Assembly: GCA_051294375.1 (NCBI GenBank)
Contig: CM119267.1
Coordinates: 15,850,105 to 15,914,104 of the forward strand
From: Paraspadella gotoi
Taxonomy: Eukaryota > Animalia > Chaetognatha
Reading direction: 5' to 3'
Length of the DNA stretch: 64,000 bases
Shown: one piece after another, positions 1-64,000 of the stretch
How positions within the stretch are numbered: the first letter of the stretch is position 1
How the letters are laid out: every line of letters begins with the position of its first letter
Translations under genes and position numbers: made by a program
The notes under the pieces: model-generated
Told to the model about the DNA's origin: nothing
Database searches by the model: none
Seen by the model: only the letters and a program-made list of their open reading frames with translations

Positions 1-1050
1 TGATTGTTTCGGGCGTGATCGCACATTCGTCCGTGTTGAAATATGTCGGTCTCGCGCGTTAACCGACGTCAAATCAATTGTTCAAATGCCCCCCGTTTCG
101 GAACTGTCACGATCGCCAAGGGTCGCCTTCAGTCACGGTGTGTCGAAACGAATTTGCCCTAATCGTCGTTTTCGCGGGATATTCGGGCCCGAGGGCGCGA
201 CGCGCTCGCCTCGCGCATAAATTGACGCAAAAAGTTTCGATCGTTGTTTCGGGCGAGAGATCGAGAGACACAGTTTCGGGAAGACCTCCTCGTTTGTACG
301 ATTAACAAATCCCCATCGATCGATCTCTTTGGCGAAGGCGGTTGCCTCAGATTCTTAGTCGTAGTATTTGCCATTGGCATAGTGCAATTTTCTATATTTT
401 TTCTCTTTATTATCAAATACATAATACGGACAAATAAGCGAAAATTTTGGCGTTAGAATCATAATATATCCAAGGATCACGGATTATGTTTTTCAATTTA
501 GAATACTTCGCGTTCCCTAAAAGTGTCGGCCCGATGATGTCCATTCTCTCAAAAAAAAAAAAGCAAAAAAAAGCAAGAAGTAATTTCCTTCCTGTGTCCC
601 GACGCTCTCATGTAATTCTGAAGTTAAAACTGCGTTTTTCATTAATAGCCTTTAGAAGGCATTTCCTCCGATTCGCACCGGCTTTTTTTAACCCTCCTTT
701 TTTTAATAAACTTTCCCGTCAGAACTTTCTAGAATGTTTGGCTTACATTTTTCCCCTTCACTAAAAACTTTCGTTCTTTACTTTTTCGACGGGAAAATCA
801 GGGAAGAATTTTTCCCTCTTTTTTTCATGAAAAAAACCAGAAACATTCTTGTCATACAATGAAACTGCCAAATAAAACCTGCAGAGAGAGCGAATCGCAA
901 ATCTGTCACAATCGAATCATTTACACAGAATTGCCTCACATGTGTTTTTCGAGTTCAGAATTGATTTGTGGTTCTGCGATGTACAAATAGGCAATGTTTA
1001 AAAAGTAATTAATAAAGTAAGCGGAGAATTTTATTTTTTGTCAAAACTTA

Positions 1051-1177
<127 letters not shown>

Positions 1178-1662
1178 TTTTATCGAAGAAGCCAATGTGT
1201 CAGAAATTCCAAGCCATGAAAGTTTAAAAAGTTGGAATGTTTACCGAAATATCGTCCACTATTTTTAAGATAAATTTATTCGCGTACAAAATATAAAAAA
1301 TTCAAATGCGATAGTCAATTTTATAATACTCCTTATCTCAGCGATTTTAATAATAAAGTAGAAACAAATGTATCATAGTCGTATAGATTATGCTTCTCAA
1401 AGTAGACTACAAATAAAAATTGCAGGACATATACGTCCATAGAAGAAGTAGGGAATTTAAAAATTGAAAATTGTTTTCATTTTTTTCAGAATTTTAAATA
1501 AAAGAATACGACCCTTTTGTGAGTCACAAATTTTAATTTAACAATTTTACTCAAGAAATATTTCTCTCTCTTCATAGATTGAAAGAAAAAGTCTGAAAAG
1601 TTTTCAACCAAAATTGTTGATATTCACTTGACGCAAAAAAGGATGCAGTCCGTTCACGGCGC

Positions 1663-4600
1663 TCATCTCGGAAACTTGTTTGAGCAAAGCTTTGTCGCGG
1701 CTTCGTTGTCTTCTTTGCGCGTCTCCTCGTCGCGATGCGCTCGAGCCCAATCCGCTAAGATGTCGAGCAGTTCACCTGCAGCCGCCATTCTCTATGATGG
1801 TACGACTGTTAAAGGGAGCGATTTTTTAATTGTAAAAACAATATTAGTTGTTAAGTTTTCAAAGATTAACATTTTTTCCCTTTTTTTTCTTTTCCAGTAA
1901 TAAATGATTCATTTACCTTTTTTCTCGCAAAGGCTCGTCTTCTGACAGATGTTCTGTATCCGCCTATGACATAAAATATGCAATTACAATTTTTTTTTTT
2001 GTTTAAGACAAGCCATCTAATACACCCAGGAGTTTACTTGAAATTCTGAGAGATTCGTTTTTTGTTAAATGGGTCGGCGTCATCGGTTTTAATTCCTGAA
2101 AACCAGAAAAATAATCAGTTCAACATAACACATTACATTTACTTTTTACTTTTCAATCACGTTCATATCATCACTGATATCGGACTGGCTAAATATTAAA
2201 ACATATTCGTTAACCAATCAACATTCAACAAGGTACGTTTTTTTCCTCGTCATTTTCGTTTCCTCAGCGAGAAATTCGTCATTTCCGGGTCACAACTGAG
2301 AACAATCAAGCTTGCGTCCCTCGCTTCCACAAACGATTGCCTGAAATTGAAAGCCAAATTGGTTTCCGCTCCGTCAAGGCCGGTGGCACGAAAAAAAACG
2401 CCGGAAAGCCTTTTGATTCTATTCCGTTTAATGAAACAATGTAACAAATTGGACGCCAAGGTCAAAGAATGACTTTTACGATCTAAGGGCAAATTTTTTT
2501 TTCTCTCAGACTCAGGATTGGTTTTTTCAATGTTTCACCTGACTTTTCTTTGCCGTGGGAGAGCTGCCTGAAAATAGCTTCCGCTTCTACGTCGACATTG
2601 AAAGGATCTTCCAGTCGCTCAAAACGGCCTGGCGCACGGCTTTGTTGCAACCCTCGGCTAAAGTTAATATGAAATTGGTACACACCCACTAATGAAGCTG
2701 AGCTACTCTTGACTCTGACTTGATCACGTGAACGGACTGAAAGACAGGCTATGTGATGATAAGGAACACTGCAGCTATCCTCCATCATCTTTAATTTTAA
2801 TTATGTTACTTTATGATTTATTAGCATTTTATTTTTAATTGGTTGACTGAAAAAAAAAAGCCAATAACGATCGTTCAGAAAAAAAAAAGGTCACAAAATC
2901 TGGAACAGCTGTCCGTCCCTTAGCATTATCGGAGCTTCAGATTCGTCTTGCTTTGAAAATAGGCAGAGCGCACCGTAATCTAATCCCGCTGACTAATTAT
3001 CGTCGAAAATTAAAAGGGGGGAGAATCCCCTCTTTTTACCTGTCGCCAAGAATTTACGGCCATTAATAGTCCATTACCGATTTTCTCCGGTTTCGAGCAA
3101 CAAGTCCAGAATTGCGGAACACGCCTGGGTGAAACATCTTGAGGAGGTCTCTGTTGCTGATGCAGGTTTTTCGAATGGAGGTGAGCCATTTGTTGAGTTC
3201 GTTAAAGTCTTTCGCCTGAAGAAAAGTAGACTATTTTTAAGATGGCATTGAAAACAAGAAGTCAGTGGGTTTTGACAAAGGAAAACTGGCCTTATTTTCC
3301 CAGAACGCCCCATTTTATCTTAAATTTAATTTCTCTAATTCAAGATTAGGGTTAGGGTTAGTGATGAGGGTTAGGGTTTGAGATAGGAAATGGATTATAA
3401 GTTTAAAATATATTTAAATTAAATGTTAAGTTAAAATTAATTTCGTGATAAAGGAACAGAAATGGGGCGCTCTGGAAAAAAAAAAAAAGAGCCCGAAAAC
3501 CTAGCCTCTGATTACAGAATAATCTCAAGTCACACCTGTAAATAGAGCGTTTGGTTAAATCGCTCTTGCTTTCCTTCGACAATTTTTTTCCGGGTCTGAC
3601 ACGCGAGCTTCTTTCTCTATTATCACCTGTAGACGTTTAAAACGAATAGTCAAGCAATCAACTATTCAATTTTAGTAATTACTGTACTTACTCTACTTAT
3701 TGTACAAAGGATATTAAATTCTAACCTGAAAAACATTATATCTTTTCCAAAGGCGTCGATGTCTACAAGTTCGACGCAGCAGATGGCAGAGGTTGGGATC
3801 GAAAAACGAACCTGTCATCAAAATAATATATCAAGCATCAGACTTTTCAGTGGGCAATGGGCAATCGGGCATTATATGCATTATATTAACAACTAATAGG
3901 GCCTAATTAAAAGTAAGAAATTGTAAAGTTCGTGAAATTCAAAAGAAACCACTTCAGTACACACACTGAAAAGCAAATCAGATTAATTCACAAAACAATG
4001 TAGGTCTGATCAATTTAATGATTTAATTAGAACACAGACCGACGGGCGGTAGTAAGACGAAAAAGGAATGAATCGCTATTGGCTATTTTATCGATGCTCT
4101 CTCGACTCGTCTCAGACCTAAACCGACTCGCCTGATCCGCCTGATGTTTCGAGTAGCTCAATAGTTCCGGCGTGAGACGGAAGTACCTCGCGCTGAAGGC
4201 CTTGATCTTGAATTTGTTGGCGACGCGATCGGCGAAGCACTTTTGCAAAAACTCCTTCCTCGACGACGAGATTTCGGTGATAAACAAAGTTGGCGCTCGT
4301 GTCTCCGTTGGCGCTCGAATCCTGAGAGAGGATTAAACCGATTTTTTTTAACCGCCCGTGGGAGAAGATTGTCTGTCTGGCGTCCGCGCGCTTGACAGTT
4401 ATTAATTTAAGGACCGGGTAAGAATGCCTCAATTAGTCGGTCTATTATCCTCGTTAAATTAATGGTTAATAAAGAAATCCGCCTGTCAAATGTATATGAA
4501 TTTGAGGTTTTTAGAAATTTTTTTTTGTCTTTTTCAATTCTCAAAAGGGAACTAAAGGAGTGAGGGGCAAAGCCAAATGAAAAGGTCTTAAAACGCGTCT

Positions 4601-6530
4601 GGTATTTTCGTTATCCTTTGCTCGATTTAAAAGTAAATACCGTTTGACTTTTGGTTCGCAGAGTCGAGTTCCCGGAACGACCCTGGCTTCTCGGCGGCCA
4701 ATCTTTCCGTCGACGCCGTCGGAGATTCGGGCTTCACCAACTCTTTCACAAAGTCGGTGCACCGTTTCTATCGAGGTTAAACAGATTTAAGAGGGTTCGA
4801 AAGAGAAGGGGATATAGTCGAAAGAAAGGGAAGGCAAAGGGATAGAAATGAGGCGAGAAGAGGAAACAAATGGCACTTTTACAAAAAGAAAAATTAATGC
4901 AATAAAACTGTTAATAACTGTACCCTGTATTCGGAGAGGAGGGTTCCAAGCGTTCGTCCATTCATCCTCACCCTCAATGTCGTAGTCGCAAATCAGCTTG
5001 AGACACTGAAAACCAAGGAAAGCCGATTTTAAAAAGATAATCCGAAACGACGGGCGTTTGCAGTTGCATTTGCGACATCAAAAAAAAGCATTATATCAAA
5101 GAATTTTAAAACAATTAATATATCGTCTAGAAGGAAGAGAGAGTACATTCAGATTTTAAAAAAATATTAGAGGTTTAGAGTAATGTTTTTTTTTTAAATT
5201 TTGTCTAGATATTATCACAGATGATCAAATTTTTTACTTAAAATCAGAGCTTCCAAACCTTGGACAAAAATCCGAGTATTTTCGCTGCTCTGGCCGACGG
5301 GTGTTTTTCCGTCAACAGGTAGATTTCGGATTAGCCAAGGCCTCTGCAAAAAGTCCCCGACACCAGTTTCGCGACGTAGCCAAACTTTGAATCCTGTAAT
5401 AGCGGGTAGGTGTGGCTGGGTTAAGAAATTAAATGGATTTGTGAAAAAAAATAGCGAACCTTTTCCGATGTTCCGCATTTTTTGTTCTGTCATAGTATGT
5501 ATGTCAATTAATCATATTATTACCTCGAAAATTGATTGAAAATGTGCGTTTCTCCTTTGAAGTCGTTGGCCCACTTCTTCTGGCATCTGTGAAGGAGTCG
5601 ACGAAATACTCGTCGGATGACGGGAGGGCACATTGACGCAGAAACTAAAACCGACTCCAACAACACTGGAAACGTCAAACGAAATGAGAAAGTTTGTATT
5701 CATTGTTGACAGCGAGTAGAAATATTTTAGAAAAGTAGAGATTAAATTTTTACTGTACTAATGTTTCCTTCACAAAATACAGAAACATTCTAGTTTACAC
5801 AATCTATGTCATCTTTTCGTCCAATCGCCCCCTTTTTCACTTGACAAATAATTGTGAGAGTCGCCACGCTGGTCTGAAATATCATTTCGTTGTTCTTTTT
5901 GTCGCAGACGCTTCGAAAATCCAACTCGACCAAGCGATTCTCCTCATAGATTCTGTTCACCGTGTTCGCCATCACGTCGGACAGGTAAGGCTGCCCTACC
6001 AACTGCGATAAAAATGATGAGATAGGTGAGGAAATACGGTTATCATAAATCTTAATACCTTGATGAAATACTTGATCGATTCAGAAGCCATCGTGCTGTC
6101 TGAAAACAGATCGCTTGGATTTTCTGTTTGTTAACACATGGGAAATAGAAACAGAAAAAAAAGGAGTAAAGTTAAAATAGTTTTGTTTTTTATTTCGCCT
6201 AATCCGATGGCATTTTCGTTTTCATTTCGCCCAAAAGCAATTAAATTCAGTTGCCAATTTATTTCACTCACGACAGTTGACTATGGCCTTTTCGACGAGA
6301 TAATCGATCAACGTCTCGATCTCCCCTCTACCGAGAAATAGTCGAACTAAGATGCGCGTCGACTCCGCCACATCCAAGTTCCCTCGTCCTCCAACATGTC
6401 GAGGACGCAGGATGACTTGAATTCAGGGACCTTTCAAGGGAGCAGGGAAAATTTTAGGGGGTTGTAATTGTAAACGTCGATTATCAATGTTATCATCAGA
6501 AGTACCATCATTTATCAGCGCAGGAAAGGG

Positions 6531-6620
<90 letters not shown>

Positions 6621-7900
6621 ACAAAATTGCTTCGTTAAATTATATGCAAAGTGGGGTGACTCAAAAGACAAAGACGACGAAGACGACGACGAACAGACGA
6701 CGGTGTAATTATGTAGAAGTAAAGAAATGTAACGTTTACATACTCACAGACATAATGACTCAATAAATTTAAAAAATTAAGTAGAGACTAACAGAAGATG
6801 GGCCGCCCCGCCGCTCGTCATCGCCCTCGCTCTTCTCCCGCACAGAATTTAGCAGAAGGAGCACCAATGGCTGGTACAAGGTTGACGGCAAAATCCGATC
6901 CTATCCACAAAATTAATATATTAATTAATAGTATATTATAATATTGGAGAAGACGAAAATTGAGGTCGCCTAAATATAAAATAAAGTATATAATAAATTG
7001 ATGAATTTGTTTTTATTGTGTTTGCTTAGACTCTCACCTCTGTGAGTCTGATCCGAATTTTAATTTGACCCAAGTTTTTGTCTTGCATCCCGGTGATCGA
7101 GGAAAGGAGCGTTCGACGACCGCTGAGATTGCGTCCACAGAAACAATGGGATAATTAATCGCCAATGGTAAATGTAAATAAAATCAGGAGCATTTTCTCG
7201 ACTCTTGAGTGGAAAACTTCATGAAAGATGATGATGATTATGATAATGATGATGAAGATGATAAACGAATATTCAAATGGAAAAAAACGGCAACAGACCA
7301 CAATGACGAGGACGACAACGAAGACTACTCTCACCCTCTAGCGGCGTCGCCTCCGGTTGCCAATAACGTCGACGGCGCCCGAATCAAGGACGATGAATTT
7401 CGCGTGGAGTCGCGTCGTCGCGGCTGCACCGGAAACCAATCGTCGAGTGGCTCGTCGAGCCTCAGGTCTTCGATTTTCACGCGAACCTTATATGAGAACA
7501 ATGAAATATTCTAATCTCAGTCATCAAGATAATATTTTTGATAAGCGAATCTCTCATACTTCGTAAAATGATATATCTATCCAAAGTAGCCTCATACGTA
7601 TTCATTTATTTCTCCCATATTGAACATTTTCTTTTACAGTAGTTAGAAAATAGTACATCTATAACGCATTTTTTTAATATTTGATTTTGAAGATTAACCT
7701 GAGACTTTTTACCTCTCCCATGAAATCGTTGTGTGAGAGTCTGTCCACAATCCCAAATGGTAATCTCGATCTCTTCACCGAAGCGATGAGGCCCCATTGT
7801 TTTTCCTCGTCGATGACGGCGTTGTTGTTGTTGTTGTTGTTGTCGTCGTGGGAAACTCGAACGATTCCTTCCACGTCGGAAACCGCGTTTTCTTTATTGT

Positions 7901-7973
<73 letters not shown>

Positions 7974-9963
7974 GGACTTCGAATTGAATATCGATATATT
8001 TAGCAAAATTTAATTTTAAAAATAGCTTACATAATTTTTAAAAAAATATTAAGTAGGAGGAAATAAGGGACGTAATAGAGAAAAACAACAANNNNNNNNN
8101 NNNNNNNNNNNNNNNNAAAACCACAAACAATGTTTTTCTCTAACTTTGGTTGTTTTTGAAATCCCGAGACAGTGAACGCGGACGAACGGGTCAGATGTTC
8201 CGGATGAATCTTTGGCCATCAAGTTCCTGGTTAAAACCCAATACGTAAATGCGATGATCAATATAGACGTCCTTATAGTTATAGTTATATAGTTCCGGAA
8301 TTTTAAATGAATCTTAACTAGGTACAATTCAACATTATAGAAATAGGACGCAAACGAATCCAGAATAGGGAAAGCTCTCGCCTTGATTTTGGTCGAACCT
8401 GGCTTCAACGACGGAGACGACGAAAACATCGTCGCCTCCAGATTTTTTACGGCGACAAAGTTGAAGCCGCATCTCCCCTGAACTTCGGCATCGCGGCACA
8501 CTGGGCTCAGGGAAATCCAATTGTCGAAAACTAGAGGGCGCGAGAGCGAGGAAACATAAACAAAAGATATCTCTCGCTGTCTGTCTCGGTTTCTTTTCAT
8601 TAAATTTCTTTTCCTTATTTTTCCCACTCTTTCTCTTTCCTCTTTCTTTCTTTCTTCTTTCTTTTCTTTCTTCTTTCTTTCTTTCTTTCTTTCTTTCTTT
8701 TCTTTCTCTTTCTTTCTCTCTATTATTTTCCTTTTTTTCTTTCTATCTTTCTTTCTCTCCCTTCCATTCTTTCCTCCTCGTCGTTTCTCTTCTTTGGTTA
8801 CCATGTCCGTTGTTCTTGAGGTCTTTTTTAAGAATTTGACAACAACCGATTGTGTCGTCGCCGCTGACGATGTCCTCGTCGTAGAGTAGAGAGAGACTTC
8901 CCGGAATCCCCCGGAAGGTGAAATGTGTAGTCTTCTTCCCACGAGGGATTCAAACACTTCCAAACTGTCTTTGTCTTTTCCAGTTTGAGGAAAAAAAAAG
9001 AACAAGAAATATTAAAATTGAATTTAAACTTAAAATATAGTTCTATAATCCTATTTCTCCATTGCAACTGTACCTCGCAACTTTTTCGTTGTCGACTTTT
9101 ATGATGCAGTAAGGATCGCTGGTTCCCGAACATATATAACGATACGAAAATGAAAATTGAATCATGGTTTAAAGAAAAAATATTAAAAAAGGTTTACAAG
9201 TGAGTACACCTTTAAATACAAGGACGTATAAATATTAAATAAGTAGAACCTTCTTGTGGTGGAAAAAGTTTGGAGCAACCATTTGTTCTAAATATACACT
9301 GCGGCGCAAAAAAAAAAGTAGCCACTTATTATTTACACCGAAAAAACTATATTGGATGGATGAATTTCACAGAGATATAGAAACATAAAACAAAGCTTAT
9401 TGAAAGATAAAGCGATTGGTCCAGTCTCATTAAAATCGATCGATGCGTTCGAAAGTTATATATCTGAGCGAGAATAAAATAATTTTAATCAAGAAGAGTT
9501 TCTGACTTTTCCTTATTATAATATATTTATAAATTCAGCATCAAATATCTGTAGGGATAGGTGTCAACCATATTTAACCTAAATCAAATTAAAAATAAGT
9601 AGGGAAACTATATAGAAGAACAATCTGTCTCTCTCTCTCTCTGTCTCTCTCTCTCTCTCCTCTTCTCTCTCTCTCTTTCTCTCTCCTCATATTTAGTTGT
9701 GAATTATTATTTTTTTCCTGTTAATTCTTTACCACTGATGATGGCATAGAAAATTTATGCTGAAATATATGGAAAAATAAAACTTTTGTCATAGCACAGT
9801 ATTGAAAATATTCCTTATACTAATGACCATATACTAATTAATAACAAAATTTCAAGCCATATTTAACTTACAAATCTTTGGCAATCAGATCTCGAGCGGA
9901 TACAACTTGGATGGTCAATGTCGTTTTGGTCCATGACCGGCTGTCCGATGGAGGTAATGACAT
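1663..9963 (-). CDS. GAP1-family Ras GTPase-activating protein-like gene (RASA4/RASAL1-like; C2A-C2B-RasGAP-PH-BTK), multi-exon, with apparent frameshifts
   Basis: Minus-strand exons read MSLPPSDSRSWTKTTLTIQVVSARDLIAKD (ATG at 9963), SGTSDPYCIIKVDNEKVAR and TKTVWKCLNPSWEEDYTFHLP (C2A), and RNLMAKDSSGTSDPFVRV...DRLSHNDFMGE (C2B). RasGAP exons: LVRLFLGRG, VGQPYLSDVMANTVNRIYEENRLVELD, MCPPVIRRVFRRL. PH exons: FSARYFRLTPELLSYSK, NELNKWLTSIRK. BTK region: FHPGVFR...GCNKA...DPFNVDVEAEAIFRQL. The last exon ends ...NKFPR* at 1663. Domain order matches the GAP1 family. Confidence 0.85.
3294..3480. mobile_element. Small inverted-repeat (MITE-like) element containing TTAGGG units
   Basis: ttttcccagaacgccccattt (~3294-3314) is an imperfect inverted copy of aaatggggcgctctggaaaa (~3460-3479); internal ttagggttagggtta...gggttaggg at ~3346-3377; intronic. 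Confidence 0.45.
6535..6615. repeat. (GA)n microsatellite
   Basis: Perfect GA run in an intron. Confidence 0.95.
7904..7972. repeat. (GA)n microsatellite
   Basis: GA run in an intron next to the assembly gap. Confidence 0.95.
8092..8116. other. Assembly gap (25 N)
   Basis: Run of N characters. Confidence 1.
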
Positions 9964-10159
9964 TTTCGATGTTAATTGTGGCGGCTGTTTTTCTTTTTCT
10001 CGATTAAAAGATAATTATCCTTTTTGATTGTTACTTTTATTCGCAGGGGAAAAAAAACGCTTCCGAACGAGGTAACCGGAAGTAGTCCGCGATTCTGGTA
10101 TCGAATCGCGCGTCGCGAAAGCGCTATCGGAATTATTTAGTGGAGCGCGCGCGTTCTGT

Positions 10160-10192
<33 letters not shown>

Positions 10193-10673
10193 CACGCTCT
10201 CATTTTTTCAATCATCCGATACTAGAGTACCTGCGTTTACTGACAATTAGTGAGGGCGCGGTCGTCATCACCCAAGGCGACTGAATGGAGAGAAGAGAAT
10301 ACGATTTCCGTTCGCCGAACCTTGATCCGAGGAAAACGGGAAAGGGCGGGGCTGGAACAAGCGCCGGACAAAGAAGGGCATCGACTAACGCCGTGAGCGA
10401 AAGAAAGGGGGAGGTGGTGGTTGGGAAGCGGCTACATGGAGATCAGTTGTTTAGCTTATTCTCTCCACCGAGTATCGAAGGAATGCTGGATAGTGGATAC
10501 TGAACACGATTAAGAATCTTATTAAATTAATTTTATACAAAAAATTTAACTCTAAATTAAAATATGAATTTCGGGCGTTGGATGTTACGAAAACTACGTG
10601 TCGTGACGTAGAGACGCTTTCTTTCTATAAATATCCTACTTAAAAATCCCCATTAGACGATTTCGAGAGGAGG

Positions 10674-13600
10674 ATGACGGAAAAAACGGACGATCATCAC
10701 CGGTCCAACGCGGCAGAGCGATCGCACCCACGAAGCGACGCCATGCGGGAGTTATCGCGTCGGCGAGACGATTCCACGGGCAAGGACCCGATTCCACAGA
10801 TCCAGACCAATTCTTACGCGAGACGATCCGGTTCCGAGGCGAAAGATCATCGGGCGGCGCGGGGCCAAGAAAGACCCAGCGAAGGTTTTTTAAATCGAAC
10901 GACCGACGGTGAGAGTTGGGGCGGGGGGGGGGAGGGGTGGGTATTGATAGCGCAGAATTAGACGCTCTCTCTCTCTCTCCGCGATGTTTTTAGCCCAGAA
11001 CGAGGAAATCTACGACAAGGTGGCCACCCACAACAGAAAAATTAGAGATTCGATGCAACGTTCGACGAAGCGTGGAAGCACCATACGTAACAAGTCTGCC
11101 GAAGAGGAGGAACAGGTGGGTTTTTTTTTTCCTCGAAGTGTAAGGAGAACATCAATGCCACACAGACAGTCAGACACAGAGAGGACAAATCATCGCCTGA
11201 TATTTGCTTGCTTCAGAACTTTGTATCCGACTGAAGTCCGCCATTACACTGTAATTTACAGTTTGGTTAGACTTCTCGTCCCGCTTACTAGTATTATCCA
11301 TTAATTTAATAAATATATTATAATAATATAATATTATTTAATATTATAATAAGTTACTTAAAATTTAAAATAAAATGATTAAATTAATAATAATAGTGAA
11401 GAGACAGTGATAATTTTTATATGTTAGTGACAGAACCGTTCAATATAAGCAGTCCCTGAGCTTCGGATCAGGCTGTAACACTGTGTTACAGGCGGGTTAA
11501 GCGCCCCGTCCCTCTTAACTGCTAGGCGGCCACCGGGCCAGAACCCCGGACCTTTGGGTTGGGAGGCGAATGACTTGCCTCCGGCACCAATGGCCGCTGA
11601 TGAATGGTTGTGATGAGCGGGGTTTTCCATCAGCGACAGTTTATGTCCAACAGTTGGTGGATTTTAGTCCACCATACATCCCCCCTCCCGTAGGGAGAAG
11701 TCAGTTGCGTCTCTTCAGTGAATTGTTGTTGGTGGAAAGTTCGTCACCAAGTTGAGGCATGTCGCCTGATGTGTTGTGGACGGAAAGTGCATCGCCCGGT
11801 TGAGGCATGTCGCCTGAAAGTGTGGTTGTTGCTGTTGTGTTCGGAAGTCGGGCTTACCAATGAAGAGACAGTGATAATTGTTATATGTTAGTGACAGAAC
11901 CGTTCAATATAAGCAGTCCCTGAGCTTCGGATCAGGCTGTAACACTGTGTTACAGGCGGATTAAGCGCCCCGTCCCTCTTAACTGTGAGGCGGCCACCGG
12001 GCTAGAACCCCGGACCTTTGGGTTGGGAGGCGAATGTCTTGCCTCCGGCACCAATGGCCGCTGATGAATGGTTGGTGGTTTTTAGTCCACCATAATAGTA
12101 TATTCAATTTATTTAATAAATAATCTATTGTACCTTCAACCCGCACACAAGATAATAAAATGTTAAGACCATGTTCGTTCTAGACAAAAATGACTGAGGC
12201 AAGCTGCCCTGCCGACCGCTGCACAGTGAAGACCAAGTAGAAAATCTCTACATTGAAGACACTTTCCTGTTGTTTCGGTCGATGAGCGTTCAGGGTCATG
12301 GTTTGATTCTAAATTATTCTTTGTGGCGGTATATTCATACCGCCTCACATCCACTATGGTTAAGCCAAACTCATTGACTCAGAGGGGTTGCGTTCCATCC
12401 ACAGTCATAACGACTTGGCGGTATATTCTCACCGCATCATCTTTATCATAACAACAGCAAGAAGAAAAGATTCCGAATGTAGGAACTTCGGACGTTAAAA
12501 AGGATCGAAAAAGGAGATTTGATCTAATCGAAACGGCCTACGTCAAAGTACCAGAAGAAGCCTTTCCCAATAAGTGAGTAACGCGGTTCACTTTAAAGTT
12601 AAATATATATACAATGTATACATAGTTTTTCATATTTGTCTCTTACATAAATATGCTTCGGCTTTCTGATAAAACAATCCCACAATGTGCTAACTTTATA
12701 AGTAATAAAAGTAAAAAACAAGTAAAACTTATATTTCTATCTTTTCCCCTCTCAGCGATAAATATTGGACGCCGCTGTATCAACTGTTATCACGGGTTTT
12801 GTGGTTCTTTGGCGTTATTCAGATGCTTATCGCCATCGCCATGATTTTGACCGTCATCAACGCGACAAATTACGCCGAGGCGTTATTACGTAAAAACCTA
12901 TTTAATACCTTTTTTAAAAGTTCACCACCTTACTTTTTTTTAATTTTGTCTTCAGTCCCAGCTTTTGTACACGTCATACTGGGGTACTTGGTAATATCGG
13001 CGTCGAACCCCTTTGAACCGAAGACATACGTCATGTACAAGAATCTCGATCCCCGACGGGAGCGCATCATCGATTCCCTCGTCCACGGGCTACTCGTTTT
13101 AGAGACGGGCTTGTTATGTTTGATTGTCGCTCACATGATAATCCGGACCATGGTGGTCAACGATGCTGCCGCTATAGATCCTACTCAGGTCTAGATATTT
13201 GTTAAAACGTTTTACTGTGTAAAAATTTTAATCAGTGTGCACACTGTCCATGTGGGGCTTCAACTTTGTGGAAGGTTTCTGCCATTCTAAACCCTCTACT
13301 TTATTTCCCGAGATAAGGCCTCTCGCCGACTTTTCCTTTCAGATGGTGAACGCATTCATGTTCAACCTTCCCTCTTTGATTCTCGGCTTGTCGATGAGCA
13401 AAGTGAGGGGATTTTACTCTCAAGTTCCTGATCCACACGCCACGGTTTTCTATCCGATCGTCACTCTCTGTGTGGTGGGAATCGGGTTCGGGTTTCTCAT
13501 CAACGAGGTCCTTTGGAGAAAATCGTATGCCGGTGAGGAAGATGTTAGAGCGCGCATGATTATAAGCGGTCTCATCTTTAAAGATTAAAATTATTTGGAA

Positions 13601-16600
13601 TTATTGCTGAAATTTTTTTTATTTAAACTTGAAAAAATTTTTCAAATTTTTTTTTCAGAAAATTCGAAACAAATGATATTTCATAGAGTTTAAATAGCCC
13701 TTAATTTAGACACCAACAAATATTATTTGAAGCATTCATATAAGTATTATAATTTTGTAAATTTTTAATAATTTATAACATTTAAATAAATGCTTTATTG
13801 ATGCTTTATTGATGTATAAATGAAGGGCTTTTTAAACTCTATGAATTTGAAATTTGTTTAAAAAAATTTTTAAAAAGATATTTAGGCTTGAATAAAAAAT
13901 TTAAGCAAATTTCCAAATAATTTTAATCTTTAAAAATGCATAAGGGATAAAGTATTAATAAAAGTTTTATAAGTAAGGTATCTTAATAAAAAATTTTTCT
14001 CGATCTTGAAGATGGGACTGGTTATAATTGATTTTCTTAACTATTTCACATCATCTCGCCCAAAAAACATCAATTTTTTTGTTTTTTAAGAGTTGCTAGC
14101 AATTAATAGTTAAATTTAAAAAAAAATCGACCGAAAAATTAGCACTTGGTGGGGCACAATTTATACTATAGTACTAATCTCGGTGAAAAAAAAACAAGAA
14201 AAAAATTGGAAAAGTCTACCCCTGGTGCTAAAAAATGTATTTTGCTAACATTTTTTTTCTAGGAAAAAAAATATTTCGTATTATGAAAGAAGATTTGAAT
14301 ACCAAGCAAGTAGAAAGGGCATTAATCACTAATGTTAGAGCTATGCAAAATAATTGGCAAAATACTGGATTAGATTGGAAAAAGTCTCCTTTCTATAAAA
14401 TTCAAAGGGCTGTATTATTAGAGAAGCCGGACGATCTCGACGCCGCTTTAAAGGAACTTGACAAGCAAAAGTTGATTTTAAATCTCACTACCGAGCAAGA
14501 GAGGGAACTCGAGGAGTACCACGAAATGGTCAATGTACTCTACTTGGCCAAGGAAATGAATCTTAGAGAAAATCTTGAAAAGGCTATGGAGGAAAACGAT
14601 TTAGATAAGCTTCAGCAGGCATTAATGGAATACCGTAAATGGGCGAGAAATTCCCATTTTAATACAGCCGAAACTCATGAAATTATGAAAGAGGCACGGA
14701 TGCTTGGGCTTAAATTGCGCCACATAGAACAAAATAGGATTTTGGACGATTTAAACGATGCTCTTCAAAAAGATGATCTCAAATCGGCGGAAGAGTTGAT
14801 GGATTTGTTAGAAACAAAACGGATGGCTGACGAGCAACTCAAGATAAAAACGGAAACGATAAGAGATTTGTTTTTCGAAATGGAGAGAAAAAACAAGTCC
14901 CTCATTCGCCAAGAGATACGCGACGGCGCACGTAATAAAAATTTAGGTCAATTAAAATCTAACTTGAAAAAATTCGACCGATGTGGTCTTATAGACGAAT
15001 CGAAAGAGATGAGAGATAGCCGAAAACTGTGTGAGTCGTTAGAGGAAGAAGATAAGATGAGGATAAAGAGAGAGATTAGAAAAGCGCTCGTCGATGAGGA
15101 GAATCCAGAAGAACTCACCAAACTAGTGGCTGAATATAAACACAAAGATTATGCAAATGATCGTCTCATTACCGAAGCAGAGATTGTCATTCATCAATAT
15201 ATAAAAGAAGAAAAAACCGACTTGGAAGACTTGTTGGCCCAAATGAAAATGGCACTTTTAATCGCACCTGATTCTTTATCTTGGCGAGAGCTGGAGGATT
15301 TAATTTCCAAATACAAACAGTCAGGATTGGAAGACAATGAAGGTCTATTATTGGAAGCTGAATTAGTTCTTGCAGAAGTTAAAGAATTGCTAATGGCAAG
15401 AAATAAAGTTCTGGTCAATAATCTTATAGCAACTATGCAAATGTGTCTTGAACAGCCTATTTCCGAGGCTAGCAACAACCTGACAGCGGCAATAGCGGCT
15501 TGTCTTGATGCACAAATTACTTCAAAAGATGGTCCTATTGAAGAAGCTTTTTTGTTGCAATTCCAGCTAGATGCCAAATTAGCAAAAATGGTAGAAAAAG
15601 CTAGAGACCAGCTTGGGGAGGCTCGGACTGTGCTCGAGCTCAGAAATGCCATAATGTTTGTAGAAAACAATAAAATTCCTGAAGAATATATTTCTAATCC
15701 ATCAGTAATCAAAGTAAAAACCACTAAACCATGGCCGTCTACATTGTTGAAAGATGCCAAAGATAGACTTGCTTATATGCTCATTAATGAAGCGGCCACG
15801 TTGTCAGCAACTTTAAATGTTGGACCTGTTCCCAATTATCGTGACCTAAAAGCTATAGAAGAAGCTATAGAAAGATATAAAGCGTTATTACTTCCTGGAG
15901 AGGAATTAGAGGATACAAATTACCTAGAAGCGAAAAAGTTTTATGAGGAGTATAACGCGAAATTAATTATGCGGAATGATGGAATAAAAGCGGATCTTGA
16001 GAAGGCAATTGAGGAAGGAAAACAAGTTGAATTGGCTATTGCAATAAGAGAATTTAAAGATGCTGGAATTACTGATCCTGCTTTATTGACAAAGGGAGAA
16101 AAACACCTGGAAGCTGATGGTACTCTCAAAGAATTGAAACTGAGGTTAAAAGAAGCTACCCAAGACGAAAACCTGTTTCAAATAGAAGCGACACTTTTTC
16201 AATTAAAAGCATTAGGAGTTAATTCAGACAACGACAGGAAATGTTATAAAGCTGAGAAAAAACTAGAAATTCTTAAGGAAGATTACGAAAAGAAAAAAAA
16301 ATTTTTAAACGAACTTGTATTAGATAACGATGTGCACCAAAGGTCAATAATGGAGATGCTTGTGAGAGACCTTTCGGACTTAGGATATACCAAAGATAAT
16401 GATCCAGAAATTACTAAAGCCATCTTGGTTGTCGAAAAATTAAGAGTCATTGAATCAGCTAATAAAGCAGTTGCTGAAGCTCTTATAAGCGCTATGAAAA
16501 AGAAAAATTTGGATTCTTTATTACAGGCTATTCAAGATTTTAAAGCAGCAGGATTGTCATCCCAGGATGGGCCTATTAATGAAGCGGAGGACATGATTCC

Positions 16601-18506
16601 TGTTTTAAGAGGATTACGAGAAAAAGAAAAAAAGGAAAAATGCAAAGCCTTAGAAAGGGCGATTCAGCGAAATAGCATACTTGCACTGGATCTCGCAATA
16701 AATGATTTTTATGAAGCTAATTTTAAGCATACTGATGGGCCAGTATTAGAAGCTACTATGGTACTAGAATTACTGAAAGATTCAAGGCAAAAGCGCCATC
16801 AAGGCTATGACAAAAAACTGCAAGATGCGATGGCCATGGATCGAATTGCACTCGTTGAGACACTAATAAAAGAAATAGAAAATGAAAATCTAACAATAAC
16901 CGAGGTTCCCACACTCACAGAAGCGATGGAATGGATAGACAAAAAAACAGAGGAAATAAAAAAAGAGAAGCTCAATCAACAAGCACAGGATAAAGACTGG
17001 TCAAAGAGTCCTGTCTATCTTGAACAGGAGAAAAAAGAAACAATTAAATGCGAAGAGGACTGCGAAACTTTTCCATCCAATCCTCAATTGCAAGACAAAT
17101 TAGAACGTCATAAAATTCGTTGTTTAGTGTTAGAATCACGTGCTCAACTTATAAACGGAATTTCAGCATCCAAAAATATCTCATTACTGAAGCAGAAGGA
17201 AAATCTAACAAGAGAAGAGCAAAAATGGCTAAAAGAAATAGTGGAATCGGAAGAAACTAACGAATTCCGGAAGCAACTAAATAATGCCACAATGGAGAAA
17301 GATGCTCATTATTTAGATATTGTGGTAAAGAGAATACATAAGGCTGGATTGCAAAATCGATTAGCTACTGAACTTGCAGAAGCAGAAGCTAACATTAAGG
17401 CAAGCATTTCACTTCTCTTTATATATAAAATATTTTTAATTCTATATAATAAAGTTAAAATATTATTATGAATAAAATCTTAAAAGTATATGGACCAGCA
17501 CAAGAAAAGAGAAAGTGAGATAGAAAGAGAAATAGAGATATGGAGAGATTTATCTTGAGATTGAAAGATAAGAAATATCAAAAAAGTGAGAGTTAAAATA
17601 AAAAATAAGAGCCTTAAATTGCCTTAAATTAATTATTTAAGGCAATATATATAGTTTTTAATAATATTATATCAAACAGTTGAAAAAAATATTTTTGTAT
17701 TTAGTATTTATTTCTATATTTGACATTCAGGTTTTTACCAGACTTGCAGCGGTACGAAGACAAGTGAGGGAACTGAAACATTCTCTGGTTGCCGAAATCA
17801 TGTCGTATAGGGAACCACCTGAAGGAGTTTTGAATATCGTGAGGGCCGTTTTCTACATACTTGGGCACGAATTGTCGGAGCTTACTTGGGATGAATGTGT
17901 GAAACTCATGAAGAAAACTGGGAAAGACTCCCTGAAAAAACGAATTGAGGTATTTTTTTACTCGATCATCTATTAATACATGACACACATAAACTTATTT
18001 TATTGAATGAATTGATATTTTGATAATTTTATAATTTAATGCAATTTCATATATAAATAAATCGATTTGATTGAATTTAATTATAATTATTTTATTTAAT
18101 AATAATTATTTAATTTATAATTTTAATTATAAGGACAGAAGAGATTTTTTGGCATTTTTTGAACAGTGGACAGTCATGTTAAAAACTTTATTTAGCTGTG
18201 AAGAAGAGAGTAGGTTTTTCAAGTAATCTTACTATCCACACCGCCCAAGCCAAGGGATTGTTTCCCCGAGAAATATCTTAAACTTTACGTCAACTTCTCA
18301 ACAACTATCAGCTAGAAAATAGATAAAGATAAGTTTTACTTTCATAGAATTTCAATCCTACAAAAGAAAATGTGGATCAAAAACACATATTGAACTGCCG
18401 CACAATGCTGAAAGGATTAAACAATGAAGAGATGATGGGTGTCTCGATGTGCGCCGCTGTGTTTGGACTCTGGGTTACAACAGTGCTCGATACAGTAGAA
18501 CAATAA
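10674..18506 (+). CDS. Uncharacterised ~1506-aa protein: ~5 hydrophobic (TM) segments, long alpha-helical repeat rod, C-terminal dynein-heavy-chain-type microtubule-binding domain
   Basis: Phase-consistent exons 10674-10884, 10994-11115, 12458-12573, 12756-12889, 12956-13188, 13343-13532, 14263-17399 (GC donor), 17731-17949 and 18348-18506 total 4521 nt in one open frame. TM-like segments include VLWFFGVIQMLIAIAMILTVI and VFYPIVTLCVVGIGFGFLI. The rod has repeats such as LEKAIEEGKQVELAIAIREFKDAGI. The C-terminus ELKHSLVAEIMSYREPPEGVLNIVRAVFYILG...TWDECVKLM...SMCAAVFGLWV resembles the dynein MTBD. Confidence 0.7.
11526..11597 (-). ncRNA. tRNA-like (tRNA-Gly(CCC)-related) module in the left LTR; probably not a functional tRNA
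   Basis: 72 nt with acceptor stem GCGGCCA/TGGCCGC, T-arm CCGGG-GTTCTGG-CCCGG and Gly-like TTCGCCTCCCA; the anticodon stem is mispaired. Confidence 0.7.
11990..12061 (-). ncRNA. tRNA-like module in the right LTR
   Basis: Second copy of the 72-nt module, T-loop GTTCTAG. Confidence 0.7.
13573..13938. mobile_element. AT-rich foldback/MITE-like inverted repeat in an intron
   Basis: catctttaaagattaaaattatttggaa...ttcatagagtttaaatagccctt is an imperfect reverse complement of aagggctttttaaactctatgaa...ttccaaataattttaatctttaaaaatg. No clear TSD. Confidence 0.65.
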
Positions 18507-19331
18507 ACAAATGTTATTTACAAGTTATATTTATGTTCCGTTCGTGAATAAAAGATGTTATTTGTACCTGTTCCTAAAAATTAAAATCTTAAATCAAATA
18601 AATGTGCTCAGTATCTTAGCCTCTCTCATTGTAATTGATAATTATCATAAAATTAAGAATATCATTGTACAACAAAGCTTTTCTGGCATTATGAAATTGG
18701 CCGATTCGCACCACAGTCAAAAATGATGAAGAGATGATGGGTGTCTCGATGTGCGCCGCTGTGTTCCCAGTCGGGAAGATGACGATCGTCTTTTGTCTAA
18801 AAATCACTTTCCGTTCTTTTTCTCTCTCCTCAATTTCTCTCTCCTCTTCCGTCGGACATGCGCAGTAGGCCGAGTCAAAACCGCGCCGTCGCTGCCTTAT
18901 TACGAAAGTTACGCAAGTTACTATAATAGTTACTGACATCTCTTTGAAGCACAAAAAAAAATATAGTGATGCTGTTTACTTTTAGTTCTCTGGGTTTCGT
19001 TCGTTTAGGTAAACAGAAGTTTCAAAAATTACGTTTTCTTCCATATTTTCTTCAACTGTACGTAAGACGTATGTCCTCTTGGCAGAGTTGACTTACTGAT
19101 GGTAGTCATTTTCATCAGACGATGTTAAAATTGTCAAAACAAGCTGGTTCATAAGGTTATTTTCAAATTGTGATTTCTTAGTCTTAGATGTATATCGGCG
19201 CTGAATCATCTGCAGTGACACTTATTGTTTTGTATTACTTTTAAGTAGTTCCATGAGAACAACTCAATTTTGCTCCCGTTTGAAATCAACGATGGAATCG
19301 GACGTCCGTTCGATTCACGCACCACAATAAA

Positions 19332-22300
19332 ATGAGAAACTCTTACGTCCGGTCCGATAAGGACCCCGACCCCAACGCCGCGGAAGACGGCTCGGAAAAC
19401 GATTCAGAGCAAGAAGAAAATCTCGCTGAAAATAACAATAAAAACCTAATAGAAATAAAAAACCGACGGGGCATCACTGGCCGGCCACCTTTAAAACGAG
19501 AAACCGGAAGTCAAGGTAAAAGTGATGTAATACAATTAAAATATCGCTTGAGGGCGAAAATTAAAACAGCTTTGTTTCCTTTGCAGCCTCAGCAAGTGAC
19601 GCCGATGTCAAGACAGAGCCGCCGACGTCCGATGATCTTACATCTTCGCGCGATGTCAAACGTCGCTTCGTCTCGTCGAACACGGCGGACTCCGCAGTCC
19701 GTAGCAAAAGAAGACGAACGCAATTGACCGAAGATGGTTCGTAAGAATGAACCGTAAAATTCCGAGGCCAATATCTCTGTTTCTTACCTTGTTCTATGTC
19801 GTTTAGATTCGCATGACGTCAAGTGCTCAACGTCCGCGAAGGGACCCGACTTGTTGCGTGGGGAGACGGCGTTCGAGAGTGAGGGAACTCCGTCAGACGC
19901 TGCAGGGACTTCGGGACTCAAAACTTCGTTTCTAGCTGAAATTCCGTCAAAGCTTAACGGCTTTCGAAGCATGAAACGCCATCGCCCTGCCGAGCTTTTT
20001 CGCAAGGACTTGATTTCAGGTTAACAATGAAAGCATTTTATAACGTTTTTTAAAATTTTTATGTTGAATAGCCCCTGTTTATATTTCTTAAACCCAAGCC
20101 AATCGCAAAAGAGATTTCCAAATTAATTTGGCGCAATTATAAGTTAAAGCATCTGAGTTTTTTTCTATGTTGAAGTCATTCCCGAATCGTCTCTTAAAAG
20201 TTAAATACTTTTTTTTTAAACTACACTACAGCTATGAAATTAGCGGACTCAGAGCCTCTGGACGAAGCCGAATACCTCACGATCAGCGACCCCTGGCGTC
20301 AGGAATGGGAGCGCGGTGTCCAGGTTCCCGTAAATCCCGACGTCGTCCCCGAGGCGAGTGTACGTCAAATATACGACGACGGCTTTAAAGGAAGCTTCAA
20401 ACTCAATCCTCGAAAGTTTCTCCACGCCACTCAAGACGCGAACTTTCAATCCGGAATTCACGAGTTGACCATGGTAGACCAGATGGCGGAGCAGGTCTGC
20501 CGCTACGACCTGGACGACCTCGACATCGCCTGGCTCGGACGCACCAACGAGGAGTTGACGCTTTGCGGGGAGTCAGAGATTCACGAATACGCCATGGAAA
20601 AGTTTGTGGAGGAGGTGGAGAATAAGTGTTACGAACAACTGCAGGGAAAGATTCGCGCCGTCGAAGGTATGAAGTCACAAGATTTAAATGTGAATAATTA
20701 AGTACGTATAATCGTATATACAGTGTAAAGCCGAGGGTTTATATCAAGCAGCTTTATTAATGTTAGTGTTGACCTCTGAATTTTGAAATACAGCGGCGGG
20801 GATCGAATTCGACGACGAAATCGCCTGTAACGTTTGCTTCGCCCTGGAAGGCGAGGACGGCAACGAGATGATATTCTGCGACGCATGTGACGTCTGCGTC
20901 CATCAGGCTTGCTACGGCGTTCACTCAATTCCTGAAGGCGACTGGCTTTGTCGAACCTGCGCTACAGGTTCGATTACTCTTTTTTTTTGGGGGGGGAGGG
21001 GTGTCACTGAATGTTTTCAACATATTTAAATTCTTTATTTTTTTTTCCATCTCATTTTTTTACTTTGCAGAAAAATGAAAGTTTTCAATTTATCAAATTT
21101 AATTTTAAAATTAATCTATTATTAATATGAATATTATTAATATTAATTTATTATTAATTTATCCAGTGGATTGTCATTTAAAAGCTGAATAGTAGTTAAT
21201 ATATGCGAAAGAGCTAAAAACGACAATCACCATTTAAAGCCCATATCTAGGTATATTATCATTATTATTATTATTATTAGGCGTGCAACCTCAATGCGTT
21301 CTTTGCCCGAAAAAGGGCGGTGCTATGAAAAGTACCCGTTCCGGATCTTCGTGGGCTCACGTTGCCTGCGCCCTTTGGGTCCCCGAAGTATCCATCGGCG
21401 ATCCAGAAAAAATGGAACCAATCACCAACATCTCAAACATTCCGTCGCAAAGATGGTCGCTTCTTTGCAGCGTTTGCAAGTAATTTAATTTGCTCTAACT
21501 TTTTGATGACGTTCTAATGCTAAATGCTAATATTTTTATTTCAGGGAAAAATCTGGGGCACCAATTCAGTGTTCGGTGAAAACTTGCAAAACGGCCTTTC
21601 ACGTCACTTGCGCTTTTAATCAAGGATTTGACATGAAAACTGTCGTCGACGAATCCGACGACGCGGTCAACTTACAGTAAGGGTGTAACTCGATATAGTT
21701 TGTTAAATTTATTAAGTATAAGTAATATAAAACTCATTACCTTACTGTATTTTATCCAGGGCATTTTGTCGAAAACATTCCTCTGAAAGCGTAAAACTGA
21801 AGACGCGCCACCGTCGGGCTGGAAGGGCGTCCTCGGGGTCGACTTCCGCTTCGTCATCAACAGTAAAGAAGACGAGAGAGGAAGGAGCCGAGTCGGAGGA
21901 GACAGAGGACGACGACTTCGAGGACGAAATGACGGAGGAAGAAAAGGATCGACTCCGGAAGGAAAAGTGAGTCTGAGTTTCTTATATATTCCGAGGTCTC
22001 GCTTATTGGTTACGAAATCATTCTTTCAACTCGTCTATCAGGATTCGACAGTGCGAAGAAGATTTCTATATTCTAGTCAAGCCTGAGGATATTTTGCCAA
22101 GTGTTCAGGATTACTTAGCTCAGTGGCAATTATCGCTCAACCTTTTTCAAGCGTCACTCATCTTTAATTTTTGGAAGTTGAAAAGAAGGGTAAGTAAGCA
22201 CTAAGCATTTAGTCGTATGGTCAAATCATTTGTGAAATTTAAAATAGAACATAAATAAACGTAAAATGCGTGGTTCCACTTGTTAAAATTTTTCAGCACG

Positions 22301-25123
22301 TTTCTTATGCAAAACCAGTTTCTCCCATGAGTTAATTTACCTTTTCCAGAGCAACGATAACAAACCTCTGTTGACGCCGAAACTAGACGAAGCAGACGCG
22401 TTAGCAAAGCAACAAGAGGACGCATTGGTCGCAAGGTAAGCCCTAAAATTTGCTTATTTAAAAAGCTACGTTATTAATAGGTTTTATACTGTCGCAGTAA
22501 CAATTCGGCAAAGCTCGATTTACAAAATTAAGAATCAATTTATTAGTTTTGAAATATTTGACATGACAAAAAATGTACAATTTAATGACAATAAATAACA
22601 CACAACGAACGATTTTGAAAATATTTACATTATATACTTTACATATTGTATTGAAATATCCACATAACTCGTGAGTCATGGTAAAAAAAATAGCGATAGC
22701 ATCGGAGATTGTTCACATTCTTATCACTCACTTATCTACACGCACATCGGTCCACGATCATGTCAGGATGATGTCTGGTGACTACCATTCCATTTTCCAT
22801 GTACAGCATTGAGAGGGGGCTGAGATGGGCCGGAACGCAGCAGAGATGACGCCGGTCGGTCGTGTTTTCTCCCAGCGCGTGCCGCATTAAAGATTTGAGC
22901 ATACCATGATTTGTAGGATGCAGCGCATGAGTGAGGGGATTGGGACACGTCCCGTTGCACTGAAAAGCTTCATACTTTTTTGGGTAGATGATCCAAGTGT
23001 CCCAGCCCAAGACGTTGAAATCGACGACATACTTTTCTAACTGGCAAAGTCCTTCTCTAGTGTCTTTTTGGTCTGAGACATCGAAGAAGGTTTTATTTAT
23101 TGGCTGAGGAAGGTAATCTAAAGCCTCCGCCGATCTTTCTCTGGCCGGCTGCTTGTTTCGTCGTCTCTTACCCCCGCGCTTCTTCCCGCGCTTATTTTTG
23201 TGTAGACGCCTACGATGCTTTCTACGCGACAGCTTTTTTGGGCTAATTACTGAAAGCAAATGGGCGCGAAGTTTGTCATGTTTTCTAATGGAGCGACGAT
23301 GCCTTTCGACGTGGTTTTCGTTGACTTCGGCGGCTTCTTTTTTGCTCTGAGACTCTTGCTGCTGTAGCTCTTCAAGTTTTTGATCGTCTTTGGAGAAAAT
23401 TACAAGAGAAGCATCATCGGTGGAGACGCTGATTTGGTTGCTCACCACGTCGCCACCGGGAAAAAAATAAGTCACTGTGATTTCCATTACGTTGTTTGGG
23501 TCGCCAAAGGCTCGTTTCCATCTCGGGATCTCCCTGGTTATGTCAAGCCAGAGTTCGTTGTTGTGGGAGTCCTCCATCTTGAAGACTCGCGTTTCGCGAA
23601 AAGTTTCGACGACCGGTTTGGCCGATCGGCGACTACGCTCGTGGCAGTTTTTTACGTCGTCGGCATTCAGGAAGTTGAGGGCGTAGAAGACTTTAGGAAC
23701 GTTTTCCGCTTTGACAGAAGAGTGAACGGTGAGGGCGAGAAGAGCAAGCAGGTTGCTTGCCGGCTTGTCGCTCTTCGACTTTAACGCCCTCAGGTCGAAG
23801 TTTATTCTTCCTCCTTTGCGGAAGTGAGTTGTCAAGGACGATGACTCTGACTCTGTTGTATTCTCTGGCGCTAATTTGATAGATCCTGGCAGCGCACGAA
23901 CTGTGTTGCATGATCGAATTTTTCGCCTGTGAATGAAGAAAGTATTATTCCATACTAAGGTAATCACTAGTTTTGTTATTTGTTCTAGTTTACTGGTAGG
24001 TACTGATATTACTGATAAGCAGGGTTTTCCGTCTCTCGCTCACTTTCTGAGAGTGTCAATATCGTAGATAGTAATCGGGTAAAACGTAAATCGTAAAACG
24101 AACAGATTGTGATAATAATAACGAACTGTATTGTTTATATTTTTAAACACTTTTACAAAAGGTAAATAAGATTGACGAATTACAACGAGTTTATGTCCAA
24201 CATTACTAATAGTGATATTACTAATTTTGTATTTACAGAAACGATAGCCCCTCATTTAGTTTTTTTCCGCTCTTTTATTACATATATTTATCTTAATTCA
24301 TTCCAACACTTATACCTTCATTAATTCCCTCCAACTCTCAATTTACATAAAATTATTATTATTCTAGATATTTGGTATGGCTTTAAAATGTTTTGATTTG
24401 GGAAGTTCTTTCTTACCGGTTTTCGTGGTTTAGCTTCTTGTGCAGTTCCTTTGTCGCGGTCTCCATCGAGTTTCCTTTTTGCAGCTTCTCGAAAACCTTG
24501 AGCACGTACTTGCTTCCGGGATCTAGAGCCATGAGACGCGAGTCTTTTTCGTAACTTTCCTCGGAAGTCTGCTCTCCCTCCGCAACGCTTTCAAGGATTT
24601 TGTTGCGAGAGTCGTTGAACACCGTTGTATTCGACGTCGCGACATCGGAAGCGTTGACGCCTCTAACGTCCGAATCGTTGACGCCTCTAACGTCCGAATC
24701 GTTGACGCCTCTAACGTCCGAATCGTTGACGCCTCTAACGTCCGAATCGTTGACGCTCGTTTGGATCGGAGGTTCAGGAGGTTGGGAAACTTTCATCATA
24801 ATATCTTTCACGATGCTGACAAGAAATTTATGTTCGTTGTAGATATCTCCTTTTTCTTTTCTCCCAATTGGGAAAAACGTCGCAAAATGAACCGAGGAAA
24901 GAAATAAGATTATTACGAAAAGTTGGGAATTCATTTCGTATTTGTTACAAGTTACGCTTTTCGAGATTTTCGATTTTGTCAGCATTTAAAAGAGAAAAAA
25001 TGTTTTGTGTTTCGATTTGAGGATTTTATACATCGCATTTTCCGGAAGTGTTCGTCGAGACGATGTCGCTCTTCCTCTTCTTCCTCCTCTTCCTTCTTTC
25101 CGCCGGTGGAAAAAAACCATGGG

Positions 25124-25173
<50 letters not shown>

Positions 25174-28100
25174 TATATATTTTCTTCGCGACTCGAATCA
25201 CCTTGTTTTACCGCCTCTTCCTCATCCCATTGTTCATCATTTCTGCCGATCATGGGAATCGCCTCTCGTTGACCATGGAAGTTCTCACGATACTATTGTG
25301 CCGATTTTCTGGTCATGTTTGTGAAATAAACCTGCTCTTTATTCACAGAATGGTGAAGTTGAAGATTTTATTAAATTCTTTCTCTATTGTTAATCTCAAG
25401 AATATCTGTTTGATAATTTACGAATTAAAAAAAACAGAGCTACAGTTAAAAAAAAAAATATATTTTACAGACAAATCTACTTTTGACAACCGAACATGTT
25501 GACCTTAGAAATCGGGTCGTAAAATATCGTTCCCGTTCTGTGGTTCCCATCAGTCCAGTGTTTCGCTCGAGAATCCCGAAATTTCTCGTACCTACAGCGA
25601 CGGAAAATCTTTCCACAGCAGTCACTATGGTTGTTTCTTCGCCGCCGTTTTTATGGGCGTCCTCTTTCTTTTTGCTCGTAAATAAAATGTTTTCGTTAAG
25701 GTGCTAATATTCGCACACTTGTGATAGCTGTTCCCAAAAATAATTGACTTAATAATACATTTTTTTCGGACTTGAATCGACAATTTAAAAAGTGTCAGTT
25801 TTGCTATGGAGTTTGATCGTAGTGAGAGTTCCAAACATATTTAACAAGTTTAACATTTTTTATAGGAAACAAATTTATTATTAATTTTTTTAAAAATTGA
25901 TGATTTTTAATAGGTTTTGAAAAAACCAAATGGTTTTATTTTTTAAACCTGTAATGTATCTTTGGCTTGGCGGAAAGAGCAGCATCCTGAAAATTGACTC
26001 GGAACCTTATTATCGGTCTCTTCTTCTTAATCCCATTAGCCAAGTAGGATCGAGTGCCTCCGTACCGGAAAGGATTTTCTCGATTTTTGCACTAACACCG
26101 CCTTATATCCCATCAAATATAAAATAGACCTTTTATCTTGGAGAAACCGGGGTCATGTGATGAATAAACAGCAATTTTGGGCGAAACCAAAAAAATCTGG
26201 TTTCCAAATTTCCGGTTCGAGGCAATAAGCGATAAAAAATATTTTGGAAACACCTGATTTTCGTAATTTTGTAATTATCATAAAAAATTGGGGTAATGAA
26301 AAATAGAATTTTTCATATAATTACATATTCGTATTTTATTTAAAAGAATTCCTAAATGTAATTTTATATATTTGTGATGAGTTTATGTCCAACATTTACA
26401 GAATGAAGATGTTCATGCATCTTCGTCAAGACTTGGAGCGGGTTCGTAATTTGTGCTATATGGTGAACAAACGTGAGAAGCTCCGGCGGCAGTGGCTTCA
26501 ATTGAGAAGAGACGTCTTTTTTTCACAATTAAAAGTTCTGGAGGATAAACGACTCAGTTTATCAAAGGTATTTTAAGTTTTGAATGTAAGTTTGCAAAAA
26601 AAATTAACGTTAAGAAGCAAAAAACTTGCTTTTTGTATTATTTTGGGGAAAATATGTAGTTTGGTTTTATTTTACTATATTCTCAATGATCTCATTGATC
26701 AATCCTAAATTGTTTATCATGGTTTGTTGAACTTGTCGCGGAAGGGAGACAATCTAGGTAGAAGTTTGTGACTTTTTTTGTGCGGTTTTTCTATAATTCA
26801 CTTTGTCGGTCCCACCCCAAAAGCTTGTCGGTATGATACTTAGATCATGTCAGAACATCGAATTATGATAAATTATGCAAAAAAAAAAAGATGTCCGTCT
26901 TCCCTTAGATTTGAACGCCAATTACTCATGAGTATATGGGGCGATTGAAATTTTGTATGTGGGTAGGAAAGTGTGTGATTGAGCTAGAAATCAAGTTTAG
27001 ATGGAATCGCCCGAGTGGAAATGAGTTTAAATGGAAAAAACAAAAAACCTGTTTCACTAATTGATAATGCTTATTTTTTTTATATCAAATGTAAATGCAA
27101 GATGTATTAATTAATCAAATTAATTATTTGTCAATTAATTAATCAATAATTAATTTACCAGTCAATTAATTAATTATTCACTCAATTTATTTATATATTA
27201 ATTAATTATTCAATTAATTCATTTATCAATTAATTAATTAATTATTCAATCAATCTAGTAAGTCAATCATTTAATCGTTATCGGCATTGTCGTCATCGCC
27301 ATCGTCGTCGTTGCTTATGTCGTAGTCAGTGACGAAAAAACCTAAAAACAAACATGTCGGATCAAATTAATAATTAATTAATGCTATAATTAATTAACTT
27401 GAAATAATAAAATAATTGATTACCTCTAATGATCGTGGGCAGTTCCGGAATTGTTTGCTAAAACTTGTTTTTACTCTTTTTGGCTTGAAAGGCTACATGA
27501 ATGAGAAACATTATGTGGAGAAAAACCGCTTAACCCATTTAAATAAATTTATTTGGAAACTATTTTATTAGCGCGAACGAGACGCGGTTATCGAGTCGCA
27601 CCGGATGTCGCCGCTTGGCCTTAGCGCCACGATGTCGTCGTCACTATTTGTGCGCCTGAAACGCTTCGGACGACTCACTCCTGTCCCCGTCACCGACTCA
27701 TGCGGGGCCGCTATCTATGATTATCCTTACTTCTGGGATAAGATCAAGGTCGGCGGCGATTCCGGTCAACACGAGGACAGGTTTGATTCGAGTTTCTTTC
27801 TTTTTTTTTTGTAGTGGAAGGTATATATATTGTATAATCTCCTTTTCAGACGATCCCCTCAAAAGTTCTCGCCATTCACTGGAACATCCGATGCGGGTTC
27901 CTTTGATTCCGAGATCGGCCAATCGCCTTGCACTTCACGTGACTTCGGCCAATCAGCGTCCAGGTTTTGGATCGATTCGATACGATCTTTGAATACCATT
28001 TATCATCGGTTTTTATCCCATCTTTTTCTCACCATTACAGAAAACTGACTCAAGATATTGATGTTTTCGAAATCGACGAGGTCTTGTCCCCGGGTCCTAG

Positions 28101-31100
28101 TGAATTAAAGGATTCTGGTGTTCGCACATTCGACAAAGGTACCTAGCTTTTTAACTTATGTTAAGTTATTATGTTATTATGTTATTATGTTATGTTAAGT
28201 TTTTATTTTTTTTCTTCGATCTATTGATATTTAAGATGGTATCACAATGTGAGACTTGTAGATCAAGCATCAAGTGTTTAGGAGCTTCCATACGACTAAA
28301 CTACATTAATTCTCGTCAGATCGCGGTCCTTTGTCAGTGGATCCATTGCAAATTCCGTCGGACGCTGACCCTTTTTGCTACGACTCTTCGGAAGATGACG
28401 CTTGCAAAACAGAAAACGAGAGCGATAAGAAGTCTAAGACAGTCGATGGAAAGTCCACCAAGGGCAAATTAAAAAAGGGGGCTTCGAAAACTAATGACGA
28501 TTTTGCAGGTGATTTCAGAATGAAATAATATGTTAGTTTTAAGCTACATACTTAGTTTAAAAATAAAGATATTGTAACCAATATTTCTAGTCACTCTGTC
28601 ACTGTAAAGTCGAAATTTTCTTTACTACCTTTCACAGAAGTGGGCTCTGGCACATCCACTGCGACAGCAGACGATTCGTCAACTATTCCTATCTGTGATT
28701 TAAAAGACAAATCTATTGGGCGTCCCAGTCAAGCGCCTAAGTCGACAGATTCTCAGTCCAATCAAGCGTCCTTAGAATCAGATATTAGTTTGAGTCTGCC
28801 CATATTGACACCGTCCAAAGATCTCACCACACCGTTAAAAGTGGAGATTGCTTTGGGTCCGCCCACAGTTCCTCCACCGTCTTCAGACCAGGAAAACATT
28901 GCGTTGGAAGAGAGAGAGGCTCCCGCCCCTTCCGAGCTCGACTCTGTCGCTTCCCTCATCTCTTCCCCTCTTCCCTCTGACCCTCTGACCTTTCGCTCTC
29001 CGAAACGACAGTCCCCCACCTTTCATGGCCAAACTAGAAAAAGTTCCTCCAACGACGACACCCAGGTTCCCCTGAAATGTTCTCCCCCGAAAAACGTCGT
29101 CAAATTAACTTTGCGTCCAAAGCAGCTTTCCGAGGAACCGGACAATGCTCTTTCTTCGCCGAAAAGGTTGCTAAAACAAGTTAAGTCGAGGACAGTGTCC
29201 GCGCCAGTGGGCTCGGCCGAAGACCAGGATGACTCGGTAGAGGAGTCGGACCACCTTAAATTTGCATCGGTTCCAAAAAACGGGCCGGTGGTGACGTCAT
29301 CGCAAGAGGGCGTAGCCTCGGTGGGCGCGTCGGTGACGTCACCAAAACAACCCGATCCTCTGCGCGTCGGAGCCAAGAGCGCCGCTTTGGCTTCAACGTC
29401 ACTAATCAGACTGGAACGAGAATGTCATGTACAACTCGTTCACGCCGACTTGACCCTAAGGCAGCGGATGAGCAGCGGACTTAAGCCTGCCAAGGATGCC
29501 CAATCGGAAAAGATAAAGCCGGCATCGACGTTGTCCTCTCAGACTTCGTCGAGCGACGAGAGCGATGTCGTCTTCGTCGTCAGGAATTCTCCGAAAAAGC
29601 TTCGAACTCGAACATCAGTTCGGCGAATTTTGGACGACGACGACGACGACGACGAATCGGACGACGTGGATTCGGACCATCGAACCGACGCTCGCCGTCG
29701 ACAATCCTCGCTGTCTTCGACCCAACGAACCGGGGGTAGACTGCACAAACCGGGACGGGGAAGGGCCACTCTGAAAAAGATGACGAAGACGAACTCTGAG
29801 GAAGATCGAAAGTGGAGTCATCGGCGGGTCAACGAGGAGGACGACGCCGATTGGGAGATGGACGAGGAGGATGCCGACTCCGGTCCATTTCGCGTTTCCA
29901 ACATGAGCGTCCGCGGCGGTATTCGTCGTTGGGATCGACGATCGACATCCGTTTCCCGGTCGCCGTCCCCCTATGACTCACACTTTTCTCAGTCTAAGAA
30001 AATTAAGACGCCGTCGACGAAGAGATCGTCGGGGAGGCAGAAAGAACAATCGGAAGGATCGAAGTCGGAGGTGAGAATGAATTGGAGAAGATAATGGAAG
30101 GAAGATGGATTATTTTCGAATTTAGATAATCTTTTTTCTTTTGCCCTTTTTTAAAAGCTCGGGGAACCTGACCAAATTGACAAATCCTCGAAAGATGTGC
30201 TTGCCAAATTTAGCGACAGGCAGTTGAAACAACTCATTCAATCAGCGCAGAGGTTTGTCTCGTCATACTTCGGCTTAATGTACAGATTTACTCGGAACAA
30301 TAAAAGCTATTAAAGAAATGCTAAAATAATCCATTTCAGATCAAAACCAATTGTTTTGCTCGAGCCTCTCGTAGAGCTCACGCCGGACAACAACGGGGTG
30401 CAATTATTGGATGTTGAGGTCCTGCCGACTGAGACACCGAAACTCGCCAGAGAGATGAATTTAGTTCAAGGATCATCAGTGTAAGTACAAGAGGGACCTC
30501 GTCGCGATTACCATCTGCTTCCGTACTTATTCAGAATGATTGCTTTGTTTTTATGTTTTCCCAGATCCGAGAATAAAAATCGTACTACTCCCAAACTTTT
30601 GTTTCAAAGTAAATTTCAGTGCAAAAAGAATAAAGGAGAAACGTTACCGACGGTGGTTATTCACAGGTACGTTGGGATTTTTTAAACTTCTACTTTTCTA
30701 GTATCATAATTTGATTTTTTTCCCAATAGATCGACGGAAAAACGAAAAGAGTCGATAAATAGGACTCCCTCCCTCACAAAAACTTGCTCAATGGTCGCCA
30801 CTCTCGAAGGAACCGAAGATCTCGGGAAAACCGGGCTTGCAATAAGACAGAAACTCCGGGAACAGCGCTGCGCAGAGATGAATGAAAAAGGCCCTGAACG
30901 TGAGAAAACATCCGAAGCCTCTTCGGTGAGTTTTAATTATTTTATTTATAAAAATGAGCTTGTCGATTTACTGATTGGTTTCTTTTGCCAGACGAACGCT
31001 GCTCCGGACATGACGACGGTTTCGAATCCACGGTTCATTGCTCCGAAAAAGAATAAGCTTCTACCGTCAATCGCCGACGCCGCCTCCGTCGATATATTTC

Positions 31101-34100
31101 AACTCGCTCTCGACACTGGGACTCCTTTGGGGAAAAAACTGGCTTTGCCTAAACAGCAGCGACTCGCCTCCACCTCATCCGCCAACCTACCTAACAAGAA
31201 AAAGTCGATGCTGTCCACTACAGAAATGGGAACTAAATTGTCGCCAGAAACTACTGTAATACCAACTGGAGCCGAAGCGGTGGGCGCGCCAGACGCGGCG
31301 GACCGGCTGACGACGGACAAAGCCAAGCGTTTTAACGAAACGTCGTCAGCTTCGAATCGCAAGGCCTTGCTCATGGGGAAGTACAAAATCCCGAAGCGGG
31401 CGTTCGAGGATGCTGGTCCAGACGACGCCTTTGAAGAAAAGGATGTACCGTTGACGCAGTCTACGAAAAACTCTACCTTCTCTTCTGATTTGGATCCCAA
31501 ACGGAGCAACGTATTTAACAGATTTTCCAGCAAAGAAGAAAATTGGGCCAAGTCGACAGCTTACTCCGCCTCATCAACAACGTGCACCTCGTCTTTTAAC
31601 TCCGCCACCCTTTTAACTGCCGCCACATCAGAAATTTCTCTTCCATCCATGTGTTTCAACTCTCCGGTCAACTCGCGGACTGCGTCGTCATCATGCATTT
31701 CTGACACCCTCATTTCGAAGCCCAGAATTGGCGTCACCGAAAAAGAAGCTATTAAACCCGGAAATATATTTAGCATGTTGCAGCGAAAGGTTTCGACAGA
31801 AGCAACTGAACCCGTGGAATCAAAGCCGTCGGTGTCCGTCGCGGCCGCGGACACGATTGTCGCTGTTGCTGAAGCTTCGTCTTCTGTGCAAGGCGAGTTA
31901 TTAATATCTTTAAACTTTTTAAACTTTTATCTAATATTATTTATTGTTGACCTTATGGTTAGTGGTAGGATGCTACAATACTACACTACACTACAATACA
32001 CTACAATACTACAATGAAATATTCGAATAATAATTGGAAAACTAAATCATTAAAACCTATTAAAAGTATTGCTAAAACCTTAAAATAAGACTCCTATGAA
32101 AACTGTATCAAAAGATATGAGAAATGATCTAAACTGCTACAATATGTAAATGAGATTGAAGAACTCAATCTCATTTGAAATGAACCACAAATTATTCTGC
32201 TACAAATATTCGCTCACCTTAGGTTTTCGACCCAGTAAAAGATAATTTTTTTTTTCGCTAATGCCCTCTTCAGATTTGCCTCCAATCGACGTGGCCCCTC
32301 CAACGCTCAGAACGTCGTTCAACCTCTTCAGCGCAGTACGCGCTGTTCGCGGCCGAGTCCATAAACTCGCTGCCAAGGACGAATCCCCTCGTCCCTTCTC
32401 GCAGTCGGAGTTCTTCGTTCGCAGCCTCTCGACGCAGGCGGAGATCGTGACGTCGACGACTGATGAGGGCGTCTCTTCTTCGCGCGGTTCCTCTTCCCCA
32501 AAAGTGTCGTCCTCGGCTCCAGAGATGCCGAGTCCTGACTCCATGGCGACCGGCCTCTTCACCCCGCGTCACGATGACGTCGACGAGGGTTGCTTCTCGC
32601 CCATTGAAGACGATACGAAAGATCCTGAGGAAGACCCGGACGGCGCCGAGATTCTCCGCCGATTTTCCGGCGACGATCCGCTGGGATTGAAAAAAGAACC
32701 GTTGCCTCTTTCCTCAAGCGACAGCAGTCGGTCCGAAGCAGTACCGCCAGTTACTGCAGAGCCCTATCGTCGGGTCCACGACCGCGGTTCTCGGAAAGAA
32801 CCGGGAGAAGCGGAGAATCTTCCGACTCTACCATTAATCGAAAATGCGTCGAGCCGAAGAGCTCCGACAAAATGGGGTCCTTCAAAGGAGGAAGACTCTT
32901 CTCTCACTCATCTTTGGCCTGCCTATCACGACGGAACCCGGAAGTCATTCCTTCCCCATCCGAGCGACGAGGTTTACGAGGACCAAGCGACTTGGGACTC
33001 TTCTCACGAAGTCTCGTGCCAGATTCCGCGACGGGAATCCATTTTGTACCGCGCGTGCAACGTGAAAGAAGCAGAGGTGGTCAAAGAAGATCAGGACGAC
33101 GAGGAGCCCGACGAGGCTGAGCGTGACGAAATCGAACGTAATGAGAGAGACTTGGAGCGGCTGATGGAAGAAAAGAGGAAACTGGAGAGGATGTTGCTGG
33201 AGCAGGAGGAGGGTGAATTGCCGGAGGACGACCATATCAACAAAGACAATGAAAATGTGGACGACACCTTTGAAGACGAGGATACCTCGCCTAAAAAACG
33301 TGGTTCTTCCTCGCCTGATGATTCTAACAGACTTCCAAAGGCTTATCGAGACTGTGCCAATTCACCGATAGAGGAACGCTCGAGTCTCGATCGCACGAGC
33401 CACGTAATCGTCCAAGGGCGTCGCGCCAGTGCTGAAGACTACGACTACAACCCTCGAAAGAGTAGAGGAGAAGAATCTGACTATCATTATGATTGGAGAA
33501 ACGAAAATGACGATCAATTTTATCGACGTCGTCACGATAGTTTTCAATCGTTGGACCGCTCTCAACCCAATCGTCACGGTTCTTGGCGAGATCTCACATA
33601 CGACGACGACAGTGAATACGACTACTCTAGAAGGCGTTGCGACGAGGAATGGACTCGACGAGAGTTGCCTCCTTCTCGCCGCGAAGAAAGATCTCCTCCC
33701 GATCGACGACGTTGGGGGGTGGAGGAAGACTACTCTCGAGAGGATCGTCGAGGCATGCCGTCGACCTCGCCAAGACGGACCACTTTCTCTTTGCGATCAG
33801 AATCTGCACAGTATTACGATTCTCTTGATGACAAATCCGAAAGGACACCCGCCTTTTCCAAAGATTACGATCACGGGAAAAGCAGGTCGGTTTCCCCTTC
33901 CCTCGCTGCGGATACGTCCGCCTCTTCGAAAAAGTATTCTTTAGAAGAAGCTGACGTCGATGAACAAAAATACCGCCAACCAAAGGAGCGTCAACAGTCT
34001 GAGGAGAGCTATCGACGCGACGGTTCATGGGGTGGCGAAAAGGAAGAGTTGTCGGCAGAAAATTCTTCCTCTGATTGCGCATCTATTCGTGAGGCCGATG

Positions 34101-34546
34101 AACAAATTTACCGTCACTCAAATGATCGTCAGCAAGTGGATGAAAGTTATCGACAGGACGGAGTTTGGGGTGTCGAGGTGGATGAGTTCTCGGCGGAAAA
34201 TTCTTCTTCCTCCGATTATCCATCTCTTCGCGGTATTCCATCGATGCGTCGGGGCGCCCCCATGACTTCCGCACATTTTTGCCATCAATACCCGTCGCAT
34301 CTCCCTCCGCCTCGCTTTGGCTATCAAACTATTCGTCCGCGACCTCCCATGCCGCTGCGGCCGCCGCGTCCGCTGCGGCCGCCGCAGCGTTACCCTCTTC
34401 CGTTCGTGCCGAGATTCGGGTCGCGGAGGGGGCATCATCCGAGACATCATTTGGCGCCTCTGAGAGGACGAGCGAGGGGAATTCGCGGCGGAGCTCCTCC
34501 CCGACACGTTTACTCACCAATAACGACTTACTTTGCACCACGGTAG
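19332..34546 (+). CDS. JADE: JADE/PHF17 (rhinoceros-like) PHD-finger scaffold of HBO1-type HAT complexes, with a long low-complexity C-terminus
   Basis: EPL region [19 protein letters not shown]...[18 protein letters not shown]...[14 protein letters not shown]1 CNVC...[23 protein letters not shown]...GDWLCRTC. Zn-knuckle/PHD2 [33 protein letters not shown]...[11 protein letters not shown]. Motif [25 protein letters not shown] at 26402-26567. Start codon and distal exons are less certain. Confidence 0.88.
22732..24934 (-). CDS. nodal: Nodal-like TGF-beta family ligand, two exons (24934-24417, 23926-22732), nested antisense in a JADE intron
   Basis: Signal peptide [18 protein letters not shown], prodomain NTVRA motif, furin sites RHRR and KRRR. 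The mature domain [31 protein letters not shown]...[10 protein letters not shown]...[36 protein letters not shown] matches Nodal-type motifs ([21 protein letters not shown]). The splice phase is consistent. Confidence 0.82.
24642..24756. repeat. 24-bp coding minisatellite (VNDSDVRG x4 plus one variant) in the Nodal prodomain
   Basis: Tandem unit gttgacgcctctaacgtccgaatc. Confidence 0.95.
25128..25170. repeat. (GA)n microsatellite upstream of the Nodal-like gene
   Basis: GA run. Confidence 0.9.
26800..27023 (+). repeat. Dispersed repeat copy related to 49490-49830
   Basis: Shares tttgtcggtccc, catgtcagaacatcgaattatgataaatt, gatgtccgtc, aggaaagtgtgtgat and gatggaatcg...gagtggaaatg with the 49.5-kb copy. 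Confidence 0.75.
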
Positions 34547-35060
34547 TAGCTCAGGTCAAAAATCTCGTGTTCGAATCATTCGTGAAAGATATTTTTATGC
34601 TGTTTTTATTGTTTGTGAACATTTTTTTGTTGTTGTTATCACGGGAAAAAGCTCGATGATCGACTTGGCCCCATTATAATTTTTGCTCCTATTCGTTTTT
34701 TTCTTGGTTCATAACATATGTTTTCTTTTTAAATCGCGATAATGTACAAGATTTTTTTTTTAAATATATGCATATGAAACTTTTTTCCTCTTTTAAATTT
34801 TTCCAGGTTTATGGTGATATTTGTACGGAAAACTGACTTATTTTTTAATGTTTTAAAATCACAATACCTATTTTATTCCATAAAAATCGTTTTCAACTTT
34901 AAGTCAAAATCGAGTATTTGTTTTCACTTTCTTAGTTATGATACGTCACAACTTACATTTAAGAAAAAATGTAAATAACCATTGTTACCCTAATGATTGA
35001 AACAAACCAATTTGTTCCGCCGTAATTTCCTTGTTTTTTCTTCAACATTTGAAATAGAAT

Positions 35061-36922
35061 ATGAAAACAATGTCTTCATGGGTGAAAACCTCATTCTCAT
35101 TATGTCGCAACTTTCAAAGACGCACTTGTTCCACGTCGGCGGCCTCGCTCACGAAAACCCGAGGTTCGAAAACTGATTACGAATTAACACTCTGATCTCT
35201 GTCATAATTTCTTTTATTCTTCGCAGAGCTCAACTCACTGCTAAATCCACAGTCTCCCGATTATAACCCTGCTAAGCTGTTTCTGCAAAAAGACGTTCAA
35301 AGGCTTTTATACAGCGTCACCGGTTTCGATCTGAAGCGACTTGAAACTTCGTCGAAAAAAACAAGGATGCTCATGGTGAACTGATTACTAAGGCGTAGTA
35401 AAATTTCTAAATTTAACTTTAATTAAAATTCTAAAAGTGAGGAATAAACAACATTATACTAATGAACATTTATGTAATAAAAAAATTTATAATAAATTTT
35501 TCAATTTATACTAGTACTAAACCAATAAATGTTAAAATTTCAAAACAGTTTTTTTTAAGATATTTTTTGCAGATTTGGATTTATCATAAAAAGTTGATGA
35601 AAAGAAATATAACTCTTTTTGAAAAATTCTTCATAAGTGGGTCAAAAATTAGAAAAACTATATTTTAAGCTGAAAATTAACTTTTTATAGTTTTTTTAAT
35701 TTTTACCCCACTTAATGAAAGATTTTTTAAAAATGATTATATTTTTCTTTATAAACTTTTGACGAGGAATTCAAATCTGCAATCAAAATTAAAAAAAGCT
35801 TATTTTGAAATTTTTCGATTTTATAAGGATAGTACTATATATAAATATAGCCTACTGCGAAAATTAAAAAACATAAAATTATTTTTTTTTTACAAATTAA
35901 TGTTCACTGATGGTATGTTGTTCAAATTGACTTTTAGAATTTTCGTATGTAACTTTCACTACGCCTTACTGATTACTAATGAGGCTGAGACAGAAAAAAA
36001 GCTTTCTCACCCAAATTCTATGTAACTCGGACAAAATAACACTTGCATTGAGTTTACGCTGTTTTTCAGTTGCCCGAGGTACGTTTTTTGTCCGAAGAAG
36101 AATTGGAAATCGAACGACGCCGAGCGACTTTGAGAGCAAAGCGGAAATTTAAGATGCCACCTGTGTTGGCTCCACGAAAGCCAGGAGGAGATGTCCTCCA
36201 AACTGATGAACGATTGAGTAAACTGTTGGAACACAAACTAGTCTTCACAGACGTCTCTTATGGAGGGAGTGACCGAACCAGGTAACATCTTATTTCCTAT
36301 GTGGAAAAGTTGTATAGTTTCCAGTCTGATGCTTTTTTCTAGAATCGTCGTCGTACGCGAAAAAAACGGAACTCTTCGTTCGGCGACTTGGAACGAAAAG
36401 ATGAGGATGTCGCAGATTTATTTTCCTCAATTCGGTCGCGAAGTTTTTGTGCCACGAATGTTCCAACCGGAATTTCTTTCTGATTCTCTCAATAGCGTCT
36501 CCGCCCATTACATCCTCTCTCGAGCCTGCGTGCAATTTGAGCCCGACGATCCAGATTTTATCCGCGTCACCCACGCCGTTTACGACCATGTCGATCGTCA
36601 CGGCACTTACGACGACCTATGGTCCACCCGATTCTTTGGTGGCTTAGTCTTTTACTTATGTGGCGTGGCCCGACTGGACGGGCTACTTCTCGATCGTCTG
36701 CAGAGGCGCCGACTAGAGGACGCCGCCTCTGTGGTCCAACTGCTTTCGGTGCTGCATCCCTTGTGCAAGTGCGCGTTGTCAATTGAAATGGAAAATGCCG
36801 AGAGCGACGCAGATTTGGTTCGAGTTTACTTGAAAACAATGGGAAATGCCAAGACCCAATTGAAGGCGGCGTTGAATCGTTGCGAAAAGGACGAAATTGT
36901 AAACGTCGCCGTAGCGGTTTAA
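35061..36922 (+). CDS. MRPS22: Mitochondrial ribosomal protein S22 (mS22)
   Basis: Exons ~35061-35163, 35227-35375, 36070-36281, 36343-36922. Presequence-like N-terminus; FLQKDVQRLLYSVTGFDL; KMPPVLAPR...KLVFTDVSYG; IVVVREKNGTLRSATWNEKMRMSQIYFP; ACVQFEPDDPDFIRV; YDDLWSTRFFGGLVFYL. Confidence 0.9.
35389..35968. mobile_element. hAT-like MITE with an 8-bp target-site duplication in an MRPS22 intron
   Basis: TIRs TAAGGCGTAGT...ACTACGCCTTA, long imperfect inverted arms, TSD CTGATTAC at 35381-35388 and 35969-35976. Confidence 0.85.
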
Positions 36923-37009
36923 TATTACTGCCGTTAATGTAGTTATGTGGTTTTAAATTTCGTTCTATTTATGATGATTTTTTTGTTATTACAGTATTGA
37001 AAGAACAGA

Positions 37010-38010
37010 ATGGCTTCCCTAATTAAATTGGAAAAAATTGGGTTGGAAAAAACGTAAATACAAAAAATTATTTCTTTTAGGTGTTAAAATACTAGTTAAT
37101 ATAAAATTAACTTTAAATTAGACTAAATTATTAAATTTCTTTAGTTTTATATAGTAAAAGAAATTGAATGGTAATTACATCTTTTCCAAGACGAAAGCTA
37201 AACGACGTTATCGTGAGAATTCCGCACGGCTTAAAAACGATAAAAAAGTTGGTCGTTTACTTTGGCGGTGATGTGCAAGATTTTCACCGAGTCATGCAAG
37301 CCAACGAATCGAATCAGAAATATTCAAATTGGTCTCTCGAATCGACCTCGGACATATTGGGCGAAAAATTTGGGGAAGAATCTTTAATCATCACGGTTCG
37401 TCCCAGCCAGTATTATCTCGGAACCTTTGCCAAATTCGTCAATTTCGTCGAGACTGATTGGTTTTCCAACCCGACGTACAACCATAAAACCGACGACGCC
37501 TGGAAGCAAGTGGGAGAACTATTGATAGGCGTGGAATCGAGATTGAAAACAGACAGTAATGGCAACTTCCCAACTACCGACGATAGTGAACTTTTGATGG
37601 TGGGGTTCAGTAAGGGATGCGTAGTTCTAAATCAGCTTTTGCATGAAACTGTTTTTATCAATGAAAGGACGAAAGAAGAGCGGACGCCTTACCTTCCCGT
37701 TTTAGAGAAGTTGAGCGGAATCTATTGGTTGGACGGAGGGCATAACGGAACCGATGAAACATGGGTGACTGAACCCAGGGTTCTGACTGCTTTCTCTCAT
37801 TTAATCCTGCCCAATAATGTGCGTATTCACGTTGCGGTGACCCCTTACCAAATGAACGACAAACGACGACCACATGTTGCTCACGAGAAAATCGCCTTCG
37901 TTCAACAAATGAAAAAAATGGGATTTTTGGTCGACGATAATCTTTATTTCGAAAATCAACCGCGTGCCATCGATCTGCATTTCGAAATATTGCGAGTTTT
38001 CCAGGTTTAA
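37010..38010 (+). CDS. C2orf69: C2orf69/UPF0565 mitochondrial protein homologue
   Basis: Exons 37010-37053 and 37191-38010. Motifs VVYFGGDVQDF, YSNWSLESTSDIL, LMVGFSKGCVVLNQLLHE, IYWLDGGHNG..TWVT, IHVAVTPYQM.D.RP, LHFEILRVF. Confidence 0.9.
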
Positions 38011-38056
38011 AACTTCTGTTCTGTTGTTATTGTTTTACGCTGTTTTTCTTTTTAGA

Positions 38057-40308
38057 ATGGGGAAGAAGAAGACTCAACGGCAGCAGGACTTTCAGAAGGT
38101 CAAGCTAAAAGTCGGGAAAAAGCTGCAAAAATCACAAAATGAAACCAAAATCAGCTTAAAATCAAAGAAAATTCTCATCCGCGATCAGTTGAAGGTCAAA
38201 AACTCGGAGCAGCCAGCCACATATCGACAGTTGACCATCAAAGATCTCTTGAATCATTTATCCCATCACAATGCTTCGGTTCGGCACGACGGTGTCTCAG
38301 GAATCCTAGAGATTTTCTCTCGGGACGAAGCGGCGATCCTTGATCAAGTTTCTTCGCTCATCGAACGTATTTCTCCAATTTTTGTGGACAAAGATGCCAA
38401 TGTCCGTAAAGTGGCCAGAAACCTATTACGCAAAATCTTTGTTCGCGTCACCGTATCCCGGATGGAACCTTTCTTTCCTCTGCTCGTAGCCCACTTATGC
38501 TGCGCAATGACGCACATCGACGAGGACGTTAGACGCGACTCTCTCGAAATTTTCGACCTCTGTCTCGATTCGTATTCGGGTTTGGTTGTGAGAGACGTCA
38601 AGCGATTCTTCGAACACTTTTTAAGACAAATCTCTTCCAAAATTGGTTTCACTAGCGACGTGGCCGCCGCTCTATTGGTGACGCCAACAGATAAGATTTC
38701 CGCCGATCGTTGGAGGAAGGAAGTGTTTGACAGGTTGTCTAAGATGTTTAAAGCCTTGTCTGCGGATTTAAATGCAAAGAGTGGGACTATTGAGAGAGGG
38801 CTGTTGTCGGAAACGACGCCCATCTCGGAACTTACCACCCCTATCATGGTTTATATGACCTCGTCGCGATTCATTCTGCACCGTGCCACTGCCATTTGCC
38901 AAGACACTTTCGCCGGTGCTTTTGGCCCCGCTGATGTTTTAAAATTCGGCGAAACAGTTGTCCCACTACTGTGTGACAGTTGGTTGGAAGCGGCCCCTCT
39001 GGATAGCGCCGCCTCATCGTCTCGTGTGCACTCCAGAAATTTACCTTACGAAAGCTTCGCTTTATTGGGTTCCATCGTATCTTTTTTGCAGGTAAAATTT
39101 TTTTTAATTTTCCTTTTTACTGGATTTTTGTTAAATGATTTGACAATTTCTTTTTAAGGCTTTTCTGTCATACGCTGAGAAACTCGACGAAAGTGGCGAA
39201 AGCGTGGTAACATCTTTGTCCAAGGAACATTTCTCCAAATTAGCCAATCGCTTTGTACCCTCATTTCCTATAGCAGAATCCGCGTTTGCTAAAAAGAGAA
39301 AACAGGACGGTCACGCCCCTTTTATTAATCTTGGACTTTGCGAAATTCTCACATTTGACGTCAGCGTCTTCTCGAGAAAAAAACGACCTTCGTGGCTTGA
39401 CTTAGTTGTCGACCACCTTGAAAACTTTTTCTCTTCGTTGAGAGAAGCCTCCGAAGAAAACGTTCGTTTGGCGTTGAGGATCTTGGGCCGTTGTTGCAGA
39501 TCCCCATCGTTCGCAGTTCACTCGTTTCCTACGATTTTCCGAGAAATCACTCCCGATTACTTCGAACTTGATGCTGGTTGTCAACTCTCAATTCTCAAGT
39601 TTTTTTCCGACTTTCTTGTCGAATTTTCGGGATTCTCGTTTAAAAAAGATTCTGCCTTCATCAAGGACGGACCAGTCCAGGCTTGGCTAGCAAAGCTTCC
39701 TGCGTTTCTCAAAAGAATGTTTACGGTAAAATATTAATTACCCAACGTGTTGTACGATATATGAAAATAAATTTCATAAATTGAATTTTCAGGAAACACC
39801 GCCCTCGCCGGATGGAAAAAACGATTTGCGTAAAACCTATGCAGAAAGAGTTTTTCATCTTTTTTTCTTGGCCGCGCGACAGGGACACAGCGAATCCGTT
39901 CCTTGCTCGGAATTGCTGATTCAGCTTTTGGACCGAAACGTTTACGACATCCTGACGCCGAAGCTACAAATTCAGCTTCTCACACTGCTCGGTCGTACCG
40001 ATCTGGACGGCGATAACGGAAAACTTTTAAACCACTTGTCGGCGTTTATTTTGGAACGCCCTTTCAGCCATCGCGTTTTAGTTTTGGAGACCTTGGAGCT
40101 CGGATGTAATCGAGATTCGTTAATTGCATTTTGTTTATCGCTTCTAATGAAAAAGTCCTTCGTGGAAATCAAACGGTCGCTAACATGGAGATTTGGAAAA
40201 GTTGGAATTCTCGGTTGTCCACGTGCTATTGAAGAATTATTATTGGATCAGGACGATAATTTATTAGAAACGAAAATACTTCGTAAAACTCTTGACAGTG
40301 CCTTTTGA
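38057..40308 (+). CDS. TEX10: TEX10/Ipi1 (rixosome subunit)
   Basis: MGKKKTQRQQDFQKVKLKVGKKL..N.T, LSHHNASVRHDGVSG, PFFPLLVAHLCCAMTHIDEDVRRDSL. Three exons (introns ~39092-39158 and ~39726-39792). Confidence 0.9.
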
Positions 40309-40367
40309 ATTGTTTTATTCATGATTCGCTTGTTTGTTTTTTTTTTTCAGTTAACGTAGTTATTGTA

Positions 40368-42850
40368 ATGACTCAAATGTTGGCGCGAACGTTCGGTTTA
40401 GTGTCGCGGTTTTCCCGCGACTCTCTGCTAAGTTGCTGTCGTCGCCCCTCCGGCGGATTTCACCTCAGAAAAACGTCGACCAATCGACTTTCGGCCGTTT
40501 CCTCCGCGGCTATTTTCTCCGCAAGGTTCGCGGCGGTCGGCGTCGGCTCCTACGTTCTTTTTCAAAACAGAGATCTCTTAAAAACCTGCTTCCGCGCCAA
40601 ATGCTTAGAAGACATAAAACCCCCGATCGGCTTGGTACAAACCCTGTTTCGGAACGCCAAGTATGGCAATCATTTTGAGGTGAACCGTATTCTGAACACC
40701 AAGCAAGTCGACCCAAACATTCGTCACCCCTTGGGATGGACAGCCCTTCACGTCGCCGCTGTCAACGGACGATACGCAGTGGTGGAGGCGCTCCTCGACG
40801 CCGGCGCCGATCCTGACGTCAAAGAGGAATTTTCCACGGCCTTCCGGGTCGCTCGGGCCAAGCGCACTATGAACTCGTTGGAGGTCACTATCAAACGCGA
40901 AGAAGAATTTCACGACCGTCTCAATCCCAATCGGTCCTTCGAAGGATCCACCGCTCTTCATTACGCTACCCTAGTAGACAGCATCAACACGGTCAAGGTT
41001 CTCCTCAATAAGGGCGCCAATCCACTAATGAAGAACGCCCTCGGCCACGCTCCCTTAGACTACTGCAGAGAGGAGAACGTGGCTTTGAAGAAACTGATCG
41101 AAGACGGAATCAAGGAATACGTGAAGCGGAAGCATGAGGAGGAGTTGGAGGAGAGGAGGAGATTTCCGCTTGAGCAGCGACTTCATCAGAGCATCATCGG
41201 CCAAAATGTGGCTATCAACGCGGTGGCGGCGGCGATTCGAAGGAGGGAGAACGGATGGGTGGACGACAATCATCCTTTAGTTTTTCTTTTCCTTGGCTCG
41301 TCGGGCATCGGGAAGACGGAAATGGCGAAACAGGTGGGTTTGTTAAGGCGTTTATTTGGAGGGGGGGGTTCCTTTCCAGTTTTAGCCAGCCAGTTTCCAC
41401 CGTTTTTTAGCTTTTTGATTTTCGATTGTAAATTTAATTGTATATTGTTTTGTTATATATTTTGTCAAATTAAATAATTTTAGCAAATTTCATTCGATTT
41501 CAATGAGTTATCCCCGTTACCTTCAACGCCATTTTAAAATTTGAGAACATCTTTTCGTCTCAGGTGGCCAAATACATTCACAAGGACGACGCTAAGAAAG
41601 GCTTCATAAGAGTCGACATGTCCGAGTATCAAGAAAAGCACGAAGTCGCTAAGTTCATTGGTTCCCCTCCCGGTTACGTCGGTCACGACGACGGCGGCCA
41701 GCTTACTAAGAAATTGCGTGAAATGCCCGACGCCGTTGTACTTTTTGATGAAATCGAAAAAGCTCATCCCGACCTGCTGACCATACTTCTGCAGCTCTTC
41801 GACGAAGGCCGGATGACCGACGGCAAGGGAAAGACCATCGAGTGCAAGGAGGCGATCTTCATCATGACTTCCAACCTTGCGGCCGAGGAGATCGGAGAGT
41901 ACGGCCGACAACTGAGGGAGGAAGAGGCCGAATCGATGGAGCGGAGGAAAAAGATGAGTGTGAGTAAATTATTTGTACTTAATACCGCTCTCAATTTGTC
42001 ATATCATTTCTTTATTTATTGACCACTTGACCACTAAGACTAAGAACGATAAGAGTTGGTACCGATTTCTTCTCCACTTCCTTTTTTCTCTTTAATATAT
42101 AGAGAAAACAAAGTTTTATTTGTTAAAAAAGTCAAAACACTGTCTTTAATATTTAAAATTTACAGAGTTTTCTTTGCACGCTTTCCCATTTCAGAAAGCG
42201 AGCGGTGCTAGATCGAACAATAAGTTGGGCGACGACGACGTTTCTCAAGAAGTGGAAGAGCAGATTACCATCTCGCGAAAGTTCAAGGACCGCGTAGTGC
42301 AGCCCATTCTAAAGCGCCACTTTAAGCGCGATGAGTTTCTAGGGCGAATCACCGAGATGGTCTATTTTCTTCCTTTTTCCCGGTCCGAGTTGCAGCAGTT
42401 AGTTCTCAAAGAGTTGGAATATTGGAAGAAAAAAGCCGAGAAAAATAACGGGATGGAACTTACTTGGGAAACGGAGGTGAAATGAGAAACTTATTCAAAA
42501 AGATATGTTTTTAAATCCAACGAAAGTTATATTTTATTTTGTTTATAATCAGTGTCTCATTGTTTTAGGTCCTCAATGTTTTGGCAGATGATTATGACAT
42601 TCGATATGGTGCGAGATCTATCAAACATGAAGTAGAGAGGCGTGTGATCAACCAGATAGCCAACGCTCATGAGCAGGGGGTTTTACCGGATGGATGCAAA
42701 TTAAGATTGGTTGCCTCTCTTAATACGAACGAAGACGTTAGTGATAAGGATGGAAAACCAAAAATGATTATAAAACTGCAAGTGTTAAAACAAGAAGCTC
42801 CTGGTTTTTTTGGGAAAAAAGAGAAATATGAAGACATTTCCGTGATTTAA
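40368..42850 (+). CDS. CLPB: Mitochondrial ankyrin-repeat AAA+ disaggregase CLPB/Skd3
   Basis: Presequence-like N-terminus; ankyrin [13 protein letters not shown]; RRFPLEQRL; Walker [10 protein letters not shown]; [27 protein letters not shown]; Walker [12 protein letters not shown]; [14 protein letters not shown]. Four exons. Confidence 0.95.
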
Positions 42851-43006
42851 GTGATATTGTACTCGTTTGTTGAAAATTATTTATTTTCTTTTTAGGTGGT
42901 TCAGTAGGTTATAATGTTAAATTATATTATCGCACAATTTAAACTCTCTTCGGCTTTTATGAGCGGGAACGTATTTTCATAAGAAAAGTTAGTTTTCGCC
43001 TCGACC

Positions 43007-45282
43007 ATGGATGAAACTCCTTTGGATAAACGGGATTCTTTCGTTAAATGGCAGTTGGGAGAGAGAGAGAAGGAATATACGACATTACAAAATTTCAAAA
43101 TATACACTGGTGAGAATTATAGCATTTCTAATTCTACAAAAAAAAAAGCTAATTGATTCTTATTTAAGCGATTGGACTGTTCTGATAATTATTTATTATT
43201 ACGCAAGGAACGTGGAATGTAAATGGCCAATCGGCGTCAGAATCTTTAACGCCCTGGTTGGCCGTGGACTCGGTGCCTCCTGACATCTACGCCGTCGGGT
43301 TTCAAGAATTAGATCTCAGCAAAGAAGCGTTTCTTTTTTTCGATTCACCGCGTGAACCGGAATGGTACGAGGCCGTCACCAAGTCTTTACATCCAGGGGC
43401 CAGATACAAGACAGTGAAGAAAATTCGCCTTGTGGGGATGATGCTCATTGTCTATGTGAAAGAATCCCTCTCGTCTTTTGTGCACGACGTGTTCGCACAA
43501 TCGGTCGGCACTGGCCTCATGGGAACAATGGGAAACAAAGGTGGCGTGGCCGTATCTCTCAAGTTTCACAACACTTTTGTTTGTTTCACAAACTCTCACT
43601 TGGCGGCGCACACGCACGAATACGAGAAACGAAACCAAGATTTCAAAAACATCAATGGCCGGTTGTTGTTTTACCCAGATCCATACGATCCGTCCCGTTC
43701 CTTCGATATCGACAATCACGACGTGATATTTTGGTTGGGCGATCTCAATTATCGAATTCAAGAGACTTTTGGCGTTGAAAAGGTGAAAAGTATGATCATC
43801 AGTAGACAATTCGAGCAACTGTTGGCTCACGATCAATTGCGACTTAGCAGGGCAGCGAATAAGTCCTTTCAAGGTTATAAGGAAGGTCAAATTCAGTTTC
43901 CACCAACTTACAAGTACGACACTGGTACCGACGATTGGGATTCTTCCGAAAAGGCTCGTGCTCCTGCCTGGTGCGATCGCATCCTGTGGAAATCGCAGCC
44001 GTTGTCCTCCCGTCGGACGTCGAGGAGTAGCGAGAGCGAAGACGAAGGACTTGTGCGTCAGTTGTTCTACCGAAGTCATCCGAAACTCAAGCTATCTGAC
44101 CACAAACCCGTCTCCGCCATTTTCGATGTTAAGGTCAAGGTTGTGGATCCGAAGAAGCGGAAGAAAGTCTACGAGGAGATCATGAAACATCTCGACAAAT
44201 TAGAGAACGAGTGGTTGCCCCAAGTTGAGTGCGACGCTCTTGAACTTGACTTCGGAATCGTCAAATTTATGGAATCTAGCGTCGCTAACTTGGGCATCAC
44301 CAACACGGGTCAAGTTCCCGTCCAGTATTCTTTCATAAACCGCCTTAAACCCGACAGCAAAGAGTTGTCGAAGCCATGGTTGAAGATGCGAAACGCCTCC
44401 GACATTATCATGCCCGGCGAAAAACGTTTCATTGAGATGGAGGTTTTTGTTGACGCCTCGACCGCGGGACAATTGACGCGTGGCAAAGAAATTATCGACG
44501 AGATTCTCATTCTTCATCTAGAAAACGGGAGGGACATCTTCATCACCGTCAGCGGAACTTATCAACCGTCCTGCTTTGGTTGCAGTCTCTTCGCATTGTG
44601 TCACACGTTGGAGCCCTTGAAGAACCTCAGTCATCAACAAATCAAGGATTTGGAAAAGCAGGCGGGATCAATTGATAAAGGGTTGGATGCGTTGACGCTC
44701 GTCTCCGAAGTAGAATCCCCGGTCCAAAACGCCTACGACATTCCGAAAGAACTCTGGATCCTTGTAGATTACATTTACCGCCACGGGCTGGACAGAAAAG
44801 ACATATTCCTAGAGACGTGCGAGGATCCTGGCGACTTCGTCAAAGTGCGCGAATTTCTCGATTCGTACACACCAGATAAAGACCCGCCATCTTCCGAAGA
44901 TGCCCTCTCCGTCGACGCGGTCGCCAACGCTCTAGTCATCTTCCTTGATGCGCTTCCCGACCCCGTGATTCCTTTCTCGCTCTACGACAGATGCGTCGAA
45001 AACGCGCACAGTGAGGCCGAAGCGGCCGGTATTGTGGAAATGCTACCTCCCTTTCATCGAAGCGTATTTCAGTATGTCGTCGCTTTTCTCAAAGAACTGT
45101 TGTTGCACAGTAAAAAGAACGGACTTGATCGCGTCATTATAGCTACTCTCTTCGGTGGGGTTCTTTTGCGATCACCAAGACCGGAGCAGGACAATAGACC
45201 CAAGATGAGACTCTTAGCTAATAAAAAGGTGCAATTCCTTTTCCACTTTTTTGATGGGGAAATAGACGATTTGCAAACTTGA
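43007..45282 (+). CDS. OCRL: OCRL/INPP5B-like inositol polyphosphate 5-phosphatase (5-phosphatase, ASH, RhoGAP-like)
   Basis: Exon 1 MDETPLDKRDSFVKWQLGEREKEYT...KIYT splices to GTWNVNGQ. Motifs DIYAVGFQELDLSKEAF, GNKGGVAV, NSHLAAH, FWLGDLNYR, PPTYKYD, PAWCDRILW, SDHKPV; ASH domain; IPKELWILVDY...LPDPVIPF. Confidence 0.92.
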
Positions 45283-45774
45283 GGACAACGAAATTTTCAT
45301 TTTCATCTCAGGACAGACTTTCTTGTGCCTTGATTATTATTTTAAAAGTAATACTTACTTCCATGGTGACAGTAAAGCATGTACATCAGAATGTCTTTGC
45401 TGTAATAGTAAAATTCATTGTTAGAACAGTTTAAAATTGTATTAAAAGTAGAGCAGTAAATTCTATCTGGCTTTTTATTGCACGTTACTCTTTTCCGCTT
45501 CAATATTTATAAACAGGTTGAAATTTTCAGCCACTTATTCCAGTCATACCTTGAGTATTATACATAGAAAAAATACTCTTATACTTTGAATATAAAAAAG
45601 GAAATTTGTATTTGATGTATTAATTTTAATACTGTAACAGTTACAAATTTGTAAGTCGTGAATTATGAATCACATGCTTTGTTTTATTTGATCAAGTCAT
45701 TTATTTAGTCTTTCATGCCATTTTTTTATATATATATTAGTGGTTTTCTTCGAACTCGGCATAATCGTGAAAAA

Positions 45775-48491
45775 ATGAATATCACCACGCTGGATTGCCC
45801 GGATGGCTGGCCCCCTCTTCCCCCCGGGCCTCCTCCCGTTCCTTCTTCAAAAACTTCCCTCTCTTCTCTTCCTTCCTTCCCTCCTCCTCCTCCTCCTCCT
45901 CCCTCTTCAGGTATTTCTACAGGAACGCCGCCGCCACCCGGCGAATCGCCTTTCGACGCTACGTATCCCCCTGGAATCTCTCCAAGTGGCACCGGATCAT
46001 CCAACGGCGGTCTCGCGGCGTGGGAAAAAGCCAATCAGGCGTTGGCCGCGTTGAATCAGTCGCAAAGGACTCAGCAGCCACGTCCCGGGGCTCCGAAGAA
46101 AGAAGATCAGGAGAATGCCTGGCAGCCTTACCATCCGCCGGCCTGGGGAGGCGTTCCTCCTCCGGCTGCTGGGCCCATGTCTAGATTTCCAGTTCCACCT
46201 CCCTACGGCTTCCCCCCTCGACCCCCCTTCGGCTATCCACGTCCTCCCGTTATGGGTCTCCCTCCGTGGTCTCGCCCGCCCATACGGGGGGCGACCCATA
46301 TTGCCGGTCCTTCTCGTCCACCTATGTGGGGAACCCCAAGGCCCCCGGCATCCTCGAGTGCTTCCGCCGTATCGTCAGCTTCTACCACAGCGTCTCAGCC
46401 AATCAGATTCAATCTTCAATTCAAAAATAGCACCGCATCGTCGGCGCCGCCGCCGCCGCAGTCTGTTGCAGTGCCGTCTAAGCCGAACACGTCGGTTTCA
46501 GTTACGAGCGAACCTCCGAAAAATGCGACACCAGGTGAGCTTTCAGACTCGTGAAAAAACCCTGTGGCTTAGAAAAGCACGTTAACGAGTTACGGCTTTT
46601 TAATGTTCCTTGGCGATTTAATAATGTCGTCGACGTTGGTGAATTCTATTGCCGTTAAAACTTGCAAAATAGGTATTTCCCTTTTTTTAAGTGTTGTTTT
46701 TTAACCCTATTACGTAACCTTTTAATTCTGTATTTTTTTATAGGTATGGCGGAGTGGCCGGAATCTCTTCGTCGCTACGTGACGCAGTGCTTTTCTCGGT
46801 GTCAGACTGAAATCGACAAAGACCAGACGGAAATCATACTCAAGGGCAAGTTGACGAGGGCTTTCGGCGACGGCTCCGCTTGGAGCGTTGATTGGGACAA
46901 GGAGGCTTTGCCTACGCTGCACAGCGATAAAATCAAGGAGATGAAAAAGCAGTCGCAATTGGGTTCCATTAGTTCACCCAGTTTGGCCGTCGGTAATCAG
47001 TCCAGCGGTCAGGGTTCGGGTTATGACCCCATGAGCATGTTTCGAGGACGAGATAAGGGAAAGAAAGGCAATAAGCAACAACCGCAATCAAAACAAACAC
47101 CGACGCCTCCGCCGCAGCAGAAGCCGGAGCAGCAACGTAAGCCGAAACCTATGACGGCCTTCAGCAGGGTTCACGGTAATAACGCGCGTGACAGGTCTCG
47201 TTCACGCTCGCGCTCGCGATCCCCGGAGGATCGTAAGCGCGGGCTGCGCGGACGAAGAAGCCAGCTTGGAGGGCCCGGATCCACCGGAAGTGGCTCTCCG
47301 TCCGATGAAGACGACGAAGACGATGTCGCGCGAGGTGCTGGGCGTTCTTTCGACGCACCACGCTTCGGAGGCCGGGGAAAACACAAGGACGAGGGCAGGG
47401 GAAAGAAGAGGCAAAGCGTCGGCGGTTTCGTCGCCCATAAAAACAAGGGAAAGCAGATCGGCAATGCCCCTGATGATCCCGACAAAGAGGCTCGTCTCGC
47501 CAAGCGGGCTGCCAGGTTTCAGGATCATTTGACCGAGAATTCGTCATCCGGCACCGTCTCCCCCCCAGTCGCATTTGGAAATAGGAAGAACAAGAAGCAA
47601 CGAACGAGCGGCATCTATTCCCGACTCTTCAACGGGGGCTCTCCGTCGATGGCCAGGCAGTCGGGTTTCAACCTTAACTCGTTCGCGTTCGCCATGGGAG
47701 GTGACGAGGGGGAAATCGACTGGAGCTCCTTCGCCATCAAAGGCACTTGCGCCGAAGTGGAGAAAAAATACCTGCGTCTGACGGCGGCGCCTGATCCGAC
47801 TACTGTCCGCCCGCCCTCTATCCTCCGCAAGTCGCTCGAACTGGCCAAGAAGAATTGGAAAGAGAAGGGCGATTACCTCTCTACCTGCGATGCCCTCAAG
47901 TCTATCCGTCAAGACCTGACGGTGCAGTGCATCCGGGACGCGTTCACCGTTGAGGTATATGAGACTCACGCGCGCGTAGCCATCGAGCGGGGCGATAGGG
48001 ACGAGTTCAATCAGTGCCAGACGCAACTGAAAAACCTCTACAAGACGATCCCTTCGCCCAATTCCAACGAATTTACCGCTTACCGTCTGCTTTACTACAT
48101 TTACACGAAGAATACTCAAGAGATGGGGGCTTTTCTGGCGCACATGACGCCAGCAATAAGGCACGATGCGTGCGTGCAGCACGCGCTAGCCGTGCGAAGC
48201 GCGTGGAGTAGCGGGAATTATGTGAAATTTTTTCGTCTTTACACAAATGCTCCTCACATGTCGTCGTCCCTTGTCGACTTTTTCGTGGAGAGGGAGAGGA
48301 AGGAGGCCTTCGTCAAAGCCGTCAAAGGTTACCGACCGTCCCTTCCCGTCTCCTTCGTTGTCTCGATGTTGGCCTTTCCCGATATCGATGCTTGCCGAAA
48401 GTTTCTCGATGAACTCCAAGTAGTGTACATCGATAAGCCGGAGAATACGAAGATCGACTGCAAAGCTACTCAAAACGTCGTGGCTTTGTAG
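45775..48491 (+). CDS. LENG8: LENG8/Thp3 (SAC3/GANP-PCI family) protein
   Basis: Pro-rich exon 45775-46534. Exon 46744-48491 contains WPESLRRYV..CF, IKGTC..VEKKYLRLTAAPDPTTVRP, LKSIRQDLTVQ.IR..FTVEVYETHARVAIE.GD..EFNQCQTQL, EFTAYRLLY. Confidence 0.92.
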
Positions 48492-49489
48492 CAGTTCATC
48501 TTCGCTTCATATCCCTCTTCCTTTCGCCCTCTATTTTCCCAACCTTCATGTTTTTTCCCTATCAATTGTCCGTAACTTCTTAACCTTGAGCTAACCACTA
48601 AGCACTTGTTAGTTTCTTTGTAGACTACGCTAATTTTTTTTACCCCACGAATCTTCTCTTGTCAATTTTTTAACTCTTTTCGCTTTCCACGACTAAATCG
48701 GCATAATTATTTCTACAACTTCCTCATATGAACGCTTCATTTGGCTCTTCCCCTTGCCTTTTGAGACTATATTATATACAAGATTGTAAAAAATGAGGAG
48801 GACCAAGCTTTGCTGCGAGGGAAACCCCGGGGCTCGGAAGGATTCTACTATCAATTGAAAATTTCTCGCAATTATTAGTTCGTTTTATCGGCGGGTGTAT
48901 GTCCAAGAGAGAGTTGGTACTACGGGGAATCAGTGTAGTGAGAAAGAAAGTTCTGTTATGCTTTATTCATCGTGGGTGTCGTGTATTTCGAGTAATTGAT
49001 CGAGTTGGACGGAGGCGGCTTCTTAAATCTGAAGGTAAGACATGGATGAATGGTTTTTTCTAGGAACTTATTGCACTATATGCATGGCGTCGTTTCTGTT
49101 TTGCTTTCATTTTTAGGTTTCGGAAAAGGTAAGAATTTGAAGTCACAAAGTCTTCTAATTATCGGTCATCCATTCGCAATTCCAATATCGAAGTCGTTCA
49201 GCCCAATCTTAAAGGGAAACAGTTCTGCCGCTTCGTGCTTGTTATTTATTTTCAGGTGATAATAATATTCTAAATGTTTTAAATTTATTAAAAGATTATT
49301 ATATGCCTTTATTACAGTCTCTAGTAAAATGAAAAAATTATAATATTATAATGAGATTGATCGGTCATAATTAAATTTTTATAGCTTTAGTCATCACATT
49401 AGTAATGGCTAATGGTTTAACTACAACTGTATTAAATAAATCGTTCTCTATTTTTAGTCGAAATCTGCTTATAATCTGCTTATAATCCA

Positions 49490-49830
49490 CTTTGTCGGTC
49501 CCCCCCCCCAAATCTTGTCGAACACTCATGTCAGAACATCGAATTATGATAAATTGTGCCAAGAATGATGTCCGTCCGTCTGTCTCTGTCTGTCTCTCTG
49601 AAGTTCCGTCCCACGTTTTAATGAAACTCCAATTACTCGTGATTGGATGGAGTGTGGTTAGGAAAGTGTGTGATGGAGCTGGATATAGTTTCGATGGAAT
49701 CGTGCGAGTGGAAATGCCGGTTGACCAAATTATGGCAATTGGCCAAATTATGCCAATTGACCAAATTATGCAAAATTACCAAATTATGGAAGTTGACTAA
49801 ATTATGCAAGTTGGTATAGGCGCAGCTAGT
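49490..49830 (+). mobile_element. Non-autonomous Helitron/Helentron-like repeat with a GTCY microsatellite and an 18-bp tandem
   Basis: Homologous to 26800-27023. Contains gtccgtccgtctgtctctgtctgtc, about five accaaattatg-core 18-mers (49723-49808), and ends in ...gcagCTAGt. The class assignment is tentative. Confidence 0.5.
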
Positions 49831-51898
49831 TGTAATAATTGATAGATCAATTGATTTATAGATTTTTTCATATATTTATTAAGTCTGTTATGATTTGTTA
49901 TGTTACAATTTGTTATCTGTTAAGATCACAAATTGAAAGTCAGAAAATAATATTACTGCGATTTATTATCGGATTAGCTTATTACCGCTTAATTTAGGCG
50001 AAAAATCTTGCTTAAAAAAAAATTCAACATTTTTCTAATCGAGATTTCCGTTCGAATCTGACTGCCCAACTTTACAAACGAGCCTGCAAGAAATTCCGGT
50101 AGAAAACAGTTGTAAAAACACCCGATTCCGACAGCTTTGCATCTCAAGAGCTCGTTCCTTTCTTCTTGTGGAATTTGATAAAGATTTTACTATCAAACAA
50201 GCCAGGGGAAATGGACTACTCGTCTCCGGAGGATTTTCATACCTTATTTTTACTATAGAAATGAAAGAGAAATTTCACTTTTTTAAAATTACAAACGGGA
50301 TTAGGTTATGTTAGCATTATAAATGGTACTTCGAATTATGAGATTCCAAAAGCCTTGTCCCTAGAGCTCGTTCTCTTTTTCTTTTTATTATTGACCAAAT
50401 TGTTCATATTAAACCAACATGGTAAAGTGAATTGGTCTAGTTTTCATCGCGAAATTTTTATTTAAAAAGAAATTAAAAGGAAGGTTAAGAGAAAAAACTT
50501 ATTTTTCCTAATATCTTTTGAAGGAACAAAGATAAAGGGATGGCAATAGTACCAAAATGAAGCCATAATCATAGGGCACATACAAGATACAATTTTAGAA
50601 TTATTTTTGCTGAAATCTCTTTACAGGGTGAGTGTCAAACTAAGTCAAAATTATAATTAATTTTAAAACTAATGACACCCCATAAGAATAAATAAAAATT
50701 AAATTCTTTTTAATGATTCTAAAAAAAAAAAGCTAAATTGTACTCTAGTAAAACTTAAAAGTTTTTTGGATAAAGAAAATGTAAATTTTTTGTCACTTAA
50801 ATAATTGCTTGTCTAATTTTACAAGCATGCTTACAAAATTCTACAAAATATTATTCACCCCATCACAGTCTAAGTATTTATCTTTCTTTTTCACCAGCAA
50901 AAAGTAAACATTATCTTATTTTAGAGAACAGGGATGTTTACTGAAAAGAGCCAGAAGATGTTCAACTTCTTCACTTTAATGTCAGTTTTTAATAATAAAA
51001 TGGGCAAATTTTTTAATTACTCAACTTTCACAGGCTTCACAAGACATTACACTTTCACAATATCCCAATGTTAATGTAATGTATTATATTTTTTTACCTA
51101 GAAATTATAAAAGATTAACGAGCGATAGGAATCCACAACTTTCTAAAGGAAAAAAAATTAACTAGCGGAATTATAAGTTTGTAAGACTAAGAGGCAGTCA
51201 GAATCGGCGAAAATCTTAAAAGGCGAGAATGTTGAAAAAAGAGGAATTTTGGTTGTTTTTGGTCGATTTCTTCTAAACCCATGGGCCAATTTAGACGTAA
51301 CTTAAGATTTACATTATTCCAGTCATTCTCTATCCAAAAATATAAAAATATTATGAAAAAAGGTTTGGGATCGAGTTTCGGAATTTGGTTCTACTTAATT
51401 ATCGTAGGCTGATCCGACATTGTTTGCTCAAACTTGTTTTAAACTCGAGTTTTTTTACTTTTGTCGATTTTTCTGTAAATAATTTTGTTTTATTTTAGGT
51501 TTGCGCGTTAAACTTAAAGGTTTGTGCGATAATTCCAAAAGACAAAAAGACACGGCGAAGGATCACGAACATTACAAATAAAAAAGCAGAGATATTTGTT
51601 TACGCCTAATTATATAATTTTGTTGAGCTTGATGAATTATTTTTTTGAGGCTTTTTTTGGTCGTTATAAGCAGAATTGATTTAAATCATAATGATAATAA
51701 AAATATTAATGATCATTTTTAGCGGATTTTACCCGTCTCCGGAAATTTTCAATTTTATATGAAATCTTGATATTGATTTAAATATTGGCCCTGTAACGAC
51801 CGTTCTAGTCTTTTCTGACTTGTAAATATTTACAATTTGAATTCGTTTGAACAATAGATTAATTTTTGTTTTCTTTATATAGATATCTTTTTTAATTG

Positions 51899-54800
51899 AT
51901 GCATAGTTTAAGGGCTTTTATCGCCACAACATTCAACTCGTATAGGCCTGTGATAACAGGCATTAAACAAACTCATCTCCAATCGAAACCGAGATCATTT
52001 GGCGATCGAATTTTTAACCGTGAATCGCTCGTCAGCGGACTTTTTTCCACGCAATCCCGCGTGGGAGGCATGGCAGATAACCAGTTCTGTATAGAGTACG
52101 CTGCTCGTGGAACCGCGGCTTGCAAGAAATGCAAGGAAAAGATCCCCAAAGAAACGATCCGCATCGCCAAAATCACTGCGAACCCCTTCAACGATGATCC
52201 CAACGCCGTCCTTAAAAATTGGCATCACGTCAAATGTATTTTTGATGTCTTTTCCCGCGCGCGAGTTTCGACTAAGACGGTCGAAGACGTCGACGAGCTC
52301 ACTGGATGGAATACAATCAAGCCCGAGGACCGCCCGGCCATCCTTAAACTAATAGAGGAAAATTCTGCGCGGTTCGAGAAGCTCCGTGCCGGGCAAAAGA
52401 AAAAGACGCCGGTGAAAGGCGGCATTACTGATCCGTCCGTGCCGAAAGCCTCGGTCCACAATGCTGAGGGGGCGTCTCCGGCGAAAGCGTCTGGGCTTGG
52501 CGGCGGCGCGACACCTAGTTTCGTTACCAAAACCGATGTTAGTCACAAGGACAACTCGTTTCGATCGTTCAGAATTCTCGTGGCCAATATCGCCGACACA
52601 CCGGGATATTTGGACAAAACCAATCTCATTAAAAGCTACATTACCAAGGGAAATGATGGAGAATTTTTCAAGGGAGACCTATATCTCACAATGAAACTAC
52701 TTCTTCCGGGCGTCGTTAAGCGAATCTACAATCTAAATGCTAAACAGATCGTCAAACTATTCTCCCGAATGTTCGGTGCCAAGGAGGACGAGATGGTCGA
52801 GGACTTGAACAAGGGTGACGTTGCCGAGACTGTTCGTGTGTTTTTTGAGGCTGGCTCCAAAGTTTCACCATCCAAAAAAAGCGTCCTTTCCATTCAGGAC
52901 GTAGAAAACTATTTAAGCGAGTTAGAAAAGGAAACTAAAGAAGACGGTCAACTTCGCGTGCTCGAAAAAATCGCTTGCCAATGCACAGGAAATGATCTTA
53001 AGATGGTCATCAGACTCATCAAGCATGACTTGAGGATGCAAGCCGGAGCCAAGCATGTTTTGGAAGCGTTGGACAAGAACGCCTACGAGGCTTTTCAAGC
53101 TTCTCGCGACTTGATGGACGTGGTGCGAAGGACTCAAGAGGGAACCCTCGAAGTGTCGGCGTCCGTCATGACACCCGTGCTGCCGATGCTGTGCGATGCT
53201 TGCCGCACAGTAGAGATGGCTTTTAAAAAGTGTCCCAACGGCATGTACAGCGAAATCAAATACGACGGGGAACGCGTTCAAGTTCACAAACATGGTAACG
53301 AATTTAAATATTTCAGTAGGAGTTTAAAACCAGTTCTTTCCCACAAGGTAGACCTTTTCAAGGAACACATTCCCAGAGCCTTTCCAAAAGCAGACTCTCT
53401 CATGCTCGACTCTGAAGTTTTATTGATCGACACGAAAACGTCAAAGCCGCTCCCTTTTGGAACTCTCGGCGTCCACAAGAAGGACGCTTTTTCCGACGCC
53501 AATGTCTGCCTCTTTGTCTTCGACTGCATGCACTACAACGGCCAGAGTCTGATGAATCTACCGGTCAAGGAACGGCGACGTTTTCTCAACGAAAATATGG
53601 AGGAAATTCCTAATAGAATAATGTTTTCGGAAATGAAGTACGTCACCAAGCCAGACGATTTGAAAGAGATGATTGCGAGAGTCTTGTCTGAGGGTCTTGA
53701 GGGTTTAGTACTGAAGGACGTAAAGAGCATCTACGAACCAGGCAAACGACACTGGCTCAAAGTGAAAAAGGATTATCTGTTGGCGGGATCCATGGCTGAC
53801 TCCGCCGACTTGGTCGTATTGGGAGCATATTTTGGCAGTGGGAACAAAGGCGGGATGATGTCAATCTTCCTCATGGGGTGTTGGGATGAGAGAACGAATA
53901 AGTTCTGCACCGTGACGAAGTGCCATTCGGGGTTCGACGACGCTCAACTCGCTAGGCTTCAGAAGACGCTAAAAATGATTAAAATCGACAAAGACAAAAA
54001 CAGAATTCCAGCGTGGCTAAAAATTAATTCTACAAACGTCAATCTTGTTCCGGAGTTCATTGCCGAAGATCCTTTCCAGGTTACTGTTTGTAGCTTAGAT
54101 ATACTAATTTTAGGACAAATATATCTCAAAAGTATCTAGTGTAAACAAAACTGAATCTTCCTTTTAACCAGTTTTTTTTAAAAAATCGTCTTGGGGACGT
54201 AAAATTGTCACGAATTGATAATAAATGATTATAATTTGCTTTCTTCCTCCCGTCTTATTTTAGTCTCCGGTCTGGGAGATCACGGGCGCCGAGTTCACCC
54301 GGGCCGAACTTCACACCGCCGACGGAATCTCTATTCGTTTCCCCCGCGTCACGCGCGTGCGAGACAAAACTTGGAAGGAAGCGACGAGTCTATCCGGTCT
54401 CCAAGACCTCTTTAAAAAGTCCAAAGAAAAAACTGACTTTCACTCCCTTCTCGGTATCGATAAGAATGTCGATAAAGACGTTCATCCCGCTACAGCTCAA
54501 TCGCCAGATTTCAAAGCCGACGACGTTGGCCCGCCTCCTCTCAAAGTGGCCAAAGTCTCCCCGACCGAAAAGCCAACAAAGCTCGACAAGGGCAAGTTTC
54601 CGGCAAGAAAAGACGAAACCTCCACCAACGGAGCCTCCTCTGCCTTCATAGACATATTTAGCGGAATTAGGATGTACATCCCCGACGTAGAGGAGAACAA
54701 ACTCTTGCGTCGCTACTTTGTCGCCTTCGACGGTGATCTTTTAGAGGCGCACGAGAGCGAAGACGCGACGCACGTCATCGACGATGTCTGCCCCGTCGAC

Positions 54801-54899
54801 GAATCCAACTCGGTCGTGCGCGTGTCGGCGGACTGGATTTGGCACAGCGTGCGCAAAGGAGTGTTAATAAACGAAGCCGCTTACCGCGTTGTACGGTGA
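51899..54899 (+). CDS. LIG3: DNA ligase III (PARP-type Zn finger, ligase core, BRCT)
   Basis: EYAARGTAACKKCKEKI...WHHVKC zinc finger; SEIKYDGERVQVHK; EGLVLKD...YEPGKRHWLKVKKDYL; WEITGAEF...SIRFPRVTRVR; C-terminal BRCT LRRYFVAFDG...WIW. Exons 51899-54079 and 54264-54899. Confidence 0.97.
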
Positions 54900-55518
54900 A
54901 ATCTTCTGTGCCCTACTGTTTTTATTTTTTTTGACTTTGATATTTGTTAACTCTCCTTTAAGTTATAAACCAATATTGATGTATTAAATTCCAGTTTTTA
55001 TCGTTTCGTTGCTTTTTTTTTTTTTGCGACAATCATGAATCGTGATAAAGTTAACTGGGCCTGGACTGACTTTGGAGGACGTAGTACCCCCTTTTCCGGG
55101 TTTTTGATCTCAAATCGATGACTGTTTTAGTAAGCTTAATTATTTTTTTATTTTTCTCAAGAAGCAATAATTTAACTCTTCATTGAAGAATTTGTCTTTT
55201 CGTTAGTTATTTTTTGGTTTCTGAATTTTAATGAGTTGCATAGAGGCGTAATACGAATGACATAAAAAAACTACAAAGCTGAAGTAAAAGGTTTTCTTTT
55301 ATCAAAAAATATGAATTGGAGCCTGTTTTTAGCTCTCCGAATTTTGCCAGCTTACCAAAAAAATCTCAAATGAGGTTATTAACATTAAAATTTAGGAAAG
55401 CATATTTTTCTGACATACGAAAAGAGCACGTTGATAGTTTATTAAGCTGTTAATGAACAATCTCAAACTTAGATTGACGATTTCTACTTTCAGTTTAATT
55501 TCGAAATTAAGATTCATC

Positions 55519-56991
55519 ATGATATTAGCCACGGGCAGTGCTCGTTTGGGCATATGTTCGTTGATTCTTAAACGTACCGCGGGAAATTCCATTTTGAAAC
55601 CTTTGTACCGTCGAAACTTTTTAACCGAAGCCCAACAATGCGACGAAAAATGGGATAGCGTTCTCTCCGACGCATTGGGATTTGAGCCCCGCGATTTCGA
55701 AGCTTACTCAATAACTTTACAACAAAAGCTAAACTCTTCCCAATTGATCACCCCGGTGGAGATCGATCTGCTATCGCACAAACTTCAGGATGTCGACGAC
55801 ATGATGTCCTTGGAAACGTTCGAGCCGATGCTGTCTTCTGTGAGGCGTAGTCCGCTGGCTGCGAGGCTTCACCCCGGAACTTCGCACGCAATCGTCAGGG
55901 GATATCTCGATATGAACTTGGCTAATAGATTCGTGGATAAGTTGCTACCGTTCAAAGTCGACTACGGTGTTTTCTTGGACCAATACACTTCGAACCTCCT
56001 TCTCAACGACTTTGTTTCCAAGGGCGATTGGAAGAGAGCCTGTCGCATCGCCGAGGACTTGATGCTGCAGGAGACATTTTTTGATTCAATGACACGACGA
56101 GCGTGCATGATCGCCGTCCTTGAGCACTACCGTTCGGGCGGCGTAGACGACCGTGAGGAAAGATGGTCGCGCCAGGTCGAAGCTGACCGTTTAAAATTAG
56201 AAGATGAGGAGGAGGTTTTGGAATACAATCATTACAAACCCAACGGTTGGAAGGACGATCATTTCGATTTGGAGTCGCCTTGGGCGATCGTCGGGAAAAC
56301 TATGAAGTCTTTGGGCGAGGAGGAAGGCGGACGGTTAGGTGATTCTTTCGTTTTGCTGGGCGCGATGTTGGAAGGAAAAGACTCTACTAGCGAAACTCTC
56401 ACGCGTCTCTATCAATTCGACAAAGTCGTCGCCGCCGAAGTCGTGAATATGGTGCTCAAAAAGTACGAAGATTCGGACGACGTTAAAAAAGTCTTGCAAT
56501 CAATCAAATTAGAAGAATTCGATTGCGGCGACGCGCTTCGAACTTTGATCGGGGCGGATGTGAAGGAACACGAGGAACGATTCATCGAGGGTTACGGAAA
56601 GTTGCTCGCGTCTTGGGTGGAAGAACGAAACCAGGCGTTGCAGGCGGAACGGCGCAAAATTCGAGAGAGAGAACTTCGTGATCTTGCGGCCAAGCAGTTG
56701 GAAAACTTGGAGAAGCAAGAAGAGGTTCTTACTTATTTCGAAAATGAGCTCAGGGTGGAACTAATGACTCACATAGCCGAGAAATGCAGCGCGAAGGCTG
56801 AGACTGAAAAAGTACTTGATCCTTACGAGCGATATCTGCAAACGTTACATCCGGAGCTTGTGGATCTCAAGGCCAAGACTGGAAAGACTTGGCTGCCGGT
56901 TCCTTGTCGGATGACGACGAAGGCCGGTAGACAGGCTAATAGACAATATTACTTGTCCGATTATCATCGAGTGCCATGGTGGAGTATTTGA
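55519..56991 (+). CDS. MRPS27: Mitochondrial ribosomal protein S27 (mS27, PPR-containing), intronless
   Basis: Presequence-like N-terminus; RRSP.A...HAIVRGYL; YGVFLDQYTSNLLLNDFVSKGDWKRACRIAEDLMLQE; DDHFDL...GKT; C-terminal coiled coil ending EEVLTYFEN. Confidence 0.85.
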   Translation: MILATGSARLGICSLILKRTAGNSILKPLYRRNFLTEAQQCDEKWDSVLSDALGFEPRDFEAYSITLQQKLNSSQLITPVEIDLLSHKLQDVDDMMSLETFEPMLSSVRRSPLAARLHPGTSHAIVRGYLDMNLANRFVDKLLPFKVDYGVFLDQYTSNLLLNDFVSKGDWKRACRIAEDLMLQETFFDSMTRRACMIAVLEHYRSGGVDDREERWSRQVEADRLKLEDEEEVLEYNHYKPNGWKDDHFDLESPWAIVGKTMKSLGEEEGGRLGDSFVLLGAMLEGKDSTSETLTRLYQFDKVVAAEVVNMVLKKYEDSDDVKKVLQSIKLEEFDCGDALRTLIGADVKEHEERFIEGYGKLLASWVEERNQALQAERRKIRERELRDLAAKQLENLEKQEEVLTYFENELRVELMTHIAEKCSAKAETEKVLDPYERYLQTLHPELVDLKAKTGKTWLPVPCRMTTKAGRQANRQYYLSDYHRVPWWSI

Positions 56992-57089
56992 CCGAGGGGG
57001 AGGGAGGGTGAAAGCAGGTTTCTTGTTAAAAACAATTGTGATAGTTGTTTAAAATTATTGTTTTGTTTTGCATAAGAGTTATTCTAAAG

Positions 57090-60000
57090 ATGGGCGACGA
57101 CAAAAAATACGTTCATCTCAGCAGAGAAACTATCAAATTTTTCGCCGAGCATATAGGATTCCAGGATATACCGGAAGAAGTGAGAATCGTTTTGTTTTTG
57201 CCGTGCCCGTTGACGTACCTCTCTCGAAGCTCACGCTTACCTTTTGCCTCAGGTATGCGCCATGATGGCGGAAGACTGCGGCTACCGTTTGCGGGAAGCT
57301 ACTTATCTCGCTGCGCAGCTGATGAGAAAACATCGGCGGAAGAAATTAACCACAGACGATTTCAACCGAACTCTGCAGTCGTACGATGTTAATCCACTTC
57401 TCGGATACGGATCGAGTAAATACGGGTTTTGTACAAGGCGGTTTCTTATTTTTCTTTCTATTTAAATAATTTCCAACTTTAAAAAAAAATAAAAATACGC
57501 CAAAACGTGTCTCTTCATTTTGAACAGGTTCGGGTTCGGTCTGGAGGCCTCTGCCCGGCGACGCTACTGCTCCTTCAACTTCTGAAGGAGTCGATCTATA
57601 TTTCGCCGATGAACCGGAAGTGGACGTCGTCGCGGAAGCCCTCGATTCTGCGACTGTCTTCGATGAGCATGCCGCCGCTCCTTTGTCCGTCTCGGCACAC
57701 TGGCTTACCCAAGAGCAGTACCCGCGCGTCCTGACACCAACTGGCATAGCGACGACAGCGGCGACAGCGGCGACTGTGTTGGCTGCGTCGCCCGCCGGAG
57801 CTTCATCCTCACCTCAGCCGCAGGGATCGCCGACTCGAAAGTCGAGCGCCAATGCGGCAGCGACCCAGCAAAAAAAAATAAACGACACTCTGTTGGCGTA
57901 TTACGACTCCCTGACCAAGGCGATTCTTGGCAAGGAGGAAACTGCAATGAAGGTCGCGCTGGAGGATCTGAGAACGAACCCGCGAATATCCCCTCTAGTT
58001 CCCTACTTTGTTAACTTTGTTGCAACCGGAATAAAAACGGTAAATCACGACGTTGTTCAATTAACGAAGCTTCTTCATACAGCCAAAGCACTTGTTCAAA
58101 ATAAAAGCTTCAACCTTACCTCGAAACCGTATGTGGAACAGATAGTTTCCAGGTAAGTAGCCAGAATCCTTAAAATATTGAATTGACTTTATTTTGAGTT
58201 TTTATCTATTTGTGTCAGCATCGTTTATTGCTTGATGGAACCTCTAGTCGCTTCTATAAATCCTGTCAACGATCATTGGTCGTTAAGAGATTACGCGGCC
58301 CACCTGCTTGCCATCATATCCGCGGAATGGTCTGACAACTTAACCCACTTGGAGCACGTAATGAAGTCTTTCGAGGTAGTGCTCTGCAATTAAAATGATG
58401 CCGGAAATATTTATCAACGACTGAAGTTGGTTTAAGGACGCTCTGAAAGATTCTTCTCGGCCTTCTTGTTCTGTTTACGGCGCCGTTGCGGGTTTGACTT
58501 CCTTGGGTCACGACCAAATTCAATCTCATTTGATTCCACATCTTTCGCCCTTTCTCGCTCGATTAGAGGTGAGGCTTGGAGAACGACCGAAAAAATATCT
58601 TTATATGTAATTTTTGTTGTTTTTTTTTATCTCGCCAAACGGGCTTAAGCCCGACTTGGGCGAGATTAAGGATCGGCTCTGCTTCTTGTGACCGGAGTCG
58701 TCGTTTTTGTCGTCGTCGTCACGCTTCTTTACTATCGCAAATTATAAAAATTATTTCTATTTCTTTCTCTTTTAATTATGTCACTCTTTTTTTCTGTCGC
58801 TGCTTTTTCTGATTCGTTTAAAAACGTATTTTGCTCTGCTGCGGCTGTCCCGTTTTTTGTTTTTCTTTTTCTTTTTATCGTCGCAATCGCTTTGCATTTG
58901 CGACAATCTCGTAACGCTTTTGGGCATAAGTGGCGTAGGCGTCATCGTCGTTGTTGTCGGCGTTCCAAATTATAGATCGCCTTTTTTATGATTAAATTTG
59001 GGTGTATGAAGCTGAAAATTTATATACAGCTTCTCATTATCAATGTGCTTAAAATTGAGTCAGAACAGTTATTTAATATGTTTTGTTTGTTTTATCAAAA
59101 CAAACAAATTTTCTCTCTTTTATTTTTATATATCTTTCTCTCTCTCTTTTCTCTTTTAATTATAAGTCTTTCTTCCTCTTTCTTTTTCCTAGTTACTGAT
59201 TCATAGGGGGAAAAAACGAGTCTGCAGCTGGCTCTGCAGGGGCTTATTCTTTTTCTCTTTTTTCCTCTCCTGCTGCCTTTTAAGTCTGCAGCTGGCTCTG
59301 CAGGGGCTTTATATTTTTCTCTTTTCTCCTGCTGCTTCTGCTGCTGCCTTTTGATTGTTTTTTATTAAAAAAAAAATTGAATTAGGATTGAACTCGTAAA
59401 ATTAGGCATCGCATTCGTGCATGTTATCATTTTGCTATCGCAACAACGGGTTTTTATTTCGTTTTTTTTTCTGATTAGTTTTTTTTTTTAAAACTGTAAC
59501 TTTAATTTTCTTCGGTATTTCATTATTTTTTTTAATTGACAATCGCAAAATATAATTTTTCTTTCTGTTTATAAAATTTTTTTTTTTCAAATTTTATTTT
59601 TTTTAGTATCAAAATTTGTCGTCAATCCAGATTTTTTTTATGCTATTGCGCCGATCCTTATGCTTTCAATATTTTTACTTTTTCTTACTGACTCATACAC
59701 GCATGTTTTATTTACGATGAATAACTATCATAACTATCATAACTATCAATGAATGATTATCATCCTATCAATTGTTGGTTATCATCCTATCAATATTTGG
59801 TTATCATCCGATCAATATTTGGTTATCATCCTTTCAATATTTAGTTATCATCGCATTAATATTTAGTTATCATCGCATTAATAATTGGTTATTATCGCAG
59901 CAATAAATTACTATTACATCAATCAATCAATTATTATTACAACAATCAATCAATTACTATTATATCAATCAATTACCATTATATTAATTATTCGTTATTG

Positions 60001-61231
60001 CATCAATCATTAATTTTTTTTCCAGATTTTTTTATTAATTTTCTTTGATAGTAACCTCTGGCGAGATCACAATACTTTTAATTTTTATTTTAACGCTTCG
60101 TTTTTACCAAGAAATCCGTGGCTTCGGCTGGCATGAAATCCACGAGACGTCTGGAGCTTTTTTACGTCCAAGGTGCCGTCGTTATCGCCATCGAAAAGTA
60201 TCTTCGAGCGAAAAGTGAAGACTTTCGTTCTCGGGTAATCGAATCGATTCTCCTAAAATCGAGGCAAAGCGACGTTCCGGTCAAAGGCGAACCCGATGTT
60301 GAGGACGTTATGGGCGTTTACCGAACCGCCTATGAACAATTCGGAAGCTCATTGGCTGCGAGGTGGGTACTCGACGATCTTTTTCTAGAATCGTTGGCAT
60401 ATTACCTTTTCACTAAATATTGGAATTTAAAGATGTGTATGACATTTTGTCATGTAATCCAGGTTAGATGCGGTGATTGACAGACCTGAGGTAGCAAAGC
60501 CAATCGTTCCCATTTCCCTGTACGAAGAAGCGGAGGTCGGGAAATCCGGCGACGAAATGTTGAGCGCGATGAAGCGAGAAGTGGAGATGGAGGAGCGAAA
60601 AAAGAAGGTGAAGCAAGGAGGCGATTATGATGAAGAAGAACTCGACGATGACGAAGACGAGGAAAGGAGTTACGAATCCAACGACAACAGCGACTTTGCG
60701 GACGACCGTCTCGTCGTTCGAAGCCAAATCAGTGATCCAGGAAAGACAGGGAATTTCGTGTCAATCGGGAAAGAAAAAAAAAAATCATCGCGTCAAATGC
60801 TATTTATTTTAGGTCACGGCATTAAGCTAACCTTAAAATTGACGAAGCGCTCGCGGACGGAGACTCCGCCATCGAATTCTGCCTCGGACGGCCATCTGCA
60901 CAAAAGAAAGAAGCGAAAGGACAAAGAATCTTCCGCAGACTCTCGCTCCTCCTCAGTAGAAACCGCGGCCCTCTTCGAAGCAGCTGACATTCGCCACGCG
61001 CGACCGCCCAACTTTTGCTTTCGTGTCCTCGGCATGAATCAGAAGGAGACGTGGGAACTCTCCCGGGCCCGACCCTGGAATTTCTTGGTTCCCAAGACGC
61101 GGGAGGATCCGTTAAAGTGGCAACGGACCGAAGCCAAATCTTTCACGCCCGTAACCAAAGGAAAAATAAAAAAGGGGCGGGACAAGCTGGGACGTGCCTG
61201 TCGATCTTGTTCTGTTTTCTCCATTTTGTAA
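57090..61231 (+). CDS. TAF6L: TAF6-like (SAGA) subunit
   Basis: Histone fold LSRETIKFFAE...MAEDCGYRLREAT...MRKHRRKKLTTDDFNRTL...GYGS; MKVALEDLRTNPRISPLVPYFV...VNHDVVQL; EPLVASINPVNDHWSLRDYAAHLL. Distal exons are approximate. Confidence 0.85.
58621..60090. mobile_element. Helentron-associated (DINE-1/HINE-like) non-autonomous element in a TAF6L intron
   Basis: T-rich ends. The 5' ATCTCGCC (58629) has a nearby inverted copy GGCGAGAT (58659), and a distal inverted copy TGGCGAGAT sits at 60059-60067. Internal repeats: agtctgcagctggctctgcaggggctt x2 and ~22-bp ggttatcatcctatcaatattt arrays. Confidence 0.55.
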
Positions 61232-61318
61232 CGCCCTAGTTGACTTTTTATTTTTGTTGATCTCACTCTTTATTATCGGTAACTTTCTTGCTAGTTATAA
61301 TTTTCTGAACTATAAAAG

Positions 61319-62633
61319 ATGAGTGGACAGCGATCTCGCGGGAGGGGCCGCGGCGGCGTTGGAGGCCGCGGAGCCGCCGCCCACTATGGAACCGAATTTG
61401 AAGGAAGGGGAGGCGGAAGAGGCGGCAGAAGCGGCGGGCCTGGAACCTATCCGTATTCCGGACATTATCCCGATCCTTACTATGACCCCTACTACGGCAA
61501 CGCCCCTAACCAAACGTATTCCACCCGTTATCCCAACGTCAATTATTCTCAATCGTACCCCCCACCACCACCCCCACCTCCGATACGAGGAGGTTGGGGG
61601 CGCGGAAAGCAGGGATTAGGTTACAACTCTAAGACCAAGGGTTATGAAACAATGGAAGAAACGAAAGCAGCTCCAGTAGCGCCGGTTGAACCGCCTCCTG
61701 TCGTGGAAGGATATGCGGAGGAGGGCATGGACGCTTCACCGTCGACAGGTAATAAATGACAATTACTTGAATTGGAGCCGGGCACATTTGACGACAACTT
61801 TGAGAGTGAGCCAGGATGTGAGCATTTGTGTCGAATCCTAAGTGACAATTAACATCATCCATTTGTTTCATTTTGAAGCGCAATTTTCGTCTTCCTTTTT
61901 TTCAGGCATCGACTACGAAAAAAGTCAATACAAGTGCTACGTTTGCAACATATGGACGAACACGGAAGTCATTCTCAACACGCACCTCTCCGGGAAAACA
62001 CACATAAAGAAATTGGAGCAGGCCGGCCCTAACTCTTTCCTCCCACCCGTTAGCCTCGGCCCCGTCCCGGTTAACGAACTAATGAAAGCGGAAAGAGTCA
62101 AAACCGGGGACAAACGTAAATTTAGCGACATCGATCCCACCAACAAGGGGCACTTCACTTGCGAAGTTTGCACTTTGGAGTTTAATTCCCGCGTCGTCTT
62201 CGAGACTCACATTCAAGGAAAGAAACACGCCCGTATGTTGAAAGTCATAGAAGAGATAAAGTCGGAAAATGTGGAAGTGAGCTGTACCGTTTGCAACTTC
62301 ATCGCTACCAGCGACGTGCATCTCAAGGCTCATCTCGAAGGAAAGAATCACAAGAGGAAAATGGAGGCGAGCGGGAAGACGTTGACTGACGACGGGGCCA
62401 CTTCGTCGTCGTTCGGACTTCCGAAGGCAAAAAAAGCCAGGGACTCAGTTTGGGATGGATATTACGAAGAAACGGGAGAAACGAACGAAGATGAAGGGGG
62501 ATACGAGAATTACGAAGGTTACGAAGGCTACGAAGAAGGCTTTGGAGGTGGTTACGAAGGTGGTTATGAGGGAGGCTATGAGGAAACATACGAGGGTAAC
62601 GGCGAAGGCGATAGAGGTTATTATGGCTACTAG
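61319..62633 (+). CDS. RGG-rich protein with three matrin/U1-type C2H2 zinc fingers (ZNF385/ZNF346-like) and an acidic Gly/Tyr/Glu tail
   Basis: Exons 61319-61748 and 61906-62633. Fingers CYVC...HLSGKTH, CEVC...HIQGKKH, CTVC...HLEGKNH; N-terminal RGG repeats; YEGG repeats. Confidence 0.8.
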
Positions 62634-63505
62634 GCAGGTGATGAATGGAATATATTTTGCAAGGAGCACAATGAAATTCTTGTAAAGTACATACCATCCT
62701 TTCCTTGCCTTATTACTGATCACGCCAAGCTACACTTCAACCAGAGAAGCTGCCGATTTTTATTAAACGAGGTACCGCCAGCCGAAATTAAACTCGGTGT
62801 AGATGGTTGACGTTCCTCTTTTTTTTTCCCCCTATTTTTTTAAAAATTAATTCAAACTAAGTTATGGGTTACTTTTAGTTTTACTAGTTATTTTAATTGA
62901 AAAAACTTTTCAAAATCAAAAATACAAAAATAAAATTTAAAACAAAATTATTTGGTATTATTTATAACTTATGTTTGAATTGATTTTTCAGAAATTTTGC
63001 TTCTTAGTATGAATTTAAAGACTATATTAATTCCGATGCGAGATTGATAAACAGTTAAGTCGCAACACTATAAGTATAACTTTTATCTTATTACAAAAAT
63101 TAGTTTATAAGCTAGTAAGATTTTGTAAAATATTTTTTTCTTAATATACGTCATTACTTAATTTCCAGTTTCAAAAGAAAAGTGTTAGTATGATCGAAAG
63201 GGATATTTTATATTTATTAACTACGATTAAATAAATTGATTTCATTTGCTTTTTCACCTGAACATTTCATATTACCTTAGGATTCCGATCAATGGACGGG
63301 GGATGGTAAACTGATAAAACGGAGGATTCTAATCGTGTCTCGTTGATGTCATCTGTTGCGACTTAAAAGCAAATTCCCATGTAATTATCCATTGTTTTTT
63401 CACCTACGTAGCAATCAATATATTCATTATGCATTTTTGATTTCATTAGGGCCCAATTCATAATTGTCACTGTTTCAAATTAAAGCATCTTTCGTTCAGT
63501 TGATA

Positions 63506-64000
63506 ATGACATCTCTTAAAATATTTCGAGGATATCTTTCGCCGAATTACGTTTGCAAAAGGCACTTTTTCCTCAGTTCTGTCAATAGCCAAAACAAGAC
63601 GGAATCGAGCTCGGAATTCGATTCCCGATTCGTCAAAAGCTTGTGGCAACGAAATATACAGCCGCGGCAGAAGGGCTCGGGAAACCTAGAGGCTGAGCCT
63701 GTTTCTAGTGATTCCTTTGGTTCTCTCGCCCAAAAAGACTTCGTCGAGAGAATAGCGAATCTTCAAAGAACTTGGGGTCTCGATGGTATGGCCGACGACG
63801 ATAACGTCACGTCTTCACTCGTCCCGCAAGCGACACCGAAGTCGGATAGGGAAAGCGACAAACCGTCTTTGCTATTCCCTGCCGAGACGCTAAAAACCAA
63901 ATCCAAGGCCAGGTCCCACTTCCGTTTTACTTCCAGGAGGGCGGGAAGAAGAACCGTAGAGTGGTATGAGGAAAAGATCCAATCCTTTGTTGAAAAAGGT
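63506..64000 (+). CDS. 5' part of a probable mitochondrial PPR protein (PTCD1-like), truncated by the window edge
   Basis: Open frame MTSLKIFRGYLSPNYVCKRHFFLSS... runs to the window end. SDSFGSLA and RRTVEWYEEKIQSFVEKG resemble the PTCD1 SFGTLS and RNTPYWY...KEG motifs. Confidence 0.55.
   Translation, partial: MTSLKIFRGYLSPNYVCKRHFFLSSVNSQNKTESSSEFDSRFVKSLWQRNIQPRQKGSGNLEAEPVSSDSFGSLAQKDFVERIANLQRTWGLDGMADDDNVTSSLVPQATPKSDRESDKPSLLFPAETLKTKSKARSHFRFTSRRAGRRTVEWYEEKIQSFVEKG

What the first reader, a model, noticed from the sequence alone, without database searches (positions are those of the whole stretch)
10674..18506. Membrane-anchored helical rod tipped by a motor-less dynein-type microtubule-binding domain: a candidate membrane-microtubule tether
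Seen in sequence: several separate ORFs join through canonical, phase-compatible splice sites (one GC-AG) into one ~1506-aa frame. The frame has a hydrophilic N-terminus, about five hydrophobic segments, ~1000 aa of helical repeats (L..A....D...L..AI..F..AG), and a C-terminal ~125-aa domain. Established knowledge: that domain's pattern (L....I.EI.S...PP.GV..V..AV...LG; W....K; S..A.....WV) is the dynein heavy-chain stalk-tip MTBD, normally attached to an AAA+ ring. No AAA+ motifs are present here. Inference: the protein could be a static or elastic link between a membrane and microtubules (ciliary, sperm or mechanosensory), analogous to the ankyrin tether of NOMPC. Related stand-alone MTBD-like domains may exist in other uncharacterised invertebrate proteins.
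Basis: partly seen in the sequence, partly recalled or inferred. Interest (0 to 1): 0.8.

Follow-up and report, generated by a model that had tools for sequence, protein, structure and literature searches.

The report
Four-pass membrane rod with dynein tip
A spliced, transcribed animal gene encodes a 1,514-residue protein in which a predicted four-pass membrane anchor and about 16 helical repeats end in a motor-less copy of the domain that dynein motors use to grip microtubules, so it likely ties a membrane to microtubules, although this copy has lost two of dynein's positively charged contact residues and binding is untested.

Summary
The gene is real. One 4,922-nt transcript contig carries all eight introns, including 13533-14262 and the GC-AG intron 17400-17730. 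Intron 1 starts at 10909, so the protein is 1,514 aa, not 1,506. The contig skips the last 13 codons at a 40-nt repeat, most likely an assembly chimera. The C-terminal domain is dynein-MTBD-like: family profile E 7e-15 to dyneins; the model of a close relative gives Z 15.7 to 3ERR. There is no Walker motif and no CC1/CC2 stalk. Four helices score as membrane-spanning, not five, predicting a cytosolic rod. The rod has about 16 repeats of ~57 aa with no solved match. The repeat+MTBD module is widespread: 80 hits, those with names from sponge to tunicate, about 10 membrane-anchored. This scan has found motor-less MTBDs on other DNA several times. Motor-less copies also sit in solved EFCAB5 and RSP2 (radial spokes) and possibly Toxoplasma ICMAP2 (on microtubules). 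This copy lacks both basic tubulin-facing positions, at least one of which 70 of 72 relatives keep. A membrane-microtubule tether is the best reading (0.45); nothing supports mechanosensing.

The parts
10626..10633 (+). TATA-box-like element about 30-40 nt upstream of the transcript contig's first base (10664)
   Evidence: only match in 10000-11000; contig start; function inferred
10674..10908 (+). Exon 1 coding part, first ATG after an in-frame stop; hydrophilic N-terminus
   Evidence: joint 10907-10993 (donor 10909, not 10885)
10994..11115 (+). Exon 2, hydrophilic
12458..12573 (+). Exon 3, charged segment before the first membrane helix
12756..12889 (+). Exon 4, predicted TM1 (aa 172-192, nt 12796-12858)
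12956..13188 (+). Exon 5, predicted TM2 (aa 200-218), basic inner loop, TM3 (aa 247-265)
13343..13532 (+). Exon 6, marginal hydrophobic segment (aa 281-299) and last predicted TM (aa 315-333), followed by a basic stretch
14263..17399 (+). Exon 7 (3,137 nt): all-helical rod, about 16 repeats of ~57 aa (aa ~380-1394) with an irregular ~95-aa stretch at aa 1245-1338; ends at a GC donor
17731..17949 (+). Exon 8: end of the CC1-like helix and MTBD helices H1-H4 (E1411, P1418, L1433-G1434, W1442, basic patch 1450-1460)
18348..18506 (+). Exon 9 coding part: H5, H6 and a short CC2-like helix with W1504; stop at 18504-18506. Bases 18464-18506 not covered by the transcript contig
18502..18602 (+). Four polyadenylation-signal-like hexamers (18502, 18547, 18580, 18597) directly after the stop
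   Evidence: use inferred
18726..18765 (+). Exact second copy of 40 nt of exon 9 (18424-18463), 302 nt downstream; the transcript contig jumps between the two copies

Best explanation
The gene encodes a predicted four-pass membrane protein whose long cytosolic helical rod ends in a motor-less dynein-type microtubule-binding fold, and it likely acts as a passive spacer-tether holding a membrane some tens of nanometres from a microtubule. Shown: the spliced transcript, the repeats, the homology of the tip to the dynein MTBD, and the absence of Walker motifs. Predicted: N-in/C-in topology. Each repeat is one long helix (30-34 aa) and one short helix (13-16 aa), the long helix shared between neighbouring three-helix units. 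In the relative's model the last long helix runs on as the CC1-equivalent into H1, and the CC2-equivalent is a stub ending 10 residues after W1504, so dynein's ATP-driven registry switch cannot operate. Inferred: a rise of roughly 2.5 nm per repeat gives about 40 nm if the rod is straight. The grip is probably weak and nucleotide-independent, resting on the H1 glutamate and the basic H3-H4 patch and needing many copies in the membrane. A ciliary or cortical site is a guess.
For: One contig joins all nine exons. Fold of close relative P0002 (52% identical to exon 8; pLDDT 87.7): Z 15.7, rmsd 3.1 over 138 residues to mouse dynein MTBD 3ERR; Z 13.2 to 6L4P; all 4 Foldseek matches at E<=0.001 are dynein entries. 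The family profile hits 57 PDB sequences at E<=0.01, all dyneins or dynein MTBD constructs by name or length, best 7e-15. Topology: approximate insertion energies -2.6, +0.3, -1.0, +3.3, -1.3; K/R counts 0 in loop 1, 5 in loop 2, 1 in the first part of loop 3, 6 after the last helix. In 9 of 9 membrane-bearing relatives examined there are more K/R after the last helix than before it. E1411 is kept in 77 of 80 family domains. By the end-points of the 3J6P alignment it maps to Dictyostelium E3390, suggested to contact alpha-tubulin (PMC4987762, passage). A possible motor-less precedent on a lattice: chain 9YA2_L, Z 8.7, by size and numbering likely ICMAP2, which binds an intraconoidal microtubule (PMC12819142, passages) and whose loss disperses microtubule-associated vesicles (PMC10774369, passages).
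Against: No binding data for any member. This copy has M1413 where 65 of 80 relatives have K/R (yeast dynein, dynein-2 and DNAH6 show R there). It has no K/R in 1490-1496, and only P0002 and P0001, its nearest relatives, share both losses among 72 scored (P0001's H6 columns look like intron read-through). H6 arginines are named as tubulin contacts (PMC4987762). Net charge of the domain is +3 against a family median of +5. EFCAB5 and RSP2 carry the fold inside radial spokes. The 9YA2_L match has 6% identity and a Z in the range common for helical bundles. The only transcript contig lacks codons 1502-1514. The topology rests on a simple recalled scale, and TM2 is itself marginal. The full domain was folded only for the relative P0002, not for the window's own spliced sequence.
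Confidence: 0.45

Rival explanations
1. Membrane-anchored spacer whose MTBD-like tip has been repurposed as a protein-binding module and no longer binds tubulin, as may be the case in the radial-spoke proteins EFCAB5 and RSP2.
For: Lineage-specific loss of the H1 and H6 basic residues, with the hydrophobic core kept. Chain 9FQR_Xl (1,509 aa, GAF domain, best PDB hit of a protein named EFCAB5) and Chlamydomonas RSP2 (7JRJ_I) hold the fold. EFCAB5 is described in the RS3 stalk, contacting RGS22, LRRD1 and STKLD1 (PMC11779644, passages). A quick tree put the window's domain and P0002 beside the GAF/DPY30 group (96 SH-aLRT; unfinished search, long branches).
Against: E1411 and the basic patch at 1450-1460 are kept, and R1416 may compensate (shared with P0001 and P0002). 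I saw no text stating which EFCAB5 or RSP2 domain makes which contact. The tree is weakly resolved.
Confidence: 0.3
2. Five membrane helices: the rod and tip face the lumen or the outside, so the MTBD fold is only a structural cap of a surface stalk.
For: A fifth hydrophobic segment exists (aa 281-299, Kyte-Doolittle about 1.1) and is followed by 2 K/R. Marginal helices can insert in multi-pass proteins (established knowledge).
Against: It scores +3.3 on the approximate scale; 6 K/R follow the last helix; 9 of 9 membrane-bearing relatives examined show the cytosolic-tail charge bias. About 70 of the 80 hits have no hydrophobic segment at the threshold used.
Confidence: 0.1
3. The expressed form lacks the end of the domain: a 302-nt deletion allele, or a recurrent skip between the 40-nt repeats, replaces the W1504 helix with 33 other residues (1,534 aa), so the tip is degenerate.
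For: The only transcript contig has this join, and no contig covers 18464-18725 at 95% likeness. The basic contacts are lost.
Against: The repeat is longer than the 31-letter words of the contig assembly. Polyadenylation-like signals follow the genomic stop at once, so the true 3' end would be a short branch that graph cleaning can remove (my knowledge of de Bruijn assemblers). W is kept at 1504 in 61 of 72 relatives (F in 9), and P0002 keeps the same ending. The 4.5-kb frame is intact.
Confidence: 0.1

Closest known systems
Dynein heavy-chain microtubule-binding domain (core of Pfam PF12777; PDB 3ERR, 5AYH, 6KJO, 6L4P, 8I3J)
   Same: Six-helix fold with a CC1-like entry helix and a CC2-like exit helix (Z 13-16 for the relative's model); conserved H1 Glu, Pro-Pro, Leu-Gly, both Trp; no H2-H3 flap-sized insertion in the alignments.
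   Different: No AAA+ ring, no antiparallel stalk (CC2 is a stub), so no nucleotide control. About 4 extra residues form a basic GK.S.K.R patch between H3 and H4. H1 and H6 basic residues are lost in this copy. It is fused to repeats and a membrane domain.
EFCAB5 (9FQR chain Xl, identity inferred) and Chlamydomonas RSP2 (7JRJ chain I)
   Same: Non-motor axonemal proteins carrying the same fold near the C-terminus (Z 9.9 and 7.1; weak sequence support through P0019).
   Different: Soluble radial-spoke subunits with DPY30, GAF or EF-hand domains; no membrane anchor or 57-aa repeats seen. The passages I read do not name the MTBD-like domain.
Toxoplasma ICMAP2 (9YA2 chain L, identity inferred from 162 modelled residues numbered 1207-1455)
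   Same: Large non-motor protein whose small globular domain sits on a microtubule and which organises vesicles and rhoptries; Z 8.7, rmsd 3.8 over 124 residues.
   Different: 6% identity; binds as a dimer between protofilaments; the papers report no recognisable domain and no dynein likeness; the match may be a common helical arrangement.
Unnamed invertebrate repeat+MTBD module: hillarin/KY-like proteins (11 of 80 hits with PF23265), EF-hand proteins, Styela VWA+TM protein XP_077966891.1, Branchiostoma CD20-like protein XP_066272931.1, Adineta CAF0857834.1
   Same: Same ~57-aa repeat directly before the same C-terminal domain; about 10 of 80 have predicted membrane helices.
   Different: Most have 1-3 repeats by the profile (P0043 about 6 by eye) against about 16 here. 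The membrane domain is not detectably homologous to the Branchiostoma one (hhalign probability 1%). No full-length orthologue was found.
Known membrane-microtubule tethers: NOMPC/TRPN, CLIMP-63, p180, kinectin (recalled, from no call)
   Same: Membrane anchor plus a long helical cytosolic part proposed to reach microtubules.
   Different: None is known to me to use a dynein-type MTBD. NOMPC is a six-pass channel with ankyrin repeats; neither feature is found here.

Membership tests
Dynein heavy chain | AAA+ ring with Walker A/B motifs | tested here: not met
   No Walker A or B pattern in the 1,514 aa; no AAA Pfam hit in the exon frames scanned; the transcript spans the whole frame
Dynein heavy chain | Long antiparallel CC1/CC2 stalk on both sides of the MTBD | tested here: not met
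   The protein ends 10 residues after W1504; upstream lies a hairpin repeat
Dynein-type MTBD (domain) | Six-helix H1-H6 fold and sequence homology | tested here: met
   Profile E 7e-15 to 2.6e-12; Z 15.7 for the model of relative P0002; window domain to P0002 E 5e-38
Dynein-type MTBD (domain) | Pfam PF12777 gathering score | tested here: inconclusive
   Exons 8 and 9 scanned separately give no hit; 20 of 80 relatives hit at E<=0.01, 6 above the cut-off
Dynein-type MTBD (domain) | Tubulin-facing charged residues of H1 and H6 | tested here: inconclusive
   E1411 and K1405 present; M at 1413 and no K/R at 1490-1496
Dynein-type MTBD (domain) | Binds microtubules at the intradimer cleft | not testable with these tools
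   Needs co-sedimentation or cryo-EM
NOMPC/TRPN channel | Ankyrin repeats and a six-helix channel domain | tested here: not met
   No ankyrin family for the rod at E<=1; repeat unit ~57 aa; four to five hydrophobic segments
CD20/MS4A-like tetraspan (PF04103) | Profile match over four membrane helices | tested here: inconclusive
   Only single exons or a read-through frame could be scanned, no hit; hhalign to P0076/P0084 probability 1%, E 0.052
Hillarin/KY-like | Transglutaminase-like core and KY Ig-like domains | tested here: not met
   No PF01841 or PF23265 hit in the frames scanned; the modelled rod segment is all helical
EFCAB5/RSP2 radial-spoke proteins | DPY30, GAF or EF-hand domains | tested here: not met
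   No such Pfam hit in the frames scanned (the 38-aa exon 3 was not scanned)

The most novel reading that the evidence does not exclude
A tension-gated membrane-microtubule tether. The rod's last helix is dynein's CC1, and pulling CC1 away from the tip is what puts the dynein MTBD into its high-affinity state (PMC6629372, passages). Load on the membrane would therefore tighten the grip without ATP. This protein would be one member of a portable repeat+MTBD module that ciliated invertebrates have fused many times to membrane anchors, transglutaminase-like and EF-hand proteins, and the same motor-free fold may be the unrecognised lattice-binding domain of Toxoplasma ICMAP2.
Probability: 0.15. 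Interest if true: 0.85.

Novelty: new variant of a known kind. Interest (0 to 1): 0.55.

Why it matters
The dynein MTBD is treated as a part of the motor only. A membrane protein that carries it on a long repeat rod would be a ready candidate for the membrane-to-microtubule links of cilia and cell cortex in invertebrates. It is also a natural test of how the domain behaves with no stalk registry switch. The comparison points to overlooked copies of the fold in solved structures (EFCAB5, RSP2, possibly ICMAP2), which can be checked at once in the deposited models. If the tip does not bind tubulin, the result still shows reuse of the fold as an interaction module.

Tried and rejected
No whole genome is held, so paralogues were sought only in the window: no second copy of the domain or the repeat. 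Word-indexed homologue searches found nothing at threshold: exon 8 against longer proteins, rod residues 600-1045, P0002 residues 1-135 against longer proteins. A locus scan of metagenome contigs with P0002 confirmed none of 77 pattern matches. These blanks are weak evidence. No run is on record as RNA; X1 is taken as RNA because its contig is spliced at canonical introns. X2 and X3 hold only short intron-like pieces. Pfam names neither rod nor membrane exons. The Atlas gives no hit at 0.9 or more for the membrane region. The rod model has no Foldseek match at E<=0.001 and a best Z of 8.1 over 72 residues, i.e. local three-helix likeness only; this does not show a new fold. Alignment A2 forced relatives' MTBDs onto the rod and was discarded. 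The first repeat profile was contaminated with MTBD tails and rebuilt. The tree search did not finish; the quick tree needs at least 3 changes for the membrane label but is poorly resolved, and 6 short rows of 81 were dropped. No RFX X-box (recalled motif) within one mismatch in 10000-11000. No Rfam match in 10000-19500. TTLL11's 'MTBD-like' motif refers to TTLL6/7, not dynein (PMC12366701, passages). Ten literature searches (listings, with passages or one section read for eight papers) showed no description of a motor-less dynein MTBD on a repeat rod or membrane protein. The two 2020-21 radial-spoke structure papers were not held and may describe RSP2's domain as dynein-like, which I recall but could not check. 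Supplements were not read. No complex prediction was run, as no tubulin sequence was at hand.
Full report
Gene structure. Nine exons from ATG 10674 to TAA 18506 join without an internal stop. One public run, X1, holds 0.55 of the sampled words of 10500-18700, equal to the exonic share of 0.55. Laid on the window, one 4,922-nt contig runs from 10664 to 19175 with joints at all eight introns: 85, 1342, 182, 66, 154, 730, 331 and 398 nt. The first joint selects 10909. The 331-nt joint, shifted by two of its three ambiguous letters, is GC..AG at 17400-17730. Membrane exons, rod and tip therefore lie on one transcript. This is one run of one study, RNA by inference, and may come from the same material as the window. 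A TGF-beta ligand gene nearby marks the organism as an animal.

The 3' end. The contig has a ninth joint, 18423 to 18726, between two exact 40-nt copies. None of the 41 registers has GT-AG, GC-AG or AT-AC ends. Read literally it would replace the last 13 residues with 33 others. I read it as a chimera of this mRNA with a transcript starting near the second copy. The repeat is longer than the 31-letter words; polyadenylation-like hexamers lie at 18502-18597, so the true end would be a short branch that assemblers trim (my knowledge); and the genomic ending is the conserved one (W in 61 of 72 relatives, F in 9; the same ending in P0002). A deletion allele is not excluded, and codons 1502-1514 remain without RNA support.

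The tip. Exon 8 alone hits yeast dynein MTBD constructs first in the PDB (E 0.007) and Atlas clusters in which 12-18% of members carry PF12777 (score 0.95, low recognition value). Against 1.84 billion representatives it finds 80 proteins at E<=0.001, of 55-1,470 aa. A profile of 58 sequences (57 of these plus exon 8) hits 57 PDB sequences, all dyneins or their MTBD constructs, best E 7e-15. The spliced domain could not be folded directly, so the closest full relative, P0002, served as proxy (E 5e-38 to the window's domain, E 8.5e-33 to the end of the rod). Its model has pLDDT 87.7 and matches 3ERR at Z 15.7, 5AYH 15.6, 8I3J 15.1, 6L4P 13.2 and 2RR7 11.5 among 48,161 chains. There is no Walker pattern, and the chain ends 10 residues after W1504, so there is no stalk. 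It is a dynein-type MTBD by homology and fold, and not a dynein.

Would it bind microtubules? Interactions of H1, H3 and H6 hold the high-affinity state in dynein (PMC6629372, passages and section 6). Named contacts include mouse K3298 and R3382 and Dictyostelium E3390, R3469 and K3472 (PMC4987762, passages). E1411 is kept in 77 of 80 family domains and maps to E3390 if the 3J6P alignment (model 136-246 to chain 3382-3488) is ungapped at its start. A basic patch at 1450-1460 is conserved (K/R in 74-92% at five positions). Against this, position 1413 is M (K/R in 65 of 80) and the H6 stretch 1490-1496 has no K/R (at least one in 55 of 72). Of 72 domains scored, only P0002 and P0001 lack both, and these are the window's nearest relatives; P0001's H6 columns are probably intron read-through. 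All three have R at 1416 instead. Binding is plausible but less safe for this sub-lineage than for the family.

The membrane part. Kyte-Doolittle peaks lie at 174-192, 200-218, 247-265 and 315-333, with a weak shoulder near 281-299. On an approximate biological scale (values recalled) these score -2.6, +0.3, -1.0, -1.3 and +3.3; the best window of the rod scores +5.0. K/R counts fit N-in, short outer loop, basic inner loop, 49-residue outer loop and C-in. Nine membrane-bearing relatives were examined; all nine have more K/R after the last helix than before it. The domain has no named family. A likeness to the CD20-like domain of Branchiostoma P0076 is not significant.

The rod. A repeat profile from 66 repeats in 48 other proteins scores 12 rod stretches at 8 bits or more; 10 shuffles give 0 each and the reversed rod 1. 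Sixteen starts, most from the profile and two placed by eye, have a median spacing of 56.5 aa, with an irregular stretch at 1245-1338. A model of aa 905-1245 with a 17-row alignment has pLDDT 87.9 but pTM 0.55, and alternates long helices of 30-34 residues with short ones of 13-16 (one long helix is broken in two). Solved structures match only single three-helix units. An extended staggered rod of about 40 nm is my inference from helix lengths; coordinates were not returned.

The family. Among the 80 hits, 11 carry KY-like Ig domains, others EF-hand, GAF, LRR, VWA, DPY30 or CD20-like domains, and 10 have a hydrophobic segment of KD>=1.8, one of them marginal. Thirty were looked up; named clusters come from a sponge, a rotifer, an orthonectid, an annelid, molluscs, a sea cucumber, lancelets, tunicates and the protist Acrasis. 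None of the 30 was named as an arthropod, nematode or vertebrate; the sample is too small to give a range. In an unfinished tree the membrane-bearing members do not group together, a weak sign of repeated fusion. No full-length orthologue was found.

Known motor-less copies. The fold search also returned three non-dynein chains. 9FQR_Xl (Z 9.9) is 1,509 aa with a GAF-like region and is the best PDB hit of a protein named EFCAB5; the tool's label for the chain is AKAP14, and labels in this entry appear shifted, so the identity is inferred. 7JRJ_I (Z 7.1) is Chlamydomonas RSP2. 9YA2_L (Z 8.7, 6% identity) belongs to a Toxoplasma intraconoidal microtubule structure; its 162 residues numbered to 1455 fit ICMAP2, whose resolved globular domain is about 10% of 1,678 aa and binds the lattice as a dimer (PMC12819142, passages). 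EFCAB5 is described as part of the RS3 stalk and RS2-RS3 bridge (PMC11779644, passages). The precedents thus point both ways. None of the passages read calls these domains dynein-like; two radial-spoke papers were not available.

Earlier scan notes. The scan reported a single-pass membrane version (e1-10581402), a 6,000-aa rod version (e1-7318412) and several protist motor-less MTBDs on other DNA. My reading was recorded before I saw them; they are not independent support.

Verdict. A passive membrane-microtubule tether is the most likely function (0.45), a repurposed interaction module the main rival (0.3). The architecture is not described in the papers my ten searches reached, but it is one variant of a widespread module built on a known domain. 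Interest 0.55.

Noticed in passing
window 11397-11610 and 11861-12074: Two 97%-identical copies of a 214-nt element in intron 2, with summed contig depth of 11,000-28,000 in run X1: a high-copy, probably transcribed SINE-like repeat. No Rfam match.
   Followed up: partly
window 18726-18765: Exact 40-nt copy of coding exon 9 sequence, 302 nt downstream and about 470 nt before the next transcript contig (19239); origin unexplained (templated insertion, or an assembly join of two haplotypes).
   Followed up: partly
window 12890-12955: Intron 4 is 66 nt, in frame and stop-free; retention would add 22 fairly hydrophobic residues between TM1 and TM2. The contig splices it out.
   Followed up: partly
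PDB 9YA2 chain L, 9FQR chain Xl, 7JRJ chain I: Non-dynein chains with a dynein-MTBD-like fold (likely ICMAP2, likely EFCAB5, RSP2), not named as such in the passages read.
   Followed up: partly
P0054, P0055, P0050: Unnamed proteins with several tandem MTBD-like copies and no motor (4 and 5 PF12777 stretches in P0054 and P0055).
   Followed up: no
window 19239 onward; 20198-20701: The next gene downstream has a weak EPL1 match (E 0.0036), JADE/BRPF-like by recall; a separate 3,818-nt contig starts at 19239.
   Followed up: no
window 22732-24985 (-), 40296-42485, 43189-45282, 51896-54899: A TGF-beta family ligand, an ankyrin-containing CLPB-like gene, an OCRL-like phosphatase and a DNA ligase III-like gene with very long exons: a compact, intron-poor animal locus.
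   Followed up: no
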